64,000 bases of DNA, from NCBI GenBank assembly GCA_963777605.1, contig CAVZRV010000010.1, forward strand, positions 128,001 to 192,000, written 5' to 3'. The translations under genes and the position numbers were made by a program. Each line of letters starts with the position of its first letter. Within the stretch, counting starts at the first letter, position 1. This document shows positions 1 to 64,000 of the stretch, one piece after another. The notes beneath the pieces were generated by a model that saw nothing but the letters and a program-made list of their open reading frames with translations, made no database searches and was not told the DNA's origin. Source of the DNA: an uncultured Acidobacteriota bacterium. Its GTDB lineage: Bacteria > Acidobacteriota > UBA6911 > RPQK01 > JAPXNP01.

Positions 1-1
1 C

Positions 2-1459
2 GCCGATCTTCCCGTTGGAGCCCCGCTGGCCGGACCCGCACATCCGCTGATCGAGCACTCCCTGTACTTCGCTCAATTCGGCGACGGCGTGGTGACGGGA
101 GCGCAGATTCAAAGTCAAATCATCCTGTACAACCTTGATTCCTCCTCCGTTGCGGCCGCCCGCATCAACTTCAGGGACGGCCAGGGGCGTTCGATGACGG
201 TACCCATCGGCGGCAGCAACGTTGCGGGCGAGACCATTCGGAACATTCCAGCCGGCGGGCTGATTTCGCTCCGTACGGACGGGGGGGCATCGCTGAAAAT
301 CGGCTCGGTGACGGTCGCTTCGGATCGTCCGCTGGCAGGCGTCATCCTTTTTGACGGCACCATCGGCGTCTGCGGCGTAGGAAGCAGCGCAGCCAACGAC
401 GGCGGCTTCGTGACGCCCATCGAGCGGGCAACATCTTCCGGCGTCAATACCGGGATCGCGGTGATGAACCTAGCGAATGCCGCGACCGATCTCGTCGCGG
501 AACTCCTGGACGAACAGGGCCGGACCCTGGCTCGTTCCAGCCTTCAGCTGGCGGCACTGGGTCAAAGAGCCCTGTACGTTAACGAGTTCGACTGGGACAC
601 GCCAGTCAATCTCGCCGACTTTTCCGGCCTGCTGCGAGTCAGTTCCTCCGGCCGGCTGGCGGCCACTGCTCTCCACAGCCGGTCCGACGAGATCGCAACT
701 CTCCCCGTGGCCCCCAACTACGTGCCGTATGTGATGAATCCGGCGCTGGCGATTCCGGCCGTTCCGGAAAGCCGGCTGCAGCGCAGCAAGCGGCTGGCGT
801 TCGCTCAGTTCGGCGACGGGGCCGGCGGCGGGTACACGTTGCAGAGCCAGATCCTGCTGGCCAACCTGGATCCCAACCGGACGGCTTCCGTGAGGCTGCA
901 GATCCGGCAAGGGAACGGCACTCCATTCACCGTGGATCTGAACGGCCAGACCGTAAACGGCACCAGCGACTTCACGGTCAGTCCCGGGGGCTTGAGCGTC
1001 CTCCGAACCGATGGCTTGGGGACCCTGAGCGCCGGGTCGGTGGTGGTCGACTCGGACCAGCTGCTCGCAGGGGTGATTCTGTTCGGGGGCACCACCGGAC
1101 TGGCCGGAGTGGGAGCGGTCGGGGAACTGCCCAACGGGTTCCTGGCCCCGATCGAAACCGAGGCCGCCCGTCAGGTCGGTTCGGGAATCGCCGTCACTAA
1201 CCTGCAGGACCAGCCCGTCGACCTTACCCTCCGCCTCCTGAGCCAGACCGGACAGGAATCGGCCCGGGCATCGGTTCGGCTCGACCCGCAGGGGCATCGG
1301 GCACTGTTCGTAAACGAGCTGACCTGGAGCCGCCCGGTGAACTTCTCCAGTTTCCTGGGACTGCTGGAAGTCACGACAAATGGCCCGATCTCGGGCACCG
1401 TGTTGCGAACCCAGCCCGGCCGGCTGGCGACGATGCCAGTGACCCCGATCGGGAATTGA
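2..1459 (+). CDS. Secreted/surface beta-rich protein with two tandem ~230-aa repeats (5'-partial)
   Basis: Frame is open from base 2 (ADLPVGAP...LYFAQFGDG). The motif set FAQFGDG...QSQI(I/L)LxNLD...LAGVILF...GIAVxNL...AT(L/M)PV occurs twice. Confidence 0.8.
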   Translation, partial: ADLPVGAPLAGPAHPLIEHSLYFAQFGDGVVTGAQIQSQIILYNLDSSSVAAARINFRDGQGRSMTVPIGGSNVAGETIRNIPAGGLISLRTDGGASLKIGSVTVASDRPLAGVILFDGTIGVCGVGSSAANDGGFVTPIERATSSGVNTGIAVMNLANAATDLVAELLDEQGRTLARSSLQLAALGQRALYVNEFDWDTPVNLADFSGLLRVSSSGRLAATALHSRSDEIATLPVAPNYVPYVMNPALAIPAVPESRLQRSKRLAFAQFGDGAGGGYTLQSQILLANLDPNRTASVRLQIRQGNGTPFTVDLNGQTVNGTSDFTVSPGGLSVLRTDGLGTLSAGSVVVDSDQLLAGVILFGGTTGLAGVGAVGELPNGFLAPIETEAARQVGSGIAVTNLQDQPVDLTLRLLSQTGQESARASVRLDPQGHRALFVNELTWSRPVNFSSFLGLLEVTTNGPISGTVLRTQPGRLATMPVTPIGN

Positions 1460-1605
1460 CGATCAGCGGCAACACCGCTCCGGCTATTTCGGAACATCGA
1501 CGGGTCCTTCGACAACAGGTCCCGGGGAAGGAGCGTGGAGGAGGAATGGAGCAGATGCTCGACCTCCAGGCCCACCCCTGATTCACTTTCCTGCCGCGCA
1601 GACTC

Positions 1606-2571
1606 CTAGCCCAGGTACCAGGTTTCGCTTACCGCCTCGGGAACGAAAAAGTCGGCAACCGGTCGAGCCAGCGCGTTGCAGGCCGATCGCAGCCGCTTCA
1701 TTCTCCGGCAGGCGACCGTGGCAAGGAATTCCTGTCTGGCGCCGGGGTCCAATCCGACGGCTTCGGCCCAGACCGCTCTTCCGGCGGCGACTCCGGAACA
1801 GCCCGATTCACAGGCCACTACCACCTGACGGAGGTAGGTTTCGTAGCCGACTCCGGCTGATAGCAGGACCCAGGGAACCGGCGAGGCTTCGGAAAGTTCT
1901 CTGCAGGCGTCGGCCCAGGCCGCCTCTTCCGGCTGCCAGGAGATGTCGGCCGGGAATTCGGCTTTCAGTACGTCCACTCCATCGATCGCCAGGTTGCGTG
2001 CCGTTTCGATAACGACCCGCCTACGCTCCTCCCCGGTCACTTTGCGCGAATCAGGATCGATGGAATAGGAGAGCGGCTCCAGCATCAGGAGCACATCGTG
2101 GCGTTTGCACTCCTCGGCAACCTGTGTCACCAGATTCACGATTCCGTCGGCGGCAGGTGATTCAGGATGATAGTACACCAGCAACTTGACGGCGTCGGCC
2201 CCAGCCCGGCGTGCCTTCTCAACGCTCCACCCTTCCAGGATTCTGCTCTCACGAGCAGAGGCCGGCCCGGTATAGCCAGTCGCTTCGACGGCTACGACCA
2301 GGCCGGTGCGCGAGGGCACTGAACCAGACCTGACGCACTGTGCCACGCCAACCTCGGGGTCGAGCAGAACTGCGCTCGCGCCCGGAGCCAGACGGGATAC
2401 CAATTCTTGTTTGAAAACGGACATTTCAACCGGCGTCACGGTTTCCGGACTCGTTGGCCGCAAAGCCTTCCGCAGATTGTTTCGATGGTCCAGAGCCAGC
2501 ACGGCCACCGCCTGACGGTCCGTAGAACAGCGCTGAAGCCCTCTCAGTTTTCCAATCGTCAGAGTTCTCAT
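1606..2571 (-). CDS. Tagatose-1,6-diphosphate aldolase-like class I aldolase (LacD/YihT family)
   Basis: LALDHR, AVLLDPE, DAVKLLVYY, DVLKAEFP, PWVLLSAGV, GVAAGRAVW motifs. Confidence 0.85.
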   Translation of the reverse strand: MRTLTIGKLRGLQRCSTDRQAVAVLALDHRNNLRKALRPTSPETVTPVEMSVFKQELVSRLAPGASAVLLDPEVGVAQCVRSGSVPSRTGLVVAVEATGYTGPASARESRILEGWSVEKARRAGADAVKLLVYYHPESPAADGIVNLVTQVAEECKRHDVLLMLEPLSYSIDPDSRKVTGEERRRVVIETARNLAIDGVDVLKAEFPADISWQPEEAAWADACRELSEASPVPWVLLSAGVGYETYLRQVVVACESGCSGVAAGRAVWAEAVGLDPGARQEFLATVACRRMKRLRSACNALARPVADFFVPEAVSETWYLG

Positions 2572-2724
2572 TCAGGTGCCTTCTTTCAAGCAGAATCCGC
2601 GACCCCGCGGATCCGGTTTCGTTTGAGGCCATGATATGGATCGGCGCAACCGAGTCAACTGCTGTACATCGCTCAAGGGAGAACCTATGATGGCCGACGG
2701 GAGACCAAGAAACGGAGTAACACC

Positions 2725-4170
2725 ATGAATCGAAGCATCTCGTGGGCCGCCGTAATCATATGCCTTCTACTTGGTTGCGCTTCCTGTGCGAGCCAGGATG
2801 AGTGGATCAGCCTCTTCGATGGCCGCACATTGGACGGCTGGCGAGTGGGCGAAAGCCCTGAATCCTTCCAGGTCGAGGACGGCGCCATAGTCTGTAACGG
2901 CCCCCGGGCCCATCTCTTCTACATGGGAGAAGACGGAAATGCCGCCTTCAAGAATTTTGAATTCGAGGCCGAGGTTCGCACGGATCCCGGTTCCAACTCG
3001 GGAATCTACATCCACACCAGCTATCAGGAATCCGGTTGGCCGACGACAGGATACGAAGCCCAGGTTCTGAACTCCAACCGCCCTGAAGAGAACCCGGATG
3101 ATGCCGAACACAAGATGACTGGAAGCCTATACGCAATCCGGAACATCTGGAAACCGGTCGTCCCGGATAACGAGTGGTTCAAGTATCGAATCCTGGTCCA
3201 GGGCAAGACGATCAGGATCTACATCAATGACCACCTGCTTGTCGATTACACCGAACCCGAGGAACCGTTCCGTCCTGCAGGAATGGAAGAAAGGCTCCTG
3301 TCCACGGGCACGTTTGCCTTACAGGCGCACGACCCGCGAAGTCGAGTTTCCTATCGAAACCTTCGGGTCCGTCCCCTGGCAGACGATCTCTCCACCCCGG
3401 GGAAACCACTCGACGACCCCGAACTCGGACGAACACTCATCGAGTACTCCGCCGCGAATATTCCCCTCGCCGACCTTCATGTTCATCTGAAGGGAGGCTT
3501 AACCGCCGAAAAAGCTCTCGAAAACGCTCGCAAATACGGATTTACTTACGGCTTTGCTGTCAACTGTGGCCTCGACATGACGATTCCCAGTGAGGCGGCG
3601 CTGAAGGATTTCCTGACCAACTATGAACGCATCCCGGAAACCTGGTTGGCCATGCAGGCTGAAGGCCGGGAATGGCTGCAAATCTTCGAACCTGTCTCCA
3701 TCGCACGGTTCGACTACGTGTTTACCGACGCCATGACCTGGACCAGCGATGAGGGCAAGCGGATGCGGCTCTGGATTCCCGACGAAGTGGAAGTCGGTGA
3801 ACCCCAGCATTTCATGGACATGCTGGTAGAACGGATTGAAGGTATTCTCAACAACGAACCGATTAATATCTATGTCAATCCGACCTACCTCCCCGAGGAG
3901 ATCTCCGCGAGGTACGACGAACTCTGGACCCCTGAGCGGATGGACCGGGTCATCAAGGCCCTGACCGCAAACGGAATCGCCCTGGAAATCAACGACGCCC
4001 GCAAGATTCCGAGTGCAACTTTCATCAAGCGTGCCAAAGCGGCCGGTGTGAAATTCACTTTCGGGACCAACAATGCGGGTAAGGACGATCTGGGCCATCT
4101 CGCCTACCCGCTCGAAATGGTGAAGGAGTGTGGCTTGCAGTCGGCCGACATCTGGCTTCCCAAGCCCTGA
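2725..4170 (+). CDS. Exported DUF1080 (3-keto-glycoside lyase/hydratase-like) domain fused to a PHP-like domain
   Basis: Signal peptide; WISLFDGRTLDGW, NSGIY, GYEAQV, GTFALQAHDP; C-terminal DLHVH and LEIN...GVKFTFG of the PHP fold. Confidence 0.8.
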   Translation: MNRSISWAAVIICLLLGCASCASQDEWISLFDGRTLDGWRVGESPESFQVEDGAIVCNGPRAHLFYMGEDGNAAFKNFEFEAEVRTDPGSNSGIYIHTSYQESGWPTTGYEAQVLNSNRPEENPDDAEHKMTGSLYAIRNIWKPVVPDNEWFKYRILVQGKTIRIYINDHLLVDYTEPEEPFRPAGMEERLLSTGTFALQAHDPRSRVSYRNLRVRPLADDLSTPGKPLDDPELGRTLIEYSAANIPLADLHVHLKGGLTAEKALENARKYGFTYGFAVNCGLDMTIPSEAALKDFLTNYERIPETWLAMQAEGREWLQIFEPVSIARFDYVFTDAMTWTSDEGKRMRLWIPDEVEVGEPQHFMDMLVERIEGILNNEPINIYVNPTYLPEEISARYDELWTPERMDRVIKALTANGIALEINDARKIPSATFIKRAKAAGVKFTFGTNNAGKDDLGHLAYPLEMVKECGLQSADIWLPKP

Positions 4171-4269
4171 TCGAACTTGTTGCGAGCCGGTCGCCGGCAG
4201 AAGAGTGCCCCCGACCGGTGACCCGCCTCACAGAAGGTTGTCCCCTGCCCGGTCGAAAATGTTCCGGAT

Positions 4270-4614
4270 ATGAACAGGAAATCGAGAGAGGGAGGTTTCA
4301 GCATCCTTTCGGTGCTGCTGGCGCTGCTCGTGATCGGACTTCTCTACGTCTGGCTTGCGGGCGGGATGCCGTCAACGGTGAATTCGGTGTCGCAGGCGCA
4401 GGTCGTCAAGAAGGCTTCCGTTGTCCTCTCCTGCCGGATGAATCTCCAGGCCGTGGACAAGGAGATTGTGACCTGGTGTGCGACCCACCCAGGCATGAAA
4501 CCCACGCTTGAGGACCTCAAGAAGTCGGGAGTCGTGATTCTCGGCTGCCCCGAAGGAGGCCAGTGGAGCATCCGGGATGGGCACGTCCGATGTTCAGTTC
4601 ACTCGACGCCGTAA
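4270..4614 (+). CDS. Type IV pilin/pseudopilin-like small protein
   Basis: Basic leader plus G|FSILSVLLALLVIGLL class III signal; C-terminal CPEGG...CSVH Cys pair. Confidence 0.6.
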   Translation: MNRKSREGGFSILSVLLALLVIGLLYVWLAGGMPSTVNSVSQAQVVKKASVVLSCRMNLQAVDKEIVTWCATHPGMKPTLEDLKKSGVVILGCPEGGQWSIRDGHVRCSVHSTP

Positions 4615-4620
4615 ACCGCT

Positions 4621-5364
4621 CTACTCAGGCTGGTCGATCAACTCGGCCTTGACGATGTAGTCCATCTCGGGAAACTGGAGGCGCAGGTACTCGTTTCCCC
4701 GGAGGCCGAGAAGGCGCGTCCGCGGCCCTTCTCCGATTGGGTAAAGCTCTCCATAGCTGGTATTGATCGCCTCCACGACGTCCATTCCGTCAACCACCTT
4801 CGCGACAGGAACAAACTCCCGGTCGAGGTCCTTGTTGTCTTGCAGGTTGATGAACAGCTGGCTGGTCCGGCTGTCCGGTCCCGACATGGCAAAGCTCAAT
4901 GTGCCTCGGAGATTCGACTGCTGGTTGCGAGGGTCGTCGTGAATCCACTGTTCCGACCAGATCCGGTTGATCTCAGGGTTCCCGTTGACTCCGAACTGGA
5001 CAATGAAGTCCTTGACAGCGCGGAAGAAGGCGTTGTCGTCATAGTAGCCGATTCGGACCAGGTTATAGATGCGGTCCGCGCCAATCGGCCCCCATGCACG
5101 GCGAACCTCGATCGTAAAGGCCCCCTTGGTCGTCTCAAATCGGGCCTGAAACGATTCAGGAGCCTCCTCACGGGCCAGCGTCGGGATGAGCAGGGCCGAA
5201 TTCCCAGTCCCGGGCCCTTCAGCCGGTGGAACGATCTCAACCGCAGGTGCTTCTGAAATCGGCCTGGAGGCCGGCTCCGGTGTACAGGCTGCCGCCCCCG
5301 CGAGGAACAGGAGGAGAAATAGCCAGCCCGGTTCGGCTTCTAACCAACGACGACGACTGTTCAT
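4621..5364 (-). CDS. Cyclophilin-type peptidyl-prolyl cis-trans isomerase, probable lipoprotein
   Basis: FETTKG, GYYDDNAFFR, FIVQFG, GTLSFA, SQLFINL, VVDGMDVV; AAAC lipobox-like; start taken as the ATG at 5364. Confidence 0.88.
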   Translation of the reverse strand: MNSRRRWLEAEPGWLFLLLFLAGAAACTPEPASRPISEAPAVEIVPPAEGPGTGNSALLIPTLAREEAPESFQARFETTKGAFTIEVRRAWGPIGADRIYNLVRIGYYDDNAFFRAVKDFIVQFGVNGNPEINRIWSEQWIHDDPRNQQSNLRGTLSFAMSGPDSRTSQLFINLQDNKDLDREFVPVAKVVDGMDVVEAINTSYGELYPIGEGPRTRLLGLRGNEYLRLQFPEMDYIVKAELIDQPE

Positions 5365-5398
5365 CGGAGTCCTCCTGGATACGGGGCGTCGATCGCAT

Positions 5399-6266
5399 TT
5401 ACTGGTAGATGCACTTCGAGTTGTCCGACTTGCGATAGTAGCTCTTGAAGTTGTTCGCGTTCTTGTCGGTGCACCCTTCCAGCGCCAGGATTTCGACCTT
5501 CCGAAACTCGATCGGATGACTTTCGCTCTGCAGCGAGATCGAACCTCCGGTGAGCATCTCCCCATCCTTCTTCACACCAGGGTCGAAGTTGTCCACGTTG
5601 CCCCCGCCGATCTGCGGCTTCTGGTAAACCAACACCGTCTCTCCATTGACAATGTGCCGGATTTCCTCATTGCCCAGGACGACCGCTTCGACGCGGACCC
5701 ATTCATCTCCCCTGAACGTCTTCGACGAGGAGGTGACACAGTGCTGGGTAATCAGCTTCCCGTCCATGACAACGTTCGTACCCGGGGTACAAAGGTTGGC
5801 GTTGGGCCGATCCCCGGTTTCGTGGCCACCCAACAACTGGACTTCAATCGAAATCGGAAAGTCCTGGTCCTTCATCATGCTTTCGGGAGACTGCCCGTGA
5901 ATCATTATTCCGCTGTTCCTGTAGGCCCACTCAGGTCCCCCGGGAGCCTGCTCGCCGACAAACCGGTATTCAACAGCTATCCGGTAGTAGGAGAAGGGCT
6001 TCTCATAAAAAATGTGGCCGAACCGGTTATTGAAGGTGTCGTAGGCACCATAAGAGACCTTCATTACGCCGTCCTCCACTCGGAACGTGTTCCCGAAGTT
6101 CTCGTCGAGTGGGTATCCCGGTAATCTTCGGATGCCAACCCTTAAGCGACTTTCCGTCGAACAGCTGGATCCACTCCTCGTCATCCGGGCCCGCCCACAG
6201 GAAAGCGGCGCAGTTGAGCAGGCACAACACGATCGCAAACGTCCCAAACAGTCTGATTGGTTTCAT
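5399..6266 (-). CDS. Exported DUF1080 domain protein, split by a +1 frameshift near 6118
   Basis: N-terminus (MKPIRLF...WIQLFDGKSLKGWHPKITG) and body (YPLDENFGNTFRVEDG...NSGIMIH...GSISLQSESHP) lie in different frames; removing one G from a GGG run joins them. Confidence 0.8.
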
Positions 6267-6285
6267 AATCACTCCATGGAAGAAG

Positions 6286-7545
6286 TCAATGGCCCGGCGT
6301 CGGGGGAGCTTCATGGGGAATTCGGGATCGGAGGTCCCCCAGCCATTCCCACAAGACACGTTGCTCAAGGTCGATCCTGGCGGTCGCCAGGGTGCCGTTT
6401 TGAGTCGTTTGTGCGACCGGTTTCCCCTCGAGATTCCATATCCCGCTGGGCGAATCGAAACTCGATGTCACGAGGTAAACCTGATTCTCAATAGCCCGGG
6501 CGGGAAACAGTGCATCGATCCCTCCCCAAATCGGCAGCAGAATGATCTCTGCCCCCTGTTCGGCAAGCCTGCGGGCTCCTTCCGGAAACTGAATATCCCA
6601 GCAGATCAGGATTCCGACCCGGCCAAAGTCGGTATCGAACACCGGGAAATCGACCCCGGGGGTCAACCCACCTTCGATCTCTTCCCTGGGAAGGCTTACC
6701 TTTCGGTAACGCCCTTCCACTTCGCCGTTCCGGCCGATCAGCACCGCCGTGTTATAAAACGTCGCCCCGTCTTTCTCGACCAACCCCGCGACAATGTAGG
6801 CATGGTTCTTTCGGGCCAGTTTCCCAAGGAAGTCGGTGCTCGGCCCGGGCACCGTCTCGGCGATTTCCAGGTAACTCTTGCCCGTTCCGACCATGGTGCT
6901 TCCCTCCGGCAGCAGGACCAAGTCGGCGCCTTCTTTTCCAGCCTTCTCAATGTACTCTCCAAATAATCGAAGGTTTTCCTCCGGACCGGACGAATTCTTC
7001 GGTCTGAAGTTCACGGCGGAAATGACAACAGGTCGGCTTGGAGTGTCTGTAACCGGCCCGAAGGTCAGGTTGCGCCACTCCACCCGCCCATTTTTGTCCC
7101 AACGGAGGTTCAGTTCCACAACCGCCGTGACCGCACCCTTTGGTGCGTGCACGACGTCGCTCAACCGGCTCCAGGTCTCTCGGGCGTCTTTCGGGAACCT
7201 CGGGTAGTCGGGATAGCCGACCCTCCTGCCTGCCTTGTCCAGCCAGTCCACCTTGACGACCACTGAACGACCAGAATGTTCGATGTCCCAAGTGCGGTAA
7301 TCGACCGTGCAACGGTAGAGTCCGTCTTCCTCGGCAGCAAACCTGTGCCTCCACGACCCATCGACACGCCGATCACCGAAACCCTGCAACCAGAAAACGT
7401 CCCGCCCCTGGTCAAATCCGCTCTCCGGTGCCAGCGCCGGCCGTTGGGAGTAGACATCCCAGCCGTCCGGAGTCTGGCCGGAAAGTACCGACACTGAAAG
7501 AAGCCCCAGCAATAGCCCAGCAACCCACCGCAGATTCACCGACAC
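6286..7545 (-). CDS. Exported carbon-nitrogen hydrolase (nitrilase superfamily) with an N-terminal beta-sandwich domain
   Basis: Catalytic triad motifs LLPEG, YRKVSL, ICWD; ARAIENQVY; signal peptide. Confidence 0.85.
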   Translation of the reverse strand: MSVNLRWVAGLLLGLLSVSVLSGQTPDGWDVYSQRPALAPESGFDQGRDVFWLQGFGDRRVDGSWRHRFAAEEDGLYRCTVDYRTWDIEHSGRSVVVKVDWLDKAGRRVGYPDYPRFPKDARETWSRLSDVVHAPKGAVTAVVELNLRWDKNGRVEWRNLTFGPVTDTPSRPVVISAVNFRPKNSSGPEENLRLFGEYIEKAGKEGADLVLLPEGSTMVGTGKSYLEIAETVPGPSTDFLGKLARKNHAYIVAGLVEKDGATFYNTAVLIGRNGEVEGRYRKVSLPREEIEGGLTPGVDFPVFDTDFGRVGILICWDIQFPEGARRLAEQGAEIILLPIWGGIDALFPARAIENQVYLVTSSFDSPSGIWNLEGKPVAQTTQNGTLATARIDLEQRVLWEWLGDLRSRIPHEAPPTPGH

Positions 7546-7712
7546 ACCCTCCCTGATTTACCGGCTCTCCTGGCACCCTGCAACCTTCACACGATCCTAA
7601 GCCGACCGGAGCCGTGGATCAAGGGATTCGTGAAAAGGAGACTTCAGAATGCAGTCACTCTGACTCACGGGCCCACATGGTAACGGAGATTGAAAGGGGG
7701 GAACGAAAACTG

Positions 7713-7739
7713 AAAAGGCCGTCCTGTCGGGCGGCCTTT
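7713..7739 (-). terminator. Rho-independent terminator of the 7769..8188 gene
   Basis: Minus strand reads AAAGGCCGCCC-GACA-GGACGGCCTTTT followed by CAGTTTT; ~30 nt downstream of the stop. Confidence 0.8.
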
Positions 7740-7768
7740 CGAGGAGTTTAAGGATGGAGTTTCGATTA

Positions 7769-8188
7769 TCAGGAGCGCTTTTGGAAAGTGCCCATCACGC
7801 GCCGTGTGTGATGCTCAACCTTGGCCAGGTCAACAGCCTTCAAAGGAACATCCCAGCCTTCGGTGTTTCCCTCGATCTCAATTCCGGAGAGATAGTGCTG
7901 GCCGGCGACGTCTTCAAACCTCAGGGCGGTGTTCTTGGCAGGGTTGAGGGTTTCGGACTGCTCTGTCACGAAGACGGCCTCATGCGTGCCATCGGCACTG
8001 CGGATGACCCATTCACTTGCTGCACTGGAGAGTTCTTCGGCCTCATACTTGCCCGCCGGGAGGACCTTCTGGTCCACCTTGAACGAAAAGGGAATATTGG
8101 TCTGGACTAGCCTGTCTGTATCTCCAGCAAAGAGCGCGAAAACCGACGTTGCGAAGATCACTGCGACAATCAACAAGTTCTTTCTCAT
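7769..8188 (-). CDS. Small secreted hypothetical protein (acidobacterial IPFxF...LPAGxY type)
   Basis: Signal peptide MRKNLLIVAVIFATSVFALFA; NIPFSFKVDQKVLPAGKY; GAGGA RBS. Confidence 0.75.
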   Translation of the reverse strand: MRKNLLIVAVIFATSVFALFAGDTDRLVQTNIPFSFKVDQKVLPAGKYEAEELSSAASEWVIRSADGTHEAVFVTEQSETLNPAKNTALRFEDVAGQHYLSGIEIEGNTEGWDVPLKAVDLAKVEHHTRRVMGTFQKRS

Positions 8189-8250
8189 TTTAGGTTCCTC
8201 CTTAATTGGAAGTTCGTTGTATTTATTAGCCCGTTCACGTCTTCCAATCA

Positions 8251-8266
8251 AGCAAGGGACGTGCCA
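8251..8266 (-). promoter_or_regulatory. Sigma-54 (-24/-12) promoter
   Basis: Minus strand TGGCACGTCCCTTGCT is a perfect match to TGGCACG-N4-TTGCW, ~60 nt upstream of the ATG at 8188. Confidence 0.8.
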
Positions 8267-8283
8267 ATCCAGAAAGAACTCGG

Positions 8284-8296
8284 TAACCCGTTGATT
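8284..8296 (-). promoter_or_regulatory. IHF binding site
   Basis: Minus strand AATCAACGGGTTA matches WATCAA-N4-TTR, just upstream of the sigma-54 promoter. Confidence 0.65.
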
Positions 8297-8428
8297 TCAA
8301 ATGCCCTGCGCACAAATCAGCAATCAAACGGCGCAGAAGAGGTGTGGCCTTTTTGAGGCCAACTTCAAAACTGCCCCACCCTTTCGGCGCTGAAACCCCG
8401 GGGTGCGGAGACACCCCTTTCGTGACAC

Positions 8429-8983
8429 CTAGTAGGGACGAATCCGGCGGAGTTCCTCGATCTGGAAGACTCCGACGTCGATCCCCTCGGCAGCCGGGTC
8501 AAGCGGATTCAAGCCGACGGGGTAGAGATATGCGTGGAGAGTCCCCAGCATGACGTCCGGATCGGTTGTGCTGATCCTGCCGTTGAGAACCACCTTGAAG
8601 GTTCCCTCGAAACCGTTCGAACCTTCGGCCGAGAGGTTCATCCAGACGAAGACGGCCCGCATGGTTCCCAGACCGGTTGTAACCCAACTCCCGTGAGCCG
8701 TAGCGTGCGGGTGGGTCAACTCATGGGAATCGTTGGCGATGACGTTTCCGTCAGCGAAAAAGGTCGGGGTCATGATCACTTCTGGAAAAGGAGACGTTTC
8801 GGGGCTTAATGGAATGGCTTTTCCATACCAGGAACCGATGCAGACCGGGCCGGCAGCCAACCCCGGCATGTACTGTGCCGACGGCTTGACATTTACGGAA
8901 ACCCGGTCACCCGCACCGAAAACTGCAATCGCCAGAACAAGAACTATCCCAACCAAGACGAGATATGAACGCTTCGACCCCAT
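8429..8983 (-). CDS. Secreted hypothetical protein, probably a lipocalin-like beta-barrel
   Basis: GGAGGTG RBS; signal peptide; IGSWYG, TFFADGNV, AHGSW beta-strand pattern. Confidence 0.65.
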   Translation of the reverse strand: MGSKRSYLVLVGIVLVLAIAVFGAGDRVSVNVKPSAQYMPGLAAGPVCIGSWYGKAIPLSPETSPFPEVIMTPTFFADGNVIANDSHELTHPHATAHGSWVTTGLGTMRAVFVWMNLSAEGSNGFEGTFKVVLNGRISTTDPDVMLGTLHAYLYPVGLNPLDPAAEGIDVGVFQIEELRRIRPY

Positions 8984-9296
8984 GACTTCACCTCCTGTCC
9001 CCAATGATGAAGGGACGGTTAAAGATACCTTCCGAATGATTTCAGGCTAACAAAAATCCTCAACTTAGCAATCCCTTAAGTTGATATTTTCAAGTCCTCC
9101 GCCTTGCCCGCTGCATTGGAGCCCCGGCTCTATTACACGGGGCTGACGGCAAAGGCAACCGTTCGTGATCCGGGAGGCGAATCACGCATTCTGCCCCTGG
9201 ACCGAGAGTTCCAGGCCAAAGTTCACGTTGAAATTCCAGCTCAAAGTTTCACCTGGCTCTCGATTGGAGATACCTTCGCCAGAGTAGAATCGGCCC

Positions 9297-9733
9297 ATGA
9301 GAAAAACACTTTTGTTCGTGGCCGTTCTGCTCTCGGTGTCGCTGGTTACCTACGGCTCAGGATGAGGCAGCGGTCCGACAGGCCGAAGCTCAATTGGGCC
9401 AAGGCGGCCGTCGCGAACGACTTCGATGCCCTGGAGTCGATTTTCGCCGACGACCTTTATTACTCGCACTCCGATTTCCACGTCGACACCAAACGTAGCT
9501 ACATCGACGCCCTGAAATCAGGCAAGTCACGCTACTACGCGGTCGATGCCGAATCCACCCGGGTGCAGGTTCTGGATGACCGGACTGCTTTGGCCATGAC
9601 GGTTGCTGTCTATGTCACCAAGGCCGCCGACGGGAGCCGCCAGACTTCCAATCTGAAAACACTTCACGTGTTTCGAAAGAACAATGGGCGCTGGCAATTG
9701 ACCGCACACCAATCCGCGCGAAAACCTGATTGA
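9297..9733 (+). CDS. Exported NTF2-like/DUF4440 protein with two apparent frameshifts (~9350, ~9386)
   Basis: Signal peptide MRKTLLFVAVLLSVSLV, then AQDEAAVRQAE, then LNWAKAAVANDFDALESIFADDLYYSHS...WQLTAHQS, each in a different frame. Confidence 0.7.
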
Positions 9734-9825
9734 CGGACGTCTGGCACCGACAGCAGGGAACACGATTCGGCGTGGTGCCCGGCTTCGCTGTTTGAGTTCT
9801 GTTTCTCACGTTCTACAATCGGTTT

Positions 9826-12253
9826 ATGAACACTCGCCTTGCCCGTCCATGCGGGGTCCTTCTGGTTGTTGTCTGTTTGCTTGGTCTGCTTTACGTCTCA
9901 GCGGCGGTTTCCGCCTCGGAACCGGTTGACTCTTCCTCGAAATGGGAAATCATCGGTCCCGGCGGCGGAGGCGCCCAATACATCCCCACCATCAATCCGT
10001 CCGATCCCGACCATGTCATGGTGCGCTGCGACATGACCGGCGCCTATCTCACCGAAGACGGCGGCGAGAGCTGGAGGATGTTCAACCTCCGTTCCGTTGT
10101 CCGGGACTTCGAATTTGATCCCCTCGATCCCGACACCGTCTATGCCGCCGGCACCGCCCTGTACCGGTCCTCGGACCGGGGACGCACCTGGATGCTTCTC
10201 TACCCGGACCCGGCCGATCTCGTTGGGGAGGTCATGAGGGGAGACCACGCCTCGCAGGCGTTTCGAACGCGGGACGGCGTCCTCCAATTGGACGTTTCAC
10301 AGGTGCGGGTCGATCCCGCAAATACCGACGTAATCTTTATGGGACTCAGGAAGGGGCCCGGCTCCAATCAAGTCGTCGAGTTGCTTCAGTCGACGGATCG
10401 CGGATTCAGCTGGACTGAACTGGCGGAACTCCCCGGACGGGAGGTGCTTGGGATCTTTCCGGGCTCCTGGACTTCCCGGCCCGACGAGATCACGGTTGTC
10501 ACCGACCGCTCGGTCTCCCGGGTCAGCACCCGGGACCGGTCGGTCTCTCAACTGCCCGCGCCGGCGACAAACCTCACAAACGTAGCCGGTGGGATCGCAC
10601 CGGGCGGATCGATCCTCTACCTGCTCGCCGGGGACAACGAGCGCGGCCGGCGTCCCGGTTCCAGCCTCTTTCGCTCCCGCGACCAGGGAGAGAGTTGGAA
10701 GGAAGTTTCGATCGTCCCGGTCCTTGCCGGGGTACCCGATTCCCTTCCCGCTTCCGGATTGGAATCTCTGGCAGCCAGTGAGGGAAAAGGCATGGTGGCC
10801 TATCTTTCCGTCAGGGAGGCGAGAACGATGGAATCGCGGCTTTCCCCAGCGCCGTTCCGGGATCCTCAGGACTGAGGATGGAGGCCAGTCGTGGAAGTGG
10901 GTCCTGTGTGTTTCGGGCGGCTCCATTCTGACGGAAAACTTCACTGGAGGATGGCTCTACCGCCAGCTTGGCTGGCTCGGAAATCCCTCTCATCTCGGTG
11001 TGAGTGCAAGCGATCCGAATGTCGTCTACGCTACCGACTCGGGCCGTACAATGAAGAGTGAAGACGGCGGGGAGAGCTGGAAGCAACTGATCAGCAGAGA
11101 CTTCCCCGATGGGGCTTCAACGACCCGAGGACTTGACGTTACGACGACATACGGCGTCCATTTTGACCCTTACGATCCACAACACCTGTTTATTACCTAT
11201 ACCGACATCGGTCTTTTCCACTCCGTTGACGGGGGACAGTCATGGACGGAAGCGATTGCCGGAATTCCCCGCCAATGGCGCAACACCTGCTACTGGCTGG
11301 AATTCGATCCCGCCGTCAGGGGGCGCATTTTCTCGGTCTGGTCCAACGTTCACGACCTGCCACGTCCGAAGATGTACCGATCCGGTAACCTGGTTAACGG
11401 AAACCAGCAGGGCGGCGTCGCGGTCTCGGGCGACGGCGGACGCTGGTGGGAATTGTTGAATCGCGGGATCCTTCAGCCCGACGGTTCGAACGCGCAGGGA
11501 ATGCGCGCCGGGGCGGTCTGCACTCACATCGTTCTCGATCCGGAAAGCCCGGCTAATTCGCGTACGCTGTACGTTACCGACTACGGCTACGGCGTCTGGA
11601 AGAGTACCGACGCGGGACGCACCTGGGCTCTCAAGAATCGCGGTCTTGACTCGAAGAATCTCTACTGCTGGCGAATCACCCGTCTGCCTTCCGGTCGACT
11701 CATCCTGCTCGTGGCGAGAGGCGGCATTGAAGGCCAGGAGGTAATTCCCGGAGCGCTCTACTCGAGTACAGACGGTGGAGAACTCTGGAATCCGCTCCCG
11801 CTTCCACCAGGCGTTACCGCCCCTAACGACCTCGTCTACGATCCGACCGACCCAGATCGACTCTACCTCAGTTGCTGGCCGCTGGCCGTCAACGGTGCCG
11901 AGAAAGGGGGCGGACTGCTGCGATCAGAAGACGGAGGCACGACCTGGGAACGGGTATTCCCCGAAGGGATGCACGTCTATGCTGCAGCCGTCAGCCCGGC
12001 GGACCCAAAAACGGTATTTCTCAACACATTTGAAGGGGCAGCCTACCGAAGTGACGATCGGGGAGAATCCTGGACGCGACTCGGAGGATATGACTTCAAG
12101 TGGGGCCACCGTCCCGTCCCCGATCCTCTGGACCCGTCTCGAATCTACCTGACGACTTTTGGGGGCAGTGTCTTCCGGGGACCAAGCACGGGAGATCCGC
12201 GAGCGAGACCGACCATCTTGAACATCCCGCCGTCGCCCTGGAATCTTCCGTAA
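9826..12253 (+). CDS. Exported BNR/Asp-box beta-propeller protein (GH74/sortilin-like), split by a frameshift at ~10815-10860
   Basis: IGPGGGG start and many SxDGGxSW Asp-boxes in both ORFs (9826..10875 and 10589..12253). Confidence 0.8.
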
Positions 12254-12277
12254 ATCAATAATCCGCTCGGCCCCAGG

Positions 12278-13552
12278 TTAAACGGTACTGGGGTCCACGA
12301 CCCGGCCCATGAAGAGCATCGCGCCGGTGGCCCGGTCATAGATTACGAAGAGGAACGGGCGATCGATTCGAATCGTTGGAGGCATCGAAGTGACCCCCAT
12401 CGTGATTCCGGTGGCGGCAGCCGCCTCGGTGCCCCGCTCATTCACATCGATATAAGCTCCTTGAAAAACCCTTTGTATAAAGAGATCGGCCTGGTCCGAG
12501 ATTCCCGAAAAATCGGCCCGTTCAGGATTGAACGCCAGCGCCATTCCCATTTGCTTCAGAGCCCCGGACAACTCCAGGTCACTCTTGATCCTGAATCGCG
12601 GCATGCTGAGTTCGATATACGTCGATTCCAACCTGCTGAGGCGCTCCCGAAACCAATCCGAGGATATCGTCCGGCTCATCTCCGGGAAGTCCTCCATGCG
12701 CGAGGGGAGAAAGACCGCCATCGCAATCCTCTCGCCACGATAAGGAAGGTCCACGACCGTCCCATCTTCTGACGATTCAACCCGGTAAGCTCCGGTCCGC
12801 CGCATGAAAGGCACCTGAACGGTGTCGCCGCCGAGCCTGAGAAAATCACCCGGACGGGTGGCCCTTTCGTCAAAGGGATCCTTCCAGGTGCCCAGGAAAT
12901 AGATGGCATTGGTCAAAACCAGGCGGGTGTCCCGATTCAGGCTACCTGGAGGCAACAGTGGGTCGATCTTTCCTCCTGTCCGTTCTGCTGTCCAACGGTT
13001 GATCTGGTTCCTCGCATCGTCGAACTCCGAGGCAAAATCGAGCGGGTTCAAATCGGCATCGAACTCGCGCTTCAGGAGAGAAACGAAGTCGACCTTCAAC
13101 TGGAGCCCCTCCTGGACCCAGAGGGCATTCGCAATCTCGAGAGCAATATCTCCTGACTCCGAGGCTTGTCCCAGGGAGTCGAACAGGTTGTGGACAGCGC
13201 CGGCGATCACTTCAGAATCCGCGGCCTGCTCCTTCTCCTCGCCAGGTGCCAGAACCGAGGTCATTTCCGCCCTGGTTTTCCCATCCGCTCCGGCAGCGGT
13301 CATTGCGAGCGCGGCGTACACGCTGAAGGGCGAGCTGACGCTATCTTTATCGGTAGTTCCGGTGCGCTGAAAGAGTTCGATTGCAAACCGGTTCACGGCG
13401 TCACCGATGTTCAAAGCTGGTGGTTTTCCAGCCGGGTCCTGGCCGGTTGTACCCGGTCCCGGTGTCAGGGCGGCGCCGACCTCCGGTCGCTGACACCCCA
13501 ACATAAGGATGCTTATCAGAATCAGGGAGAGTGGATTATATAATTCGATCAC
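12278..13552 (-). CDS. Serpin (serine protease inhibitor), probable lipoprotein
   Basis: SPFSV, INRWTAERTGGKI, LVLTNAIYFLGTW, VNERGTEAAAAT hinge, DRPFLFVI, FMGRVVDP; MLGC lipobox-like. Confidence 0.93.
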   Translation of the reverse strand: MIELYNPLSLILISILMLGCQRPEVGAALTPGPGTTGQDPAGKPPALNIGDAVNRFAIELFQRTGTTDKDSVSSPFSVYAALAMTAAGADGKTRAEMTSVLAPGEEKEQAADSEVIAGAVHNLFDSLGQASESGDIALEIANALWVQEGLQLKVDFVSLLKREFDADLNPLDFASEFDDARNQINRWTAERTGGKIDPLLPPGSLNRDTRLVLTNAIYFLGTWKDPFDERATRPGDFLRLGGDTVQVPFMRRTGAYRVESSEDGTVVDLPYRGERIAMAVFLPSRMEDFPEMSRTISSDWFRERLSRLESTYIELSMPRFRIKSDLELSGALKQMGMALAFNPERADFSGISDQADLFIQRVFQGAYIDVNERGTEAAAATGITMGVTSMPPTIRIDRPFLFVIYDRATGAMLFMGRVVDPSTV

Positions 13553-13672
13553 GGCGAGACCTCCTCGGTCCTTAGCTTGCTGACTATTATTGCATCGAGA
13601 GGAAGCGGGGATGAAACGGATATTCGAGTTCCCGCTGCCGGAAATACGAACTCAACGATCGGATCAAACAAC

Positions 13673-13888
13673 ATGCCTGAATGGGTGAGGTCTTACGTTA
13701 CCGCGGCGAGCCTGATCCTGCTCCTGTCCGGGTCGGGAGTTGCCGCCGAGACAGTGTCGGAAGTTCCCAATCCCCGCATCACGAGGGGCTCATACGTCGA
13801 GGATTCTGCCGGCGTTCTCGGAACTGACTACGCTTCCCTAATTAATCAGGTCTCCTCGGGGATCGTGATCTGCCGTAGTCAATGCTAA
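13673..13888 (+). pseudogene. Truncated TPM-domain protein remnant
   Basis: Signal peptide plus TVSEVPNPR...SYVEDSAGVL resembles a TPM N-terminus; stops after ~70 aa. Confidence 0.5.
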
Positions 13889-13897
13889 GCTGATTGA

Positions 13898-16800
13898 ATG
13901 CCCAATTTCACAACGCCCGGCTTCCCGGTACCGTCCCGCTCCCGACACCGCATTCTGATGTGCGCGTCGATTGTTTTTGCCGCCCTCGTTGCAACGGCCG
14001 CGCTTGCCGGAAACGCGACGCAGGTCAGCGTCGAGGTCGGCCAAATCACCGTCCCGACTTACACGTTCGGTGAGGCTCCGAACACCGCACCGCTGTTTGA
14101 AGTCGGGAATGGCAAAGGGATCTATCCTTACGGGCCACTCGATCGCGACAGCTTGAGTGCCAGCCCGCAGCCGATAAGCTACCAGTCGATCACGATCGAG
14201 AACGATTACCTCCGGGTCGTGTTTCTACCCGAACTGGGCGGGCGAATCTGGTCCGCGTGGGACAAGCAGACCCAACGCAACCTGTTCTATACCGACTCCG
14301 TCATCAAGCCGAGCGCCTACAACCAGAGGGGTGGATGGCCCGTTGGGAACCTCGAGGTCTACGGGCCGTTCGATGCCCACATGCTGACCTGGCCTGGCGA
14401 GCCATGGCCCTGGACGATCCAGCACCATTCGGACGGGAGTGCCACCGTGATCCTGTCCCATATCGACCATTTCTTCCGGGACAAACTGTTCATGGAGGTC
14501 ACGCTTCGTCCTGGTCGTTCGTTTGTCGAGCTCACCCTTCGCCTCCACAATCGGAACCAGCTTCCAAACCGGTATCTTCTCTGGACCAACGCCGGGATTC
14601 CAGCCACTGAGGGCACCCGCTTTGTTTATCCAATGACCCGCACGATCGGGCACGACACGGAAGACTTCGGTTCCTGGCCGGTATACCGCGGGGTCGATCT
14701 CAGCTGGTACCGCAACAACAAGACTATGCTGGGTGTCTTCGGGTTGGACGTCTATGATGACTTCCTTGCCGCCTACGACTACACTGCCGACCACGGTACG
14801 GTCTGCGCCAAGAACCACCAGATTGCACGAGGAATCAAGACCTGGACGTGGGGAACCGGACAGACCGGAATGCGCCACCTGGAAAGCTATGCCGATTCCG
14901 GTCTGCCCTACATCGAAGTCCAGAGCGGTCGTTTCGTCTGGGACGGCAACTACGAGTTCATTGCACCTGGCGAAAGCGACGGATGGACCGAGTACTGGTA
15001 TGGGGCCAGCGGCCTCGGAGGGCTGACCACGGCTACCCCAGACCTGGCCGTCCGCCTGGCGACCGGTCCAGACGGCGTCGAAGCCGTCCTGTTGCCAACC
15101 GGGGACTTCTCCGATGCGTCGTTCTCCTGGGCTCCCGACGGGAGGCCAGAGTATGCCACCGAGCCGATCAACCTCCGGGCCGGCCAGCCTCTTCGAAAAC
15201 TGGTCCCCGTTGAGACATCCGGGCAAGTCAAGAGCATCCGGGTGCGAGTTACTTCAGGTGACGCGACCCTGCTCGACTATCGCTTCAACCTGGACGGCGA
15301 ACCTCCGAAGGGCGAATTTGCAGCCGATGCCATCCCGCGGGATTTTGGTCCCTCCGACTCCCTGACGCTCGAAGAACTATACCTGAAGGGGCTCACCGAG
15401 GAGAAACTCGGCCGCGCAGACCGTGCCGAGGCGGCGTACCGGGAAGCTCTCCAGCGGGATCCATTGTATGTTGCGCCCAACCTCCGCCTTGGATTGATAG
15501 CCCTGTCCCGGTTCCAGGAAGAAGAGGCTCTCAAGTTCTTCAACCAGGCCCTCGATCGGGCCCCTTCCGACAGCGAACTCCACTACCTGATCGGAGTCAC
15601 CCTGACCCGAATGGGCCGGGACGAAGACGCCCGCGAACACTTTTACCGAGTGATCCCTTCGGCAGCCCAGTTCGATCAGCGCGACTTCAACCTGGGACTG
15701 ATCGCCCTCCGAAAGGGTGACGTCGGCCAGGCCCTGGGCCTCCTCCAGACCGCTGCCAAGCGGCTGCCGGAACAGTCATCGGCCCAACAGGCGTATGCCT
15801 TTTCCCTTCGAAGAGAGGACCGCCGCACTGAAGCTGAGCCGGTCATCGCCCGCCTGGTGTCAGCAGATCCAACAAGTGCATTTGCGGCCGCAGAACTGGG
15901 CTTTTGGGACTCCTGGCCCGAGGCCCGGGTCGAGGCCCTGGATCAGGTGCTGGCAAGCCATCCGCAGGGTTACCTCGAACTCGCCACCGAATACATGAAA
16001 CTTGGTGCCTGGAAAGAAGTCCAATTCCTGGCCGACCTGGCAATTCGGGCTGCCTCCCGTAATGGAGGGTCCCCCTACCCGATCCTGCTCTATTATCGGG
16101 CCGACGCACTCGATCACCTTGGAGAGACCGACCAAGCCAGGGCGCTGCTGGCTGACGCCTCCAGGACTGACGTGAAGATCAGTTTTTTCCCGTTCCGTCG
16201 GGAGACCGTCTCGGTACTGGAGGCTTGCCTCGAACTCCTCCCCCGCGATTCAAACGCGGCCTCCTTACTGGGCGACCTCTACTACTCGCGGCAGCGGCAC
16301 GACGAGGCGATCAAATTGTGGGAGGCCGCCGCCGATTGGAATCCGGCCCACTTCTCCTCACTTCGGAACCTGGGCTGGGCATTCCTTGCCCGCGGAGATT
16401 CGGAACGCGCCGTGGGATTCCTGGAACGTGCACTCCAGGTCCGGCCCGACCACCTCGAGACCGCCACAAGCCTCACCCAGCTTTACGCACGGCTGGGCAA
16501 AACCGACCAGGCGCTTGCCGTGATTGAGCAGTTGAACATCCGCAACCCGAAGAACGACCAGGTTGTCGAACTCACGGCCCGGATTCGTGCCCTGGCCGGT
16601 GACGTCAACGGATCTCTTTCTCTGCTGAACGATCACCAGTTTGGCATCCGTCATCAGTCCTATTCCCTGCTTCATCTCTACCAGAGCGTACAGCTTCTCA
16701 AGTCAGTTGAGGAATTCCGGAAAGGGGCGATCCAGGAGGCCCTCCTTCACGTCGATGCCGCCGCCCACGTTCCCGCCAACCTGGGGGTTGACGACTTCGC

Positions 16801-17221
16801 TGCATTGAAGAGCAGCCGGCTGCTTGCCTTCCGGGCGCTTCTGCTCGAGGCGTCCGGGGACCGAGACCGGTCATTGGAGGCCTGGAATGCCGCCGCCGAA
16901 ACGGTGGACCAGGACTTCGACGGCGAAGGACTTTTCCGAGCCATTGCCCTCGCTCACATCGGCAAGCGGGAAAGTGCGGCCCGGTGGTTTACTGAATTCG
17001 AGCAGGTCAATCCGACAAGGCAGAAGGACAACGACGCCGCCGTTCGCATCCACGCTACTTACCTCGCGGGCATCTACGCAATCTACCGCGGGGAATCCCG
17101 GAAAGGCCTTGAGGGCTTCAATCGAGCCCTCGACGGTGACGCATCCGATATGATGGTGAGACATGCAATAGCTGCCTTTGACGCCGGGATCCTTTCCGGA
17201 CTGCCGCTTCCCACGCGCTAG
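13898..17221 (+). CDS. DUF5107-like domain plus TPR-repeat protein
   Basis: IENDYLRVVFLPELGGRIWSAWDK, LLWTNAG, IKTWTWG, YIEVQSG; C-terminal two-thirds is TPR helices. Confidence 0.82.
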   Translation: MPNFTTPGFPVPSRSRHRILMCASIVFAALVATAALAGNATQVSVEVGQITVPTYTFGEAPNTAPLFEVGNGKGIYPYGPLDRDSLSASPQPISYQSITIENDYLRVVFLPELGGRIWSAWDKQTQRNLFYTDSVIKPSAYNQRGGWPVGNLEVYGPFDAHMLTWPGEPWPWTIQHHSDGSATVILSHIDHFFRDKLFMEVTLRPGRSFVELTLRLHNRNQLPNRYLLWTNAGIPATEGTRFVYPMTRTIGHDTEDFGSWPVYRGVDLSWYRNNKTMLGVFGLDVYDDFLAAYDYTADHGTVCAKNHQIARGIKTWTWGTGQTGMRHLESYADSGLPYIEVQSGRFVWDGNYEFIAPGESDGWTEYWYGASGLGGLTTATPDLAVRLATGPDGVEAVLLPTGDFSDASFSWAPDGRPEYATEPINLRAGQPLRKLVPVETSGQVKSIRVRVTSGDATLLDYRFNLDGEPPKGEFAADAIPRDFGPSDSLTLEELYLKGLTEEKLGRADRAEAAYREALQRDPLYVAPNLRLGLIALSRFQEEEALKFFNQALDRAPSDSELHYLIGVTLTRMGRDEDAREHFYRVIPSAAQFDQRDFNLGLIALRKGDVGQALGLLQTAAKRLPEQSSAQQAYAFSLRREDRRTEAEPVIARLVSADPTSAFAAAELGFWDSWPEARVEALDQVLASHPQGYLELATEYMKLGAWKEVQFLADLAIRAASRNGGSPYPILLYYRADALDHLGETDQARALLADASRTDVKISFFPFRRETVSVLEACLELLPRDSNAASLLGDLYYSRQRHDEAIKLWEAAADWNPAHFSSLRNLGWAFLARGDSERAVGFLERALQVRPDHLETATSLTQLYARLGKTDQALAVIEQLNIRNPKNDQVVELTARIRALAGDVNGSLSLLNDHQFGIRHQSYSLLHLYQSVQLLKSVEEFRKGAIQEALLHVDAAAHVPANLGVDDFAALKSSRLLAFRALLLEASGDRDRSLEAWNAAAETVDQDFDGEGLFRAIALAHIGKRESAARWFTEFEQVNPTRQKDNDAAVRIHATYLAGIYAIYRGESRKGLEGFNRALDGDASDMMVRHAIAAFDAGILSGLPLPTR

Positions 17222-17418
17222 AAAGCGACTCCACCCGCCGAGTCGATCTGGGTCCAAGCCGGGTCGAATTGACCCGGCAGCGGGGAATTTTTTCCCTGCC
17301 CGCCGAAATCTCGGCATTGCTCCCTTTCGGCTTCACATCCCATTTTCCGCCCGAATTTGCCCTTCGCAACCTGCAATTGTTGCAAGTATGCAAATTTTCC
17401 ATCCTTCCAGGCCCTGAT

Positions 17419-17434
17419 TGGCACCTTGTATGCA
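17419..17434 (+). promoter_or_regulatory. Sigma-54 (-24/-12) promoter of the multiheme operon
   Basis: TGGCACCTTGTATGCA: GG and GC at the canonical spacing, ~120 nt upstream of the first gene. Confidence 0.7.
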
Positions 17435-17554
17435 TAACACGGCAGCACTTTAGATTTTCGTCAATGAAATGACTGGGGACTACCTGTGGCGTTAGGTGGC
17501 TGTTGCCTTTCCTGTGGCAGTCTCCAAACGGACACAGTTGCTTATGAGGAGTTT

Positions 17555-18445
17555 GTGATAAGAAGCTCAGCCGGGCGGCAGTTCAACCTCTTTGGAGTCT
17601 GCCTTTCAATCATCATAGCCGGCTACGTGACAGGACTCCTGGCTGTCGCCTATCGAGGCTATGACTACTACTTGACCCCGCTCAACGATCGGGCTTTTCA
17701 CCAGGGGCACTCCGAACTGAAACCGTCCGGAAAAATCGGGCATCGGCTTGGAACGGTCGGCGGAATCCTGATGCTGCTGACTTTTGCCTACTCGATCCGA
17801 AAGCGTTCATCTCTCCTGCAGCGAATTGGCACCCAGAAGCAATGGCTCCAGGTCCACATCTGCTTCGGACTCGGAGGTCCAATCCTGGTGGTCTTTCACA
17901 CCACCGGGAAACTCGGCGGCCTGGCGGCAATCGGTTTCTACTCGACCCTTGCCATGGTCGTCTCCGGCATCTTCGGGCGCTACCTCTACTCCAAGATTCC
18001 ACGCACGCGCAAGGGAAACGAGATGTCCCTGATCCAGATCGAACAGGAGTTTGCCGACCTGGTAAGCCGACTGGGCGGAGATCACGGAGGGAACGAACTC
18101 CTCGATGCCGTCGAATCATACCTGTCACAGGTCAGGAAACGCTCCCTTGGCCTCGGACAGGCCCTGGCCGTGGCACTCTGGGACGATCTCAAGAGTCCGC
18201 TTCGGGTTATCCAGGCGTGGAACATCGCCGCTCACCAACACGCCACGTTTAGGATCCAGTTCAGGACAACCCGACTCATCCTGAAACAGAGACGATTGCT
18301 GAAGAAATTGACGGTGATCGAGGCAAGCCAGCGCCTTTTCTCCTACTGGCACATCTTCCACCGACCTTTTACGATCCTCGCATCGGTACTCATCAGCGTT
18401 CACGTCGCGGTGGCCACTTACTTCGGGTACGGAGTCGGCTTGTGA
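17555..18445 (+). CDS. Inner-membrane di-heme cytochrome b (ferric-reductase-like transmembrane domain)
   Basis: About 5-6 hydrophobic helices; two H-x13-H pairs (VHICFGLGGPILVVFH, FHRPFTILASVLISVH); GAGGAG RBS before the GTG at 17555. Confidence 0.75.
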   Translation: MIRSSAGRQFNLFGVCLSIIIAGYVTGLLAVAYRGYDYYLTPLNDRAFHQGHSELKPSGKIGHRLGTVGGILMLLTFAYSIRKRSSLLQRIGTQKQWLQVHICFGLGGPILVVFHTTGKLGGLAAIGFYSTLAMVVSGIFGRYLYSKIPRTRKGNEMSLIQIEQEFADLVSRLGGDHGGNELLDAVESYLSQVRKRSLGLGQALAVALWDDLKSPLRVIQAWNIAAHQHATFRIQFRTTRLILKQRRLLKKLTVIEASQRLFSYWHIFHRPFTILASVLISVHVAVATYFGYGVGL

Positions 18446-20310
18446 TCATTGCCCGGCTCTTTCCTGCCCTGTTGATTCTCTCAACCGGGCCTCTCGCCGC
18501 CCAAGGCCTCGAGTCTCTGGTTTCCCCCGGCACGTTGAGCCGGGCCCACGCAAACCTCTCTGGACTCGACAACTGCCAGCGCTGTCACACTCCCGGTGAA
18601 GGAGTCACCTCGAGCAAGTGCCTTTCCTGCCACACCGAGATTGCCGAGCGAATTCGTGAAGGGCGAGGTCTCCACCGAGAGGAACATTCCGACAACTGTC
18701 AAAGCTGCCATCCTGAACACCGGGGTGAAGAAGCCCAGATGACTCCATGGGATCCGACCAGCTTCGATCACGCCGAGACCGGCTATCGGCTGGAAGGCTT
18801 TCACTCCGAGGTGAAGGCATGCGATCAGTGCCACACGCCAGAACGATCACAGAAACGAGAAACGACCAAGTCCTTTCTGCTCCGATCGGACTCCTGTACG
18901 ACCTGTCACAACGACGCCCACAAAGGGGTGCTTGGACCGGGTTGCGAGCGCTGCCACAGCGTCAAACGGCACTTCAAGTCGGTCGACTTCGACCACTCAC
19001 GGGCCGCCTTCCCGCTCAGAGGCGCCCACGCTAAGGTGGCCTGCTCCCGCTGTCACGTGGACAGCCGCTGGAAAGGAATCGCCTTCTCGCAATGCCTCGA
19101 TTGCCACGCCAACCGACATCGTCCATCGCTGGGCAGCGACTGCACTCAATGCCACACGGTCAGCTCCTGGAAGATTGCGGATGCCTCAACAAGGTTTCAC
19201 CAGGCCGGCTCCGCCTTTCCCCTGCGAGGCGGACACGCAGAGGTGGCCTGCTCCAAGTGCCACCTCAACGGCCAGTTCAAAGGCATCGCCTTTCAGGAGT
19301 GCCGGAACTGTCACACCAGCAGCCCTCACCAGGGGCAGTTCAGTCAAGATTGCAAATCGTGCCATACCGAAGACAACTTCACGAAGACGACGTTTCGGCA
19401 CGAATCGGCTCGGTTTCGCCTCAACGGGAAGCACCTGGGAGTCGCATGCAGCAAGTGCCATCCTAGGGAGAAGGTCGAATTCGCCGAGAAGACGGTTGCG
19501 TTCACCCGCTATCGCCCACTTTCGACCGAATGCCGTGCCTGTCACGATGACATCCACCTTGGGCAGTTCAGCCAACCCTGCGCCAAATGCCATTCGACCG
19601 GAGGCTTCGGCTTGAGCCAGATCTCCTTCTCGCACAACACCGACTCCGACTTTGTTCTCAAGGGAAGTCACATCGGCCTCGTATGCGGGCGCTGCCACAA
19701 ATCGGAGAGGGGTACGTTTCCTGCCGGGTTTGGACAGGCGGTCCGGTTTCTCCCCATCTCTCCTACCTGTGAGACCTGTCACCCAGACCAGCATGGGGGG
19801 CAACTGGGCGATCAATGCGCATCCTGTCACACGGTTGAACACTTCAAACCGGCATCGGGGTTCAACCATCGAATGGCGCGCTTTCAACTCACCGGCAAGC
19901 ACCAGGATCTCCCCTGCGCCGACTGTCACCCGAGAGTAAAGCGTGTGCCGTCCTCGGGAGAAACCTTGATGCGGACCCTCTACCGGCCCTTGCGCAAAGA
20001 GTGCAGCAGCTGTCACAAGGATCCTCATCGCCGGGCGGACCAAGCCTCATGTGACGAGTGCCATACCTCGAAAACCTTCGAGGTTAGAAACTTCAACCAT
20101 TTTGAGACGTCGTTCGCGCTGATGGGACGACACGCCAGCCTGGCCTGCGAGCGCTGTCACACCCAGACGAACTGGAACGGCAAAGTGGTGCTTACCTTCG
20201 CCCACGTTCGCCGTGAATGCCAGGATTGCCACAAATCCCCCCATCGGTCTCGTTACGGCGAGTGTGGTCGCTGTCATGTCACGACAACCTGGGTGATCAG
20301 TGATTTTTAG
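18442..20310 (+). CDS. Exported 24-heme cytochrome c (8 tri-heme modules)
   Basis: Sec signal peptide; 24 CxxCH motifs counted; recurring FxH...FxLxGxH...CxxCH units; GTGA overlap with the upstream gene. Confidence 0.95.
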   Translation: MIIARLFPALLILSTGPLAAQGLESLVSPGTLSRAHANLSGLDNCQRCHTPGEGVTSSKCLSCHTEIAERIREGRGLHREEHSDNCQSCHPEHRGEEAQMTPWDPTSFDHAETGYRLEGFHSEVKACDQCHTPERSQKRETTKSFLLRSDSCTTCHNDAHKGVLGPGCERCHSVKRHFKSVDFDHSRAAFPLRGAHAKVACSRCHVDSRWKGIAFSQCLDCHANRHRPSLGSDCTQCHTVSSWKIADASTRFHQAGSAFPLRGGHAEVACSKCHLNGQFKGIAFQECRNCHTSSPHQGQFSQDCKSCHTEDNFTKTTFRHESARFRLNGKHLGVACSKCHPREKVEFAEKTVAFTRYRPLSTECRACHDDIHLGQFSQPCAKCHSTGGFGLSQISFSHNTDSDFVLKGSHIGLVCGRCHKSERGTFPAGFGQAVRFLPISPTCETCHPDQHGGQLGDQCASCHTVEHFKPASGFNHRMARFQLTGKHQDLPCADCHPRVKRVPSSGETLMRTLYRPLRKECSSCHKDPHRRADQASCDECHTSKTFEVRNFNHFETSFALMGRHASLACERCHTQTNWNGKVVLTFAHVRRECQDCHKSPHRSRYGECGRCHVTTTWVISDF

Positions 20311-20313
20311 AGC

Positions 20314-22032
20314 ATGCATGAGGAGAATCCATTGAACCGCAATTTGATTCGCTTTGCCGGACAGGCCCGGGTTCGCCTCTCGGGCGTGATTCTTGGACTT
20401 CTCGGGCTGCTGGCCTGCCCTCTTCTGGCCGCCGAAACCAGGCCCAAGTCGCCAGCTATCTCAGGAGTCGTGAAGGATCCCTCCGGATTCCTCATCCCCG
20501 GCTGCTCCGTCTCGCTAGTCACAACCGAGCTCCAACAGCTGAACCAGACGCTGACCAGCGACCTTGGACAATTCACCTTTGAAAACGTTCAGCCGGGTAG
20601 CTACGTTGTCGATGTCCAAGCAGCGGGATTCAAGGACCGGCGTGTCGAAAATGTCCTCCTGACCTCAGACCAGGCAGTCAAGCTCGAGATTGTCCTTGAA
20701 CTGGCGAGCCGGACCGACCAGGCGGAAGTGGTCGCCCAACGGGAAGAGGCGGGAGAGGAGACCAAGCTCAAGCTGATCGACCATCCCCTCGATCCCCCTG
20801 AATTCATGCGGCAGGAACTTCCTCGTCAGCCGTTACTGAAGCGGGGTCGCCTTTACTCCGACTGGTTCGGGATTCGGACCGGCGATCGATTTGTGAACCA
20901 ACTCAGCAACCGTGCCAAGATGGAGTTCGGAGAACCCGGCCTGGGCTGGAACGCCCGTTTCGATTTTCGCGATCGGGTCACCCTCGGGGGCAGCACATCC
21001 CACATCCTGAGCGTTTACGATGCCCGCCTGGTCTATGACAATGTTCGGCATCCGCTCTATGCATCCGTCGGCCAGATGAACCTTTACGATACGGCCGGCA
21101 TCGGGGAACTCCTGGGGGGCCTCTTCGGAGTGAGACCAACCACCCGGCTCCTGGTTGGGGGCTACGGGGGACTTAAACCCGACCTTTACCGAACCCAGGT
21201 AGACCCGGCATTCAGAAAGTACGGCCTCTTCGCTCGCTACGTCGGCCCCAAGGCCCAGAGTTTCTCGATCAGCTACAATCAGTTGCGATACTCGGGGAAC
21301 ACCGAACGGAGTTATCTCTATTTCAACGGACTGACCAACGTCGGTGACCGGGCGGTCCTCTACGGGAACGCCGAGTTCGAACTCGGGTCCCACATCCGGT
21401 CCTCGGACCGCCTTTCGCGCTTGTTTCTGAACGGTCGCTTCGACCTGAGCCGGCGGTTCGACCTGATCGCGAACTACAGCAGCGGAAAAGGCCTCGACTT
21501 TCACCGGTTTCTCCTGGAGCGGGCTCAGGATCCTTTGGGCAACCAGAACGAACTGGAGCGCTTCTATTACAACTCCCAGTACGGCATCCGCCTCCGCTAT
21601 CGCCTGTCCGACAACTGGCGTGTGTTCTTCGGTCAACGGATGAGCGAGCGGAAGGATATCTCGATCCAGAACCGGACCACTCAGCTCGGAGTCACGGCTT
21701 CGCGGATTCGCGATCTCGGACTATCTCTCTATGCCAACTACAACATCAACCGGGGCGATGCCTCGGAGTCCGATTCGTTCTACCTTTCGATCTCAAAGAC
21801 ACTCGGGAAACATTCTTGGAGCACGAGTTACTCGACATCGTTTAACGGCCTGCGATTCAACAGTGCGGCTGGCGTTCCCGAGGTGGTCCACCTGGCGTCG
21901 CGAAGCACGCTTTTCAACGAACTCTTCTTCGTTATCAACCGGACTCTTGCCCTTTCATTCCAGCACGAACACACATTTGGTCTGATCCAGGGGGAGGACC
22001 TCTTCTTCGTCCGTTTCATTTTGAGGATGTAG
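20314..22032 (+). CDS. Outer-membrane beta-barrel (porin) with an N-terminal carboxypeptidase-regulatory-like domain
   Basis: Signal peptide; ISGVVKDPSG...GQFTFENVQPGSYVVDVQAAGF; ~400-aa amphipathic Tyr/Phe/Gly-rich beta strands ending FFVRFILRM. Confidence 0.78.
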   Translation: MHEENPLNRNLIRFAGQARVRLSGVILGLLGLLACPLLAAETRPKSPAISGVVKDPSGFLIPGCSVSLVTTELQQLNQTLTSDLGQFTFENVQPGSYVVDVQAAGFKDRRVENVLLTSDQAVKLEIVLELASRTDQAEVVAQREEAGEETKLKLIDHPLDPPEFMRQELPRQPLLKRGRLYSDWFGIRTGDRFVNQLSNRAKMEFGEPGLGWNARFDFRDRVTLGGSTSHILSVYDARLVYDNVRHPLYASVGQMNLYDTAGIGELLGGLFGVRPTTRLLVGGYGGLKPDLYRTQVDPAFRKYGLFARYVGPKAQSFSISYNQLRYSGNTERSYLYFNGLTNVGDRAVLYGNAEFELGSHIRSSDRLSRLFLNGRFDLSRRFDLIANYSSGKGLDFHRFLLERAQDPLGNQNELERFYYNSQYGIRLRYRLSDNWRVFFGQRMSERKDISIQNRTTQLGVTASRIRDLGLSLYANYNINRGDASESDSFYLSISKTLGKHSWSTSYSTSFNGLRFNSAAGVPEVVHLASRSTLFNELFFVINRTLALSFQHEHTFGLIQGEDLFFVRFILRM

Positions 22033-22040
22033 GTGTCTCG

Positions 22041-23495
22041 ATGAACTACCTCGTTTGGTTTGGAATATTCCTGGTACTCGCCATTCTCGCCACCGTTCCG
22101 GTGCACTTTCACCTTTCCTCCATGAGTAAGAAGGAGTCCGGATCGGACCGCGGGCCCGGAAGCGGAGTTAAACTTCGGGATTGCCCGGGCTGCGGCAGCC
22201 CGACGCCGGTCGATGCGGCGTTTTGCGACAAGTGCGGCGTTCCGATGATGCTCTGGTCGTTGAAGCAAGCTCGGGAGGTCCAGGGAGAGCAGCAGAACCA
22301 GGGAAAAGCGGTACCCATCATCGATCAAGATGTCTGCATCGGATGCAGTGCCTGTGTCAACGCCTGCGATGAAGCCGTGCTGGAAATCGTGGCCGGTAAG
22401 TCCGCCGTCACCAATGTGAGTGCCTGCACCAGTGCCGGGACCTGTGTCGAAGTCTGCCCGACCGGCGCTTGCCAGCTTGGGGGCGGCGGTGCCGCCCGTC
22501 GAGTCGAGGTGCCGCAGATCGACGGGGACTTCCAGACCAACCAGGCCGGTGTCTATGCCGTCGGCGAACTCGGTGGCCTGGGACTAATCAAAAGCGCAAT
22601 CGCGGAAGGCCAAATGGTAATCGAGCGGATCGCCCCCAACCATGAACCGCGAGAGGGGGTGCTCGACCTGGTGATCGTCGGATCGGGACCTGCGGGACTG
22701 TCGGCGGCCCTGGCGGCCAAAACCAAGGGCCTGTCGGCCATCATCCTTGAGCAGGGGAACCTCGCCAACACCATCCGGAAGTACCCCAATCGGAAGATCG
22801 TCATGGCGGAACCGATCAAGATCCCCATGTACGGCTCGCTCTGGATCTCGGACGCACCCAAGGAAACTCTCCTCGGAGTCTGGCAGACCATCATCGACTC
22901 ATCCGGGATCGCCGTGAACGAAAACGAGAAAGTCCTTTCCATCCAGCGCCAGGACGATGGAACCTTCGTCACTGGAACGCCCAAAGGCACATACCACAGC
23001 CAGAAGGTCATTCTCGCCATCGGGAAGCGCGGAACTCCCAATGAACTCCCGGCGCCCGGAGCCGGGTTGCCTAAGGTCCTTTACACCCTGACCGACACGG
23101 CCCAATACCGTGACAGCAGGATCCTTGTCGTCGGCGGGGGAGACTCGGCGGCCGAGGCAGCGATTACGCTGGCTCGCCAGCCCGGCAACGAGGTGGTCAT
23201 GTCCTACCGGCGCGCTGAGTTCACTCGCCTGAAGCCCAAGAACCTGGAGGGAATCGAGTCAAGCACTGCATCCGGAGAAGTTCGCCTGCTGCTCGGAAGC
23301 CAGGTTACAGAGGTGACCCCGTCCACCGTCTCAGTTCTGCTTTCGTCCGGAGAAGTTCAGACCATTGAGAACGATTACGTGTTCGCTTTTCTGGGCGGAA
23401 CCTCGCCGAAGAGCTTCCTGGCAGAGATCGGTGTCGAGATGGTGACCAAGGAAGTCGCAATGGAGCTTCAGAAAGGGCATCATGAAGCGGTTTAG
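22041..23495 (+). CDS. Membrane-anchored zinc-ribbon / ferredoxin / TrxR-fold FAD-NADP(H) oxidoreductase
   Basis: N-terminal TM helix; CPGC..CDKC; CIGCSACVNAC and CTSAGTCVEVCP; GSGPAG (FAD); GGGDSA plus YRR (NADP); no redox CxxC. Confidence 0.88.
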   Translation: MNYLVWFGIFLVLAILATVPVHFHLSSMSKKESGSDRGPGSGVKLRDCPGCGSPTPVDAAFCDKCGVPMMLWSLKQAREVQGEQQNQGKAVPIIDQDVCIGCSACVNACDEAVLEIVAGKSAVTNVSACTSAGTCVEVCPTGACQLGGGGAARRVEVPQIDGDFQTNQAGVYAVGELGGLGLIKSAIAEGQMVIERIAPNHEPREGVLDLVIVGSGPAGLSAALAAKTKGLSAIILEQGNLANTIRKYPNRKIVMAEPIKIPMYGSLWISDAPKETLLGVWQTIIDSSGIAVNENEKVLSIQRQDDGTFVTGTPKGTYHSQKVILAIGKRGTPNELPAPGAGLPKVLYTLTDTAQYRDSRILVVGGGDSAAEAAITLARQPGNEVVMSYRRAEFTRLKPKNLEGIESSTASGEVRLLLGSQVTEVTPSTVSVLLSSGEVQTIENDYVFAFLGGTSPKSFLAEIGVEMVTKEVAMELQKGHHEAV

Positions 23496-26400
23496 ACCTT
23501 CCCAGTGGGCCGTCCTTCTGGTACTTCCGGTGCTTCTCTGCTCGGTGGTTCCAGCCCAGGAGGGTTCGCGGGGCCGGGTTTTCGAGCACGACAAAACGAA
23601 CTTTCCGCTCACCGGCCGGCACCGGACAATAGCTTGCGCCGAGTGCCACCTCGGCGGGCAACTTGAAGGCACTCCGGTCGCGTGCGAAGCCTGCCACTGG
23701 GACCGCCGCCAGGACGACCGTTACAACCTCCAGCTTGGAATCAACTGCGCCGAGTGTCACACCACGGAAGGCTGGAAGGCGGTTTCAGCAGACGCCTGGA
23801 ACCACGAGGCACGCACCGGGTTCCGCCTCGAGGGCTATCACCGGTCAATCGAGTGCACCGACTGTCACACAGACGGATTCGAGGGACTCTCCCCTGATTG
23901 CATTTCCTGTCATCAAGGCGACTTTGAGCGGGCAGAGAGCCCCAATCACGTCGCCCTGGCCTTCCCGAATGACTGCGTGCTCTGTCACACCAGCCAGACC
24001 AGTTGGGGCGGCGCAGTTTTCAATCACGCGAATTTCCCCTTGCGCGGGCAGCACCAGACGGTGGCCTGCGTGACTTGTCACAAAGACGGCGTCTTTGAGG
24101 GCTTGGCCTCGGAGTGCATTGCCTGTCACCGTCCCGATTTCGAGTCCACAACCGACCCGAACCATGTCACCGCTGGCTTCCCCACCGATTGCGTCAATTG
24201 CCACGGAGATTCGGCAACCAGCTGGGACAACGCCGACTTCGATCACTCCAGCTTTCCCCTCCGCGGCAAGCACGAGACCGCATTGTGCAGTTCCTGCCAC
24301 GCCGATGGTGTCTTCGCCGGCCTTGCCTCGGACTGCATCTCGTGTCACCGATCGGAATTCGAATCAACAACCGATCCGAACCATGTCGCCGCCGGATTCT
24401 CCAACGATTGCGCCTCCTGCCATGGCGGCCAGGCAACCGCCTGGGACGGCGCAACCTTCGAGCATGACAACTGGCCACTGCGCGGCCAGCACCAGGCCAC
24501 CGCCTGCGCCACCTGCCACAAGGACGGGGTGTTTGCAGGCCTGGCCTCGGAGTGTATCTCTTGTCACCGTCCCGAGTTTGAAGCGACGACCGATCCCAAC
24601 CACGTCACCGCGGGCTTTCCCACGGATTGCGTCACCTGCCACGGAGATTCGGCAACCAGTTGGGACAATGCCGACTTTAATCACGACACATTCCCTCTGC
24701 GCGGCAAGCATGAGACCGCATTGTGCAGTTCCTGCCACAAGGATGGTGTCTTCGCCGGGCTGGCCTCGGACTGCATCTCGTGTCACCGATCGGAATTCGA
24801 ATCAACAACCGATCCGAACCATGTGGCGGCCGGATTCTCCAACGACTGCGTCTCCTGTCATGGCGACCAGGCAACCGCCTGGGACGGCGCAACCTTCGAG
24901 CATGACAACTGGCCACTGCGGGGCCAGCACCAGACCACGGCGGCCTGCGCCACCTGCCACAAGAACGGCGTCTTTGCGGGTCTCGCCTCCGATTGTGTCT
25001 CCTGCCACCGGTCCGAGTTCGATTCCACGACGGACCCGAACCACGTCACTGCGGGATTCCCCACGGATTGCGTGACCTGCCACGGGACTCCGCCACCCGG
25101 TGGGACAAGGCCACCTTCGATCACGACTCCTGGCCTTTGAAAGGACAGCACCAGACGGTGGCCTGCGCCACCTGTCACAAGAACGGCGTCTTTGCGGGTC
25201 TCGCCTCCGATTGTGTCTCCTGCCACCGGTCCGAGTTCGATTCCGCGACGGACCCGAACCAGTCAGTTGCTGGATTCCCCACGGATTGCGTGACCTGCCA
25301 TGGAGACTCCGCCACCACCTGGGACAAGGCCACCTTCGACCACGACTCCTGGCCTTTGAAAGGACAGCACCAGACGGTGGCCTGCGCCACCTGTCACAAG
25401 AACGGCGTCTTTGCGGGTCTCGCCTCCGATTGTGTCTCCTGCCACCGGTCCGAGTTCGATTCCGCGACGGACCCGAACCACGTCGTTGCTGGATTCCCCA
25501 CGGATTGCGTGACCTGCCACGGAGACTCCGCCACCACCTGGGACAATGCCACCTTCGACCACGACTCCTGGCCTTTGAAAGGACAGCACCAGACGGTGGC
25601 CTGCGCCACCTGTCACAAGAACGGCGTCTTTGCGGGTCTCGCCTCCGATTGTGTCTCCTGCCACCGGTCCGATTTCGATTCCGCGACGGACCCGAACCAC
25701 GTCACTGCGGGATTCCCTACGGATTGCGTGACCTGCCATGGTGACTCCGCCACCCGGTGGGACGGGGCCACCTTCGATCATGACTCCTGGCCTTTGAAGG
25801 GACAGCACCAGACGGTGGCCTGCGCCACCTGTCACAAGGATGGAGTCTTCGCCGGACTGGCCTCGGAGTGCGTTTCCTGCCACCGATCCGATTTCGATTC
25901 TGCGACGGACCCGAACCACGTCACTGCTGGATTCCCCACGGATTGCGTGACCTGCCATGGTGATTCCGCCACCCGCTGGGACAGGGCCACCTTTGATCAT
26001 GACTCCTGGCCTTTGAAGGGACAGCACCAGACGGTGGCCTGCGCCACCTGTCACAAGAACGGCGTCTTTGCGGGACTCGCCTCCGACTGTGTCTCCTGCC
26101 ACCGATCCGAGTTCGATTCCGCGACGGACCCCAACCACGTCAGTGCGGGATTCCCCACGGATTGCGTGACCTGCCATGGTGATTCGGCAACCCGGTGGGA
26201 CGGGGCCACCTTTGATCATGACTCCTGGCCTTTGAAGGGACAGCATCAGACGGTGGCCTGCGCCACCTGTCACAAGGATGGAGTCTTCGCCGGACTGGCA
26301 TCGGAGTGCGTTTCCTGCCACCGATCCGAGTTCGATTCTGCGACGGACCCGAACCACGTCATGCGGGATTTCCTACGGATTGCGTGACCTGCCATGGTGA

Positions 26401-26848
26401 TTCGGCAACCCGGTGGGACGGGGCCACCTTTGACCATTCGGTTTGGCCCCTGCAGGGCGCACACCGGACCCTCAGTTGCCAGACTTGTCACAGCGCTGGA
26501 TACAACCTGCCTCGAGACTGCTACGGCTGTCATGCCGCCGATTACAACTCGACACAAAGTCCCAATCATTCGGCCTCGGGATTCCCGACAACGTGTGACT
26601 CCTGCCACTTCCCCGAACATGTCTACTGGAACCAGGCCGTTTTTCAGCATGACTTCCCGATCACTTCTGGGGCCCACAGGAATGTTGAGTGCCAGGAATG
26701 TCACCTCACCGCCAACTTCCTCGAATTCAGCTGCATCGACTGCCATGAGCACGCAAAAAATGAAACCGATCGACACCACCGAGAGGTCGGCGGCTACGTT
26801 TACAACAGCCAGGCGTGCTATTCCTGCCACCCCAATGGGCGCGAGTAA
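23482..26848 (+). CDS. Giant exported multiheme cytochrome c, 45 CxxCH motifs, ~1122 aa after repairing two single-base deletions (~25086, ~26361)
   Basis: Three overlapping ORFs carry 21+17+7 CxxCH motifs; neighbouring repeats show the missing bases (cacgg[a]gactcc and gtca[c]tgcggga); signal peptide ...VVPA|Q. Confidence 0.9.
24019..26428 (+). repeat. Eleven tandem 219-bp (73-aa) coding repeats, each a tri-heme module
   Basis: Unit consensus FDHDSWPLKGQHQTVACATCHKNGVFAGLASDCVSCHRSEFDSATDPNHVTAGFPTDCVTCHGDSATRWDGAT; shadow ORFs recur at 219- and 438-bp offsets. Confidence 0.95.
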
Positions 26849-26859
26849 AGGAAACAACT

Positions 26860-27711
26860 ATGAGAAATACAGCTCTGATTTTGGTTGCGTTACTTGTCCT
26901 AACCACCTGGACTGCTTGCAACTCCCAGGCCGATCTGGTGACTGCAGAAACAGGCGCAACAGGAATCCAGGTGGTTGCGGCTCACACCGCGGACACTACG
27001 CAGGCGCCACAGCCCGCATCTACTTCAATGCCGCCTGAAACGGAAGATCTTCCCAAGAGCGAGGGCCAGGATCAGTTGATCCGTGGAACGGTCACCGAGG
27101 TGATCGAAGCGAGCCAGTACGTCTACGTCTGCGTAAATTCCGGAAGCGAATCTCGATGGGTCGCCACCAACTCGCTCGACGTAAAATCTGGAGACTCCGT
27201 GGAGTTCGAGCAGGGCCTCCTGATGAGAAACTTCAAGAGCCCCTCAATGGGCAGGGTCTTTCCGGCGATCCTCTTTGTTCAGGGTCTGCAGGTCACCAGT
27301 CGCCCGACTGTCCAGGTCACAGCAGTGAAAGGACTCCCCTCCGGGCACCCCTCCGTCCCCAAGAGCGCGCGTACCGCGGCCCGGGAGGTAGCCCGTCCCA
27401 ACCCGGGTTCGATTCCCCGGCTGAAGGATACGCTGACAATTGAGGCAATCCAGAAAGATCAGGAGGCTCTCAACGGAAAGGCGGTGTCGGTGGTCGGAAT
27501 GGTCACGAAAGTCAGCGCCAACATCATGGATCGTAACTGGATTCACCTGGTTGATGAAGACGGGCGCGAGCTGGTGGTCACCTCCAGCGCTACCGCTGTT
27601 CCCGGCTCCATCCAGGTCGCCCGGGGAACTCTCGTTGTCGGCAAGGCTTTTGAAACCGGGTACTACGTTCCACTTCTCCTCGAGAATTCAACGTTGGATT
27701 CCGCTTCCTGA
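26860..27711 (+). CDS. NrfJ-like / tandem OB-fold lipoprotein with an LPSGHP motif
   Basis: WTAC lipobox-like; GTVTEVIEASQYVYV...LMRNFKSPSMGRVFPAILFV; GLPSGHP linker; GKAVSVVGMVTKVSANIMDRNWIHL second domain. Confidence 0.65.
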   Translation: MRNTALILVALLVLTTWTACNSQADLVTAETGATGIQVVAAHTADTTQAPQPASTSMPPETEDLPKSEGQDQLIRGTVTEVIEASQYVYVCVNSGSESRWVATNSLDVKSGDSVEFEQGLLMRNFKSPSMGRVFPAILFVQGLQVTSRPTVQVTAVKGLPSGHPSVPKSARTAAREVARPNPGSIPRLKDTLTIEAIQKDQEALNGKAVSVVGMVTKVSANIMDRNWIHLVDEDGRELVVTSSATAVPGSIQVARGTLVVGKAFETGYYVPLLLENSTLDSAS

Positions 27712-28034
27712 GTCCGCTGCGGATACAGGCTCCCCCCAGAAGCGATTCGGGGACGGCGCTTGCGGGATCAGGATTGGTGAACAGGGAACAAGCCGCGATC
27801 TACTCACCCAACCCGATCATCATGGGCGAGATTCCTCGCCATTCCATCGTCAGCGCGGTCCTCGACCACACGGCCCACCATCGGGGAGCCCTTACGGTTT
27901 ACCAGCGATTACCCGGCCTCACACCCCTGATACCCCTACATGGAAATGCGAGTTCGCACATTAGCACGGAGAATCCGGCCCATGCCAATCTTTCCTGGCT
28001 TGTCCGGAAAAGCGCAATTCGGTAGTATCCATTG

Positions 28035-29405
28035 ATGTCTCGCCGGTTTCGTTCCGTCCTTTGGGCGCTGATGGTCCTCGGGTTCGGCCCCGCCCCGGTT
28101 GCTCGAGCCCAGGTCGCCAAAGCAGGCGAGAACCCCCCAAATGTCATCCTGCTGGTCCTCGACGCGACTCGCCTCGACCACCTCTCGACTTATGGCTGCC
28201 CCCTCAAAATTACCCCCAGGATTGATGAAATTGCCGCCCGTTCAACCGTGTACGAGCAATGCATAGCGGCGGCTCCATGGACGCTGCCTTCCGTTGCCTC
28301 CCTGATGACCGGACTCTTTCCCCACAGACATGGAGTGAATTGCCAGAACCTGAACCTGCGGGACACCTACACGACCCTGGCCGAGAGACTCCGCGATTCT
28401 GGATATCGGACCGCCGGCTATTCAGGAAACCCCTGGATTGGCTCGTTCTCGGGAATGGCCCAGGGTTTCGAAATCTTTGAGGATATCTGGCGGGAACTGG
28501 GAGACGATCCAGTTGACGCTGGTGCCACAGAAGCGAATCGGCGCGCACTTCAGTGGATTGATTCCCTTCCCGGCGAAGACCCGTTCTTCCTTTACATCCA
28601 CTACATGGAACCCCACTTTCCCTACCGGCCTCCTCGCCCCTTCGATCGCGCGTTTGAATCGCAGCCACTGGATGATGCCGTCCTGGAGCGGGTCCGGAGT
28701 TGGAAAACTCCACGGGAACTCGGATACATCCTCAAAGATCCCAGCAGCCTGATTTCTCCGGAGGAAATGCGTGCTCTTCAGGTCGAATACAAAGGCGAGG
28801 TAGGCTACCTCGATATGCAGATTGGCGCACTGATCGACGCCCTCACCAGCCGTGGCCTGCTCGATAGGAGCCTGCTCGTCATTACGGCCGACCACGGCGA
28901 ACACCTGGGCGATCACCAACTGCTCGATCACAAGTTCTCCGTCTATGAGAACCTGATTCGAGTTCCTCTGATCATCCGCTATCCTGACGGCCACCTGGTG
29001 GGAACCCGGGTGAAACGGCAAGTGCAGAACATCGACCTGGTCCCGACGGTCATGCGCTACACAGGACACGCGGATGTTCCCTGCGACGGAACCGTGCTCC
29101 CTCGACAGGATGACTCGGAGACCCCTGTCCGCATAGCGTTCACGGAGTTTTCCCGGCCCCTCCTGTTCACCGACGTCATCGAGGAGCATTTCCCGATGGC
29201 GGACTATTCCTTCATCGACCGGGCTCTTCTTTCCCTGCGAACCGACCGTTACAAGTTGATCTGGGCGTCCGACGGAAAGAACCAACTCTACGACCTGGCC
29301 AACGATCCGGGAGAGCAGGAGAATTTGATCGGCAGACAGCCTTCAATCGCGAAAGACCTGCTGGAGAGGGCCCGGAAGTTCCAGGAAAAAGGCTCCGGGC
29401 ACTAG
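28035..29405 (+). CDS. Exported sulfatase-family (alkaline phosphatase superfamily) hydrolase
   Basis: PNVILLVLDATRLDHL, APWTLPS, YMEPHFPY, ITADHGE, LYDLANDPGE. Confidence 0.88.
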   Translation: MSRRFRSVLWALMVLGFGPAPVARAQVAKAGENPPNVILLVLDATRLDHLSTYGCPLKITPRIDEIAARSTVYEQCIAAAPWTLPSVASLMTGLFPHRHGVNCQNLNLRDTYTTLAERLRDSGYRTAGYSGNPWIGSFSGMAQGFEIFEDIWRELGDDPVDAGATEANRRALQWIDSLPGEDPFFLYIHYMEPHFPYRPPRPFDRAFESQPLDDAVLERVRSWKTPRELGYILKDPSSLISPEEMRALQVEYKGEVGYLDMQIGALIDALTSRGLLDRSLLVITADHGEHLGDHQLLDHKFSVYENLIRVPLIIRYPDGHLVGTRVKRQVQNIDLVPTVMRYTGHADVPCDGTVLPRQDDSETPVRIAFTEFSRPLLFTDVIEEHFPMADYSFIDRALLSLRTDRYKLIWASDGKNQLYDLANDPGEQENLIGRQPSIAKDLLERARKFQEKGSGH

Positions 29406-29415
29406 TGACAGGACA

Positions 29416-29703
29416 CTAGCGCCGGTCTCTTCGATATCGGTACCCCTGGTGGCTTCCTCCCCCGAGCAGTCCAAGGTCGATCAAAACCGCGACGACAAAG
29501 AGGATCAGGTAGATACCGTTCACGGAGTGGTTTTCGTTCATCGAAAAGGCATAGGCAATCGTGGTAGTCGGGAAAGCAATGAATCCGAGGAGCGGCCATA
29601 TCGTCGTCATGTAGGCACGCCCCAGGTAGTCACTGAAGAGGAAAAGCAACACGATCACCAACCGGGGAACGGCGAGCGCCAAACACCCAAGCAGACAAGG
29701 CAT
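29416..29703 (-). CDS. Small membrane protein (3 TM)
   Basis: 95 aa, hydrophobic, basic C-terminal tail; TAGAAT 6 nt upstream of the ATG. Confidence 0.7.
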   Translation of the reverse strand: MPCLLGCLALAVPRLVIVLLFLFSDYLGRAYMTTIWPLLGFIAFPTTTIAYAFSMNENHSVNGIYLILFVVAVLIDLGLLGGGSHQGYRYRRDRR

Positions 29704-29750
29704 GGTTTAATTCTAGCGCAATAATCCTCAAATCGGTATCTTTCTCCGGG

Positions 29751-30560
29751 ATGATCAGAGAAATCAGCGAGAGGCGGAAAATCCAGAATTTCCTCCAAGG
29801 GGATCCATTCCTCCACATCTACGAGATTGGGGATCTCGACGACTTTTTTTGGCCCCTCACCCGCTGGTTCGGCTGGGAAGCAGATGGTGAACTGCAGGCC
29901 CTCTTCCTCCTCTACAGCGGAGACCCCTCCTGCCCCACGCTGCTTGCATTCGAGGAAAAGAATCTGGCAGCCTCGCGGGCATTGTTACAGGAGGTCGCCG
30001 ACATTCTCCCGTCCCCACTCCAGATCCATTTTTCCGTTCATTTACAAGACCTTATAACCTCCCTTCTAGAAACCACGGAATCTATTCAGATCATCAAAAT
30101 GGGAGTCTCCGGGCAGGAAATCAAGGAGGGACCAATCGGCTTACCCGAACCGGTCCTGCTGGGTCCGGTCGATGAACCGGAGATCCTCGAGTTCTACGAA
30201 ACCGCCTACCCCGACAACTGGTTCGACCCACGGATGCTCGCCACCGGGTGTTACCTGGGGGCGCGAATCGATCGCCGGCTGGTCGCCATAGCCGGAATTC
30301 ACGTCTACTCTCCGCACTACCGCGTAGCCGCACTCGGGAATATCGCCACCCATCCGGCGTACCGGGGACAGGGATTCGCAGCACACTTGACAAGCCGGCT
30401 CTGCCGCCGGCTCTTCCGCACGGTTGACTACATTGGCCTGAATGTTCGGGAAGACAACCTCGCCGCTCGTCGATGCTACGGCGGGCTGGGATTTCATGAC
30501 TGCTCCCGATTTGCCGTCGTGACTGCCCGGCGGGCATCCCGCCGGCCCGGGAAGGCGTAG
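29751..30560 (+). CDS. GNAT N-acetyltransferase (FR47-like C-terminal domain)
   Basis: LGNIATHPAYRGQGFA; LNVREDNLAARRCYGGLGF. Confidence 0.88.
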   Translation: MIREISERRKIQNFLQGDPFLHIYEIGDLDDFFWPLTRWFGWEADGELQALFLLYSGDPSCPTLLAFEEKNLAASRALLQEVADILPSPLQIHFSVHLQDLITSLLETTESIQIIKMGVSGQEIKEGPIGLPEPVLLGPVDEPEILEFYETAYPDNWFDPRMLATGCYLGARIDRRLVAIAGIHVYSPHYRVAALGNIATHPAYRGQGFAAHLTSRLCRRLFRTVDYIGLNVREDNLAARRCYGGLGFHDCSRFAVVTARRASRRPGKA

Positions 30561-30567
30561 AGAGTCC

Positions 30568-31587
30568 TCAGGCCGGCCTCGATCCTGACACGATGTGATG
30601 GGGGGAATTGGGAATCTCCCTGATTCCGACATCCGACAACCCGGCGGCGGAAAACATCGCCTTGTACTCCTGGAAGGTATAGGCATCCCCGGCGATTGTT
30701 GTTGCCAACATGGTTAGCGCAAATCCGGCCGCAAATGGAGGGCTGACTCGGTCCGGGTTGGGCACAAATTCGAGAGCCGCAACTAACCCACCCGGACGAA
30801 GCGCGGCGAAGCACTTTTCGAGCAACCGGGTGTTCGTAGGCGGATCGAAATGGTGCAGAAAGTTGGTCAGCAGTATCGCATCGTACGGGCCGGAAAAGTC
30901 GACTTCGAATGCATTACCCGGCTTCAAAGAATACCGATCTTCAACTCCCGCCTCGACCGCATTCGCTTGTGCAACATTCAGTACCGGTGCCCAATCCACA
31001 GCCACCACCTGGGCCTCCGGGTTCTGCCGGGCGATCTCAATCCCGAACAGACCATGACCGGCGGCGATGTCAAGCACCCGCATCGGTCCTTTCCGGCCGT
31101 TCAGGACAGCGGCTCCCAGTGGCCCGGCCATGGGAGCCATCATCGGTGCCATGTTGTGGGCGAAGTCGACCCAAATCGGATTCTCCGGCTCCACGCTTCC
31201 GAGCCCTGGAAGTACGGTGTGCCCCTGCCTAACCACTTCGTGCAGGCGTTCGAAAGGTTCGGCCATCTGGGGATTGTTCATGAATCGAATTGTCGATGCA
31301 ATGCAGGAAGGGGATCGGCGATCCAGGAATGCGGCACTGGTTGGAGAGTGCAGGTATCCATCGCCGTCCTTGAGGATCAATCCCACCAAGGACAGATAGT
31401 CGCAAAGGATTCGCATGCCTCGTTCTGTCGTTTCGCACCGCTCCGCCAGCTCACGGGCCGACGCAGGGGAGAACTCCAAGACCGAGAAGAGATCCAGTTC
31501 GACGCCTGCCCGAAGCGCAGCCGTCTGCTGAAATGCATTGATAAGCTGAAACACCAAGCCGGGGTTCGGCCCCTGAGCCGTTGACAT
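30568..31587 (-). CDS. SAM-dependent O-methyltransferase with dimerisation domain
   Basis: VLDIAAGHGLFG, AVDW, GNAFEVD, LLTNFLHHF. Confidence 0.9.
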   Translation of the reverse strand: MSTAQGPNPGLVFQLINAFQQTAALRAGVELDLFSVLEFSPASARELAERCETTERGMRILCDYLSLVGLILKDGDGYLHSPTSAAFLDRRSPSCIASTIRFMNNPQMAEPFERLHEVVRQGHTVLPGLGSVEPENPIWVDFAHNMAPMMAPMAGPLGAAVLNGRKGPMRVLDIAAGHGLFGIEIARQNPEAQVVAVDWAPVLNVAQANAVEAGVEDRYSLKPGNAFEVDFSGPYDAILLTNFLHHFDPPTNTRLLEKCFAALRPGGLVAALEFVPNPDRVSPPFAAGFALTMLATTIAGDAYTFQEYKAMFSAAGLSDVGIREIPNSPHHIVSGSRPA

Positions 31588-31715
31588 GACGGATTTCCAC
31601 CTTCCTGAGCTGGGAGATTACAAGGTGATCAATATCTTGATCTTATTGTACTCCGGCGGAAACTCAGTTCAAGCTCCACGACCAGGTTTGGAAGTTGCCG
31701 CAGCCGGATTTCGCG

Positions 31716-32102
31716 TCACGGATCCTTCGAAGCATGGAAGTGCACCAACTTCCAGTCACCATCTTTTAGAAAGTAGAGTTCAGTCCATCGACCACTTTCA
31801 CGGATGCTCTCCCCGTTCAACCGGTAGGTCCAAAGGTAGAGCGACGTGATCCAACCCATGGGTTCGGTGACTTCGATCTGGATGTTCGAGGTCGTGAACG
31901 TGACTTCACTCAGGTTCGAGAAATACTGCTGTAACGTGTTTTCGAACGTCTTGAAATCACCGAATCGGGATGGAGGGGCGGTTCCGAAAATCACTGCTTC
32001 TTCAGCAAAAACGGCCCGCATTTCTTCGAAATTGCGATTTTCCCACGCCCGGGCGTGACGTCGATGAAATTCCAGCAACGCCTCTCTCGGATTGTTCCGC
32101 AT
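31716..32102 (-). CDS. SnoaL-like / NTF2-family protein
   Basis: AWENRNFEEMRAVFAEEAVIF...GRWTELY...WKLVHFHAS; start taken as the ATG at 32102. Confidence 0.8.
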   Translation of the reverse strand: MRNNPREALLEFHRRHARAWENRNFEEMRAVFAEEAVIFGTAPPSRFGDFKTFENTLQQYFSNLSEVTFTTSNIQIEVTEPMGWITSLYLWTYRLNGESIRESGRWTELYFLKDGDWKLVHFHASKDP

Positions 32103-32187
32103 GTAGAGAAGGATAATAGCAGACGGCTCTGTCGATCCCAACGAACAGAGCCAACTCGATCTCAATCCGGGCGACCGGGAGCCGCCA

Positions 32188-33276
32188 CTAACCCATCCGG
32201 TCGATTACGCAATCGACCATTTCCCGGGTCCCGACGATGCGCGTGCCCGGTTCGGCAATATCGCCCGTTCGAATGCCGTCGGCGAGTACGTGCGAGATCG
32301 CGTCTTCAATCACCCGTCCGATGTCGTCACGATCGAGGGAGTACCGGAACAGGAGTGCCACGGAAGCAATCGTCGCCAGAGGGTTGGCCTTGTCCTGGCC
32401 GGCGATGTCTGGCGCCGAGCCGTGGACCGGTTCGTACATTCCAACTCTTCCCTCGCCTTCCACGGCCGCCCCGAGGCTTGCCGAAGGCAGCATCCCGATC
32501 GAACCGGTCAGCATCGCCGCCTCGTCGCTCAGGATGTCACCGAACATGTTGCTGGTTAACAGAACATCGAACGACTTCGGGCGAGCCACTAACTGCATCG
32601 CACAATTGTCGATCAGGATGTGGTCGAGTTTGACGTCGGCATAATCCTCGCTGACCTCATCGACGACTGCACGCCAGAGCTGGGAACTCTCGAGGACATT
32701 CGACTTGTCCACGCTCGTCAACCGCCCATCCCGCATCTGGGCGGCTTCGAACGCCACCCGGGCAATTCGCTCGACTTCGTAGTCGTGGTAGACCTCGGAG
32801 TTGAAACCTACCCGTCCGTCAGAGTGAGTCTCGATCCCCCGCGGTTCTCCAAAGTAGATTCCACCGGTCAATTCCCGAACGATCAGAATGTCCACTCCTT
32901 CGATCACCGAACGTTTCAGGGTAGAGGCCTCCACCAGCTGTTCGTAGACCTTGATCGGGCGCAAATTGGCGAAGAGCTTCAGTTCCTTGCGGAGGCCGAG
33001 CAGGGCCTTCTCCGGACGCTCGTGAGCCGGCGCCTTGTCAAAACGGGGATCGCCAACCGCCCCGAGAAGAACGATCTTTGATTCGAGGCAGGCCTCAAGG
33101 ACCTCGCGAGGAAGGGGCTCGCCGCATTCATCGATTGCGACGCCACCAACCTTGTGCTCCTCCAGATCCAGGTCAACGCCAAAACGGGAGGCGCAGGCCT
33201 CCAGAACCGCTACGGCACCCGCCGTCACCTCTTTGCCGATACCATCGCCGGGAAGCACGATCACCTTTTGCGCCAT
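32188..33276 (-). CDS. leuB: 3-isopropylmalate dehydrogenase
   Basis: LPGDGIGKEV, FANLRP, VRELTGGIYFG, NMFGDILSDEA, EPVHGSAPDIAG. Confidence 0.96.
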   Translation of the reverse strand: MAQKVIVLPGDGIGKEVTAGAVAVLEACASRFGVDLDLEEHKVGGVAIDECGEPLPREVLEACLESKIVLLGAVGDPRFDKAPAHERPEKALLGLRKELKLFANLRPIKVYEQLVEASTLKRSVIEGVDILIVRELTGGIYFGEPRGIETHSDGRVGFNSEVYHDYEVERIARVAFEAAQMRDGRLTSVDKSNVLESSQLWRAVVDEVSEDYADVKLDHILIDNCAMQLVARPKSFDVLLTSNMFGDILSDEAAMLTGSIGMLPSASLGAAVEGEGRVGMYEPVHGSAPDIAGQDKANPLATIASVALLFRYSLDRDDIGRVIEDAISHVLADGIRTGDIAEPGTRIVGTREMVDCVIDRMG

Positions 33277-33361
33277 TGAGTCAGATCCTCCGAGAAATAC
33301 AGTTACCCAGGCCAGCCGCTCTACCCAACTGCCGGAAAACCAAAAGGCTACTCGAAAGTGC

Positions 33362-34453
33362 CTACGGCTGCAATTCGACGATCGGCTCGCCACCCAGGTT
33401 CAAGGTGGAAACCTGGGCCGCCAGCGCCTTCGCCATGTCATTGAAGGCTTGAGCCGCACTGCTTTCCGGCTGATCGAGCACGATCGGACGTCCGCTGTCG
33501 CCCCCGACCCGAATACCGAGTTCCAGTGGGATTCGACCCAGGAACGGCACCCGGTACTTCTCCGCGGTTCGTTCTCCCCCTCCATGGCTGAAAATGTCGG
33601 TCCGCTCGGAACAATGCGGGCAGATAAAGTAGCTCATGTTCTCAACGATACCGAGCACATTTACCTGCACCTGCTTGAACATCATGATCCCCTTGCGGGC
33701 GTCCGACAGGGCGACGTCCTGCGGTGTCGTGACCACCAACCCGCCCGTCAGCGGAACCGATTGAACCATCGTCAACTGAACGTCACCAGTGCCGGGTGGC
33801 AGGTCGGCAATCAGATAATCGAGCGTCCCCCACTTGACCTGGTACAGGAACTGCTGAATGACGTTGTGCAGCATTGGCCCGCGCCAAATCAGCGGGGTGT
33901 CGTCTTCGGCCAGGACGCCCATCGACATAACTTTGAGTCCGTGGGCTTCCATCGGCAGAAGCATCTTTCCTTCCGCCATCGGCTGCCCCTTCAAACCCAG
34001 CATGATCGGGATGTTGGGCCCGTAGACATCGCAGTCGAGAAGCCCGACTCGCGCACCAAGTGAGGCGAGGGCGCAAGCCAGGTTGACCGACACCGTTGAC
34101 TTGCCAACGCCTCCCTTGCCGCTGGTCACGGCAATGATGTTGGAGACCCCGTCAACGGCCCGCTTGGTTTCCTGGACCCGCTGCTTCGGGACGGCGGCAT
34201 CCATGGTCACATCGACCCGGCCCACACCCGGGATACCTTCCACGGCAGAACGGGCCTGTCCTTCCAGTTGATCGCGAACCGGGCAGGCCGGTGTCGTCAG
34301 CACGAAACGAAACGCCACATCGCTCCCCTTGATCGTCAAGTCCCGGATCATTCCCAGGGAAACAATGTCTTTCTTGAGATCCGGATCAAGGACTGTTCTG
34401 AGGGCATCCAAGACCCGGGCTTCGGTTATCCCGTCGACAGGAGGAAGACTCAT
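33362..34453 (-). CDS. apbC: Mrp/NBP35 (ApbC) Fe-S cluster carrier ATPase
   Basis: N-terminal LTTPACP domain; SGKGGVGKST; WRGPM; DLPPGTGD; ENMSYFICPHC. Confidence 0.93.
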   Translation of the reverse strand: MSLPPVDGITEARVLDALRTVLDPDLKKDIVSLGMIRDLTIKGSDVAFRFVLTTPACPVRDQLEGQARSAVEGIPGVGRVDVTMDAAVPKQRVQETKRAVDGVSNIIAVTSGKGGVGKSTVSVNLACALASLGARVGLLDCDVYGPNIPIMLGLKGQPMAEGKMLLPMEAHGLKVMSMGVLAEDDTPLIWRGPMLHNVIQQFLYQVKWGTLDYLIADLPPGTGDVQLTMVQSVPLTGGLVVTTPQDVALSDARKGIMMFKQVQVNVLGIVENMSYFICPHCSERTDIFSHGGGERTAEKYRVPFLGRIPLELGIRVGGDSGRPIVLDQPESSAAQAFNDMAKALAAQVSTLNLGGEPIVELQP

Positions 34454-34628
34454 TCTTAATCCACCTTTGCTGGAGTAAACAACTATCGTCAGACTCGAGT
34501 CAGCCCGGAGTTCTGAGATCCCGGCACCCGAGAACCTCCAGATTACCAATTAAATCCGTTTCAGGGTACGAGGCCGTCCGCAGGCCACGTTCAGATGGGC
34601 TTGGAACGGGATCAGGCAAGCGCCCGCA

Positions 34629-34637
34629 TGCTATACT
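34629..34637 (+). promoter_or_regulatory. Extended -10 promoter for apgM
   Basis: TGCTATACT ~85 nt upstream of the start. Confidence 0.45.
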
Positions 34638-34721
34638 TCGAGCTGTCAGTTGGGGCAATTTTCACCGCGTTTGAGTTCATCGGGAATGTCATCCTGGTGA
34701 TTCTGGAGAGGAGCAAATCAC

Positions 34722-35933
34722 GTGAGCAGCTATCCTGGCCTCATCGAAAGTCTAGCGACTGAGAACAATTCCAAGATCGTGTTTTTTATCATGGATGGCC
34801 TCGGCGGTCTTCAGATTGACGAGAGCGGTCTGACGGAACTTCAGACAGCACGGACGCCGAACCTTGACGGTCTCGCGGCGAAGTCCTCCTGCGGCCTCAT
34901 CCTTCCAATCACATATGGTGTTACCACGGGAAGCGGTCCCGGCCACTTTGCTCTTTTCGGATATGACCCGGTTGAGAACAATGTCGGCCGGGGAGTCCTC
35001 GAAGCCGCCGGAATCGGTTTCGACCTCACCGACCGCGACGTGGCGGTGCGGGGGAATTTCGCCACCGTCGACGGCGACGGAAACATCACCGACAGGCGGG
35101 CCGGCAGATTGCCGACCGAAGAGAACCGCCGCATCTGCCAGAGGATGCAGGACGGAATCAAGATTCCCGGAGTGGAACTCTTTGTCCAAACCGTCAAAGA
35201 ACACCGTCTTCTGGTCGTTTTTCGCGGAAACGGACTGAATGGCGATATCGCAGACACCGATCCTCAAACTACGGGTGTACCTCCGCTTGCGCCCCAGGCC
35301 ACTTCGCCGGATGCCGATAAGACCGTCGAAATTGTTAAGGAGTTCGTCAACCAGGCCGCCCGCCTGCTCTCCGATGAAAAGCAGGCCAACATGGTGACCC
35401 TGCGGGGATTCGCCAAGCACAAGCCGTACGCAAGCCTTGAAGAGCGTTTCAAGCTGCGATCTCTCTGCCTGGCGAACTACCCAATGTACCGAGGTGTGTC
35501 GTTGCTGATCGGAATGGACATCCATCCCGTCCTCCCCGACTTCCCTTCTCAGATCGACGACATGAAGAGAGCCTGGAACGACTACGACTTCTTCTTCATC
35601 CACGCAAAAACGACCGACAAGACCGGGGAGGATGGAGACTTCAAGGCCAAGGTTGCCGCCATCGAAGAACTGGATAAATACGTGCCGCGGGTCCTGGAAC
35701 TGAACCCGGACGTTCTCGTGATCACCGGTGACCATTCCACTCCGGCCGCCTTGCGCAGCCACAGCTGGCACCCGGTTCCGGTATTGCTCCACTCGCGCTA
35801 CGCGCGGCGGGGTCTGGCCGAACAGTTTAACGAGGTTGCCTGTCTCAGCGGCGCCCTCGGTCAGCTTCCCGCCAAGGAATTAATGCCGCTGGCACTCGCG
35901 CACGCCGAGCGTTTGAAGAAGTTCGGAGCCTGA
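34722..35933 (+). CDS. apgM: 2,3-bisphosphoglycerate-independent phosphoglycerate mutase (archaeal type)
   Basis: IMDGLGG, TPNLD, GSGPGHFALFGYDP, DRRAGR, ITGDHSTP, HSWHPVP. Confidence 0.92.
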   Translation: MSSYPGLIESLATENNSKIVFFIMDGLGGLQIDESGLTELQTARTPNLDGLAAKSSCGLILPITYGVTTGSGPGHFALFGYDPVENNVGRGVLEAAGIGFDLTDRDVAVRGNFATVDGDGNITDRRAGRLPTEENRRICQRMQDGIKIPGVELFVQTVKEHRLLVVFRGNGLNGDIADTDPQTTGVPPLAPQATSPDADKTVEIVKEFVNQAARLLSDEKQANMVTLRGFAKHKPYASLEERFKLRSLCLANYPMYRGVSLLIGMDIHPVLPDFPSQIDDMKRAWNDYDFFFIHAKTTDKTGEDGDFKAKVAAIEELDKYVPRVLELNPDVLVITGDHSTPAALRSHSWHPVPVLLHSRYARRGLAEQFNEVACLSGALGQLPAKELMPLALAHAERLKKFGA

Positions 35934-35946
35934 TGGGAACGGGCCA

Positions 35947-36780
35947 CTAGCGCTTGAAGACAACGTTCAGCTTCAGTTCAGCCTCCGCGAGTTCGTTCTC
36001 TGAGATTGCCGGAAGGAAAACCCAGGAATTCTGTACGGTCTGGAGGGCGATCTGGTCGAGCTTATCCTCGATCCCCTCGAGCAGGTGGACATCGCGAAGG
36101 CCACCTGCTTTAGTGATCGTAGCCTGCACCCGCACGACCACGGGATCACGCAGTTGCTGTGCCGATGACGGGAGGCGGGGCTGCGGAGTCGCCAGAGCGA
36201 CCGGAGGCACGACTTTCACTTCCGGGAAAAAGGACTCGAACTCGGCGGACTCGGCAGTCCCATCAAAGACCAGGCTCCCGTAGCCTCTCATGAATCCCGC
36301 GGCCTCGATGGCACTCTTTCGATCCTTCCTGGCGAGGTCGATCTGCCCAATGCGGGATGCCATCAGCTCGAAATCACGTGCATTCATCGGTTCCAGCTCG
36401 AGGATGCGGCCACCCACCGAGATCAGGACCCTGGCAATCGGACTCTTGGCGTCAAACTTCCCGGCAATGACGTAGCCTTCGAACTGTGCGGGCCTGATCA
36501 GCTTGGTGACTTCGAAGATGTGAGTGGGATCGGGCGGGTTTTCGAGACGAAAGAGGTGACCTCGGAAGACTGTGCCGGCGTCGTCGAGCAGCACGATGTT
36601 GTAAGCAGCCAGAATCTCGAAACTGTCACCAAGGTTGATGTAATTGAGAACAATGCTCGAATCGTCCGCGGTTTCAACCGTGACAATGCGTTGATCTGAG
36701 AGATAGAGGAACTGTCCGGGTTCGGCGGCAACCCACCGGGCGGCCAGTGACAAAATTGAAATCCAGAGGGCAAATCTCAT
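35947..36780 (-). CDS. Exported protein with a C-terminal TonB-like domain
   Basis: Signal peptide; VVVRVQATITKAGGLRDVHLLEG...LDQIALQTVQNSWVFLPA. Confidence 0.7.
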   Translation of the reverse strand: MRFALWISILSLAARWVAAEPGQFLYLSDQRIVTVETADDSSIVLNYINLGDSFEILAAYNIVLLDDAGTVFRGHLFRLENPPDPTHIFEVTKLIRPAQFEGYVIAGKFDAKSPIARVLISVGGRILELEPMNARDFELMASRIGQIDLARKDRKSAIEAAGFMRGYGSLVFDGTAESAEFESFFPEVKVVPPVALATPQPRLPSSAQQLRDPVVVRVQATITKAGGLRDVHLLEGIEDKLDQIALQTVQNSWVFLPAISENELAEAELKLNVVFKR

Positions 36781-36917
36781 AACTCGCTCGTACAAGAAGA
36801 TTCTACCTCAACCCGTTGGCACCCAGGTTCTGGTCACCCAGGCGGATCTCCGTCAATCTGCAACCTTGAACCCTGCAACGAGATCTTACGTCTTAAGAGC
36901 AGAACGGTAAGGTATTT

Positions 36918-38819
36918 ATGTCAATGATCCGGTACAGTGTTTCCTGGGTGGCCGTCCTGATCGCGGTGGTAGTCTCCGCGGCCGGGGCCCCCGCCCAGAC
37001 ATCCCAGGATTACCGCTTTCCGTATCAGCCCGGCGACAGCCTCGTCGTTCAGAATGATTTCGGCCGGGTCCGCATCGAAGCCTGGGAGCAGCCGGAAGTC
37101 CAAATCACGGTTCGGGCCTTCGCCAACGAGGAGTCCCGAATCCGGAACGTCAGCGTCAACTGCCAGAAGGTCTCCACTCGAATCTTCGCCCAGGCATACT
37201 TTTACGACTACTCCGCCGAATCGGTATATATCGACGTTCGCGCTCCCAACACTCTCGATCTCGTCATCTGGGGTGCAAATCCCGCGGTTGAGATCACCGG
37301 TATGAGTGGGTGGGCACGGGCGCACACGATGACGGGTTTCATCTCCGCCCGCGATCTTACCGGCTCGAGCTCCCTGCTGACCGAGAGCGGAGACATCTCG
37401 TTCAACCAGAGTGTCCAGCCGGTCGCCGACATACGCCTCGAGTCGATCCAGGGCAATGTCGTTTGCCACCTGGCAGAAGGACTCAATCTTCGCGGCTGGC
37501 TGAGAGCGGGGCGAAAGGCATCCTGGAACGGCGAAATGGAGCTGCTGCAAGGCGCGCTGGAGCGCCAACTTGGCGTCGGAGGACCAGTTTTCCTGGCTGC
37601 CAGCTCGGAGGGTAACGTCCTGGTCCGAATCGACGCGGCAAGTGCTGCTTCGACTCCGCCCGCGACGGCTCCACCGACAAGGTCTGCTTCGGAGGTCCGT
37701 TCCGATAACAGCACTAAGGCGCCGGTTCGGTACGAACCCCCAGCCGGGCAGACGCAAGAGCCCTCCCGGAGCGACAACGCCTATCCCGACTACGCCCCGC
37801 CACCCGCGACGACGCACCCCCCCAACCTGGGCACGGTGGACACAGCCGGGACCTACTCCCTCAAGGTCGCCGTGGACTGGGTCTATGTCCACGCATCCGT
37901 CCGGGACCGGTACAACAATCGGGCCGTCCCTGACCTGACGCGCGGCGATTTCGAGGTCCTGGAAGACGGCCGGCACCAGGAGATCGAGCAGTTCGATTCG
38001 ACCGAGGCCCCGTTCTCCCTGCTGCTCCTCCTCGATGTCAGCGGAAGCACCAAGTCCTATCTCCGGATGATCCAGGAGGCTTCAATCCAGTTCACCCAAT
38101 TGATTAAGCCCTCCGACCGGATTGCCGTGGCCAGCTTCAATTCGCGCACCCGTCTTCACCAGGAGTTCACTAACGACCGCCAGCAGGTAGCCCAGGCCAT
38201 ACACCAGCTTCGATCGGGCGGGGGTACCGCCTTCTACGATGCACTTGACGAGTCGATAAGCCGGTACATGGACGGTGTGGAAGGGCGTAAAGCGATCGTG
38301 GTCTTTACAGATGGAGTCGACAATCGGCTCACGGGAGACTTCTCGGAAGGTTCAGCGATCGGGTTCCAGGACTTGTACCGGGAGATCCAGGAGGAAGACA
38401 CCCTGATCTACACGATCTTTCTCGATACGGAAGGGACCGCCGGAAATATGCCCTCTCCCCGGCGACGCAACTCGATCGGGGGAATACTGGGCGACATCAT
38501 TCTCGGCCCGGGCGGTAGCGGCGGTGGGATGGGCATTCCCGGCGGATCGGGTTCGGCCTACGAGGAGGCTCGCCGCGAGCTGGAAGAAATCGCAGAACAG
38601 ACCGGGGGACGAATGTACGCGCCCCGCTCGATTAACGATCTAGGAACGGTCTATCAGGAGGTTGCAAACGACCTCAGGGTTCAATACACCCTTGGCTATC
38701 ACTCCCAAGGTTCCCCAACTGCCGACCGATGGCACAAAATCGAAGTCCGCGTCACTGGGCACCCGGACCTTTCTGTTCGGGCTCGTCGGGGCTACTATGT
38801 CGGGCACAGCCGCCCATAG
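36918..38819 (+). CDS. Adhesin-like (DUF4097-type) beta-repeat region plus VWA domain (acidobacterial VWFA-related)
   Basis: N-terminal xxGxI/V beta repeats; Pro-rich linker; MIDAS LLLDVSGS, GTAFYDA, VFTDGVD, TGG, QYTLGY. Confidence 0.85.
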   Translation: MSMIRYSVSWVAVLIAVVVSAAGAPAQTSQDYRFPYQPGDSLVVQNDFGRVRIEAWEQPEVQITVRAFANEESRIRNVSVNCQKVSTRIFAQAYFYDYSAESVYIDVRAPNTLDLVIWGANPAVEITGMSGWARAHTMTGFISARDLTGSSSLLTESGDISFNQSVQPVADIRLESIQGNVVCHLAEGLNLRGWLRAGRKASWNGEMELLQGALERQLGVGGPVFLAASSEGNVLVRIDAASAASTPPATAPPTRSASEVRSDNSTKAPVRYEPPAGQTQEPSRSDNAYPDYAPPPATTHPPNLGTVDTAGTYSLKVAVDWVYVHASVRDRYNNRAVPDLTRGDFEVLEDGRHQEIEQFDSTEAPFSLLLLLDVSGSTKSYLRMIQEASIQFTQLIKPSDRIAVASFNSRTRLHQEFTNDRQQVAQAIHQLRSGGGTAFYDALDESISRYMDGVEGRKAIVVFTDGVDNRLTGDFSEGSAIGFQDLYREIQEEDTLIYTIFLDTEGTAGNMPSPRRRNSIGGILGDIILGPGGSGGGMGIPGGSGSAYEEARRELEEIAEQTGGRMYAPRSINDLGTVYQEVANDLRVQYTLGYHSQGSPTADRWHKIEVRVTGHPDLSVRARRGYYVGHSRP

Positions 38820-38846
38820 CTCCCGCCGGCTCCGGAGGATAACGAT

Positions 38847-39785
38847 ATGACGAGCAACAGCGACGATCTGAAACGATTCAAAGACCCGCTTTTGGCGGAC
38901 CTCGACCAGTTCAAAGCGGACCGCCAGCGATCCCGCCCGAAACAGGCCACAGAGAAACAGCCGACTCGCGGCAACGGGGTTTTCATCCTCGGACTGCTTC
39001 TCCTGGTTTCCCTGGGTATCCTGGGTTACTACCTCTATCAGGCGCAAGCCAGGATCGAGAATCTTTCGAATGATCTATCGACCAACCAGGAACAGCTCGA
39101 AACGGTGAGTTCCAACCTGGAACAGTCGCGAAACCAAATCGAGACGCTGAACGACGGTCTCAACGACAGCAAGCAGCAGCTTCAATCCCAGCACGGTGAA
39201 CTGAACCGCTACAAGGGCCTCTACCAGAACATGAAGTCCGAGCAGGAGGTACAGACACGGGAACTTCAGGCGATCAACGTCCAGAAGGCAAACCAGTCTG
39301 AGGTCAACGATCTGAAAGGACAGACATCCGCCCTCGAACAGAAACTGGACGAAACGGGCACCCAGGTGGCAGCAGTCAAGGGGGACGTCTCCAGGCTGGA
39401 TTCCCGGACCCAGGAGCATCAGGTATCGATCTCCAAGAACCGGGAAGAAATCGCCGGCGTCAGCAGGGCTGCCAACCAGAACGCCACCGACATCGGGGAT
39501 ATTCGGCGATCCCTGGAGCGGGAGTACTACAACTTCGAACTCCAGGAAGGAAGCGGCTACATGAAGGTGTTCGACATCGCGCTGAGTCTCAAGGACACCG
39601 ACGCAACCAGGCGCCAGTTTGACATTTATGTCATGGCCGACAACAAGGTCATCCGCAAGAAAGACCAGCCGATCAACGAGCCGATCCTGTTCTACCTCGA
39701 GGGAAAAACGAAGCCCTACGAGGTCGTGGTCACCCGTGTGGACAAGAAGATGGTTGTGGGCTACCTGAGCGTTCCCAAGAGTTGA
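38847..39785 (+). CDS. Membrane-anchored coiled-coil protein with a C-terminal beta domain
   Basis: Single TM helix, ~170-aa heptad region, C-terminal INEPILFY...GYLSVPK. Confidence 0.75.
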   Translation: MTSNSDDLKRFKDPLLADLDQFKADRQRSRPKQATEKQPTRGNGVFILGLLLLVSLGILGYYLYQAQARIENLSNDLSTNQEQLETVSSNLEQSRNQIETLNDGLNDSKQQLQSQHGELNRYKGLYQNMKSEQEVQTRELQAINVQKANQSEVNDLKGQTSALEQKLDETGTQVAAVKGDVSRLDSRTQEHQVSISKNREEIAGVSRAANQNATDIGDIRRSLEREYYNFELQEGSGYMKVFDIALSLKDTDATRRQFDIYVMADNKVIRKKDQPINEPILFYLEGKTKPYEVVVTRVDKKMVVGYLSVPKS

Positions 39786-39793
39786 TCTGCAAA

Positions 39794-39822
39794 TTGACAA
39801 GCCCAGTCAGCCTATCTATTCT
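39794..39822 (+). promoter_or_regulatory. Sigma-70 promoter for gcvT-gcvH
   Basis: TTGACA-N17-TATTCT. Confidence 0.7.
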
Positions 39823-39869
39823 TCGACTGCGGGAAAACCACTCGAAACGCAGTGAAAGAAGGACCAGAT

Positions 39870-40952
39870 ATGGCACGCAGAACTCCTCTCTACCAGGTTC
39901 ATCTCGAGATGGGTGCGAGAATGATCGAGTTCGCCGGCTGGGAATTGCCGGTCCAGTATCACAGTGCGCTCGATGAGCACCACGCCGTCCGGCGGCGTGT
40001 GGGGGTCTTCGATGTCAGCCACATGGGCCAGTTCGAACTCACCGGTTCGGATGCCCTGGGCTTCACGCAGCGAATGACCTGCAACGACGTCAACCGCCTC
40101 AAAGATGGACAGGCCCAGTATTCGGCTTTCCTCACCGACCGCGGGACTTTCGTCGACGACATCGTGGTCTATCGCCTCGAGCCGGAACGGATCTTCATTT
40201 GTGTCAACGCCGCGACCCGGGAGAAGGACTTCGCCTGGCTGCAGAGTCACCTCACCGGATCGGTAACCCTGCGCGATCGAAGCGACAACTTTGCCCAAAT
40301 TGCCATACAGGGCCCAAAGGCCGAGGCCGTACTTGCCCGGTTAACCACGGTCGATCTTGCCGCGATTCCGTTCTACTGGTGCACTGAGGGTGAGGTGGCC
40401 GGGGTTCCGGCAATCGTCTCACGAACAGGCTATACCGGAGAAGCGGGTTTCGAACTCTACGTTCCTGGTGATCGGGCCGAAGCGGTCTGGAGGGCAGTTT
40501 TCGAGACTGGAGAGGAAGAAGGAATCGCCCCGGCGGGGCTGGCAGCTCGAAATACCTTGCGGCTCGAGATGAAGTACTCCCTTTACGGGAACGATATCGA
40601 CGAAACAACGACTCCCCTGGAAGCCGGTCTGGGATGGATCGTCAAGCTTGGAACCGGTTTCGTTGGGGAAGAAATCCTGGCTCGCCAGAAAGCGGAAGGA
40701 GTCTCCAGGAAACTGGTCGGATTCGAGCTCACCGATCGCGGAGTGGTTCGTGACGGGTTTCCGGTTCTCCTCGACGGTCAAACGGTTGGGAAGGTCACCA
40801 GTGGCGGTTTTTCACCTACCCTCGAGAAAAGTATCGGACTGGCTTACCTGCCCCCAGAGAATGCCCAACCCGGGCAGGCTATCGAGATTGAGATTCGAGG
40901 AAAGAAACGTCAGGCATCGGTCGTTAAGACCCCGTTTTTGAAGCGGCCCTGA
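39870..40952 (+). CDS. gcvT: Glycine cleavage system aminomethyltransferase T
   Basis: RTPLY, FAGWELPVQY, FDVSHMG, SRTGYTGEAGFE, ARNTLRLE. Confidence 0.96.
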   Translation: MARRTPLYQVHLEMGARMIEFAGWELPVQYHSALDEHHAVRRRVGVFDVSHMGQFELTGSDALGFTQRMTCNDVNRLKDGQAQYSAFLTDRGTFVDDIVVYRLEPERIFICVNAATREKDFAWLQSHLTGSVTLRDRSDNFAQIAIQGPKAEAVLARLTTVDLAAIPFYWCTEGEVAGVPAIVSRTGYTGEAGFELYVPGDRAEAVWRAVFETGEEEGIAPAGLAARNTLRLEMKYSLYGNDIDETTTPLEAGLGWIVKLGTGFVGEEILARQKAEGVSRKLVGFELTDRGVVRDGFPVLLDGQTVGKVTSGGFSPTLEKSIGLAYLPPENAQPGQAIEIEIRGKKRQASVVKTPFLKRP

Positions 40953-41020
40953 GTGGTAAGCTAGAAGTCTGTCAGCGGTCAGAGGATCGTCAGTTAATCA
41001 GCCAAGGAGAAGTGCCAGCG

Positions 41021-41410
41021 ATGAAGATTCCAGCCGATTTACTCTACACCAGGGAACATGAGTGGGTGCTCGTTGACGGGGACACCGCGACGATCGGGAT
41101 TACGGATTTTGCTCAGCAGGAATTGGGTGACGTGGTCTATGTTGAGCTTCCCGAAAAGGGCGACTCTCTCGAGGTCGAGGAGAGTTTCGGCTCGGTAGAG
41201 TCGGTCAAGGCGGTCTCGGAGATCTACATGCCCCTTTCGGGCACCGTCCTCAAGATTAACAAGGGCTTGGTTGATGCCCCTGAGGTCACCAACCAGGACC
41301 CTTATGGGGATGGCTGGATGATCAAGATATCGATCGGCGACAGTGACCAGATCGATGAACTCATGTCCGCAGATGATTATGAGAAGTACCTGAGCGAGGA
41401 AGCCGATTAG
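41021..41410 (+). CDS. gcvH: Glycine cleavage system H protein
   Basis: YTREHEW, GITDFAQQELGD, lipoyl-Lys motif VESVKAVSE, DPYGDGW. Confidence 0.96.
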   Translation: MKIPADLLYTREHEWVLVDGDTATIGITDFAQQELGDVVYVELPEKGDSLEVEESFGSVESVKAVSEIYMPLSGTVLKINKGLVDAPEVTNQDPYGDGWMIKISIGDSDQIDELMSADDYEKYLSEEAD

Positions 41411-41586
41411 CATACCTCACGGTGTTGCGGGAAGTGCGCGGCACCTCCCACCCGACGCCCCGAATTCCCGGAAGAATGAAACTCTTTCGGTGCGGGCGCC
41501 GTTTTACTTTTAAGAACGTGAGTGAGCACAACAGACCGGGCAGGCCGAATGCTGCCCCTACCTTCTCCGTGGGCTTTGATGAACCG

Positions 41587-42552
41587 TTGCGGTCCCTGAA
41601 ACTGATTGCCGTGGCCGCCCTGATCCTTGTAGTCAGCACCTGCGCACTGGTCCATGCCCAACCGTCCTTCAAAGTGGACGCCGGCTATGTTCGGGTTCCG
41701 GTAACCGTTCTCGACGAGAACGGCCGTAATGTTCTGGGCCTCCACGCCGAAGACTTTCGCCTTTTTGACGAAGGAAAGGAGATGCCGATCCGCAACTTCG
41801 TTCTCGATCCGGCACCGGTCAATGTGATTTTCCTGCTCGACACGAGCGGAAGTGTCAAGGAGGAACTCAAGCAGATCCGCTACGCGGTTATCCGGTTCGC
41901 TCAGCACTTCGACAAGGACGACAGAATTTCGATTGTCTCGTTCTCTGACCGCATGCGCACCCTCCAGGACTGGACCAACGACGGCGGCGACATCCGAAAG
42001 GCTCTCAAGCACCTCGAGCAGGGATACCGGACAGCACTCTACGATTCCCTGGTTGCGACCGCCAAGGACAAGTTCAAAGGGGTCCAGGGCAAGCGCGTGA
42101 TCCTTCTCCTCACCGACGGTCTCGACAACGAGAGCGATACCAGCTACGACGAGGCAATGAATCGCCTCATCGACCTCGACGTCGTACTTTACATCGTGAG
42201 CCGGACCCGCCTGGTTCAGGCCAAAGTCGAAAAGAGCGAGCGGATCGAGTTCCTGGATCGAGTGCTCAAGAACGTCCTGGACGACGACACCAGTTTCGTT
42301 GACACCTATTTCCGCGAAAAAGAGACCGCCATGAACTACCTGGCGGAAGTCAACGCCGGCCGGGTTTTCTACCCGGTCAAGCTGGAAGAGCTGGGACAGA
42401 CCTACGTTCGGATCGCCCAGGAGCTGAAAAACCAGTACGTGCTCACCTTCCTTCCCGATCCCTCGCCCGAACCCGTTTACCGGACACTCCGGGTCAAGTG
42501 CCTCAAGCCGGTTGGGGAAGTCTTTCACCGAAAGATGTACCGCACCCGCTAG
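41587..42552 (+). CDS. Exported VWA-domain protein (acidobacterial VWFA-related); start uncertain (41422-41587)
   Basis: VRVPVTVLD, FLLDTSGS, TALYD, LLTDGLD, QYVLTF. Confidence 0.85.
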   Translation: MRSLKLIAVAALILVVSTCALVHAQPSFKVDAGYVRVPVTVLDENGRNVLGLHAEDFRLFDEGKEMPIRNFVLDPAPVNVIFLLDTSGSVKEELKQIRYAVIRFAQHFDKDDRISIVSFSDRMRTLQDWTNDGGDIRKALKHLEQGYRTALYDSLVATAKDKFKGVQGKRVILLLTDGLDNESDTSYDEAMNRLIDLDVVLYIVSRTRLVQAKVEKSERIEFLDRVLKNVLDDDTSFVDTYFREKETAMNYLAEVNAGRVFYPVKLEELGQTYVRIAQELKNQYVLTFLPDPSPEPVYRTLRVKCLKPVGEVFHRKMYRTR

Positions 42553-42592
42553 TAACGGCCGCAGTTTTCCGCACTGCAGCGTTAATTGTAGT

Positions 42593-45022
42593 GTGGAACG
42601 CAGTAGCCGATTTTCGCGGGCACAACGCGGAGTCCCCCTGGTTGAACGGATCCGACAGGCCATTCTCTTCAATCCCGCCTTCGTCTCCGCAGCCTGTCTG
42701 GCCTGTATTTTGTGGGCCATTTTCCCGGTGGAACTCCCCAGTCCGAGCTTTGATCCAGAACGGCCAGTCGAGGTCGTCGGTCGAATCATTTCCCCGCTCC
42801 GCTATTCCGCAGATCAGATGTCCTTCCGCGTCACCCCGGTCACGGCCGGCCAGGCAGACCACCCGGTCGAAATTTTCGGAGATTTGGACGTCTACATCCG
42901 GTCGTCGCTTCCCAATCCACGTTCGTGGTTTGATCCCCCTTTGCAGTACGGCGACTCCCTGCGAATCCGGACGAACCTCCGGGAACCCGCTCATTACGAC
43001 GTACCCGGAGCCGTGGATGCACGCTGGCTGCGATGGGTAAAAGGGCGTTACTTCTACTTCTCGCTCAAATCACCCCTCCAGGTCGAGAGAACTTCGACCA
43101 ACCCGCCCCTTTCAGCCATCCCGATTCGCCTCCTCTGTCGGTACCTGGATCGATTCCTCGTCGCCTGCGGGAACCTTGAAGCCTTTCCCGCAGGTCTCCT
43201 CCACGCCAGCATCGCGGGAGACAGCCGGGAACTCGCCGACGAAGAATGGGGACTCTTCCAGCGCCTGGGCCTGGTCCACCTGCTGGTCGTTTCCGGATTT
43301 CACGTAGCCCTCCTGGCGCTGGCGGCACGGCAGTCGTTCGGCCGGCTCGGGCAACTTGGATCAGTCCTTCGACTTGGATTGATCTGGGCCTTCGTTGCCG
43401 TCACCGGGGCGGCATCACCCGTGCTGAGGGCGGCATTGACGCTGTCTCTGTTTCTCCTCTCCTCCCAGTTCGCGCTCCGGGCACGTCCCTATAACCTGCT
43501 CGGCGTTGCCGCCCTGGTTCTGTTGGTGGACCAGCCAAGAGCGCTCTATTCCCGCAGCTTCCAGTTCACGTTCGCGGCCGTACTGGCCATTCTCGGCGCA
43601 CGTCCGGCAATCCGGCACCTGCGGTCTGCCTGCCGGGGTGTCGAGGATGTCCACGACAAACGTCTCAGACTGGGAATGCGACCGGGAGACCGGGTTCGTC
43701 GAAAAGTTCGATTCACACTGGAAAGCCGGATCGAATTCCTTCCAGTCCAGGTTCCCCGGGGACTCCTGCGGGTTGGCGGCCGCTCCTTTTCGCACCTCGG
43801 ATCACTCCTGGTCGTCTGTGCGCTGGTTCAGTTGACGCTGCTTCCCCTGATCCTCTTTCACAACAACCAGGTGAGCCTTTCGGCTGTATTGAACAACCTC
43901 GTAATGGTGCCGCTTTTCGGCACGTTCCTGGTGCTGGGGTTCCTCTATCTCGGCCTTTTCTGGACCCCTTTCGGAGCGGTCCTGGCAGCGACGATCAACC
44001 ACCTGGCCGGGCTGCTCAGGGCCGCACTGGAGGCAATGGATTCGATCAACCTGACCGCCTGTGCGCCATCACCTCACCCGCTTGCCGTCATCGGCCTGCT
44101 CGCCCTCAGCGCCGCAATCCCCTGGTTCCGGACCAAGTGGAGACTCACGGCCCTGTGTCTCCCACTGGCTTCCCTTCTTCCTCTTTCCGGTCCCGGCGCA
44201 GACGGGCGTTTTACGGCGACGGTTCTGGACGTCGGGCAGAGTGAGGCAATCCACCTCTCCTACCCGGACGGCACGCAGGGTCTCGTCGACACGGGAGGAT
44301 CAAGCATCCCTTCGGCAAACCGCTTCCTGGCCCGCCAGGTCCTCGCCCGCTACCTCCTCAACAAGGGCGTGAAACGACTTGAGTTTGTGCTCATCACCCA
44401 CCCTGAGTCGGATCACCGCGGGGCCTATCTCGAGCTGCTCCAAATGGTTCCGGTCGAAACTACGATCCACGCCGAGTCCGCACCCCGCTACTCCGACCGC
44501 CTGGTTCGAACCAGTGCGGGAACCACATTCTCAATCGGCGGGATTGAACATCGCATCCTGAATCCACGAGCCCGACCCGCTGGAGGAAAGAGCAACGAGA
44601 ACTCAATCGTCATGGAGATTCACTACCGTAACTTTCGGATGCTCCTCACGGGAGACGCCCCTGCCGCGATCGAACGCCGGTTGCTCGATCATCTCCGCCC
44701 GGTGGACGTTCTCAAGGTAGCTCATCACGGCAGCCGGTCGAGCAGCAGCCCGGTCTTCCTGGAACTCTTGCACCCACGAATCGGACTGATCTCGGCAGGC
44801 CGTCACAACCTGTTCGGCCACCCCAGCCCGAAGGTAGTTCAGCGGCTCGAAACAGTGGGCACGCGGGCATTCTGTACGGCAGACTCCGGTTCATTGCGCG
44901 TTTCTACCGACGGAAAACACTGGGAATTGGCGACTTTCACCTTGAAGCAAGGTTCCTTTCGGACCGTGGACAGCGGCCCCTGCGAGCCGGTGTCTTCCGG
45001 ATCACTCGATCCGCAGGAGTGA
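42593..45022 (+). CDS. comEC: DNA internalization competence protein ComEC/Rec2; start uncertain
   Basis: HLLVVSGFHV, SPVLRA, FQFTFAA, LDVGQSEA, THPESDH, DVLKVAHHGS, NLFGHP. Confidence 0.92.
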   Translation: MERSSRFSRAQRGVPLVERIRQAILFNPAFVSAACLACILWAIFPVELPSPSFDPERPVEVVGRIISPLRYSADQMSFRVTPVTAGQADHPVEIFGDLDVYIRSSLPNPRSWFDPPLQYGDSLRIRTNLREPAHYDVPGAVDARWLRWVKGRYFYFSLKSPLQVERTSTNPPLSAIPIRLLCRYLDRFLVACGNLEAFPAGLLHASIAGDSRELADEEWGLFQRLGLVHLLVVSGFHVALLALAARQSFGRLGQLGSVLRLGLIWAFVAVTGAASPVLRAALTLSLFLLSSQFALRARPYNLLGVAALVLLVDQPRALYSRSFQFTFAAVLAILGARPAIRHLRSACRGVEDVHDKRLRLGMRPGDRVRRKVRFTLESRIEFLPVQVPRGLLRVGGRSFSHLGSLLVVCALVQLTLLPLILFHNNQVSLSAVLNNLVMVPLFGTFLVLGFLYLGLFWTPFGAVLAATINHLAGLLRAALEAMDSINLTACAPSPHPLAVIGLLALSAAIPWFRTKWRLTALCLPLASLLPLSGPGADGRFTATVLDVGQSEAIHLSYPDGTQGLVDTGGSSIPSANRFLARQVLARYLLNKGVKRLEFVLITHPESDHRGAYLELLQMVPVETTIHAESAPRYSDRLVRTSAGTTFSIGGIEHRILNPRARPAGGKSNENSIVMEIHYRNFRMLLTGDAPAAIERRLLDHLRPVDVLKVAHHGSRSSSSPVFLELLHPRIGLISAGRHNLFGHPSPKVVQRLETVGTRAFCTADSGSLRVSTDGKHWELATFTLKQGSFRTVDSGPCEPVSSGSLDPQE

Positions 45023-45682
45023 GAACTCGGGCAGGCCGAAGTCGGCGCTGACTTTGTTTTCGAAGTACTTCGTCTTCAACTGCTCGTACATGTCCCGGGA
45101 CAACCGTTTTCGGTAGCGCTTGACCTCTTCCTCTGCTTCGCCGCGAAGCTCGGCCAGGGTCCCAGGGTCCATCTCCGCACTGAGGGACTCGATCAGAGAA
45201 CTCGCGACCCGACCCAGTTCCTGGTCGAGATGAGCGGGATCCAACCCGGCCGCACCGACAGTCTCGTCGTGGATGGACCGGATGCGATCGGCGGTCCGGC
45301 CGCACTCAGGCTCGGGTCGCGCCCGAAGCGTCCCTTCGAGTTCCTCGAGGAAGGAGAGTACCCGTTCTCGGGTTACCGATCCCTCCGTCTCCCCTTCCAC
45401 CTCGTCGTCGTGTGACCCGATCGTCGCCTCCTGGTACTCCTCGAATGCCTCCATGACAGCCGGATGGCAGTAATGCAGCGTCGTCGGGGAACGCTTGTTC
45501 CGCGAATGGGCCTTCTCAAAGCTCCGGTCGATTCCCCGAAGGACGACGTGCTGAGGAATTCCGTTTTCTTTCCAGAGTTCCACCAGGCACCAGTCCAGGG
45601 GCGAAATGAGTATGTTCTTGCCCCGCTTGAGAACGAAGTACTCCTCGATCTCGGTAAAATAGTTGAAGTAGTTATCGTTCAT
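45002..45682 (-). CDS. Conserved-looking hypothetical protein, possibly DnaD/DnaB-like
   Basis: YFTEIEEYF...ISPLDWCLVELWKENGIPQHVVLRGID; helical C-terminus. Confidence 0.65.
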   Translation of the reverse strand: MNDNYFNYFTEIEEYFVLKRGKNILISPLDWCLVELWKENGIPQHVVLRGIDRSFEKAHSRNKRSPTTLHYCHPAVMEAFEEYQEATIGSHDDEVEGETEGSVTRERVLSFLEELEGTLRARPEPECGRTADRIRSIHDETVGAAGLDPAHLDQELGRVASSLIESLSAEMDPGTLAELRGEAEEEVKRYRKRLSRDMYEQLKTKYFENKVSADFGLPEFSLLRIE

Positions 45683-45885
45683 CCAATGTATCCAATTTAT
45701 TCCCTTTTACTTACAACAAGTTGATCCTCGCCGCGCACCTTGTGAAGTTCCCTGCTAACGACCCTTTTCTCTCCAGCGTCACCCCGGAGACGATGACCGA
45801 CTTTCATGTTTTAAGGATACCGGTCCTGCAACGCATCCCTCAAAAAGGGTTAAAAAAGGGAGGATTCAATTAGCAACTGGTAAGA

Positions 45886-46677
45886 CTATCCAGCTGATTC
45901 CAGGTTGGTTACCTGAGGAAGGCCGTCAAAGAAGAGCCGCAGGCCGTGCAGCGTGAGATCGGGTTCGATCCGGTCGAAGCCGCTGAAGCCCCTGGCGATC
46001 ATGGGTGCGAAACCCCCGGTTGCGATGACGACCGGCTCTCCACCCAACTCCGCCCGGAACCGCTTGAGGATTCCTTCGACGAGCCCGACGTATCCGAAAA
46101 AGACTCCCGCCTGCATGCTCTCGACTGTCGTTCGGCCGATACATCGTGGCGTTTCCTTGATCTCAATCCGAGGCAGCTTGGCGGCACGCTGTACAAGGGC
46201 TTCGGTGGATGTGCCGATTCCGGGTGCAATCGTTCCTCCCAGGTACTCTCCGGCGGGGGAGACAGCGTCGAACGTCGTGGCCGTTCCGAAATCCACCACG
46301 ATCGCCGGAGTGCCGAACATCTCCCGGGCGGCGATCGCGTTGACGATTCGGTCCGCCCCCACGTCTGACGGATGCTCGTAAAGAATGGGGATCTGGTCTT
46401 GCTGGGCCGGCTCCACGAAGGTCGCGGCGACGTCGAAGAACTCCGCGCAGAGCGTCGAGAAAGCCTCATTCAGCGGGGGAACGACCGAACTGATGATTGC
46501 CCCCCGGATGGCATCCGCCGGGAGCTCGGACAGCGAAAACAGATTCCGGCAAAGGACCGCATACTCGTGGCTGGTTTGGTCGCGGCGCGTCGAAACCCGC
46601 CACGACCGGACCAGCTTCTCCCCCTGGAAAAGACCCAGAACGATGTTGGTGTTGCCGATGTCAAAGACTAACAGCAT
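45886..46677 (-). CDS. coaX: Type III pantothenate kinase
   Basis: DIGNTN, SSVVP, VGADR, DFGTATT, GGTIAPG, ATGG. Confidence 0.95.
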
Positions 46678-46713
46678 GCAAGTCCCCTGCCCCGATCAAG
46701 ATCTCAGCCCTCT

Positions 46714-48270
46714 TCAGTGTTTGAAATGCCGGATCCCCGTGAAAACCATCGCCATGTCGTGTTCGTCCGCCGCATCGATCACTTCCTGGTCGCGCACCGA
46801 TCCACCGGGCTGGATCACCGCCCGAATCCCCCGCTCGGCCGCCGCGTCGAGACCATCGCGGAAGGGGAAGAATGCGTCGCTGGCCATCACCGCGCCTTCC
46901 AGCGGCGACTGCGCCTTCTCGGCCGCGATGCGCGCCGAGTCCACTCGGCTCATCTGGCCGGCACCAACGCCCAGAGTCGTGCGATTCTTGGTGTAAACGA
47001 TGGCATTCGATTTCACGTGCTTGCAGACCACCCAGGCGAAGAGAAGTTCGTCCAGTTCATCATCGGACGGCTGTCTCCGAGTGACGACTTTCAGATCTGA
47101 CCGATCCAGGTAGTACTGGTCCTTGTCCTGGACCAGAATTCCTCCAGCGATCCGTTTCAGATCAAAGGGACCGACAGCATCGGTTGCCGCCAACTCCTCC
47201 GGCATGATCATGATTCGAATGTTCTTCTTCCGTCCAAGGATCTCCTTCGCGTCCTCGGTGTATTTCGGAGCGATGACCGCTTCGACGAAGAGCTTGCTGA
47301 TTTCTTCCGCTGTCTCACTGTCGACTTCCCGGTTGAACGCGACGATCGACCCGAATGCCGAAACCGGGTCACAGGAGAGGGCCTTCAGGTAGGCGTCCTT
47401 GGGAGACGATCCCAGAGCCGCGCCGCAAGGATTGGTGTGCTTGATGACGGCACAGGCCGTCTCCGAGAAATCGCTGATCAGGCCCCAGGCACCCTGCAGG
47501 TCGATGTAGTTGTTGAACGACAGCTGCTTGCCATGGATCTGCTCGCTGGCCACCAGACCAGTCGGAGGCTGAAACTGGGGGCGATAGAGTCCGGCCCGCT
47601 GGTGGGGGTTCTCACCATAACGGAGAGTAGCCACCCGGCTAAGGCTCAGGTTGAGAACCGGCGGCATCTGCCCCTCGCCCTCGGCCAGCTTTTCAAAGTA
47701 GCCGGAGATCGCGGCATCGTATGCGGCCGTGTGATGGAACGCCTTACTGGCCAGTTCGCGACGCTTCCCGGCGCTGAATTCCATCGCGTTGGCTTTCAGG
47801 TCGGCGAGAACCGTGGGGTAGTCGGAGGGATCCACTACGACGGCAACGTGCGCGAAGTTCTTGGCGGCTGCGCGCACCATCGTGGGACCCCCGATATCGA
47901 TCTTCTCGATCGCCTCGTCAACCGATACTCCTTCCCGGGCGATCGTCTGGCTGAATGGGTAGAGGTTGACCACAACCAGTCCGATCGGGGGAATTTCGTG
48001 TTCTTTGAGCGTCGCCTGGTGTTCGGCGTCGTCATGACGGGCGAGGATTCCCCCGTGCACCTTCGGGTGCAGCGTCTTGACACGGCCGCCAAGGATTTCC
48101 GGAAACCCGGTGTGATCGGAGACCTTGGTGTACGGGATCCCGGCCTCGGCCAGCGCACGCCCCGTTCCTCCGGTTGACAGCAACCGGATCCCCAGCGCAT
48201 CCAGTTCCCGGGCAAAATCAACCAACCCCTCTTTATCCGAGACACTCAGTAATGCGACCTCAACCTTCAT
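46714..48270 (-). CDS. purH: Bifunctional AICAR transformylase / IMP cyclohydrolase
   Basis: [47 protein letters not shown]. Confidence 0.97.
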
Positions 48271-48370
48271 CAACTCACCCTTTCGCTGATCTTGCCTTCA
48301 AGGCGCCCCCAAAGGCGCAGAATAACTCCAGTTAATTCGTCATGACACCAAGGTAGTTTATGATAAATGG

Positions 48371-49789
48371 GTGTCAGGTGAGACGACCAATAGCCTCTTT
48401 CGACGCCTTCCGTCAATCGGCAAGCTAATCAACCAGGACGAATTTCGCGTTCTGGCGGAGGATTACTCGCGGGAACTCGTGATCCAGGCGACCACTGCCC
48501 TGCTCGACGAACTTCGCAGCCGGCTCTCCAGCGGCCAGTTGACGGCAACCGAGCTCGATCGGCGCCTTGGGGACCTTTGTGACCGGGTCCGGAGGAAACT
48601 CGAGTCCTCCCTTTCGCCATCGCTGCGACCGGTGGTCAACGCAACCGGGGTCGTTGTCTTTACCAATGCCGGGCGGGCACCGATTGCCGAGCAGGCCCTC
48701 AAGGATCTCGTCCTGACAGCGGGACGCTATTCGAACCTCGAGTACGACCTCGCCAACGGGACGCGTGGCCACCGGGACATTCACTTCGAATCCCGGGTGG
48801 TGCGCCTGCTCGGGTGCGAAGCGGCAACGGTCTGCAACAACGCTGCGGCAGCGCTCCTCCTCATCCTCAATGCTCTGGCGACGGGCAAGAAGGTCCTCGT
48901 TTCGAGGGGAGAGTTGATCGAGATCGGCGGGTCATTCCGGCTGCCGGCAATCATGGAGAAGAGCGGGGCCATCCTGAAGGAGGTCGGAACCACCAACAAG
49001 ACCAAGGCGCGGGATTACGCCGATGCGATCGACGACGACACCGCATTGATTCTCCGGGTGCACCCGTCCAACTATCAAATCGTCGGGTTCACGGTCCGCC
49101 CCCGGCTCGACGAACTAGTCGAAGTAGCGCGCTCCCGCGGCATCCCGCTCGTGCACGATGCCGGAAGCGGGTACCTGTTTCGGACCGGCCTTCCCGCACT
49201 TGAGCAGGAGCCGGTCATTTCGGAATCGCTGGCAGCCGGCTCGGACCTCATCTGCTTCAGCGGTGACAAGCTGCTGGGCGGTCCCCAGGCCGGGCTCATC
49301 CTGGGACGAAAATCCCTCGTCGGCCAGATCCGAAAGAACCCCCTGATGCGGGCGATGCGGGTGGACAAACTGATTTACTCCGCCCTCGAACTGACGCTCA
49401 AGGAATACGAACTCGGCCGTTTTCAGGACACGCTCCCGGTGTGGCGGTTTCTTTCACTTCCGGTCGAAGTCATTCGAAGACGAGCCGAAGCACTCGTCGA
49501 AGGAATCTCCTCCCGACACTTGGCGGCGGAACTCTGCGAGGGGTTCTCCCTGACCGGTGGAGGATCGGCTCCCGAAGAGCGGATCCCCACCTGCCTGATC
49601 GCCCTCCGTTCCTCAGCTTTCAGTGCCAACGAACTGGAGCTTCACCTGCGCCGGTTCCGGACTCCGATCCTGGCCCGAATCGAAGACGACCGGGTCCTGA
49701 TCGATCTCCGAACCGTCTTTCCCGAGCAGGAGGAACTCATCGTCGAGGCCCTTCTCGAAATCGGCTCGGGCCCGGGGAATTCAGCTTGA
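48371..49789 (+). CDS. selA: L-seryl-tRNA(Sec) selenium transferase
   Basis: VVNATGVVVFTNAGRA, SNLEYDL, SRGELIEIGGSFR, EVGTTN, FSGDKLLGGPQAG. Confidence 0.95.
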   Translation: MSGETTNSLFRRLPSIGKLINQDEFRVLAEDYSRELVIQATTALLDELRSRLSSGQLTATELDRRLGDLCDRVRRKLESSLSPSLRPVVNATGVVVFTNAGRAPIAEQALKDLVLTAGRYSNLEYDLANGTRGHRDIHFESRVVRLLGCEAATVCNNAAAALLLILNALATGKKVLVSRGELIEIGGSFRLPAIMEKSGAILKEVGTTNKTKARDYADAIDDDTALILRVHPSNYQIVGFTVRPRLDELVEVARSRGIPLVHDAGSGYLFRTGLPALEQEPVISESLAAGSDLICFSGDKLLGGPQAGLILGRKSLVGQIRKNPLMRAMRVDKLIYSALELTLKEYELGRFQDTLPVWRFLSLPVEVIRRRAEALVEGISSRHLAAELCEGFSLTGGGSAPEERIPTCLIALRSSAFSANELELHLRRFRTPILARIEDDRVLIDLRTVFPEQEELIVEALLEIGSGPGNSA

Positions 49790-49822
49790 CCTGAAACTTC
49801 AATTTGGATGAGTTCGAATTGA

Positions 49823-49900
49823 AGCGCCAGGTCACGAAGGTCACCAAGGTTCTATTTCTTTGAAAAAAGAAAATGTTTGGGTTCTTGGCGGCTTGGCGCT
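49823..49900. repeat. Small intergenic element with direct and inverted repeats (REP-like)
   Basis: gcgccaggt-cacgaaggt-caccaaggt, an AT-rich spacer, then cttggcgg-cttggcgct. Confidence 0.5.
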
Positions 49901-50120
49901 GTGCTGAACCTGGAGCCTTGAACTTTGGCCCGGGGATCCGGAAGGGCGAAACCGGGCTCCGACCGACCCCGCGACGGGTCCGAGGGTAAGATCGCTCCGG
50001 TGGTTTTCATTTGCTCGTTTTTTTTCGTGTATACTGTCGCTCGTTCTTCAGGGCGACGATCGCTGTGCCGAGTTCAATCAGAACCGGTCATCGGGCGCTC
50101 CTGAGCGAACGTGATCGCGT

Positions 50121-50208
50121 GCCGGAGTGGCGGAATTGGCAGACGCGCTGCGTTCAGGGCGCAGTGGGGCATAGCCCCGTGGGGGTTCGAGTCCCCCCTC
50201 CGGCACCA
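50121..50208 (+). tRNA. tRNA-Leu(CAG)
   Basis: GCCGGAG/CTCCGGC acceptor stem, anticodon arm CTGCG-TTCAGGG-CGCAG, long variable arm, GTTCGAGTC T-loop, encoded CCA. Confidence 0.96.
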
Positions 50209-50222
50209 ACCGGACGAAACTT

Positions 50223-50252
50223 CGAAGTTCGGATTTCGAAATCCGAACTTCG
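50223..50252. repeat. Perfect 30-bp palindrome built from heptamer-like units; possible terminator or processing hairpin
   Basis: CGAAGTTCGGATTTCGAAATCCGAACTTCG equals its own reverse complement. Confidence 0.8.
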
Positions 50253-50302
50253 CTCCCCCACGGATGGTACTTCGGTTCAGACGTTCGCTTTGCGCGGCTT
50301 GC

Positions 50303-51784
50303 TTATCGGCCACCCGTCCAGAGCAGGGCGCGGTGGATCAGGTCCCGGAAGCCCGGATATAGGAAGACCTGGCGGTCGTGTCCCAGCTGGATCGCGACGA
50401 CGCGTGACGGCTTATAGGGGCTGACCCAGGCGACCGGCCCGTCGCTCTCGGGTACGTCGGCACGGAGAAGGACCTCGATATCCGGTGAGTACCACATCTG
50501 CTTGTAGGCTTCGTCGATGTGATGCAGCGGGCTCAGGCCGGCTACTACCGGGTGTTTGGCCACCGGCCGGACAAACATCTCAACTCCCTGCTGGAAAGTG
50601 GACCCCCGGCTGTCACTGTTGTCGAGGATGTAGCGTCCGCCGACGACATCCTGCCACCACCACGGCCAGTCGTTGTAGTCAGCGAGCGCATGGTGCAGAA
50701 CAACCAGGCCCCGGTTGTTCTCCAGGAACCGGGTCAGATTGCCGCGCCCCTTATCACTCAGGCTCGGCGAGAGGTCGTAGAGGAGGACGACATCGAACCG
50801 GTCCCGCAGGTCTTCCGCGAAAGCCGCCTCGTTGGAGGTGGCATGGCTCCAGATCAGGTCGCGACTCTCGAACAGGGTGTAAAACTCGGTTTGAAATTCG
50901 TGACCACCGGTGACAACCAGGACTCGCAGTGCCTTCGGATCGCGGGCATTCAGATTGAGCCGTGGCGGCAGGGTGACGGTTCCGGTCGCGGCCCATTCAC
51001 AGCCCCGGGCAAAGGTCGCCTCGAATCCGGGTTCGGCCATGGCGACGAGGTCGTGTCCCAGCACGGTCTGAAAAACCCTTCCCTTCCCGTAATCGACCGT
51101 CCAGAGAATCGGCTCGTCTTCCCCCGTTCCCCGGGTTTCCGGCCGACTGAAGGCGGTGGCCAGAACATGGACCGATTCGGTCATTTTCAGGTTGTGATAG
51201 AGCTCGTCGGTCGCCCAGAAGAAGTCTCCGAGATCCCGCGTGATCGGGTGGGCAGTGTCCCGAAACTCGACCTTGAAGGTGTGCCGGTCCCCGTGGGAGG
51301 TCTCGGGATTCGCCTTCGACCAGATTCCGCCGACCAGGTTGATGAACTCGGGCCATGGCTTCTCCACCAACCCGGTGGGGACGTGCCCGTCGCCGAGAAC
51401 ATCGAGTCCGCTGAATCCATAGCTGGCCCCGTGGACGACGACCATCCCCTTCCCCGACGCCACGAACTCCCGGATCGCTTCCTCGGCTGCCTCACCCAGG
51501 CGGGGCCCCTGGTAGTCGAGTATCAGGACGTCGTAAGGAGCGAGCGTGCCAGCGGTCATTCCTCTCGGGTCTTCATTGACCCGAACGTCAAAGCGGCCCG
51601 AACCGACCAGGATCTCCCGCAGCCGGGGAGTCGTCGATCGCCAGTCGTGATTGTTGAAACCGGAGAGAATCAGGGCACGGGCTTTTCCCGGCTGGAAGAA
51701 AGGATCAAGTCTTTGTCCCATCATGCGAGAACTGAGTAACAATGTCGCAATTCCCGCCCAAATAAGATATTTATGGATCTTCAT
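50303..51784 (-). CDS. Exported protein with tandem ThuA-like (class I glutamine amidotransferase fold) domains
   Basis: Two copies of the pattern LxxxGxxH...GxVVxH...HP(I/V)...DExY...GRV...LGHD. Confidence 0.85.
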   Translation of the reverse strand: MKIHKYLIWAGIATLLLSSRMMGQRLDPFFQPGKARALILSGFNNHDWRSTTPRLREILVGSGRFDVRVNEDPRGMTAGTLAPYDVLILDYQGPRLGEAAEEAIREFVASGKGMVVVHGASYGFSGLDVLGDGHVPTGLVEKPWPEFINLVGGIWSKANPETSHGDRHTFKVEFRDTAHPITRDLGDFFWATDELYHNLKMTESVHVLATAFSRPETRGTGEDEPILWTVDYGKGRVFQTVLGHDLVAMAEPGFEATFARGCEWAATGTVTLPPRLNLNARDPKALRVLVVTGGHEFQTEFYTLFESRDLIWSHATSNEAAFAEDLRDRFDVVLLYDLSPSLSDKGRGNLTRFLENNRGLVVLHHALADYNDWPWWWQDVVGGRYILDNSDSRGSTFQQGVEMFVRPVAKHPVVAGLSPLHHIDEAYKQMWYSPDIEVLLRADVPESDGPVAWVSPYKPSRVVAIQLGHDRQVFLYPGFRDLIHRALLWTGGR

Positions 51785-51938
51785 TCCTCCACTCCGTTTC
51801 CCGTTCAAGCAAGCCCACCAAAAACGCTTCAGCGCCCCGGAAACAGGTCGTTGCCCGGGAAAAAGTCACCAGGAACTATTCTCGAGACAGAGTCCCGGCG
51901 ATCGCGACCGGGCTGCCTGAAGGCAGCCCCGAAACCGC

Positions 51939-52907
51939 TCACACGTCCCACTTGGAGTCCCACTCGACCGTCCGCTTCTCCCGGTAGGCCAGATTCCCCA
52001 GGTGGCAAGCCATGGCCGAATAGTGACCTTCGACTGGATCCGCGTTCGGGCGCTTGCGGCTTCGCATGCAGTCGAGCCAGTTCTGCAGGTGCTTGCGGGC
52101 ATCCCCGTAGGGACCGTAGTGGGCATATTCGTTGGAACCGGAGGGGCTGTCGGGGGCAGCGAGGAACTGGTACCCCTGTCGAAAGATGGACAGCCGTCCG
52201 CCGGTTCCCATGAAAACGATGTCGGTAACTTCCTTGCCGGCAAAATCGGTGATGGTTGCCTCGAACGTGATGTTGACCCCTTCCGGGTACTGCACGGTGA
52301 GGTTGATGTTGTCGGGGGTGTCCCGCCCGTCCTCGAAGTGAAAGACCCCACCAAGTCCCGAGGCGAACTGGCAGCGATGCAGGTTGAGGTACCAGTGGGC
52401 GACGTCGACCATGTGCACAAACAGTCCGCCCGTCATTCCGCCCGTAGAAAAGTCCCAGTAAGCGAACCGGTTGAAGTAGCGCTTGGGGTCCCAGGGGATC
52501 TTGGGAAGCCAGGCCAAGCAGGCATCCCAGTCCAGATCGTCGGGCTTCTGCTCCATGCCCGGTGGGACCTTGACCGTGTAGCCGGCGTTCTTGTTCCAGA
52601 TCGTGCGGACCATGTGAACGTCCCCGATCAGACCGCTGTCGATAAATCGCTCTTTCGCCTCGAGGAAATAGTCCATGCTGCGCTGCTGCATGCCGACCTG
52701 AACCACGCGTCCAGTCTCTCGAACGGTTTGGACGAGGTCCGGCCCCTGCTCGGGAAGCGAGGTCATGGGCTTTTCCACGTAGACATCCTTCCCTGCCCGG
52801 CAGGCGTCGATCGTGATCGGGGCGTGAGCGTGATCAAAGGTGCCGACGAGGACCCCGTCGATGTCAGACTGCTCGAGAAGTTCCCGGTAATCGGCGTATT
52901 TATCGAT
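51939..52907 (-). pseudogene. Gfo/Idh/MocA oxidoreductase lacking its N-terminal Rossmann segment
   Basis: YADYRELLEQSDIDGVLVGTFDHAH...GKDVYVEKP, VQVGMQQRS, VHMVDVAHW; in-frame TGA at 52908-52910 and no GxGxxG found upstream in any frame. Confidence 0.7.
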
Positions 52908-53085
52908 TCAGTTCGGCCCCGTTTCCGTCGATTGGTTCCTGCGGATGACCAAGCTTCACATACCCGACCAGGGGTCGCAAGTTGAAAAGGTTACTCGGTA
53001 AGCATTATGATCTGGCCAACTCGATCAATAGTTTTAGTAGTTCCCGATTCCTGATTCGCAGTAGGGCGGATTCGCCGGAGGTCCA

Positions 53086-55041
53086 ATGGCCGACTGGAAA
53101 GATTTTCTTTCAACAATCCCGATCTTTTCGTTTCTCAACCACGAGGAACTCAGGCAGATCCAGGAACACTTCCAGGAAATCACCTTTCAGAAGGGCGAAA
53201 CGGTCTGCAAGACAGGTGATCCGGGCGACGTCTTCTACGTCGTTCTGAGCGGCGAACTCGAGGTGTGGGGCGCCGAAAGCGGAGAAGCGCGCAGGACCGG
53301 CACGCTGACCGCCCGCGATTTCTTCGGAGAAATGGCCCTCCTGCAGGGAGGCAAGCGAACGGCGACGGTAATTGCCGGACGCCGGAGCCGCGCCCTGGCC
53401 CTCGAGGAGAAGTCCTTCGACCGCTTCTTTCTGAAAAACCCTCGCGCCCTGGAATACTTCGCGCGTGTCCTCTGCAAGCGCTTGGCCAGTGTGACCCGCG
53501 GCGACACGGGTGAGTCGAGCAACCTAGTGATCAGCGTGGCGAGCCGGCCCGGTTTGAAGGGCAAGGGAATGGTCAGCCGGGCAATCGGATGCCTGCTCAA
53601 AGACCTCACCAAGAGGGACGTACTGGTCGTCGACCTCTATCCCCTCGAAGGAAACTCGAAGGAACTCCTCGACAACCTGCTTCGGGACGATCTCCAGGAA
53701 ATCCCGGGCGAAATCAAGGAGATGCTCACTCCGGGCCCCAACCATCCGACCTTCATTTCTTTCGGTGCGCGGGCCGGGAAAGAGAAACAGTTCTACGTTG
53801 ATCGGGCGTCCAACCTGATCGGCAAGCTCACCAACCTGTTCAATATAGTGGTGGTGGACCTGGGTTCGGGGATTCCCGCGCTGGTCGAAGGAGCCGACCA
53901 GTTCTCAGACATCTTCATCGAGATCTCAGACACCCCCGAGGGCGTCATCTCGCCGAAATTCGAGAAAACCACGCGCTGCTACCGCGTCGTTAACCAGTTC
54001 AATCCTTCCAGCCGGGCCCTGCCGATTTCCCACTGCGAGCCCTTTGTAATTCCGAAATCAACCCTCCTCTCGCAGCCCGAAGGGTTGGCCGAGATCAGGA
54101 GTAATCCGCGAAACCAAGCCGGAGTTGCACTTCACCGGCTAGCGAGGAAACTGGTCGGGGCAACCGTGGGCGTGGCGCTCGGGGGCGGGGCGGCGTTCGG
54201 AATCTCTCACCTTGGCGTCCTCAAGGTTCTCGAAGATAACGGTGTCCCGATCGACCTGATCGCCGGATGCTCTCAGGGTTCGATCATTGGCGTCGGCTAC
54301 GCGTGCGGCACCAGCGTGGACGAGATGATCAGCATCGCCCGCCAACTCGGACAGAAGAAGAACTTCTTCCTGGCAATGGACTTTAACCTCATGGGACCCG
54401 GGATCCTGGGAGGAAATCGGGTCATCGAGATCTTCACTCCCTATCTGCGGGACAAGGCCACGTTCGAAGACCTTGTCTATCCGTTCCGGGCGATTGCAAC
54501 CGATATCGAAAGTGGGGAGAGGATCGCGATGGGTACCGGAAGGCTCGATCATGCTTTCCGGGCCAGCAGCTCGGTGCCGATGGTCTTTTCGCCGCTGCTG
54601 CACGACGGGCGGGCTCTTGTTGACGGTGGTGTCGCCGACCCCGTCCCTGCGGAGACAGCCCAGGAAATGGGTGCCGATCTTACGATCGCCGTCAATGTCG
54701 TTCCGCCTCTCCGCAAGGGCGTCACCACTGTGATGAACCGCGCCTACAAGCAGATCAACCGGCTCAACCCACTGTCCTATCTGGGAGCCAACCAGGAACT
54801 GCCGAACATGTTCGACATCGTCATGAACTCCATGCAGATCCTGCAGTACGAACTGGGAAACTTCAAAGCCATCTCAGCGGACGTCCTGATCAACCCCGAT
54901 CTGTCCGATTTCACGTGGATTGAGTATTACCGGGCCCATGAACTGATTGACCGGGGCATCGAGGCAGCCGAGAAGGCTCTACCGGCAATCGAGAAAGCCC
55001 TGAGCCAGAAGATCTTGACCCTGCGCGACCCGGCGCGGTGA
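53086..55041 (+). CDS. cNMP-binding domain + degenerate MinD/ParA-like domain + patatin phospholipase
   Basis: FFGEMALL...RTATV; VISVASRPGLKGK, VLVVDL, VVVDLGSG; GGGAAFG, GCSQG, DGG. Confidence 0.88.
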   Translation: MADWKDFLSTIPIFSFLNHEELRQIQEHFQEITFQKGETVCKTGDPGDVFYVVLSGELEVWGAESGEARRTGTLTARDFFGEMALLQGGKRTATVIAGRRSRALALEEKSFDRFFLKNPRALEYFARVLCKRLASVTRGDTGESSNLVISVASRPGLKGKGMVSRAIGCLLKDLTKRDVLVVDLYPLEGNSKELLDNLLRDDLQEIPGEIKEMLTPGPNHPTFISFGARAGKEKQFYVDRASNLIGKLTNLFNIVVVDLGSGIPALVEGADQFSDIFIEISDTPEGVISPKFEKTTRCYRVVNQFNPSSRALPISHCEPFVIPKSTLLSQPEGLAEIRSNPRNQAGVALHRLARKLVGATVGVALGGGAAFGISHLGVLKVLEDNGVPIDLIAGCSQGSIIGVGYACGTSVDEMISIARQLGQKKNFFLAMDFNLMGPGILGGNRVIEIFTPYLRDKATFEDLVYPFRAIATDIESGERIAMGTGRLDHAFRASSSVPMVFSPLLHDGRALVDGGVADPVPAETAQEMGADLTIAVNVVPPLRKGVTTVMNRAYKQINRLNPLSYLGANQELPNMFDIVMNSMQILQYELGNFKAISADVLINPDLSDFTWIEYYRAHELIDRGIEAAEKALPAIEKALSQKILTLRDPAR

Positions 55042-55099
55042 CGGCGGCAACCGAACAGCGGTTGGCCTGTTCCCTCGAATTCACGATAATGAATTCTTG

Positions 55100-56596
55100 A
55101 TGAGAACGTTGCTGGCGCTGGTCACCGCATTCTGCCTTGCCGGGTGTGTGATCACCCCGGAGAAGACGCAGCAGAATGCGCCCCTGAACGAACCTGTCAG
55201 GCTCTTCCGGTTCAACCCGAATTACCTCGAGTACCAGTCTGAACCGGTAATCCTGGTAACTTCCGCCGAGCACTACGGTGCCGTGCTCAATCTCGACTTC
55301 GACTATGAGCTTTACCTGTCCACGCTCCAGGCGGCCGGTCTCAACTACACCAGGATCTTCACGGGAGTCTACGTTGAGATGCCGGGCAGTTTCGGCATTG
55401 AGAAGAATACCCTTGCTCCTCTGCCAGGCCGTTTCATAGCCCCCTGGGCCCGCAGCACCCGGCCGGGCTACGCGAATGGCGGCAACAAGTTCGATCTCGA
55501 CACTTGGGACAGCGCGTACTTCGAGCGGCTCAGGGGCTTCATCAGGCGAGCCGGGGAGTGCGGTGTCTTCGTGGAAGTCACCCTGTTTTCATCGTTTTAT
55601 GGGGAGAACTGGAAGCTCAGCCCCTTGCACCCGGCCAACAACATCAACGGAACCCCCGACCTGCCCCACCAACTCGCCCAGGTCGATGGGAACGGCGCCT
55701 TGTTCAGCCGGCAGGAAGCCGTGGTCCGCAAAATCGTTCGGGAACTGAACGATTTCAACAACCTGTTTTTTGAGGTTCAGAACGAGCCATGGGCCGACAA
55801 CGGCCGCACGGTTGCACCGGTTAATCCCTACCTGGACGACTGGCAAGAGGTGTGGCGCAACCGGGTGGACGTCGCCACCGAACCGTCCCTGCGGTGGCAG
55901 GACCGCATTGCCGGTATCGTCCGGGACGAAGAGAGCCGCCTGCCCAAACAGCACCTCGTGGCCCAGAACTTCTGCAACTTCGGATACCCGGCGCCACCTC
56001 TCCCGGAGACCATCTCGATCCTCAACTTTCATTACGCCTACCCTGACGCGGCCAGGCTCAACCTGGAACGGGACCGGGTCGTGGGATTCGACGAGAGCGG
56101 GTTCTCCGGACCTGACGACGCCCCCTACCGAAGGCAGGCCTGGAAGTTCCTTCTCTCCGGGGGAGGCGTCTTCAACAACCTGGACTACTCCTTTTACCCG
56201 GGCGCCGAAGACGGCAGCGGCACAAACCGGGCCCCCGGCGGCGGGAGCGCGGCCCTCCGCAAACAGCTCGGGCTCCTGTCGCGCTTGATCAACTCGCTTC
56301 GCTTCGCCCAAATGCGTCCCCTGGCTGCAACCGAACTCTCTTGCCCCAACGCGGTAGCCTACGGACTTTCCTTCCGATCCCGGGAGTATCTCTTTTTCCT
56401 GGAAGGGGAAGGTCCCACGACGCTGTCGCTTTTCATCCCGCCGGGACGCTATTCTCCGGTCTGGATCAACCCCGAATCGGGCGAGACGAAACCGGGCGAC
56501 GCATTTGAGGCTTCAGGCAGAGAATCGACGCTCGTGGTTCCGGGGTTCTCGGGAGAAGTCGCCCTCCAGCTGACCCGGTCGGAATCGCAGGACTAG
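55100..56596 (+). CDS. Lipoprotein, clan GH-A-like TIM-barrel glycoside hydrolase of uncertain family
   Basis: LAGC lipobox; FEVQNEP (acid/base-like), LNFHY, GFDESG (nucleophile-like); C-terminal WINP beta domain. Confidence 0.7.
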   Translation: MRTLLALVTAFCLAGCVITPEKTQQNAPLNEPVRLFRFNPNYLEYQSEPVILVTSAEHYGAVLNLDFDYELYLSTLQAAGLNYTRIFTGVYVEMPGSFGIEKNTLAPLPGRFIAPWARSTRPGYANGGNKFDLDTWDSAYFERLRGFIRRAGECGVFVEVTLFSSFYGENWKLSPLHPANNINGTPDLPHQLAQVDGNGALFSRQEAVVRKIVRELNDFNNLFFEVQNEPWADNGRTVAPVNPYLDDWQEVWRNRVDVATEPSLRWQDRIAGIVRDEESRLPKQHLVAQNFCNFGYPAPPLPETISILNFHYAYPDAARLNLERDRVVGFDESGFSGPDDAPYRRQAWKFLLSGGGVFNNLDYSFYPGAEDGSGTNRAPGGGSAALRKQLGLLSRLINSLRFAQMRPLAATELSCPNAVAYGLSFRSREYLFFLEGEGPTTLSLFIPPGRYSPVWINPESGETKPGDAFEASGRESTLVVPGFSGEVALQLTRSESQD

Positions 56597-56646
56597 ACCA
56601 AACTCTACAATTCAACAAAGCCGGCCGGGACGGCCGGGGGACACTC

Positions 56647-57588
56647 ATGCAGACAACTGGCCGCTGGAAACTTGGACTGACTCTCGCCTCCCTGACCGCC
56701 CTCATGTGGGGAGTCCTCCCCGTCGTTCTCAAGTCGCTGCTTCAGGCAATGGATGCCTACACCATCACGTGGTGCCGGTTCCTTGCGGCAACCCTGGTTC
56801 TGGGCCTGTACCTCGTCTCTCGAAACCGTGTTCCACCCCTCCACCGTTCGCGGGGGAGCGTGTGGTTCTTCCTCGCGGTAGCGGTCGTCGGGCTGGTCGG
56901 CAACTACGTCCTCTACCTGCTCGGCCTCGACTACGTCAACCCGGAAACCTCCCAGATGGTGATCCAGCTGGCCCCCATGTTCCTGCTCCTCGGGAGCCTC
57001 GTCTTCTTCCACGAACCGTTCCAGAAGATCCAGTGGCTGGGCCTGGTAGTTCTCGTCAGTGGCCTCGTGCTCTTCTTCAACGACCACCTGGGTGATTTCA
57101 GCGCGCATTCCGGGCCCTACTTCGTCGGGGTCCTGATCACCATCATCGCGGCCGTCGTCTGGGCAGCCTATGCCCTGGCCCAAAAGCGCCTCCTGCAGAA
57201 CTTCGACTCCGAGCAGATCCTCGCGATCCTTTATGCCTGTGCCATCATCCTGCTGCTCCCCACGACCAGTCTCGATCAGCTTGGCCGGCTCAACTCGGCA
57301 CAATGGGGACTACTGCTGTTTGCCTGCCTCAACACACTGGTCGCCTATGGGGCGTTTGCGGAGTCACTGGCACACTGGGAGGCTTCCCGGGTCAGTGCGG
57401 TGCTGGCAGTGACTCCACTGATCACCCTGTTCTCGGTGTGGCTCGGGCACCGGTGGTTTCCTGCGTCCCTTCACCCCCAGGAACTCAACTCGCTCAGCCT
57501 GACCGGAGCCTTTCTGGTAGTGGCAGGATCGATCGCAGCCGCACTGGGACGCCGTCGCAAAAAGATGACACCCCGTCCGATGGAATAG
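56647..57588 (+). CDS. DMT/EamA-family transporter
   Basis: ~10 TM helices in two EamA repeats; MWGVLP, QLAPMF. Confidence 0.9.
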   Translation: MQTTGRWKLGLTLASLTALMWGVLPVVLKSLLQAMDAYTITWCRFLAATLVLGLYLVSRNRVPPLHRSRGSVWFFLAVAVVGLVGNYVLYLLGLDYVNPETSQMVIQLAPMFLLLGSLVFFHEPFQKIQWLGLVVLVSGLVLFFNDHLGDFSAHSGPYFVGVLITIIAAVVWAAYALAQKRLLQNFDSEQILAILYACAIILLLPTTSLDQLGRLNSAQWGLLLFACLNTLVAYGAFAESLAHWEASRVSAVLAVTPLITLFSVWLGHRWFPASLHPQELNSLSLTGAFLVVAGSIAAALGRRRKKMTPRPME

Positions 57589-57595
57589 CAACCGG

Positions 57596-58792
57596 TTATC
57601 TGCCTGCAAGGGGTCTGATCCGGAGGTCCCGGAAGAAGAGGTCCGTTGTCGGATCGTGACCCTGCAACTGGATCGTTCCAGCCTTGAGGCGAAGTCCGTT
57701 TCGGGGATTCGGGTTGGCCTCGCGCGTGTCGGTCCACGCGGTGACCGGGTAACCGTTCACCCAGACCAGCAGGTTGGGACCGGAGGCGAGAATCGTCTTC
57801 GAAAACCAGACTCCGTCGTCGCTGACGACCTTCCGGGCGGGCACCCGGCGGTAGATTCCACCCGTCCCAAAGTCAACCGGGCGAGTCCGGTCGCCGTCTT
57901 TGAACCCGTTCTGGATCTGGCTTTCGTACCCCTGCCAGAATTCTCCCGGAATACTCCGGAAAAACACTCCCGAATTGAGTCCGGGACCGTTGCACTTGAC
58001 CTGGAGCTGAAGCAGGAAATCGGAGAACTGACCGGTTGTTTCGATCGCGCCCGAACCGTCGAGAATGCGAAGATCCCCACTGTCCGAAACGCTGAAGCGG
58101 CTGGCATGACCAGGCAGCACGTTCCATCCGGCCAGGTCTTGGCCGTTGAAAAGGGGTTCGAGCAGAAGCGGCTTGAGCTTGATGTTCCGAAACTCGATAC
58201 CTCCCTGGTTGAATTGAAGCCCGATCTTGCCCGAGCGCAGCGGCACCGGATCGGTGTATCCCTGGACTCGGCTGTCGTTCAGCCAGACCTCGATGCGCGG
58301 CCCGAGCACGACGACCCAGTAGCGTTGCCAGCCGTCGGTCTCGACCGGAATCGCGATACGGGATCGCTGGACCAGGCTTCCGGTCGGGAAGGGGTTGTCC
58401 GGTGGAGCGATGTTCAGTTCGTAGCCCTCGCCGTGGGGGCCGGCATCGCTGCACACCGGGGCAGTTCGGAGGAACACCCCGCTGTTGGTGCCGGGAGCCG
58501 CCCGGAACTCCAGAGAGAGGATGTAGTTGTCGAAGTCACCCAGGGTGTGCAGCAAACCGAGATTGCCCCTGTTCGCAACAATACTCCCGTCCAAAACCCG
58601 CCAGTCCACCTCGGATGCGGCCTTCCAGCCGAAAAGAGACTCGCCATCAAAGAGCAGTACCCAGCCGTCGTCGATCTCTGCCTGGGTAAGCACGTTGGGA
58701 GCCGCTCCGACCACAATAACCGAGAATCCCCCCAACAGAATCACTAGTGCCGGCAACAAAATCCGTCGTGCCAATCCAGGGTCGAGCATCAT
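57596..58792 (-). CDS. Exported protein with tandem DUF1080 domains
   Basis: Two copies of LF(D/N)G..L.GW, NSGVF, GYE, IxLQ, FR(N/D). Confidence 0.88.
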   Translation of the reverse strand: MMLDPGLARRILLPALVILLGGFSVIVVGAAPNVLTQAEIDDGWVLLFDGESLFGWKAASEVDWRVLDGSIVANRGNLGLLHTLGDFDNYILSLEFRAAPGTNSGVFLRTAPVCSDAGPHGEGYELNIAPPDNPFPTGSLVQRSRIAIPVETDGWQRYWVVVLGPRIEVWLNDSRVQGYTDPVPLRSGKIGLQFNQGGIEFRNIKLKPLLLEPLFNGQDLAGWNVLPGHASRFSVSDSGDLRILDGSGAIETTGQFSDFLLQLQVKCNGPGLNSGVFFRSIPGEFWQGYESQIQNGFKDGDRTRPVDFGTGGIYRRVPARKVVSDDGVWFSKTILASGPNLLVWVNGYPVTAWTDTREANPNPRNGLRLKAGTIQLQGHDPTTDLFFRDLRIRPLAGR

Positions 58793-58884
58793 CAATCCTC
58801 CGGTCGGTTAGTATACCCAGTCCGTGACTCTCCCTCCATGCGAAATCCTGCCGATGTTCGAGTACTCGCTATAATGTCCAGCAA

Positions 58885-59085
58885 ATGCTGAAGCGGATTG
58901 CCTGGTTCCTGTTGCCCGTTTTCCTCGTGTTCGCCAACAACTCGGTCTATGAACCCGACATCGCTCAGCGCGTGATCGATATCATTGCGCGGCTGGTCAG
59001 CGACGGCGGCGTTTCCCCTGATCGCATTCACCAGTCCTGGCATAGAATTATGGTGTTGAAAGAGCGAATCGGGACAGCAGGATGA
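58885..59085 (+). pseudogene. Remnant of a GH3 (NagZ-like) hydrolase: signal-peptide start fused to the C-terminal helices
   Basis: LVFANNSVYEPDIAQRVIDII..LVSDGGVSPDRIHQSWHRIMVLK resembles the end of a GH3 TIM barrel. Confidence 0.55.
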
Positions 59086-59102
59086 TCAAAAGGAGCCCGG
59101 GA

Positions 59103-59981
59103 ATGACCTTCGCCAACCTGGTTGACACCGAAACTCTTTGTTCTCATCTCGATGATCCCCGGTGGCTCGTTTTCGACTGCCGCCACTCCCTCCAGGATCA
59201 CGGTCTTGGACGACGACAGTACGAGGCACGGCACATCCCCACGGCGCTCTACGCTCATCTCGAGGAAGACCTGAGCGGGCCGATCCGTCCCGGAATCACC
59301 GGCCGCCATCCTCTTCCCGAACCCGTAGAGTTTGCCCGTTGGATGGCGGGTTACGGGTTGACCGAGAAAACGCAGGTGGTCGTCTACGACGATTCCGGCG
59401 GGGCGATTGCTGCGCGGCTGTGGTGGATGCTTAAGTGGATCGGTCATGAAGCCGTCGCCGTTCTGGACGGAGGCTGGTCCAAGTGGCAATCCGAGCAGCG
59501 CCCGGCAAGGTCCGGGCGGGAGCCATTCCGGACCGGACATTTTAATCCCCGAATCGATCCGGAACTGGTACGCAGCACGCAAGAGGTGCTTGGCACTCTT
59601 CGGGACGGTACGGGAATTCTCTGGGACGCGCGCGCCGGAGAGCGATACCGGGGAGAACTCGAGCCCATCGATCCGGTTGCCGGCCACATCAAGGGGGCCG
59701 GCTCGGTTCCTTACGCGGAAAATCTCCGGGAGGACGGGACCTTTCGATCGGCCGCCGCACTGCGGGCCCGGTTTCTCGGGCTCCTGGACGGAGAATCATT
59801 CTCGGACGTCATCTGTTATTGCGGTTCGGGCGTCACCGCCGCGCACAACATTCTGGCGGTTTCCGTTGCCGGGCTGGGCCGGCCCAGGCTCTACGCCGGC
59901 TCCTGGAGCCGATGGATCACCGATCCGTCCAACCCGACAGAAACCGGACCCGAACCAAAAAGCCGAAGGAGCGACCAATGA
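59103..59981 (+). CDS. sseA: 3-mercaptopyruvate/thiosulfate sulfurtransferase (tandem rhodanese)
   Basis: HIPTA, GRHPLP, AARLWWML, LDGG, GHIKGA, active-site CGSGVTA, LYAGSWSRW. Confidence 0.9.
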   Translation: MTFANLVDTETLCSHLDDPRWLVFDCRHSLQDHGLGRRQYEARHIPTALYAHLEEDLSGPIRPGITGRHPLPEPVEFARWMAGYGLTEKTQVVVYDDSGGAIAARLWWMLKWIGHEAVAVLDGGWSKWQSEQRPARSGREPFRTGHFNPRIDPELVRSTQEVLGTLRDGTGILWDARAGERYRGELEPIDPVAGHIKGAGSVPYAENLREDGTFRSAAALRARFLGLLDGESFSDVICYCGSGVTAAHNILAVSVAGLGRPRLYAGSWSRWITDPSNPTETGPEPKSRRSDQ

Positions 59982-61183
59982 AGCCAATCTACATCGCGGG
60001 CTATCACCAGTCGGAGTTCGGGAAACTCTTCGACCTATCGGTTCCCCAGATCCTCTCCTCCGCCGTCGAAGGAGCCTGCTCCGAGGCCGGTATCCAGCCT
60101 GCCCAGATCGACCTTGCCAGCGTCGGAGCGACCTGCCAGATCTCACTCAACCAGCAGGGGCTGCTTTCCGGCCTGGTGGCGGAGGTGGATGGGCTCGAGT
60201 CGAAGCCGATTGAATCGGTAGAGAACGCCTGTGCATCGGGAGGGCAGGCCGTGCTTTCGGTCGCCCAGAAGCTCCAACTCGGCCTTGGAGAGACGGGGCT
60301 CGCCATCGGCTACGAGAAGATGAGGGATGATCGCGGAAAGATGGACGGCGAGATGATCGGGAAGGCGCTCGGCTACTTCTCGCATCCGTCGGAACGCGAG
60401 GGAAAGCGCTACATTTTCCCTCACATCTTTGCCGAAATCATGCAGCAGTACATGACCGCATACGGTGTCACCGAGGAGGATCTCGCGGCCATCGTCGTTC
60501 AGGAATATGCCAGCGCCCGATTCAACCCGTATGCCCAGATGAGACACGTCCAGGTTTCCCTGGACCAGGTCATGAGGATCGAAGGCATCAACCGCTACAT
60601 CGCGGAAGGCCTTCCCCTCAAAACCTACGACTGCTCCCAGATCACCGACGGGTATGCCGCGCTCCTGCTGGCTACCGGCGAAGGTCTCGAGCGCCTCGGG
60701 ATCTCCCGATCTGACTGCGTGCTGCTGGCGGGTTACGGCCAGGCGACTGACCCATTGAGCCGAGCCAACCGGGACGTCCTCCGACCGGCGGGTGCTTTGA
60801 CGGCAATGCGGTCGGCGTACGAGATGGCAGCGGTCACGTCTGAAGACGTCGATGTAGCGGAAGTCCACGACTGCTTTAGCGTAATGGGTGCGATTGGGGC
60901 CGAAGTGCTTGGCGTGGCCGAATTCGGACAGGGCGTCGAGTATTGGAAGGCCGGCAAGGCGGCTCCCTCGGGTCCCTGCCCGATCAACACCTCAGGCGGA
61001 CTGATCGCCAAAGGCCATCCGATCGGGGCCACGGGAGTTGCCATGATCGGATGGTGCGCTTGGCAACTCCAGGAAAAGGCCCCCAAAGAACTTCAGGTTC
61101 CGGGTGCTAAAGTTGCGGCAACATTCAATATCGGGGGCCCCATCTGCGCATCAGTCTGCACCGTGCTGAAGTCGATCGGCTGA
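59978..61183 (+). CDS. SCP2-type thiolase
   Basis: ENACASG, EVHDCF, SGGLIAKGHPIGATG; ATGA overlap with the sulfurtransferase. Confidence 0.88.
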   Translation: MKPIYIAGYHQSEFGKLFDLSVPQILSSAVEGACSEAGIQPAQIDLASVGATCQISLNQQGLLSGLVAEVDGLESKPIESVENACASGGQAVLSVAQKLQLGLGETGLAIGYEKMRDDRGKMDGEMIGKALGYFSHPSEREGKRYIFPHIFAEIMQQYMTAYGVTEEDLAAIVVQEYASARFNPYAQMRHVQVSLDQVMRIEGINRYIAEGLPLKTYDCSQITDGYAALLLATGEGLERLGISRSDCVLLAGYGQATDPLSRANRDVLRPAGALTAMRSAYEMAAVTSEDVDVAEVHDCFSVMGAIGAEVLGVAEFGQGVEYWKAGKAAPSGPCPINTSGGLIAKGHPIGATGVAMIGWCAWQLQEKAPKELQVPGAKVAATFNIGGPICASVCTVLKSIG

Positions 61184-61317
61184 ACCGGCCTCCCCGGGCT
61201 GAACGACAGCGATCGTCCAGAATCCTCAAGTTCCGCGTTTAACCGCCGATATGAGACTGTGCCTTTTGCGTGCCTGAACGCACACGTTGGGTCTCAACGG
61301 CGGCGTCCCCGACTGCG

Positions 61318-61906
61318 ATGGAAAACTTGAGGATTCTGATTGTTGACGACAGTTCGGTAATGCGGGCCTCCCTTCGGAAAATGGTCTCTCCCATTTCCGG
61401 GTCGGTCGTGGTCGCCAAGCAACGGGGAGGAAGGACTCGCCGCCGCCCTCAACAACGGGATCGACCTCATCCTCAGCGATGTCGATATGCCTGCCCTCGA
61501 CGGGATTGAGATGTGTCGAAGGCTGCGCCAGAACGAGGCTACCCGGTCGAAGCCGGTAATCCTGAACGAAATCGTGCTCCACCATCACGAGCGTGTTGAT
61601 GGACGGGGATACCCTGATGGCCTCGATGGGGAGCGGATTCCAATCCTGGCACGAATGACGGCCGTAGCCGACACCTTCCACGCCCTGACCAGCGACCGCC
61701 CCTATCGCAAAGGTATGCCGGTCGCGAAGGCGGAAGCCATCATCAACAAGGTCCGAGGGACTCAACTCTGCCCGGAAAGTGTCGACCTTTTCCTGGAGTT
61801 TCTCGAAAGGTCATCGTCGAAGGTCGGAGAAGCAGCGGAGGCGGACCGGTCAGACAGGTTCGACCCGCCGACCGGCCCGAAAACGAGAGTTACCGGCCTG
61901 CCTTGA
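61318..61906 (+). pseudogene. Receiver domain / HD-GYP phosphodiesterase remnant (frameshift ~61417 plus internal deletion ~61563)
   Basis: ILIVDDS, then a frameshift, then DLILSDVDMPALDGIEMC; KPVIL is joined directly to NEIVLHHHERVDGRGYPDGL; HD motif absent. Confidence 0.75.
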
Positions 61907-62504
61907 AGCGGCGGGAGACTTCTTCCCAATTCACTACCTTCCACCACGCTTCAACATACTCGGCACGGCGGTTCTGGTAGCGAAGGTAATAGGCGTGTTC
62001 CCAGACATCCAGTCCGAGGATGGGCACCTTACCCTCCATCAGAGGACTGTCCTGGTTGGCTGTCGAGAAAAGATCGAGTCCGCCCTGGGAGTTGATCGCC
62101 AGCCAGGCCCATCCGGACCCAAACCGACCCATCGCGGCGGCACTGAATTTCTCTTTGAAGTTCGTAACGGAGCTGAACGCGTTATTGATCGCATCGGCCA
62201 GATCACCCGCCGGCTCTCCGCCTCCCTGGGGAGACATGATCTGCCAGAAGAGAGAGTGGTTGGCGTGTCCACCACCGTTGTTCCTCACGGCGGTCCGAAC
62301 CGACTCAGGTACAGCCGCGCAGTTGCCTGCCAGCAGTTCCTCCACGCTCTTGCCGGCCAATCCGGAGGCCGATTCAACGGCCTTGTTCAGATTGGCAACA
62401 TAACCCGCGTGGTGTTTGCCGTGGTGAACCTCCATCGTCTTCTGGTCGATACTGGACGCCAGCGCATCGGTCGCATATGGTAAATCGGGCAGTGAGAAAC
62501 TCAT
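61890..62504 (-). CDS. sodA: Superoxide dismutase, probably Mn type
   Basis: [39 protein letters not shown]. Confidence 0.95.
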
Positions 62505-62922
62505 GATATAGGACTCCTTCCAGCCTTTCGTAGCAAATTAACTCATTCAAGAAACCCGAGAGACGGGCGCCGGGAATCAACCGGCTTCGCAACAACAACG
62601 TATACGAGTCTAACCCCGCCCAAGGTTTCGCTTCTTAGCTATTATTAAATCGCTTATTAACACCAAGATCAAAAAAATCCATCCGGGCGCGAAAAATTGC
62701 ACCGTCCAGGGCGGGATTCGAGTTCCTCTTTTGGGTGGGAAGTGGGCTTCCGGGGCGGTCGGCCTCCCTGCTGACGCCCAGGTTGGGTCCTGCCGTCGGG
62801 CGGTCTCCGCCCGCGAAACGTCTTCGGTCCTGCAGACGGCTGGCGGCAACGAATCCACGGGCACACGCCTGGGCAAACGGACTCCCGGAACGCGATGCCC
62901 TTCGTGTCGGAAGGGGAAGGAA

Positions 62923-64000
62923 TTACTTTTTGGAGAAGTAGGCAGCGCCTTCGGTACCGGGCACCAGAATCGTCTCTGCCCGGTCGGGCCCAGTCGAGAC
63001 GACCGCGATCTCACAATCGACCAATTCGGAGAGCCGGGCCAGGTAAGAGCGCGCATTCTCCGGCAAGTCGTCGTAGCAGGTAATCCCGGCGGTCGGTTCG
63101 GTCCATCCTGGATAGCTCTCGTAGATCGGCTCCACCTCGGCCAGTGCTTCGGTGCTGTCGGGAAGGAACTCGACCACCTGATCTCCGTGGCGGTAGGCGA
63201 CACACACCTGAATCGCTTCGAGTCCATCCAGGACATCGAGTTTCGTTATTACGAGAGAGGTCACCTTGTTCACGGCCGTCGAATAACGCCCTACGACAGC
63301 ATCGAACCAGCCGCATCGTCGAGGGCGCCCCGTTGAGGCTCCGAACTCGCTCCCTTTACCGCGAATCTGCTCACCCATCGCGCCAGTCAACTCGGTCGGG
63401 AATGGCCCTTCACCGACCCGGGTCGTGTAAGCCTTGCTGATCCCCACGACGCCGTCGATCACTCCTGGACCTACCCCGGTACCCGTGCAGGCACCTCCCG
63501 CCGTGGCATTCGAAGAGGTCACGAAGGGGTAGGTTCCGTGGTCCAAATCCAGCAGAGTCCCCTGCGCACCTTCGAACAAAATGCTCTTCCCTTCCCGAAC
63601 CGCCCGGTTGATCCACTCAGCAGTATCCACGATCAGTGGAAGTATCCGATCAGCGACTCCAAGATATGATTCGATAATCTCATCCGCATCCAGAGGTTCA
63701 ACTCCGTAAACCTTTGTCAGAATGAGATTCTTGAAAGCTACGTTGTCTCGGACTTTGGCCGCAAAGCGGTCGGGATGTCGAAGCGCCTCCAGCCTGATCC
63801 CGCGCCGGCCGGCCTTGTCCTCGTAACAGGGTCCGATCCCGCGGCTGGTGGTTCCAATCTTCTGGTCACCAAGGCGCAACTCTTCGGCCATTTCCACCGC
63901 CCGGTGATAAGGCATGATCAGGTGGCACCGGCTGCTGATGAACAGCCTGCCCGCAACCTCGAACTCGGCCAGGGCATCGAGTTCCTCGAGCAAAGCAAAC
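62923..64000 (-). CDS. purA: Adenylosuccinate synthetase (5'-partial)
   Basis: IGTTSRGIGPCY, FEGAQG, GTYPFVTSS, YTTRVGEGPFPTE, TGRPRRCGWFD, TKLDVL. Confidence 0.97.
   Translation of the reverse strand, partial: FALLEELDALAEFEVAGRLFISSRCHLIMPYHRAVEMAEELRLGDQKIGTTSRGIGPCYEDKAGRRGIRLEALRHPDRFAAKVRDNVAFKNLILTKVYGVEPLDADEIIESYLGVADRILPLIVDTAEWINRAVREGKSILFEGAQGTLLDLDHGTYPFVTSSNATAGGACTGTGVGPGVIDGVVGISKAYTTRVGEGPFPTELTGAMGEQIRGKGSEFGASTGRPRRCGWFDAVVGRYSTAVNKVTSLVITKLDVLDGLEAIQVCVAYRHGDQVVEFLPDSTEALAEVEPIYESYPGWTEPTAGITCYDDLPENARSYLARLSELVDCEIAVVSTGPDRAETILVPGTEGAAYFSKK

Follow-up and report, generated by a model that had tools for sequence, protein, structure and literature searches.

A Multiheme Gene Cluster from a Soil Acidobacterium as a Candidate PCC3-Type Electron Conduit with a Conserved Membrane-Anchored Flavoprotein

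We describe a six-gene cluster on the + strand of a 64,000-nucleotide stretch of DNA from a soil acidobacterium (the whole stretch analyzed, hereafter the window), which probably specifies a PCC3-type trans-envelope heme conduit with a split, NOX-like electron exporter as its inner-membrane end. The gene cluster is real; the proposed path through it is read from sequence motifs, structural models, and conserved gene neighborhoods. A membrane-anchored flavoprotein would take electrons from NAD(P)H onto FAD and hand them one by one, through a pair of Fe-S clusters of its own, to the heme b that the inner-membrane protein (IMP) would hold on the cytoplasmic side (His124/His292). The electron would then cross the membrane to the periplasmic-side heme (His138/His306), move on to the 24-heme periplasmic cytochrome, and finally reach the barrel and a second, very long cytochrome. 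The features concerned are collected in Table 1.

Table 1. Positions of the cluster features in the window
Feature	Position	Strand	Description
Sigma-54-type -24/-12 motif	17419..17434	+	TGGCAC-N5-ATGCA, 52 nt 5' of first possible start
PCC3-type IMP	17486..18445	+	319 aa from GTG 17486, or 296 aa from 17555
Multiheme cytochrome c	18442..20310	+	622 aa; 24 CxxCH, 8 triheme units, Sec signal peptide
Outer-membrane beta-barrel	20314..22032	+	572 aa; signal peptide, CarboxypepD_reg sandwich 49-129, ~24 strands 176-571
Oxidoreductase	22041..23495	+	484 aa; N-terminal TM helix, Zn ribbon, 8-Cys ferredoxin domain, FAD + NAD(P) domain
Large multiheme cytochrome, piece 1	23482..25140	+	signal peptide + 21 CxxCH; frame lost ~25085, stop at 25138
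Large multiheme cytochrome, piece 2	24993..26387	+	-1 frame, 17 CxxCH, meaningful ~25086 to ~26361
Large multiheme cytochrome, piece 3	26306..26848	+	third frame, 7 CxxCH, meaningful from ~26363
Tandem repeat	24310..26437	+	219 nt, 9.7 copies, 84% matches; copy = 73-aa triheme unit, CxxCH spacing 16/25/32
Lipoprotein-like protein	26860..27711	+	283 aa from ATG 26860; GTG 26815 alternative start

Results and Discussion

Cluster Layout and Promoter

Seven co-oriented open frames lie 3' of the sigma-54-like motif, between unrelated neighbors (DUF5107/TPR upstream, a sulfatase downstream), and they are tightly packed, as originally noted. Of the five junctions, the first and fourth are overlaps of 4 and 14 nt, and the second, third, and fifth are gaps of 3, 8, and 11 nt, the last assuming that the final gene starts at ATG 26860. 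An identical six-gene order is found in the two closest relatives (G014 and G010), and relatives bear the name Acidobacteriota, in line with the host that had been suggested. The pattern TGGCACN5WTGCW has two matches within the window against 0.13 expected, with 2 of 100 shuffles also reaching two matches, and the genome carries one sigma-54 gene (rpoN) as well as cytochrome c maturation genes. To this extent the sigma-54-type motif described originally is borne out, but it is not conserved in relatives: the motif was found neither upstream of the L020 orthologue nor in any of 76 further related loci, and L017 has only a loose GGCAT-type match.

The Inner-Membrane Protein and Its Flavoprotein Partner

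The IMP has five helices, with His124 and His138 on helix 3 and His292 and His306 on helix 5, and these pairs appear placed to bind two b hemes. Across 28 IMP sequences, H101, H115, H266, H269, and H283 (P0001 numbering, that is, the window residue number minus 23) are invariant, along with SGxxG and W-x3-H, the latter occurring twice. Helices 4 and 5 are separated by 131 residues, 21 of them Lys or Arg; based on hydropathy and charge, this segment should be cytoplasmic, which would put one His pair near each membrane face. The PCC3 IMP described by He et al. 2017 (PMC5566968) is likewise of ~300 aa with five helices, SGXXG, and two WX3HX13H motifs, and the window protein carries every one of these motifs as published there, together with the PCC3/PCC4 set quoted from the same paper, in agreement with the PCC3 likeness pointed out originally. 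The match to Pfam Ferric_reduct is under threshold (E 4.3e-4, 20.8 bits, cut-off 28), and fold searches with the AF2 model (pLDDT 86) returned generic helical matches only, the best relevant one being the cytochrome b561 CybB (5oc0, Z 7.4), which is not outstanding.

The oxidoreductase matches Pfam Pyr_redox_3 (E 1.7e-44), Fer4_10 (7.7e-9), and DZR (3.4e-6), with the Zn ribbon cysteines at C48, C51, C62, and C65 and those of the ferredoxin domain at C99-C144. Its FAD + NAD(P) domain is TrxR/YpdA-like (167 bits against the YpdA model, cut-off 339.9) and contains zero cysteine, and thus cannot be a disulfide reductase; this cysteine-free flavoprotein domain is joined in one chain to the 8-Cys ferredoxin domain.

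Of 582 confirmed loci from many phyla, the best 80, which are top matches to one IMP subfamily, were surveyed; relatedness among the genomes makes the counts non-independent. Among these best 80 of 582, 69 contain the flavoprotein, in every case encoded on the IMP's strand; where a locus extends at least 8 kb to either side, the count is 39 of 39. A 24-heme-like cytochrome occurs in 78 of the 80. In G034 and G023, the oxidoreductase lies directly 3' of the IMP. Moreover, covalent fusions of the two proteins recur at 55 loci, and the carriers include the complete genomes of three isolates, with Planctomycetota isolates among them. Three such proteins of 718-785 aa have the order TM-Fer4-Pyr_redox, then IMP; the fused P0241 matches the window oxidoreductase with E 4e-71 and the IMP profile at 99.5% (E 3e-22). 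Fusion loci of at least 17 kb have an ORF with at least eight CxxCH within 8 kb in 31 of 32 cases, typically directly downstream. These observations back the original prediction of the Fe-S flavoprotein as the partner of the di-heme membrane protein, and the co-conservation and fusions together support a putative split, NOX-like conduit that would be fed by NAD(P)H and directed outward.

The same data bear on the classical PCC3 scheme, in which the IMP would be a quinol/quinone-active cytochrome b joining the heme wires to the quinone pool, and the flavoprotein an accessory that, for example, keeps the hemes poised or serves another acceptor. The conduits known to us are quinone-fed (e.g., CymA, CbcL, ImcH). 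The classical scheme is also exactly the proposal of He et al. (PMC5566968) for the same motif set, in a model where, as described there, quinones feed the IMP, flow is drawn inward, and no flavoprotein takes part. However, an accessory role is hard to square with a flavoprotein that occurs in every full locus surveyed and has natural fusions with the IMP, and the presumably cytoplasmic helical insert of the IMP fits the docking of a cytoplasmic partner, such that we consider this scheme unlikely.

Cytochromes, Barrel, and Last Gene

The predicted heme motif counts of 24 and 45 for the two cytochromes are confirmed. Both are chains of triheme units, 8 in the first and 15 in the second, with each heme taking up about 25 aa overall and about 26 aa in the first cytochrome (Pfam Cytochrome_C7 E 1.6e-24 for the first, 1e-24 to 1e-25 over both proteins); sequence searches for PDB relatives of the cytochromes found none. 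The 45 CxxCH of the long cytochrome (21+17+7, none counted twice across the frame changes) are, however, spread over three frames rather than one. Set against the remaining copies of the repeat, the sequence lacks a base following ...CACGG at ~25085 and another within ...GTCA-TGCGGG at ~26362. Since the large cytochrome is frameshifted twice in the assembly, the description of the conduit as complete is unsupported here.

It is quite possible that the locus is decaying, i.e., that both 1-nt deletions are real and have left the 45-heme cytochrome as either a pseudogene or a protein cut down to 21 hemes. Neither deletion falls in a homopolymer run, the G010 orthologue is likewise split, over two frames, and the 35 further window genes tested look intact by Pfam (27 with a family match and no visible truncation, eight with no match), which argues that the assembly is not generally indel-ridden. 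On the other hand, the 219-nt tandem array that contains both breaks is likely to attract consensus errors, the shifted frame past each break is open and keeps all 17 and 7 CxxCH as well as the 16/25/32 spacing, and the G014 orthologue is intact, with 914 aa and 36 hemes. In the single public run with related reads, coverage reaches neither site. If the deletions are real, the sole product would be the 552-aa, 21-heme N-terminal piece, including the signal peptide.

As anticipated, modeling of the 20314 protein gives an outer-membrane barrel (AF2 pLDDT 81), with Foldseek matches to FimD, Occ porins, and BtuB (E about 1e-8) and a VIA Z of 21.4 to Fiu over 346 aligned residues. It looks more like plug-less TonB-dependent transporter and usher barrels than like a known cytochrome sheath. 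By tblastn, this barrel family is detected in only 1 of the best 80 of 582 loci, apart from a weak match in L035 (24%). Profile comparison with two positional counterparts shows one to be related (96%) and the other not (5%), and the Planctomycetota counterpart has no match. A barrel-sized signal-peptide ORF nevertheless lies inside the cluster in 8 of 8 loci inspected, L066 and L040 being less clear (high-GC ORF calls).

These points also bear on a non-extracellular role, with both cytochromes as a periplasmic store or reductase for soluble or periplasmic substrates and the barrel as a solute channel or anchor. Neither cytochrome carries a canonical lipobox, such that their surface exposure is unsupported; the barrel resembles transporters more than a sheath; and porin-less cytochrome and IMP sets are noted in the cluster descriptions of He et al. 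(PMC5566968). We nevertheless regard such a role as very unlikely, given the recurrence of the barrel-sized ORF. Judging by MtrAB, moreover, a barrel of 22-24 strands would have room for a chain of hemes.

The last gene matches no Pfam and no NCBIfam family, which leaves its "NrfJ-like" label without support, and no PDB relative was found for it. It is kept 3' of the cluster in G014 and G010 (tblastn, 38-50% identity). Separately, Atlas features match GW-domain and OB-fold clusters at 0.95, as a lead only.

Comparison with Known Systems

PCC3 clusters are genome predictions (He et al. 2017, PMC5566968; Gallionellaceae survey, PMC9900912), and share with the window, as described in those papers, the combination of a porin, a 21-27-heme periplasmic cytochrome, and a repeat-built, many-heme second cytochrome. 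The likeness to PCC3, whose founding proteins are from Sideroxydans/Leptothrix, is one of motifs and layout. As described, PCC3 hosts are Proteobacteria rather than Acidobacteriota, the porin is predicted to have up to 42 strands against ~24 here, and the published cluster has four components, with no "FAD" or "ferredoxin" in the passages describing it, whereas the window adds an integral, conserved Fe-S flavoprotein.

As predicted here, the IMP and its partner share with the NADPH oxidase/ferric reductase domain proteins and the split pair MsrQ-Fre two bis-His b hemes stacked across the membrane on two helices, a spacing of 13 residues within the His pairs, and a feed from a cytoplasmic NAD(P)H flavoprotein; in either system the two parts may be fused or separate. 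In contrast to the NADPH oxidase/ferric reductase proteins, however, the window IMP has five helices rather than six, and its partner dehydrogenase combines a TrxR/YpdA-like domain with a ferredoxin domain in place of the FNR-like FAD_binding_8/NAD_binding_6 module. The acceptor would be a multiheme cytochrome, as opposed to O2, Fe(III) chelates, or, for MsrQ, MsrP.

MtrCAB and Geobacter Pcc/Ext likewise encode an outer-membrane barrel with periplasmic and outer multiheme cytochromes, but these have 8-12 hemes, against 24 and 45 here, and receive electrons from quinol dehydrogenases. The window cytochromes fall outside the MtrCAB families (28-29 bits against the DmsE/MtrA model, cut-off 192; 43 against OmcA/MtrC, cut-off 209). 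The Hmc/Tmc complexes of sulfate reducers share the series of periplasmic multiheme cytochrome (c3-type in their case), membrane cytochrome b, and cytoplasmic Fe-S protein, and quinone is not an obligatory step in them; however, they have an HdrD-like cytoplasmic subunit in place of an NAD(P)H flavoprotein and are without the porin found in the window, and the HmcA model gives 65-71 bits (cut-off 400). Finally, both window cytochromes resemble the c7-type triheme polymers such as Geobacter GSU1996 in being chains of triheme units, but are far longer, and score 23-29 bits against nanowire_3heme (NCBIfam TIGR04257), under the cut-off of 40.

Direction of Electron Flow

Inward flow would have Fe(II), cathodes, or partner cells as electron donors and would lead through the IMP, Fe-S clusters, and FAD to NAD(P)H. 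All cofactors are in principle reversible, and PCC3 was first found in Fe(II) oxidizers and is drawn inward in the scheme given by He et al. (PMC5566968). However, the electron would have to move against the inside-negative membrane potential, and neither Pfam nor NCBIfam points to an energy-coupling subunit within the cluster. From standard potentials, the Fe(II)/Fe(III) couples should also, at neutral pH, be much more positive than NAD(P)+/NAD(P)H, which is near -320 mV, and we thus consider inward flow highly improbable. The direction was originally described as unreadable from sequence; on energetic grounds, outward flow is most likely, since electrons leaving NAD(P)H would run downhill with the membrane potential assisting. 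Since such a conduit would pump no protons, its role in the bacterium would be that of an electron vent, or of a reductase for extracellular acceptors, and not of a coupling site.

Cluster Layout and Its Putative Promoter

The co-oriented open frames between 17419 and 27711 (+) are tightly packed, and they are flanked by unrelated genes: on the upstream side one for a DUF5107/TPR protein, on the downstream side one for a sulfatase (Pfam). Upstream of the first gene lies a TGGCAC-N5-ATGCA motif, which the original prediction had read as a sigma-54-type promoter. The motif is indeed present, as is an rpoN-type gene for sigma-54 (one copy in the genome), and the 64-kb window contains 2 matches to TGGCACN5WTGCW against 0.13 expected, a number reached in 2 of 100 shuffles. 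However, the relatives' loci do not share it: we found no such motif upstream of the orthologue in the related locus L020 or in 76 further related loci (0/76), and in L017 the sequence ahead of the orthologue offers no more than a loose GGCAT-type match. Its role as a sigma-54 promoter is best described as plausible.

Features of the cluster on the + strand (window positions)
Feature	Position	Strand	Remark
Sigma-54-type motif TGGCAC-N5-ATGCA	17419-17434	+	52 nt 5' of first possible start
Inner-membrane protein (IMP)	17486-18445	+	5 helices
Barrel protein	20314-22032	+	572 aa
Oxidoreductase (flavoprotein)	22041-23495	+
Large cytochrome, piece 1	23482-25140	+	21 CxxCH
Large cytochrome, piece 2	24993-26387	+	17 CxxCH
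Large cytochrome, piece 3	26306-26848	+	7 CxxCH

Elsewhere in the window, a second exact sigma-54-type motif, TGGCACGTCCCTTGCT, stands at 8251-8266 (-), directly adjoining the earliest possible start of an open frame of 160 aa without a Pfam family (7769-8251, -). The window also encodes a full-length bacterial serpin at 12278-13552 (-), covering positions 2-370 of 370 of Pfam Serpin (E 6e-106), and selenocysteine synthase SelA at 48371-49789 (+; E 1.6e-128), from whose presence it follows that the organism probably makes selenoproteins.

The Inner-Membrane Protein and the PCC3 Family

The IMP, which the AF2 model (pLDDT 86) and hydropathy both describe as having five helices, matches no family above threshold; its hit to Pfam Ferric_reduct (PF01794) stays at 20.8 bits, below the gathering score of 28 (E 4.3e-4), and covers residues 88-146 only. 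Its relatives, 140 hits in one search and 4513 representative clusters in a profile search at E <= 0.001, are all labeled "hypothetical". As for a fold like that of solved NOX, MsrQ or STEAP domains, Foldseek returned no match of the model in the PDB at E <= 0.001, the profile returned nothing relevant among PDB sequences, and the wide VIA search listed mostly generic long-helix proteins, with CybB (5oc0, Z 7.4) as the sole di-heme b protein.

Across 28 aligned sequences, W120-x3-H124-x13-H138, W288-x3-H292-x13-H306 and an S-G-I-F-G (SGxxG) stretch on helix 4 are invariant, and five His are among the invariant residues. The IMP thus has all the defining traits of the inner-membrane component of PCC3, the porin-cytochrome cluster type predicted from genomes by He et al. 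2017 (PMC5566968): about 300 aa and five transmembrane helices, the fourth bearing SGXXG and the third and fifth WX3HX13H. The two His pairs, going by these motifs, appear able to bind two b hemes. A 131-residue segment with 21 Lys+Arg separates helices 4 and 5 and should be cytoplasmic, which would bring His124/His292 close to the cytoplasmic face and His138/His306 close to the periplasmic one.

He et al. (PMC5566968) describe four PCC3 components: a porin, two cytochromes, of which one is extracellular (median 34 hemes) and the other periplasmic (median 21), and an IMP, some 300 aa long, with the SGXXG and WX3HX13H motifs; this IMP is likened to a ferric-reductase domain, yet proposed to be a quinone-active cytochrome b. 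The Gallionellaceae survey PMC9900912 names four components as well and gives 21, 24 or 27 hemes for the periplasmic cytochrome. The likeness to PCC3 put forward in the original prediction is borne out by the IMP motifs, the porin-like barrel and the 24-heme cytochrome alike. The last of these carries 24 CxxCH in eight triheme units (Cytochrome_C7, E 1.6e-24, Pfam), within the PCC3 periplasmic range of about 21-27 hemes, has a Sec signal and is a putative periplasmic protein; it has no relative among PDB sequences. In the barrel protein, about 24 beta strands (AF2, pLDDT 81) come after a CarboxypepD_reg sandwich. The protein matches FimD, Occ porins and BtuB at E about 1e-8 (Foldseek) and Fiu with Z 21.4 over 346 residues (VIA), so that it models, as anticipated, as an outer-membrane barrel, and the cluster is predicted to encode its own porin-like protein. 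The second PCC3 cytochrome is extracellular, repeat-built and rich in hemes; the candidate counterpart here has 45 CxxCH in 73-aa repeats, spread over three frames. The cluster cytochromes score well below the NCBIfam cut-offs for MtrA/DmsE (TIGR03508, 28-29 bits against 192.2) and OmcA/MtrC (TIGR03507, 43 bits against 209.3). For the last gene, described earlier as "NrfJ-like", we could not substantiate that label: it matches no family in Pfam or NCBIfam and has no PDB relative, we encountered no NrfJ model in Pfam or NCBIfam and no characterization of NrfJ in the parts of the literature that our search reached, and Atlas features (GW/OB-fold clusters) provide a lead only.

A Conserved Flavoprotein as the Proposed Partner

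After an N-terminal transmembrane helix, the oxidoreductase has a Zn ribbon, then a ferredoxin domain with 8 Cys and then a Pyr_redox_3 domain (residues 211-467, E 1.7e-44, Pfam) with the two-dinucleotide-binding-domain flavoprotein fold. It falls below the cut-offs for YpdA (TIGR04018, 167 bits against 339.9) and thioredoxin reductase (TIGR01292, 71 bits against 343), and, since cysteine is absent beyond residue 144, it is not a disulfide reductase; it resembles a fused ferredoxin:NAD(P) reductase. Among its relatives, an SYRR...R motif is invariant. We take this motif to resemble the 2'-phosphate site of thioredoxin reductase, which provides a lead, and only a lead, toward NADPH preference. 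The Zn-ribbon insert (residues 43-66) is confined to the window's close clade, which also lacks the His of a C-x-G-H-G-x-C motif (residues 129-144) kept by at least 90% of aligned homologues and carries an extra Cys144 in its place. In many Ignavibacteria homologues, Ser replaces the first motif's second Cys; ligation of the Fe-S clusters therefore varies across the family.

The published PCC3 model has no flavoprotein, whereas this cluster has one that is conserved. "FAD" and "ferredoxin" are absent from the main text of PMC5566968, although its supplementary gene tables might name such a neighbor, and the literature reached by our search, including the accessible part of Arbour et al. 2020, holds no description of a flavoprotein partner for the PCC3 IMP. 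Together with the IMP motifs, this identifies the cluster, on its sequence features, as a PCC3-type member in a phylum new for PCC3, with a conserved component missing from the published model.

Of 41 related genomes, the window's own included, 11 carry the IMP, as do 37 of the 301 Acidobacteriota genomes sampled (E <= 1e-20), so that its distribution across the phylum is patchy; the unpublished genome G018 is counted in these two tallies only. The six-gene order is retained in two genomes (G014 and G010), and in two others (G034 and G023) the oxidoreductase directly follows the IMP, with multiheme cytochromes beside it. A scan of species genomes gave at least 582 confirmed IMP loci, the best 80 of which we examined. 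All 80 come from non-proteobacterial groups, among them Acidobacteriota, Ignavibacteria/Bacteroidota, Zixibacteria, Krumholzibacteria, Calditrichia, Latescibacterota and Gemmatimonadota. The oxidoreductase is present in 69 of these best 80 loci, always on the IMP strand; the other 11 all end early at a contig end, and the 39 loci that extend at least 8 kb in both directions have it without exception (39/39). A 24-heme-like cytochrome accompanies the IMP in 78 of the 80 and a repeat cytochrome in 75, with large cytochromes of up to 45 and 52 hemes in related loci.

The barrel family of the window was recovered by tblastn in only 1 of the best 80 loci, plus a weak 24% match in locus L035. An open frame of about 530-640 aa with a signal peptide lies within the cluster in all eight loci inspected (8/8), less clearly so in L066 and L040, where high-GC open-frame calls complicate the picture, and one such frame is a remote barrel homologue by profile (96%, E 4e-9). 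The positional counterpart in L041 was rejected as a porin candidate, its profile match to the barrel family being 5% only.

Natural Fusions of the Flavoprotein and the IMP

A search among longer proteins recovered three, of 718-785 aa, that contain Fer4 and Pyr_redox domains and also match the IMP. In one of these, P0241, the match to the window oxidoreductase has E 4e-71, and residues 494-758 match the IMP profile (99.5%, E 3e-22) with both WX3HX13H motifs retained. The domain order, TM-Fd-FAD/NAD and then IMP, fits the topology that we propose for the separate proteins. The fusions are not artefacts, as one cluster has 8 members and another occurs on 37 contigs. We located the fusion in 55 genome loci, some of them in complete genomes, namely those of Saltatorellus ferox Poly30, Rohdeia mirabilis Pla163 and Engelhardtia mirabilis Pla133. 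Among the 32 loci that are 17 kb or longer, 31 have an open frame with at least 8 CxxCH within 8 kb. Typically, the fusion gene is immediately followed by a 23-26-heme cytochrome, and another cytochrome lies about 1.6 kb further on; in three loci from complete genomes of Planctomycetota isolates (L129, L137 and L153), the fused gene encodes about 715-790 aa and the cytochromes that follow have 23-26 and up to 25 CxxCH.

Several candidates were set aside. A 585-aa open frame between the cytochromes of L137 has no profile match to the window barrel family, and the open frames around the IMP in genomes G064 and G172, suspected of being fusions, are not flavoprotein fusions. Separately, in L100 (G064, ~2357-4870, -) the IMP and 24-heme-like cytochrome matches share one long open frame, a possible IMP-cytochrome fusion or a missing stop.

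The Interrupted Large Cytochrome

The CxxCH counts given in the original prediction, 24 and 45, are exact, but the 45 motifs of the second cytochrome are distributed over three frames rather than one open frame. Alignment of the repeat copies places one absent base at ~25085, after CACGG, where other copies read CACGGAGAC or CATGGTGAC, and another at ~26362, where the copy reads GTCA-TGCGGG and the others GTCACTGCGGG. Both sites are inside a 219-nt tandem array of 9.7 copies; the triheme unit that each copy encodes has 73 residues and a CxxCH spacing of 16/25/32. Piece 2 has only a weak flavocytochrome c match among PDB sequences.

That both breaks fall within a tandem repeat, that the shifted frames remain open with all heme motifs kept, and that the G014 orthologue is intact (914 aa, 36 hemes) argue for an assembly artefact. 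On the other hand, neither break falls in a homopolymer, 35 further genes scanned in the window look intact (27 with a Pfam family and no visible truncation, and 8 without a family), and the orthologous repeat cytochrome of G010 (L017, 6200-9152, -) is likewise split, with 26 + 13 CxxCH in two frames, all of which point to real mutations, an explanation that we rate as somewhat less likely than not. This repeat gene is broken in more than one other assembly: in L054 (14428-17842, +) as well, the repeat cytochrome lies in two frames with 26 + 20 CxxCH, the second piece having no signal peptide. Programmed frameshifting was rejected, as inspection by eye revealed no slippery heptamer at either site. 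The only public run with related sequence, X1 (DNA contigs, share of words 0.08), consists of 7 short contigs that all lie off sites 25085 and 26362 and is uninformative on the deletions or on expression; the public-run search listed no RNA run with related sequence. If the deletions are real, a 552-aa, 21-heme product with a signal peptide would still be made; with a base added at each of the two sites, the gene would be whole and encode 1122 aa and 45 hemes.

Proposed Electron Path and Its Direction

From the observed domains, motifs, barrel model, co-conservation and fusions, we infer a path in which NAD(P)H would reduce the FAD of the flavoprotein, and electrons would then pass through its two Fe-S clusters to the cytoplasmic-side heme b of the IMP, from there to the periplasmic heme b, on to the 24-heme wire, and finally to the barrel and long wire. 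The cluster is proposed to work in the manner of a split NADPH oxidase, and the IMP shares with the NOX domain two His pairs of 13-residue spacing on two transmembrane helices; the cluster differs from the NADPH oxidase family itself in Pfam score, helix number and dehydrogenase type.

According to the original prediction, the sequence does not reveal the direction of flow. Going beyond the sequence to standard potentials and the inside-negative membrane potential, we argue that both favor outward flow and that both disfavor electrons moving inward from Fe(II)-type donors to NAD(P)+. The step pumps no protons, and so would serve as an electron vent or reductase and not as a coupling site.

A broader reading, to which we assign slightly under an even chance, is that the TrxR-like Fe-S flavoprotein and the 5-helix di-heme protein constitute one ancient module, which is fused in Planctomycetota but exists as separate proteins in Acidobacteriota, Bacteroidota/Ignavibacteria, Zixibacteria and other groups. 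This module would form a second, non-NOX lineage of transmembrane exporters of electrons from NAD(P)H and would drive quinone-independent, membrane-potential-assisted flow from cytoplasmic NAD(P)H through wires of up to about 50 hemes and a barrel. To our knowledge, all characterized trans-envelope electron conduits are fed from the quinone pool, and a conduit wired directly to NAD(P)H would follow another bioenergetic logic, that of redox balancing without proton pumping. As fused versions exist in complete genomes of cultured Planctomycetota, this hypothesis is directly testable. If it is true, PCC3 clusters read as Fe(II)-oxidation machinery would instead be outward vents, at least in these phyla, and PCC3 genes in metagenomes would have to be read as a sign of outward reduction and not of iron oxidation. 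Their carriers would be common soil and water heterotrophs, and, given the size of the IMP family and its frequency in Acidobacteriota, the consequences for the cycling of iron, manganese and humics in soil could be wide.

Follow-up and report, generated by a model that had tools for sequence, protein, structure and literature searches.

Porin-cytochrome clusters of the PCC3 type are described in Proteobacteria (He et al. 2017, PMC5566968; Hoover et al. 2023, PMC9900912; Edwards et al. 2020, PMC7096707), and the available excerpts of these papers give a four-part plan: an inner-membrane protein (IMP), a 21-27-heme periplasmic cytochrome, a porin and a larger, repeat-rich cytochrome whose heme number varies widely, up to 85-86. 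The IMP is defined there as a protein of ~300 aa with two WX3HX13H motifs, an SGXXG motif and five transmembrane helices (PMC5566968); the larger cytochrome has 22-39 aa per heme, is rich in small residues and is placed outside the cell (PMC5566968). The same excerpts already propose PCC3 cytochromes as single-chain wires (PMC5566968, PMC7096707), with an 86-heme member estimated to be 630 Å long and suggested to exit through the porin, and still describe PCC3 as functionally unverified.

Other long heme chains have been described in single polypeptides. GSU1996 (12 hemes, PDB 3OV0) and GSU2210 (27 hemes) of Geobacter sulfurreducens are c7-type "nanowires of hemes" (PMC10138318), and the domains of GSU1996 have one His-Met heme each. 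Long modular wire cytochromes of Desulfuromonadia, with 27 hemes, a length of 350 Å and flexible linkers, have been predicted by AlphaFold (Soares et al. 2024, PMC11492766). The accessible part of a 2026 peat preprint reports four clusters of Acidobacteriota/Verrucomicrobiota with 8-13-heme cytochromes and counts proteins with up to 116 motifs. Our literature search found no paper on the exact module or six-gene cluster considered below and no functional test of any member of the module family, and searches of the PDB found no solved structure for it.

Anatomy of the giant cytochrome gene

The window analyzed here is a 64,000-nt stretch of DNA from an uncultured Acidobacteriota bacterium, and it contains the following features.

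23482..26848, + strand: giant multiheme cytochrome gene, ~1122 aa if two missing bases are errors
24022..26431, + strand: eleven 219-nt units with pairwise identity of 66-98%

A motif scan in three frames counts 45 CxxCH within 23635-26816. The frame set by the ATG at 23482 contains 21 of them, another frame 17 (25164-26307) and the remaining one 7 (26381-26816). These numbers (21+17+7) confirm the original prediction of 45 motifs in 15 tri-heme modules across three ORF pieces, and its length of ~1122 aa is borne out as well, since restoring the two bases gives 1122 codons. The protein would begin with a Sec-type signal (~residues 1-25, assigned by eye), continue through the 15 modules and close with a conserved C-terminal cap, which is terminal in 104 of 120 long homologues. 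Its mass, summed over the pieces, is ~118 kDa for the apo form and a computed 146 kDa with 45 hemes, in line with the band of 145-150 kDa that had been anticipated. There are 24.3 aa per heme, A, T, S and G together have a share of 35%, and the three pieces contain 91 His, 45 within CxxCH and 46 spare; their translations hold no Met in the mature part. Neither a canonical lipobox nor a secretion domain was seen in the giant cytochrome, the promoter and terminator scan returned counts no higher than those of shuffled sequence, and the sole Rfam match was a tRNA far from the locus.

The spacing between motifs cycles through 48, 75 and 96 nt (16, 25 and 32 aa), which makes a unit of 219 nt, and 219 is also the period reported by TRF. 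The late units are 83-98% identical pairwise, and units 4 and 6 are 92% identical, indicating a two-unit duplication. The proposed 73-aa repeat stands for the consensus units; it does not extend to modules 1, 2, 14 and 15, which are divergent end modules rather than copies of the consensus, and the unit near 24928 carries an in-frame 3-nt insertion that the original prediction missed. Growth by intragenic repetition is supported, and the idea of a single polypeptide is probably supported too.

Family and heme ligation

Judged by its sequence, the giant cytochrome is of middling size within a large family of presumed electron wires. Of the 120 best matches from a search confined to protein lengths of 938-2675 aa, 115 have at least 45 CxxCH motifs, the median is 66.5 and the maximum 108; we rejected a record heme number, and the exceptional status suggested earlier is not supported, given this median and the earlier publication of the idea of a giant wire in one chain. 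At 50% identity, the module matches with E up to 1e-30 fall into 1780 clusters; the family occurs in 33 of the 301 genomes of the phylum, and relatives are labelled Bacteroidota, Calditrichota, Gemmatimonadota, Aminicenantes and Eisenbacteria. Taken by itself the giant gene, with its damaged sequence, is an ordinary example, and the interest rests in the family.

In 86 segments, each of the three His outside the motifs of a module is either invariant or conserved to at least 90%, and at least 2+1 linker His are retained in 2267 of the 2269 canonical modules of the 120 homologues, as expected from the three spare His per module noted in the original prediction. All hemes of the giant cytochrome are accordingly likely candidates for bis-His ligation, and a small, all-bis-His, concatenable module could provide a heme wire of defined length, convenient for measurements of how conduction depends on distance.

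An AlphaFold apo model (no hemes) has a pLDDT of 78.6 and a pTM of 0.50; single-sequence AlphaFold of four modules gave a pLDDT of 45.8 and was unusable. Foldseek of the apo model against the PDB returned no fold match (GSU1996, 3OV0: E=7.7, TM 0.15) and VIA-align no match at Z >=2, a weak result since heme-free models of low-structure cytochromes match poorly. Searches of the PDB with phmmer and profiles gave only weak, CxxCH-driven matches, the best being HmcA (E=2e-10). Pfam Cytochrome_C7 (PF14522) scores 89.8, 88.3 and 27.7 bits against a cut-off of 24.8, but these bits are summed over repeats and the family is broad, so that they say little about the fold. With TIGR04257 the middle piece reaches 28.9 bits against a cut-off of 40, and the other pieces are not listed. 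On the absence of a Met ligand and this sub-threshold score we rejected membership among the GSU1996/c7 polymers, and the likeness to the GSU1996 family that had been drawn earlier is not supported on these grounds, nor by the Foldseek values.

Gene neighborhood and its conservation

The genes around the giant cytochrome gene are as follows.

17486..18445, + strand: IMP with two WX3HX13H motifs and SGXXG, the PCC3/PCC4 IMP signature; predicted di-heme b protein
18442..20310, + strand: 24-heme cytochrome of related tri-heme modules; predicted periplasm-spanning arm
20314..22032, + strand: CarboxypepD_reg domain followed by a probable outer-membrane beta-barrel of ~420 aa
22041..23495, + strand: Fe-S/FAD flavoprotein, whose end overlaps the start of the giant gene
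26815..27711, + strand: probable lipoprotein, likely start Met at 26860

The operon context, which gives the giant cytochrome its likely role, was overlooked in the original prediction. The IMP ORF encodes 319 aa and has SGIFG between its two WX3HX13H motifs; its match to PF01794 is weak (E=4e-4, below cut-off), and a crude scan gives three hydropathy peaks, compared with the five transmembrane helices of the PCC3 definition. The 24-heme cytochrome has 24 CxxCH motifs and, by eye, a signal peptide. The barrel region has ~25 amphipathic segments and no Pfam or PDB match, and its nearest named Atlas cluster is BBP2_2 (0.91). The flavoprotein combines an N-terminal membrane anchor, a double zinc ribbon, a ferredoxin domain and a TrxR/YpdA-like FAD/NAD(P)H domain; beyond residue 150 it contains no CxxC. 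The Emticicia operon has, at the corresponding position, a GW-domain protein homologous to the lipoprotein (E=3e-22); this operon, carried intact by pEMTOL02, a plasmid of Emticicia oligotrophica DSM 17448, has ccsA and 23- and 40-heme genes, and such a cultured carrier makes the PCC3-type hypothesis testable. The present assembly has three Cytochrom_C_asm matches, and separate OmcA/MtrC-type and DmsE/MtrA-type genes above cut-off.

Across 36 loci the giant gene is found in 35, the barrel in 31, a 24-heme-type gene in 28, the IMP in 27 and the flavoprotein in 21, some of the 15 loci with no flavoprotein match ending at a contig or locus edge. Of 27 loci, 23 have a 24-heme-type protein with 20-24 hemes; three loci have a 6-heme partner in its place, and the giant cytochrome ranges from 9 to 85 hemes; a chain of ~27 hemes corresponds to the span of the periplasm. 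In seven of the 120 long homologues the 24-heme protein and then the giant cytochrome are fused in frame, head to tail. In distant plasmid clusters an IMP homologue is accompanied by an NAD(P)H reductase of the FNR/2Fe-2S type and by a cytochrome with 7 hemes that is related to the N-terminus of the 24-heme cytochrome; no IMP was found in viral contigs.

A proposed conduit and its alternatives

We favor, with moderate confidence, the reading that the gene is intact in the organism, that its breaks are consensus errors, and that the giant cytochrome is the distal arm of a PCC3-like conduit. NAD(P)H in the cytoplasm would exchange electrons with the membrane-anchored flavoprotein, and transfer across the inner membrane would fall to the di-heme-b membrane protein. 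The 24-heme cytochrome would accept the electrons at its N-terminal end, relay them across the periplasm and hand them on, head to tail, to the giant cytochrome; the latter would pass through the beta-barrel, or extend outward from it, and reach an acceptor or donor outside the cell. The giant cytochrome itself would be Sec-exported and peptide-minimized (24 aa per heme), each 73-aa module presumably holding three c-hemes with two His ligands per heme. Stacked modules would form a long, flexible heme chain of ~33 nm at 7.3 Å per heme, or up to 58 nm at 13 Å, the rod shape and the heme spacing being presumed. A bolder version, which we put forward only tentatively, is a quinone-independent wire from NAD(P)H to the outside, in which a cytoplasmic Fe-S flavoprotein and a di-heme-b protein resembling NOX/ferric reductases feed an unbroken chain of ~69 hemes (24+45; ~50 nm; one polypeptide in some species) that threads the outer-membrane barrel. 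Its external reach would be tuned from ~7 to 80 nm by gain and loss of 219-bp modules of a tri-heme fold that has no solved structure, and it would occur in many phyla not known for electroactivity.

The protein could instead be intact and stay in the cell, as a periplasmic electron store (capacitor) or a lateral wire of the kind proposed for GSU1996/GSU2210. The plain Sec-type signal without a lipobox, the absence of the barrel from distant IMP clusters, and the description of the 12- and 27-heme single-chain cytochromes of Geobacter as periplasmic capacitors are consistent with this, but 31 of the 36 loci have a barrel gene along with the giant one, and a range of 9-85 hemes next to a partner near 20-24 fits reach past a compartment of fixed width; we consider this reading unlikely. 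Slightly less probable is the same conduit coupled to the quinone pool, as in the PCC3 model, and/or running inward to oxidize an external donor, with the flavoprotein as an accessory. The excerpts on PCC3 propose the IMP to be quinone-active (He 2017, PMC5566968) and report PCC3 expression in Fe(II) oxidizers, and the flavoprotein is seen in only 21 of 36 loci; however, the IMP resembles the membrane domain of ferric reductases, and even its distant homologues are placed immediately behind a reductase (NAD(P)H/FAD/Fe-S) with a different fold.

Reading-frame breaks

The preferred conduit assumes an intact gene, and three sites bear on this assumption.

25084..25086 (GGG), + strand: break 1, one base missing relative to neighboring copies, in a column where copies differ
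26361..26362, + strand: break 2, one base missing relative to neighboring copies, in a column where copies differ
25257..25270, + strand: compensating -1/+1 pair in module 8, changing the conserved PNH to PNQ

Only two CxxCH spacings are out of frame (95 and 74 nt), indicating that one base is missing in each of two units. The original prediction placed these two indels correctly, at 25084-25086 and just after 26361, but overlooked the third site: the unit starting at 25119 lacks the PNH histidine and reads PNQ at 25257-25265, an apparent compensating pair that brings the indel sites to three and is probably an error too. Both deletions fall on variable columns, which are 34 of the 219 (p ~0.024).

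The two single-base deletions are very probably assembly errors. A comparison with a sister genome (G014) reveals 27 frameshifts among the 282 conserved genes (343 kb) of this assembly, and the reverse test finds 5 candidates in 290 genes (341 kb) of the sister, which has an intact 36-heme orthologue, 67% identical and in the same six-gene order. At the genome rate 0.26 shifts are expected in 3.4 kb, and at least two have P ~0.03; either the repeat has more than its share of errors or the mutations are genuine. Genuine deletions, leaving a decaying gene or a 21-heme truncated product without the C-terminal cap, would account for this excess over the genome average, and no reads span the breaks as a check: contigs from small shares of two soil sequencing runs, with no RNA run listed, cover scattered pieces of 150-240 bases, none bridging either break. 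We regard them as improbable, given that the only secY and the only rplO of this assembly, both essential, each carry a 1-base indel, that the three pieces have no in-frame stop inside and retain all 45 motifs, that the remaining operon genes are intact and that the cap ends 104 of 120 homologues. Programmed frameshifting or phase variation, yielding wires of several lengths from one gene, was rejected as highly improbable: orthologues are also broken at 3 of 34 loci examined (L016, L023, L095), but the breaks are unlike in place and sign (-1, -1, +1, -1; in the two aligned orthologues, L016 and L023, they differ in place, and one in sign), no long homopolymer was seen at the breaks and intact orthologues are the majority. 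Error-prone assemblies yield heme counts that understate such proteins, the giant gene here being called as three pieces.

Comparison with known systems

The filaments of OmcS, OmcE and OmcZ polymerize from small subunits, and MtrCAB is built with decaheme proteins; the proposed conduit differs from both. GSU1996 and GSU2210 share with the giant cytochrome a single polypeptide, repeated tri-heme domains and a presumed linear heme chain, whereas the giant cytochrome has another order and spacing of His, no His-Met heme, a TIGR04257 score below cut-off, no fold match for its heme-free model and a place within a barrel/IMP operon. The long single-chain modular wire of Soares et al. is the same concept; compared by description, their cluster 2 has no porin operon and ~4.8 kDa per heme (130.7 kDa/27) versus 2.6 kDa here. 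The closest likeness, judged by motifs and by the excerpted descriptions, is to PCC3, in the IMP motifs, the 24-heme cytochrome, the 24.3 aa per heme and the 219-nt repeats. The present cluster differs from PCC3 in belonging to Acidobacteriota, in including an Fe-S/FAD TrxR-like gene that does not appear in those excerpts, and in building both cytochromes, which are sometimes fused, from related tri-heme modules.

Three-frame translation of 23482-26848 (+) gives 45 CxxCH motifs, divided as 21, 17 and 7 across successive frames and spaced 16/25/32 aa with a period of 73 aa (219 nt). Only two of the spacings deviate, each by one base, and alignment to the adjoining repeat copies places the absent bases at 25084-25086 and past 26361, bearing out the original prediction of 45 motifs hidden by two one-base gaps. 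With both bases allowed for, the gene has 1122 codons and encodes a protein of ~118 kDa (apo) or ~146 kDa (holo), with 24.3 aa per heme; the accompanying claim of a single polypeptide is probable. One 219-nt unit carries a 3-nt insertion, and at a third indel site, 25257, a compensating -1/+1 pair costs one conserved His.

Origin of the two breaks

The assembly holding the window (G000; 6.7 Mb in 53 contigs; the window is G000:C10:128001-192000) was surveyed with ORFs of 40 stretches (800 kb) from G014, a genome of the same family. There are 27 frame switches in G000 (282 genes, 343 kb), whereas the reverse comparison gave 5 candidates (290 genes). The sole G000 match of each of secY and rplO has a one-base indel, so the assembly contains consensus errors. 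These two genes and an ADOP permease spread over several frames lie at G000:C10:324334-326378 and G000:C7:1095644-1098130. The organism is an Acidobacteriota bacterium, judged by one ADOP match above cut-off and by the source label of a homologue of the operon's inner-membrane protein. The resulting rate, about one shift in every 13 kb of coding sequence, predicts 0.26 shifts in the giant gene (P of at least two ~0.03), so the repeat is enriched for shifts. Both deletions fall on columns that differ between near-identical copies (34 of 219 columns; p ~0.024), the pattern that mis-polishing among repeat copies would be expected to leave. The G014 orthologue is intact (36 hemes, 67% identical), while that of a further genome, G010, has 39 hemes and a +1 break at another position; both have the identical six-gene order. 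A break within the giant gene occurs in 3 of 34 scanned loci (L016, L023 and L095), and public sequencing runs yielded no sequence spanning either break. We consider both breaks very probably assembly errors; a real truncation is improbable, and a programmed shift can be set aside as highly improbable. In G010 (L016:7703-10676), about seven consecutive modules have identical protein sequence, which suggests very recent expansion or homogenisation, or else assembly smoothing.

A large family with conserved histidines

Within a large family of putative wire cytochromes, the giant gene is of middling size, with a sequence probably damaged by errors. Of 8000 candidates scored in a search confined to proteins of 938-2675 aa, and thus favoring long proteins, 1640 were matches; among the top 120 the median CxxCH number is 66.5 and the maximum 108, with at least 45 in 115. 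An unbiased profile search counted 1780 matching clusters with E no higher than 1e-30 and added 147 new representatives with 10-79 CxxCH (mode 22). Within the phylum, 33 of 301 genomes, G000 among them, match the module, and the source labels of relatives include Acidobacteriota, Bacteroidota, Gemmatimonadota, Eisenbacteria, Ignavibacteria, Calditrichota and Aminicenantes. An alignment of 86 three-module segments shows all nine CxxCH without variation; its FDH-, GxH- and PNH-type His, one Trp and an FPL motif either never vary or are kept in at least 90% (the first FDH column, at the ragged alignment edge, was left off the conserved-column list). In the 120 homologues, 2267 of 2269 canonical modules retain a pair of His in one linker plus a single His in a different one. 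Because of this conservation, the predicted bis-His ligation of all three hemes per module is well supported at the level of sequence.

The operon and a putative electron path

The giant gene is the fifth of six tightly packed same-strand genes:

17486-18445 (+), inner-membrane protein (IMP)
18442-20310 (+), 24-heme cytochrome
20314-22032 (+), probable barrel
22041-23495 (+), Fe-S/FAD flavoprotein
23482-26848 (+), giant cytochrome
26815-27711 (+), probable lipoprotein

Among 36 loci picked for the giant gene or IMP, several of which run out at contig edges, the giant gene is present in 35, the barrel in 31, the 24-heme type in 28, the IMP in 27, the flavoprotein in 21 and a GW-type protein in 3; one IMP homologue, labelled Acidobacteriota by its source, is 65% identical. 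A cultured Bacteroidota strain, Emticicia oligotrophica DSM 17448, carries the complete cluster, with cytochrome genes for 23 and 40 hemes, plus ccsA on plasmid pEMTOL02 (NC_018749.1:78197-90781); this location hints at mobility of the cluster between genomes. pEMTOL02 is the sole plasmid record with a module match, and BLAST detected no similarity between its barrel candidate and that of the window. The operon is flanked by a DUF5107/TPR protein (13898-17221, +) and a sulfatase (28032-29405, +), with no orthologues of either beside the operon in loci L015-L034. Elsewhere in the window are a bacterial serpin (12281-13552, -; Pfam E=6e-106) and a SelA-family gene (48371-49786, +) followed by a tRNA (50121-50208, +) that is tRNA-Leu(CAG), excluding a tRNA-Sec identity. 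G000 has cytochrome c assembly genes and 36 reading frames with at least three CxxCH; a separate multiheme cluster (G000:C29 ~210700-232400) holds three decaheme genes that score above the NCBIfam cut-off, two of the OmcA/MtrC family and one of the DmsE family, with 19-, 11- and 5-heme ORFs.

In 7 of the 120 long homologues the 24-heme N-terminus comes first, followed in frame by the special first module of the giant protein, which argues for the two cytochromes being joined head to tail. By hand tally, 23 of 27 loci have a 24-heme-type gene with 20-24 hemes, while the giant type covers 9-85 across 29; the tally omits apparent fusions (L091, L092, L097), L093 with its 32 hemes, L095, which is split, and L017, which is cut at an edge. 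At L022, L027 and L104 a 6-heme partner replaces the 24-heme type, and the giant type has 18, 21 or 9 hemes.

IMP-like matches occur on 35 plasmids. Those of Methylophaga and Sphingobium carry a minimal three-gene relative, which is surrounded by copper/heavy-metal genes and has no annotated barrel:

L106:10094-13448 and L107:3998-7355, FNR/2Fe-2S NAD(P)H reductase (FAD), IMP homologue and 7-heme cytochrome

The 7-heme cytochrome is related to the 24-heme N-terminus, so that this side is likely the inner end of the chain, and the analogy suggests NAD(P)H as cytoplasmic partner. Electrons would then start at NAD(P)H, enter the FAD/Fe-S flavoprotein, and pass to two b hemes in the IMP, to a 24-heme arm crossing the periplasm, to the 45-heme arm running through the barrel or past it, and on to an external partner. 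We give this complete chain, in its putative direction, about an even chance. That the giant cytochrome is instead a periplasmic capacitor is unlikely, and a conduit coupled to quinone, or one in which electrons flow inward, somewhat less likely still.

Comparison with known systems

An alignment-based, heme-free model of three modules (pLDDT 78.6, pTM 0.50) has only short helices; its local fold is confident and its inter-module geometry uncertain. With this model Foldseek found no match with an E value of 0.001 or lower (GSU1996 had E=7.7, TM 0.15), and among 48,161 chains VIA-align found none that reached Z 2. The giant protein scores under the cut-off of TIGR04257, the GSU1996 family model, and its pieces contain 46 non-motif His and zero Met past the start, whereas GSU1996 domains are described with one His-Met heme (PMC10138318). 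The protein is therefore no member of the GSU1996 family, though it may function like GSU1996. Scaling from 86 hemes spanning 630 A (PMC7096707) or 27 spanning 350 A (PMC11492766), 45 hemes would extend 33 or 58 nm.

We found no published account of the tri-heme module or the flavoprotein-containing cluster, and the available text of Garber 2024 (PMC11475568), PMC13013709 and 10.1101/2025.05.29.656830 holds nothing specific to either. Larger motif counts are on record: 113 as cited by Soares 2024 (PMC11492766), and up to 116 in a 2026 peat preprint (10.64898/2026.05.27.727921), which describes Acidobacteriota clusters of a different kind with 8-13 hemes. The heme wire is reasonably seen as an already published type of hypothesis: for PCC3, a porin-cytochrome cluster type whose function is described as still experimentally unverified (10.1101/2025.02.27.639646), He 2017 (PMC5566968) reported cytochromes of up to 85 hemes with internal repeats and proposed a wire, Edwards 2020 (PMC7096707) suggested passage through the porin, and Hoover 2023 (PMC9900912) modelled the cytochromes as long and largely linear. 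The window IMP carries both WX3HX13H motifs and SGXXG, the PCC3/PCC4 IMP signature of He et al. (PMC5566968).
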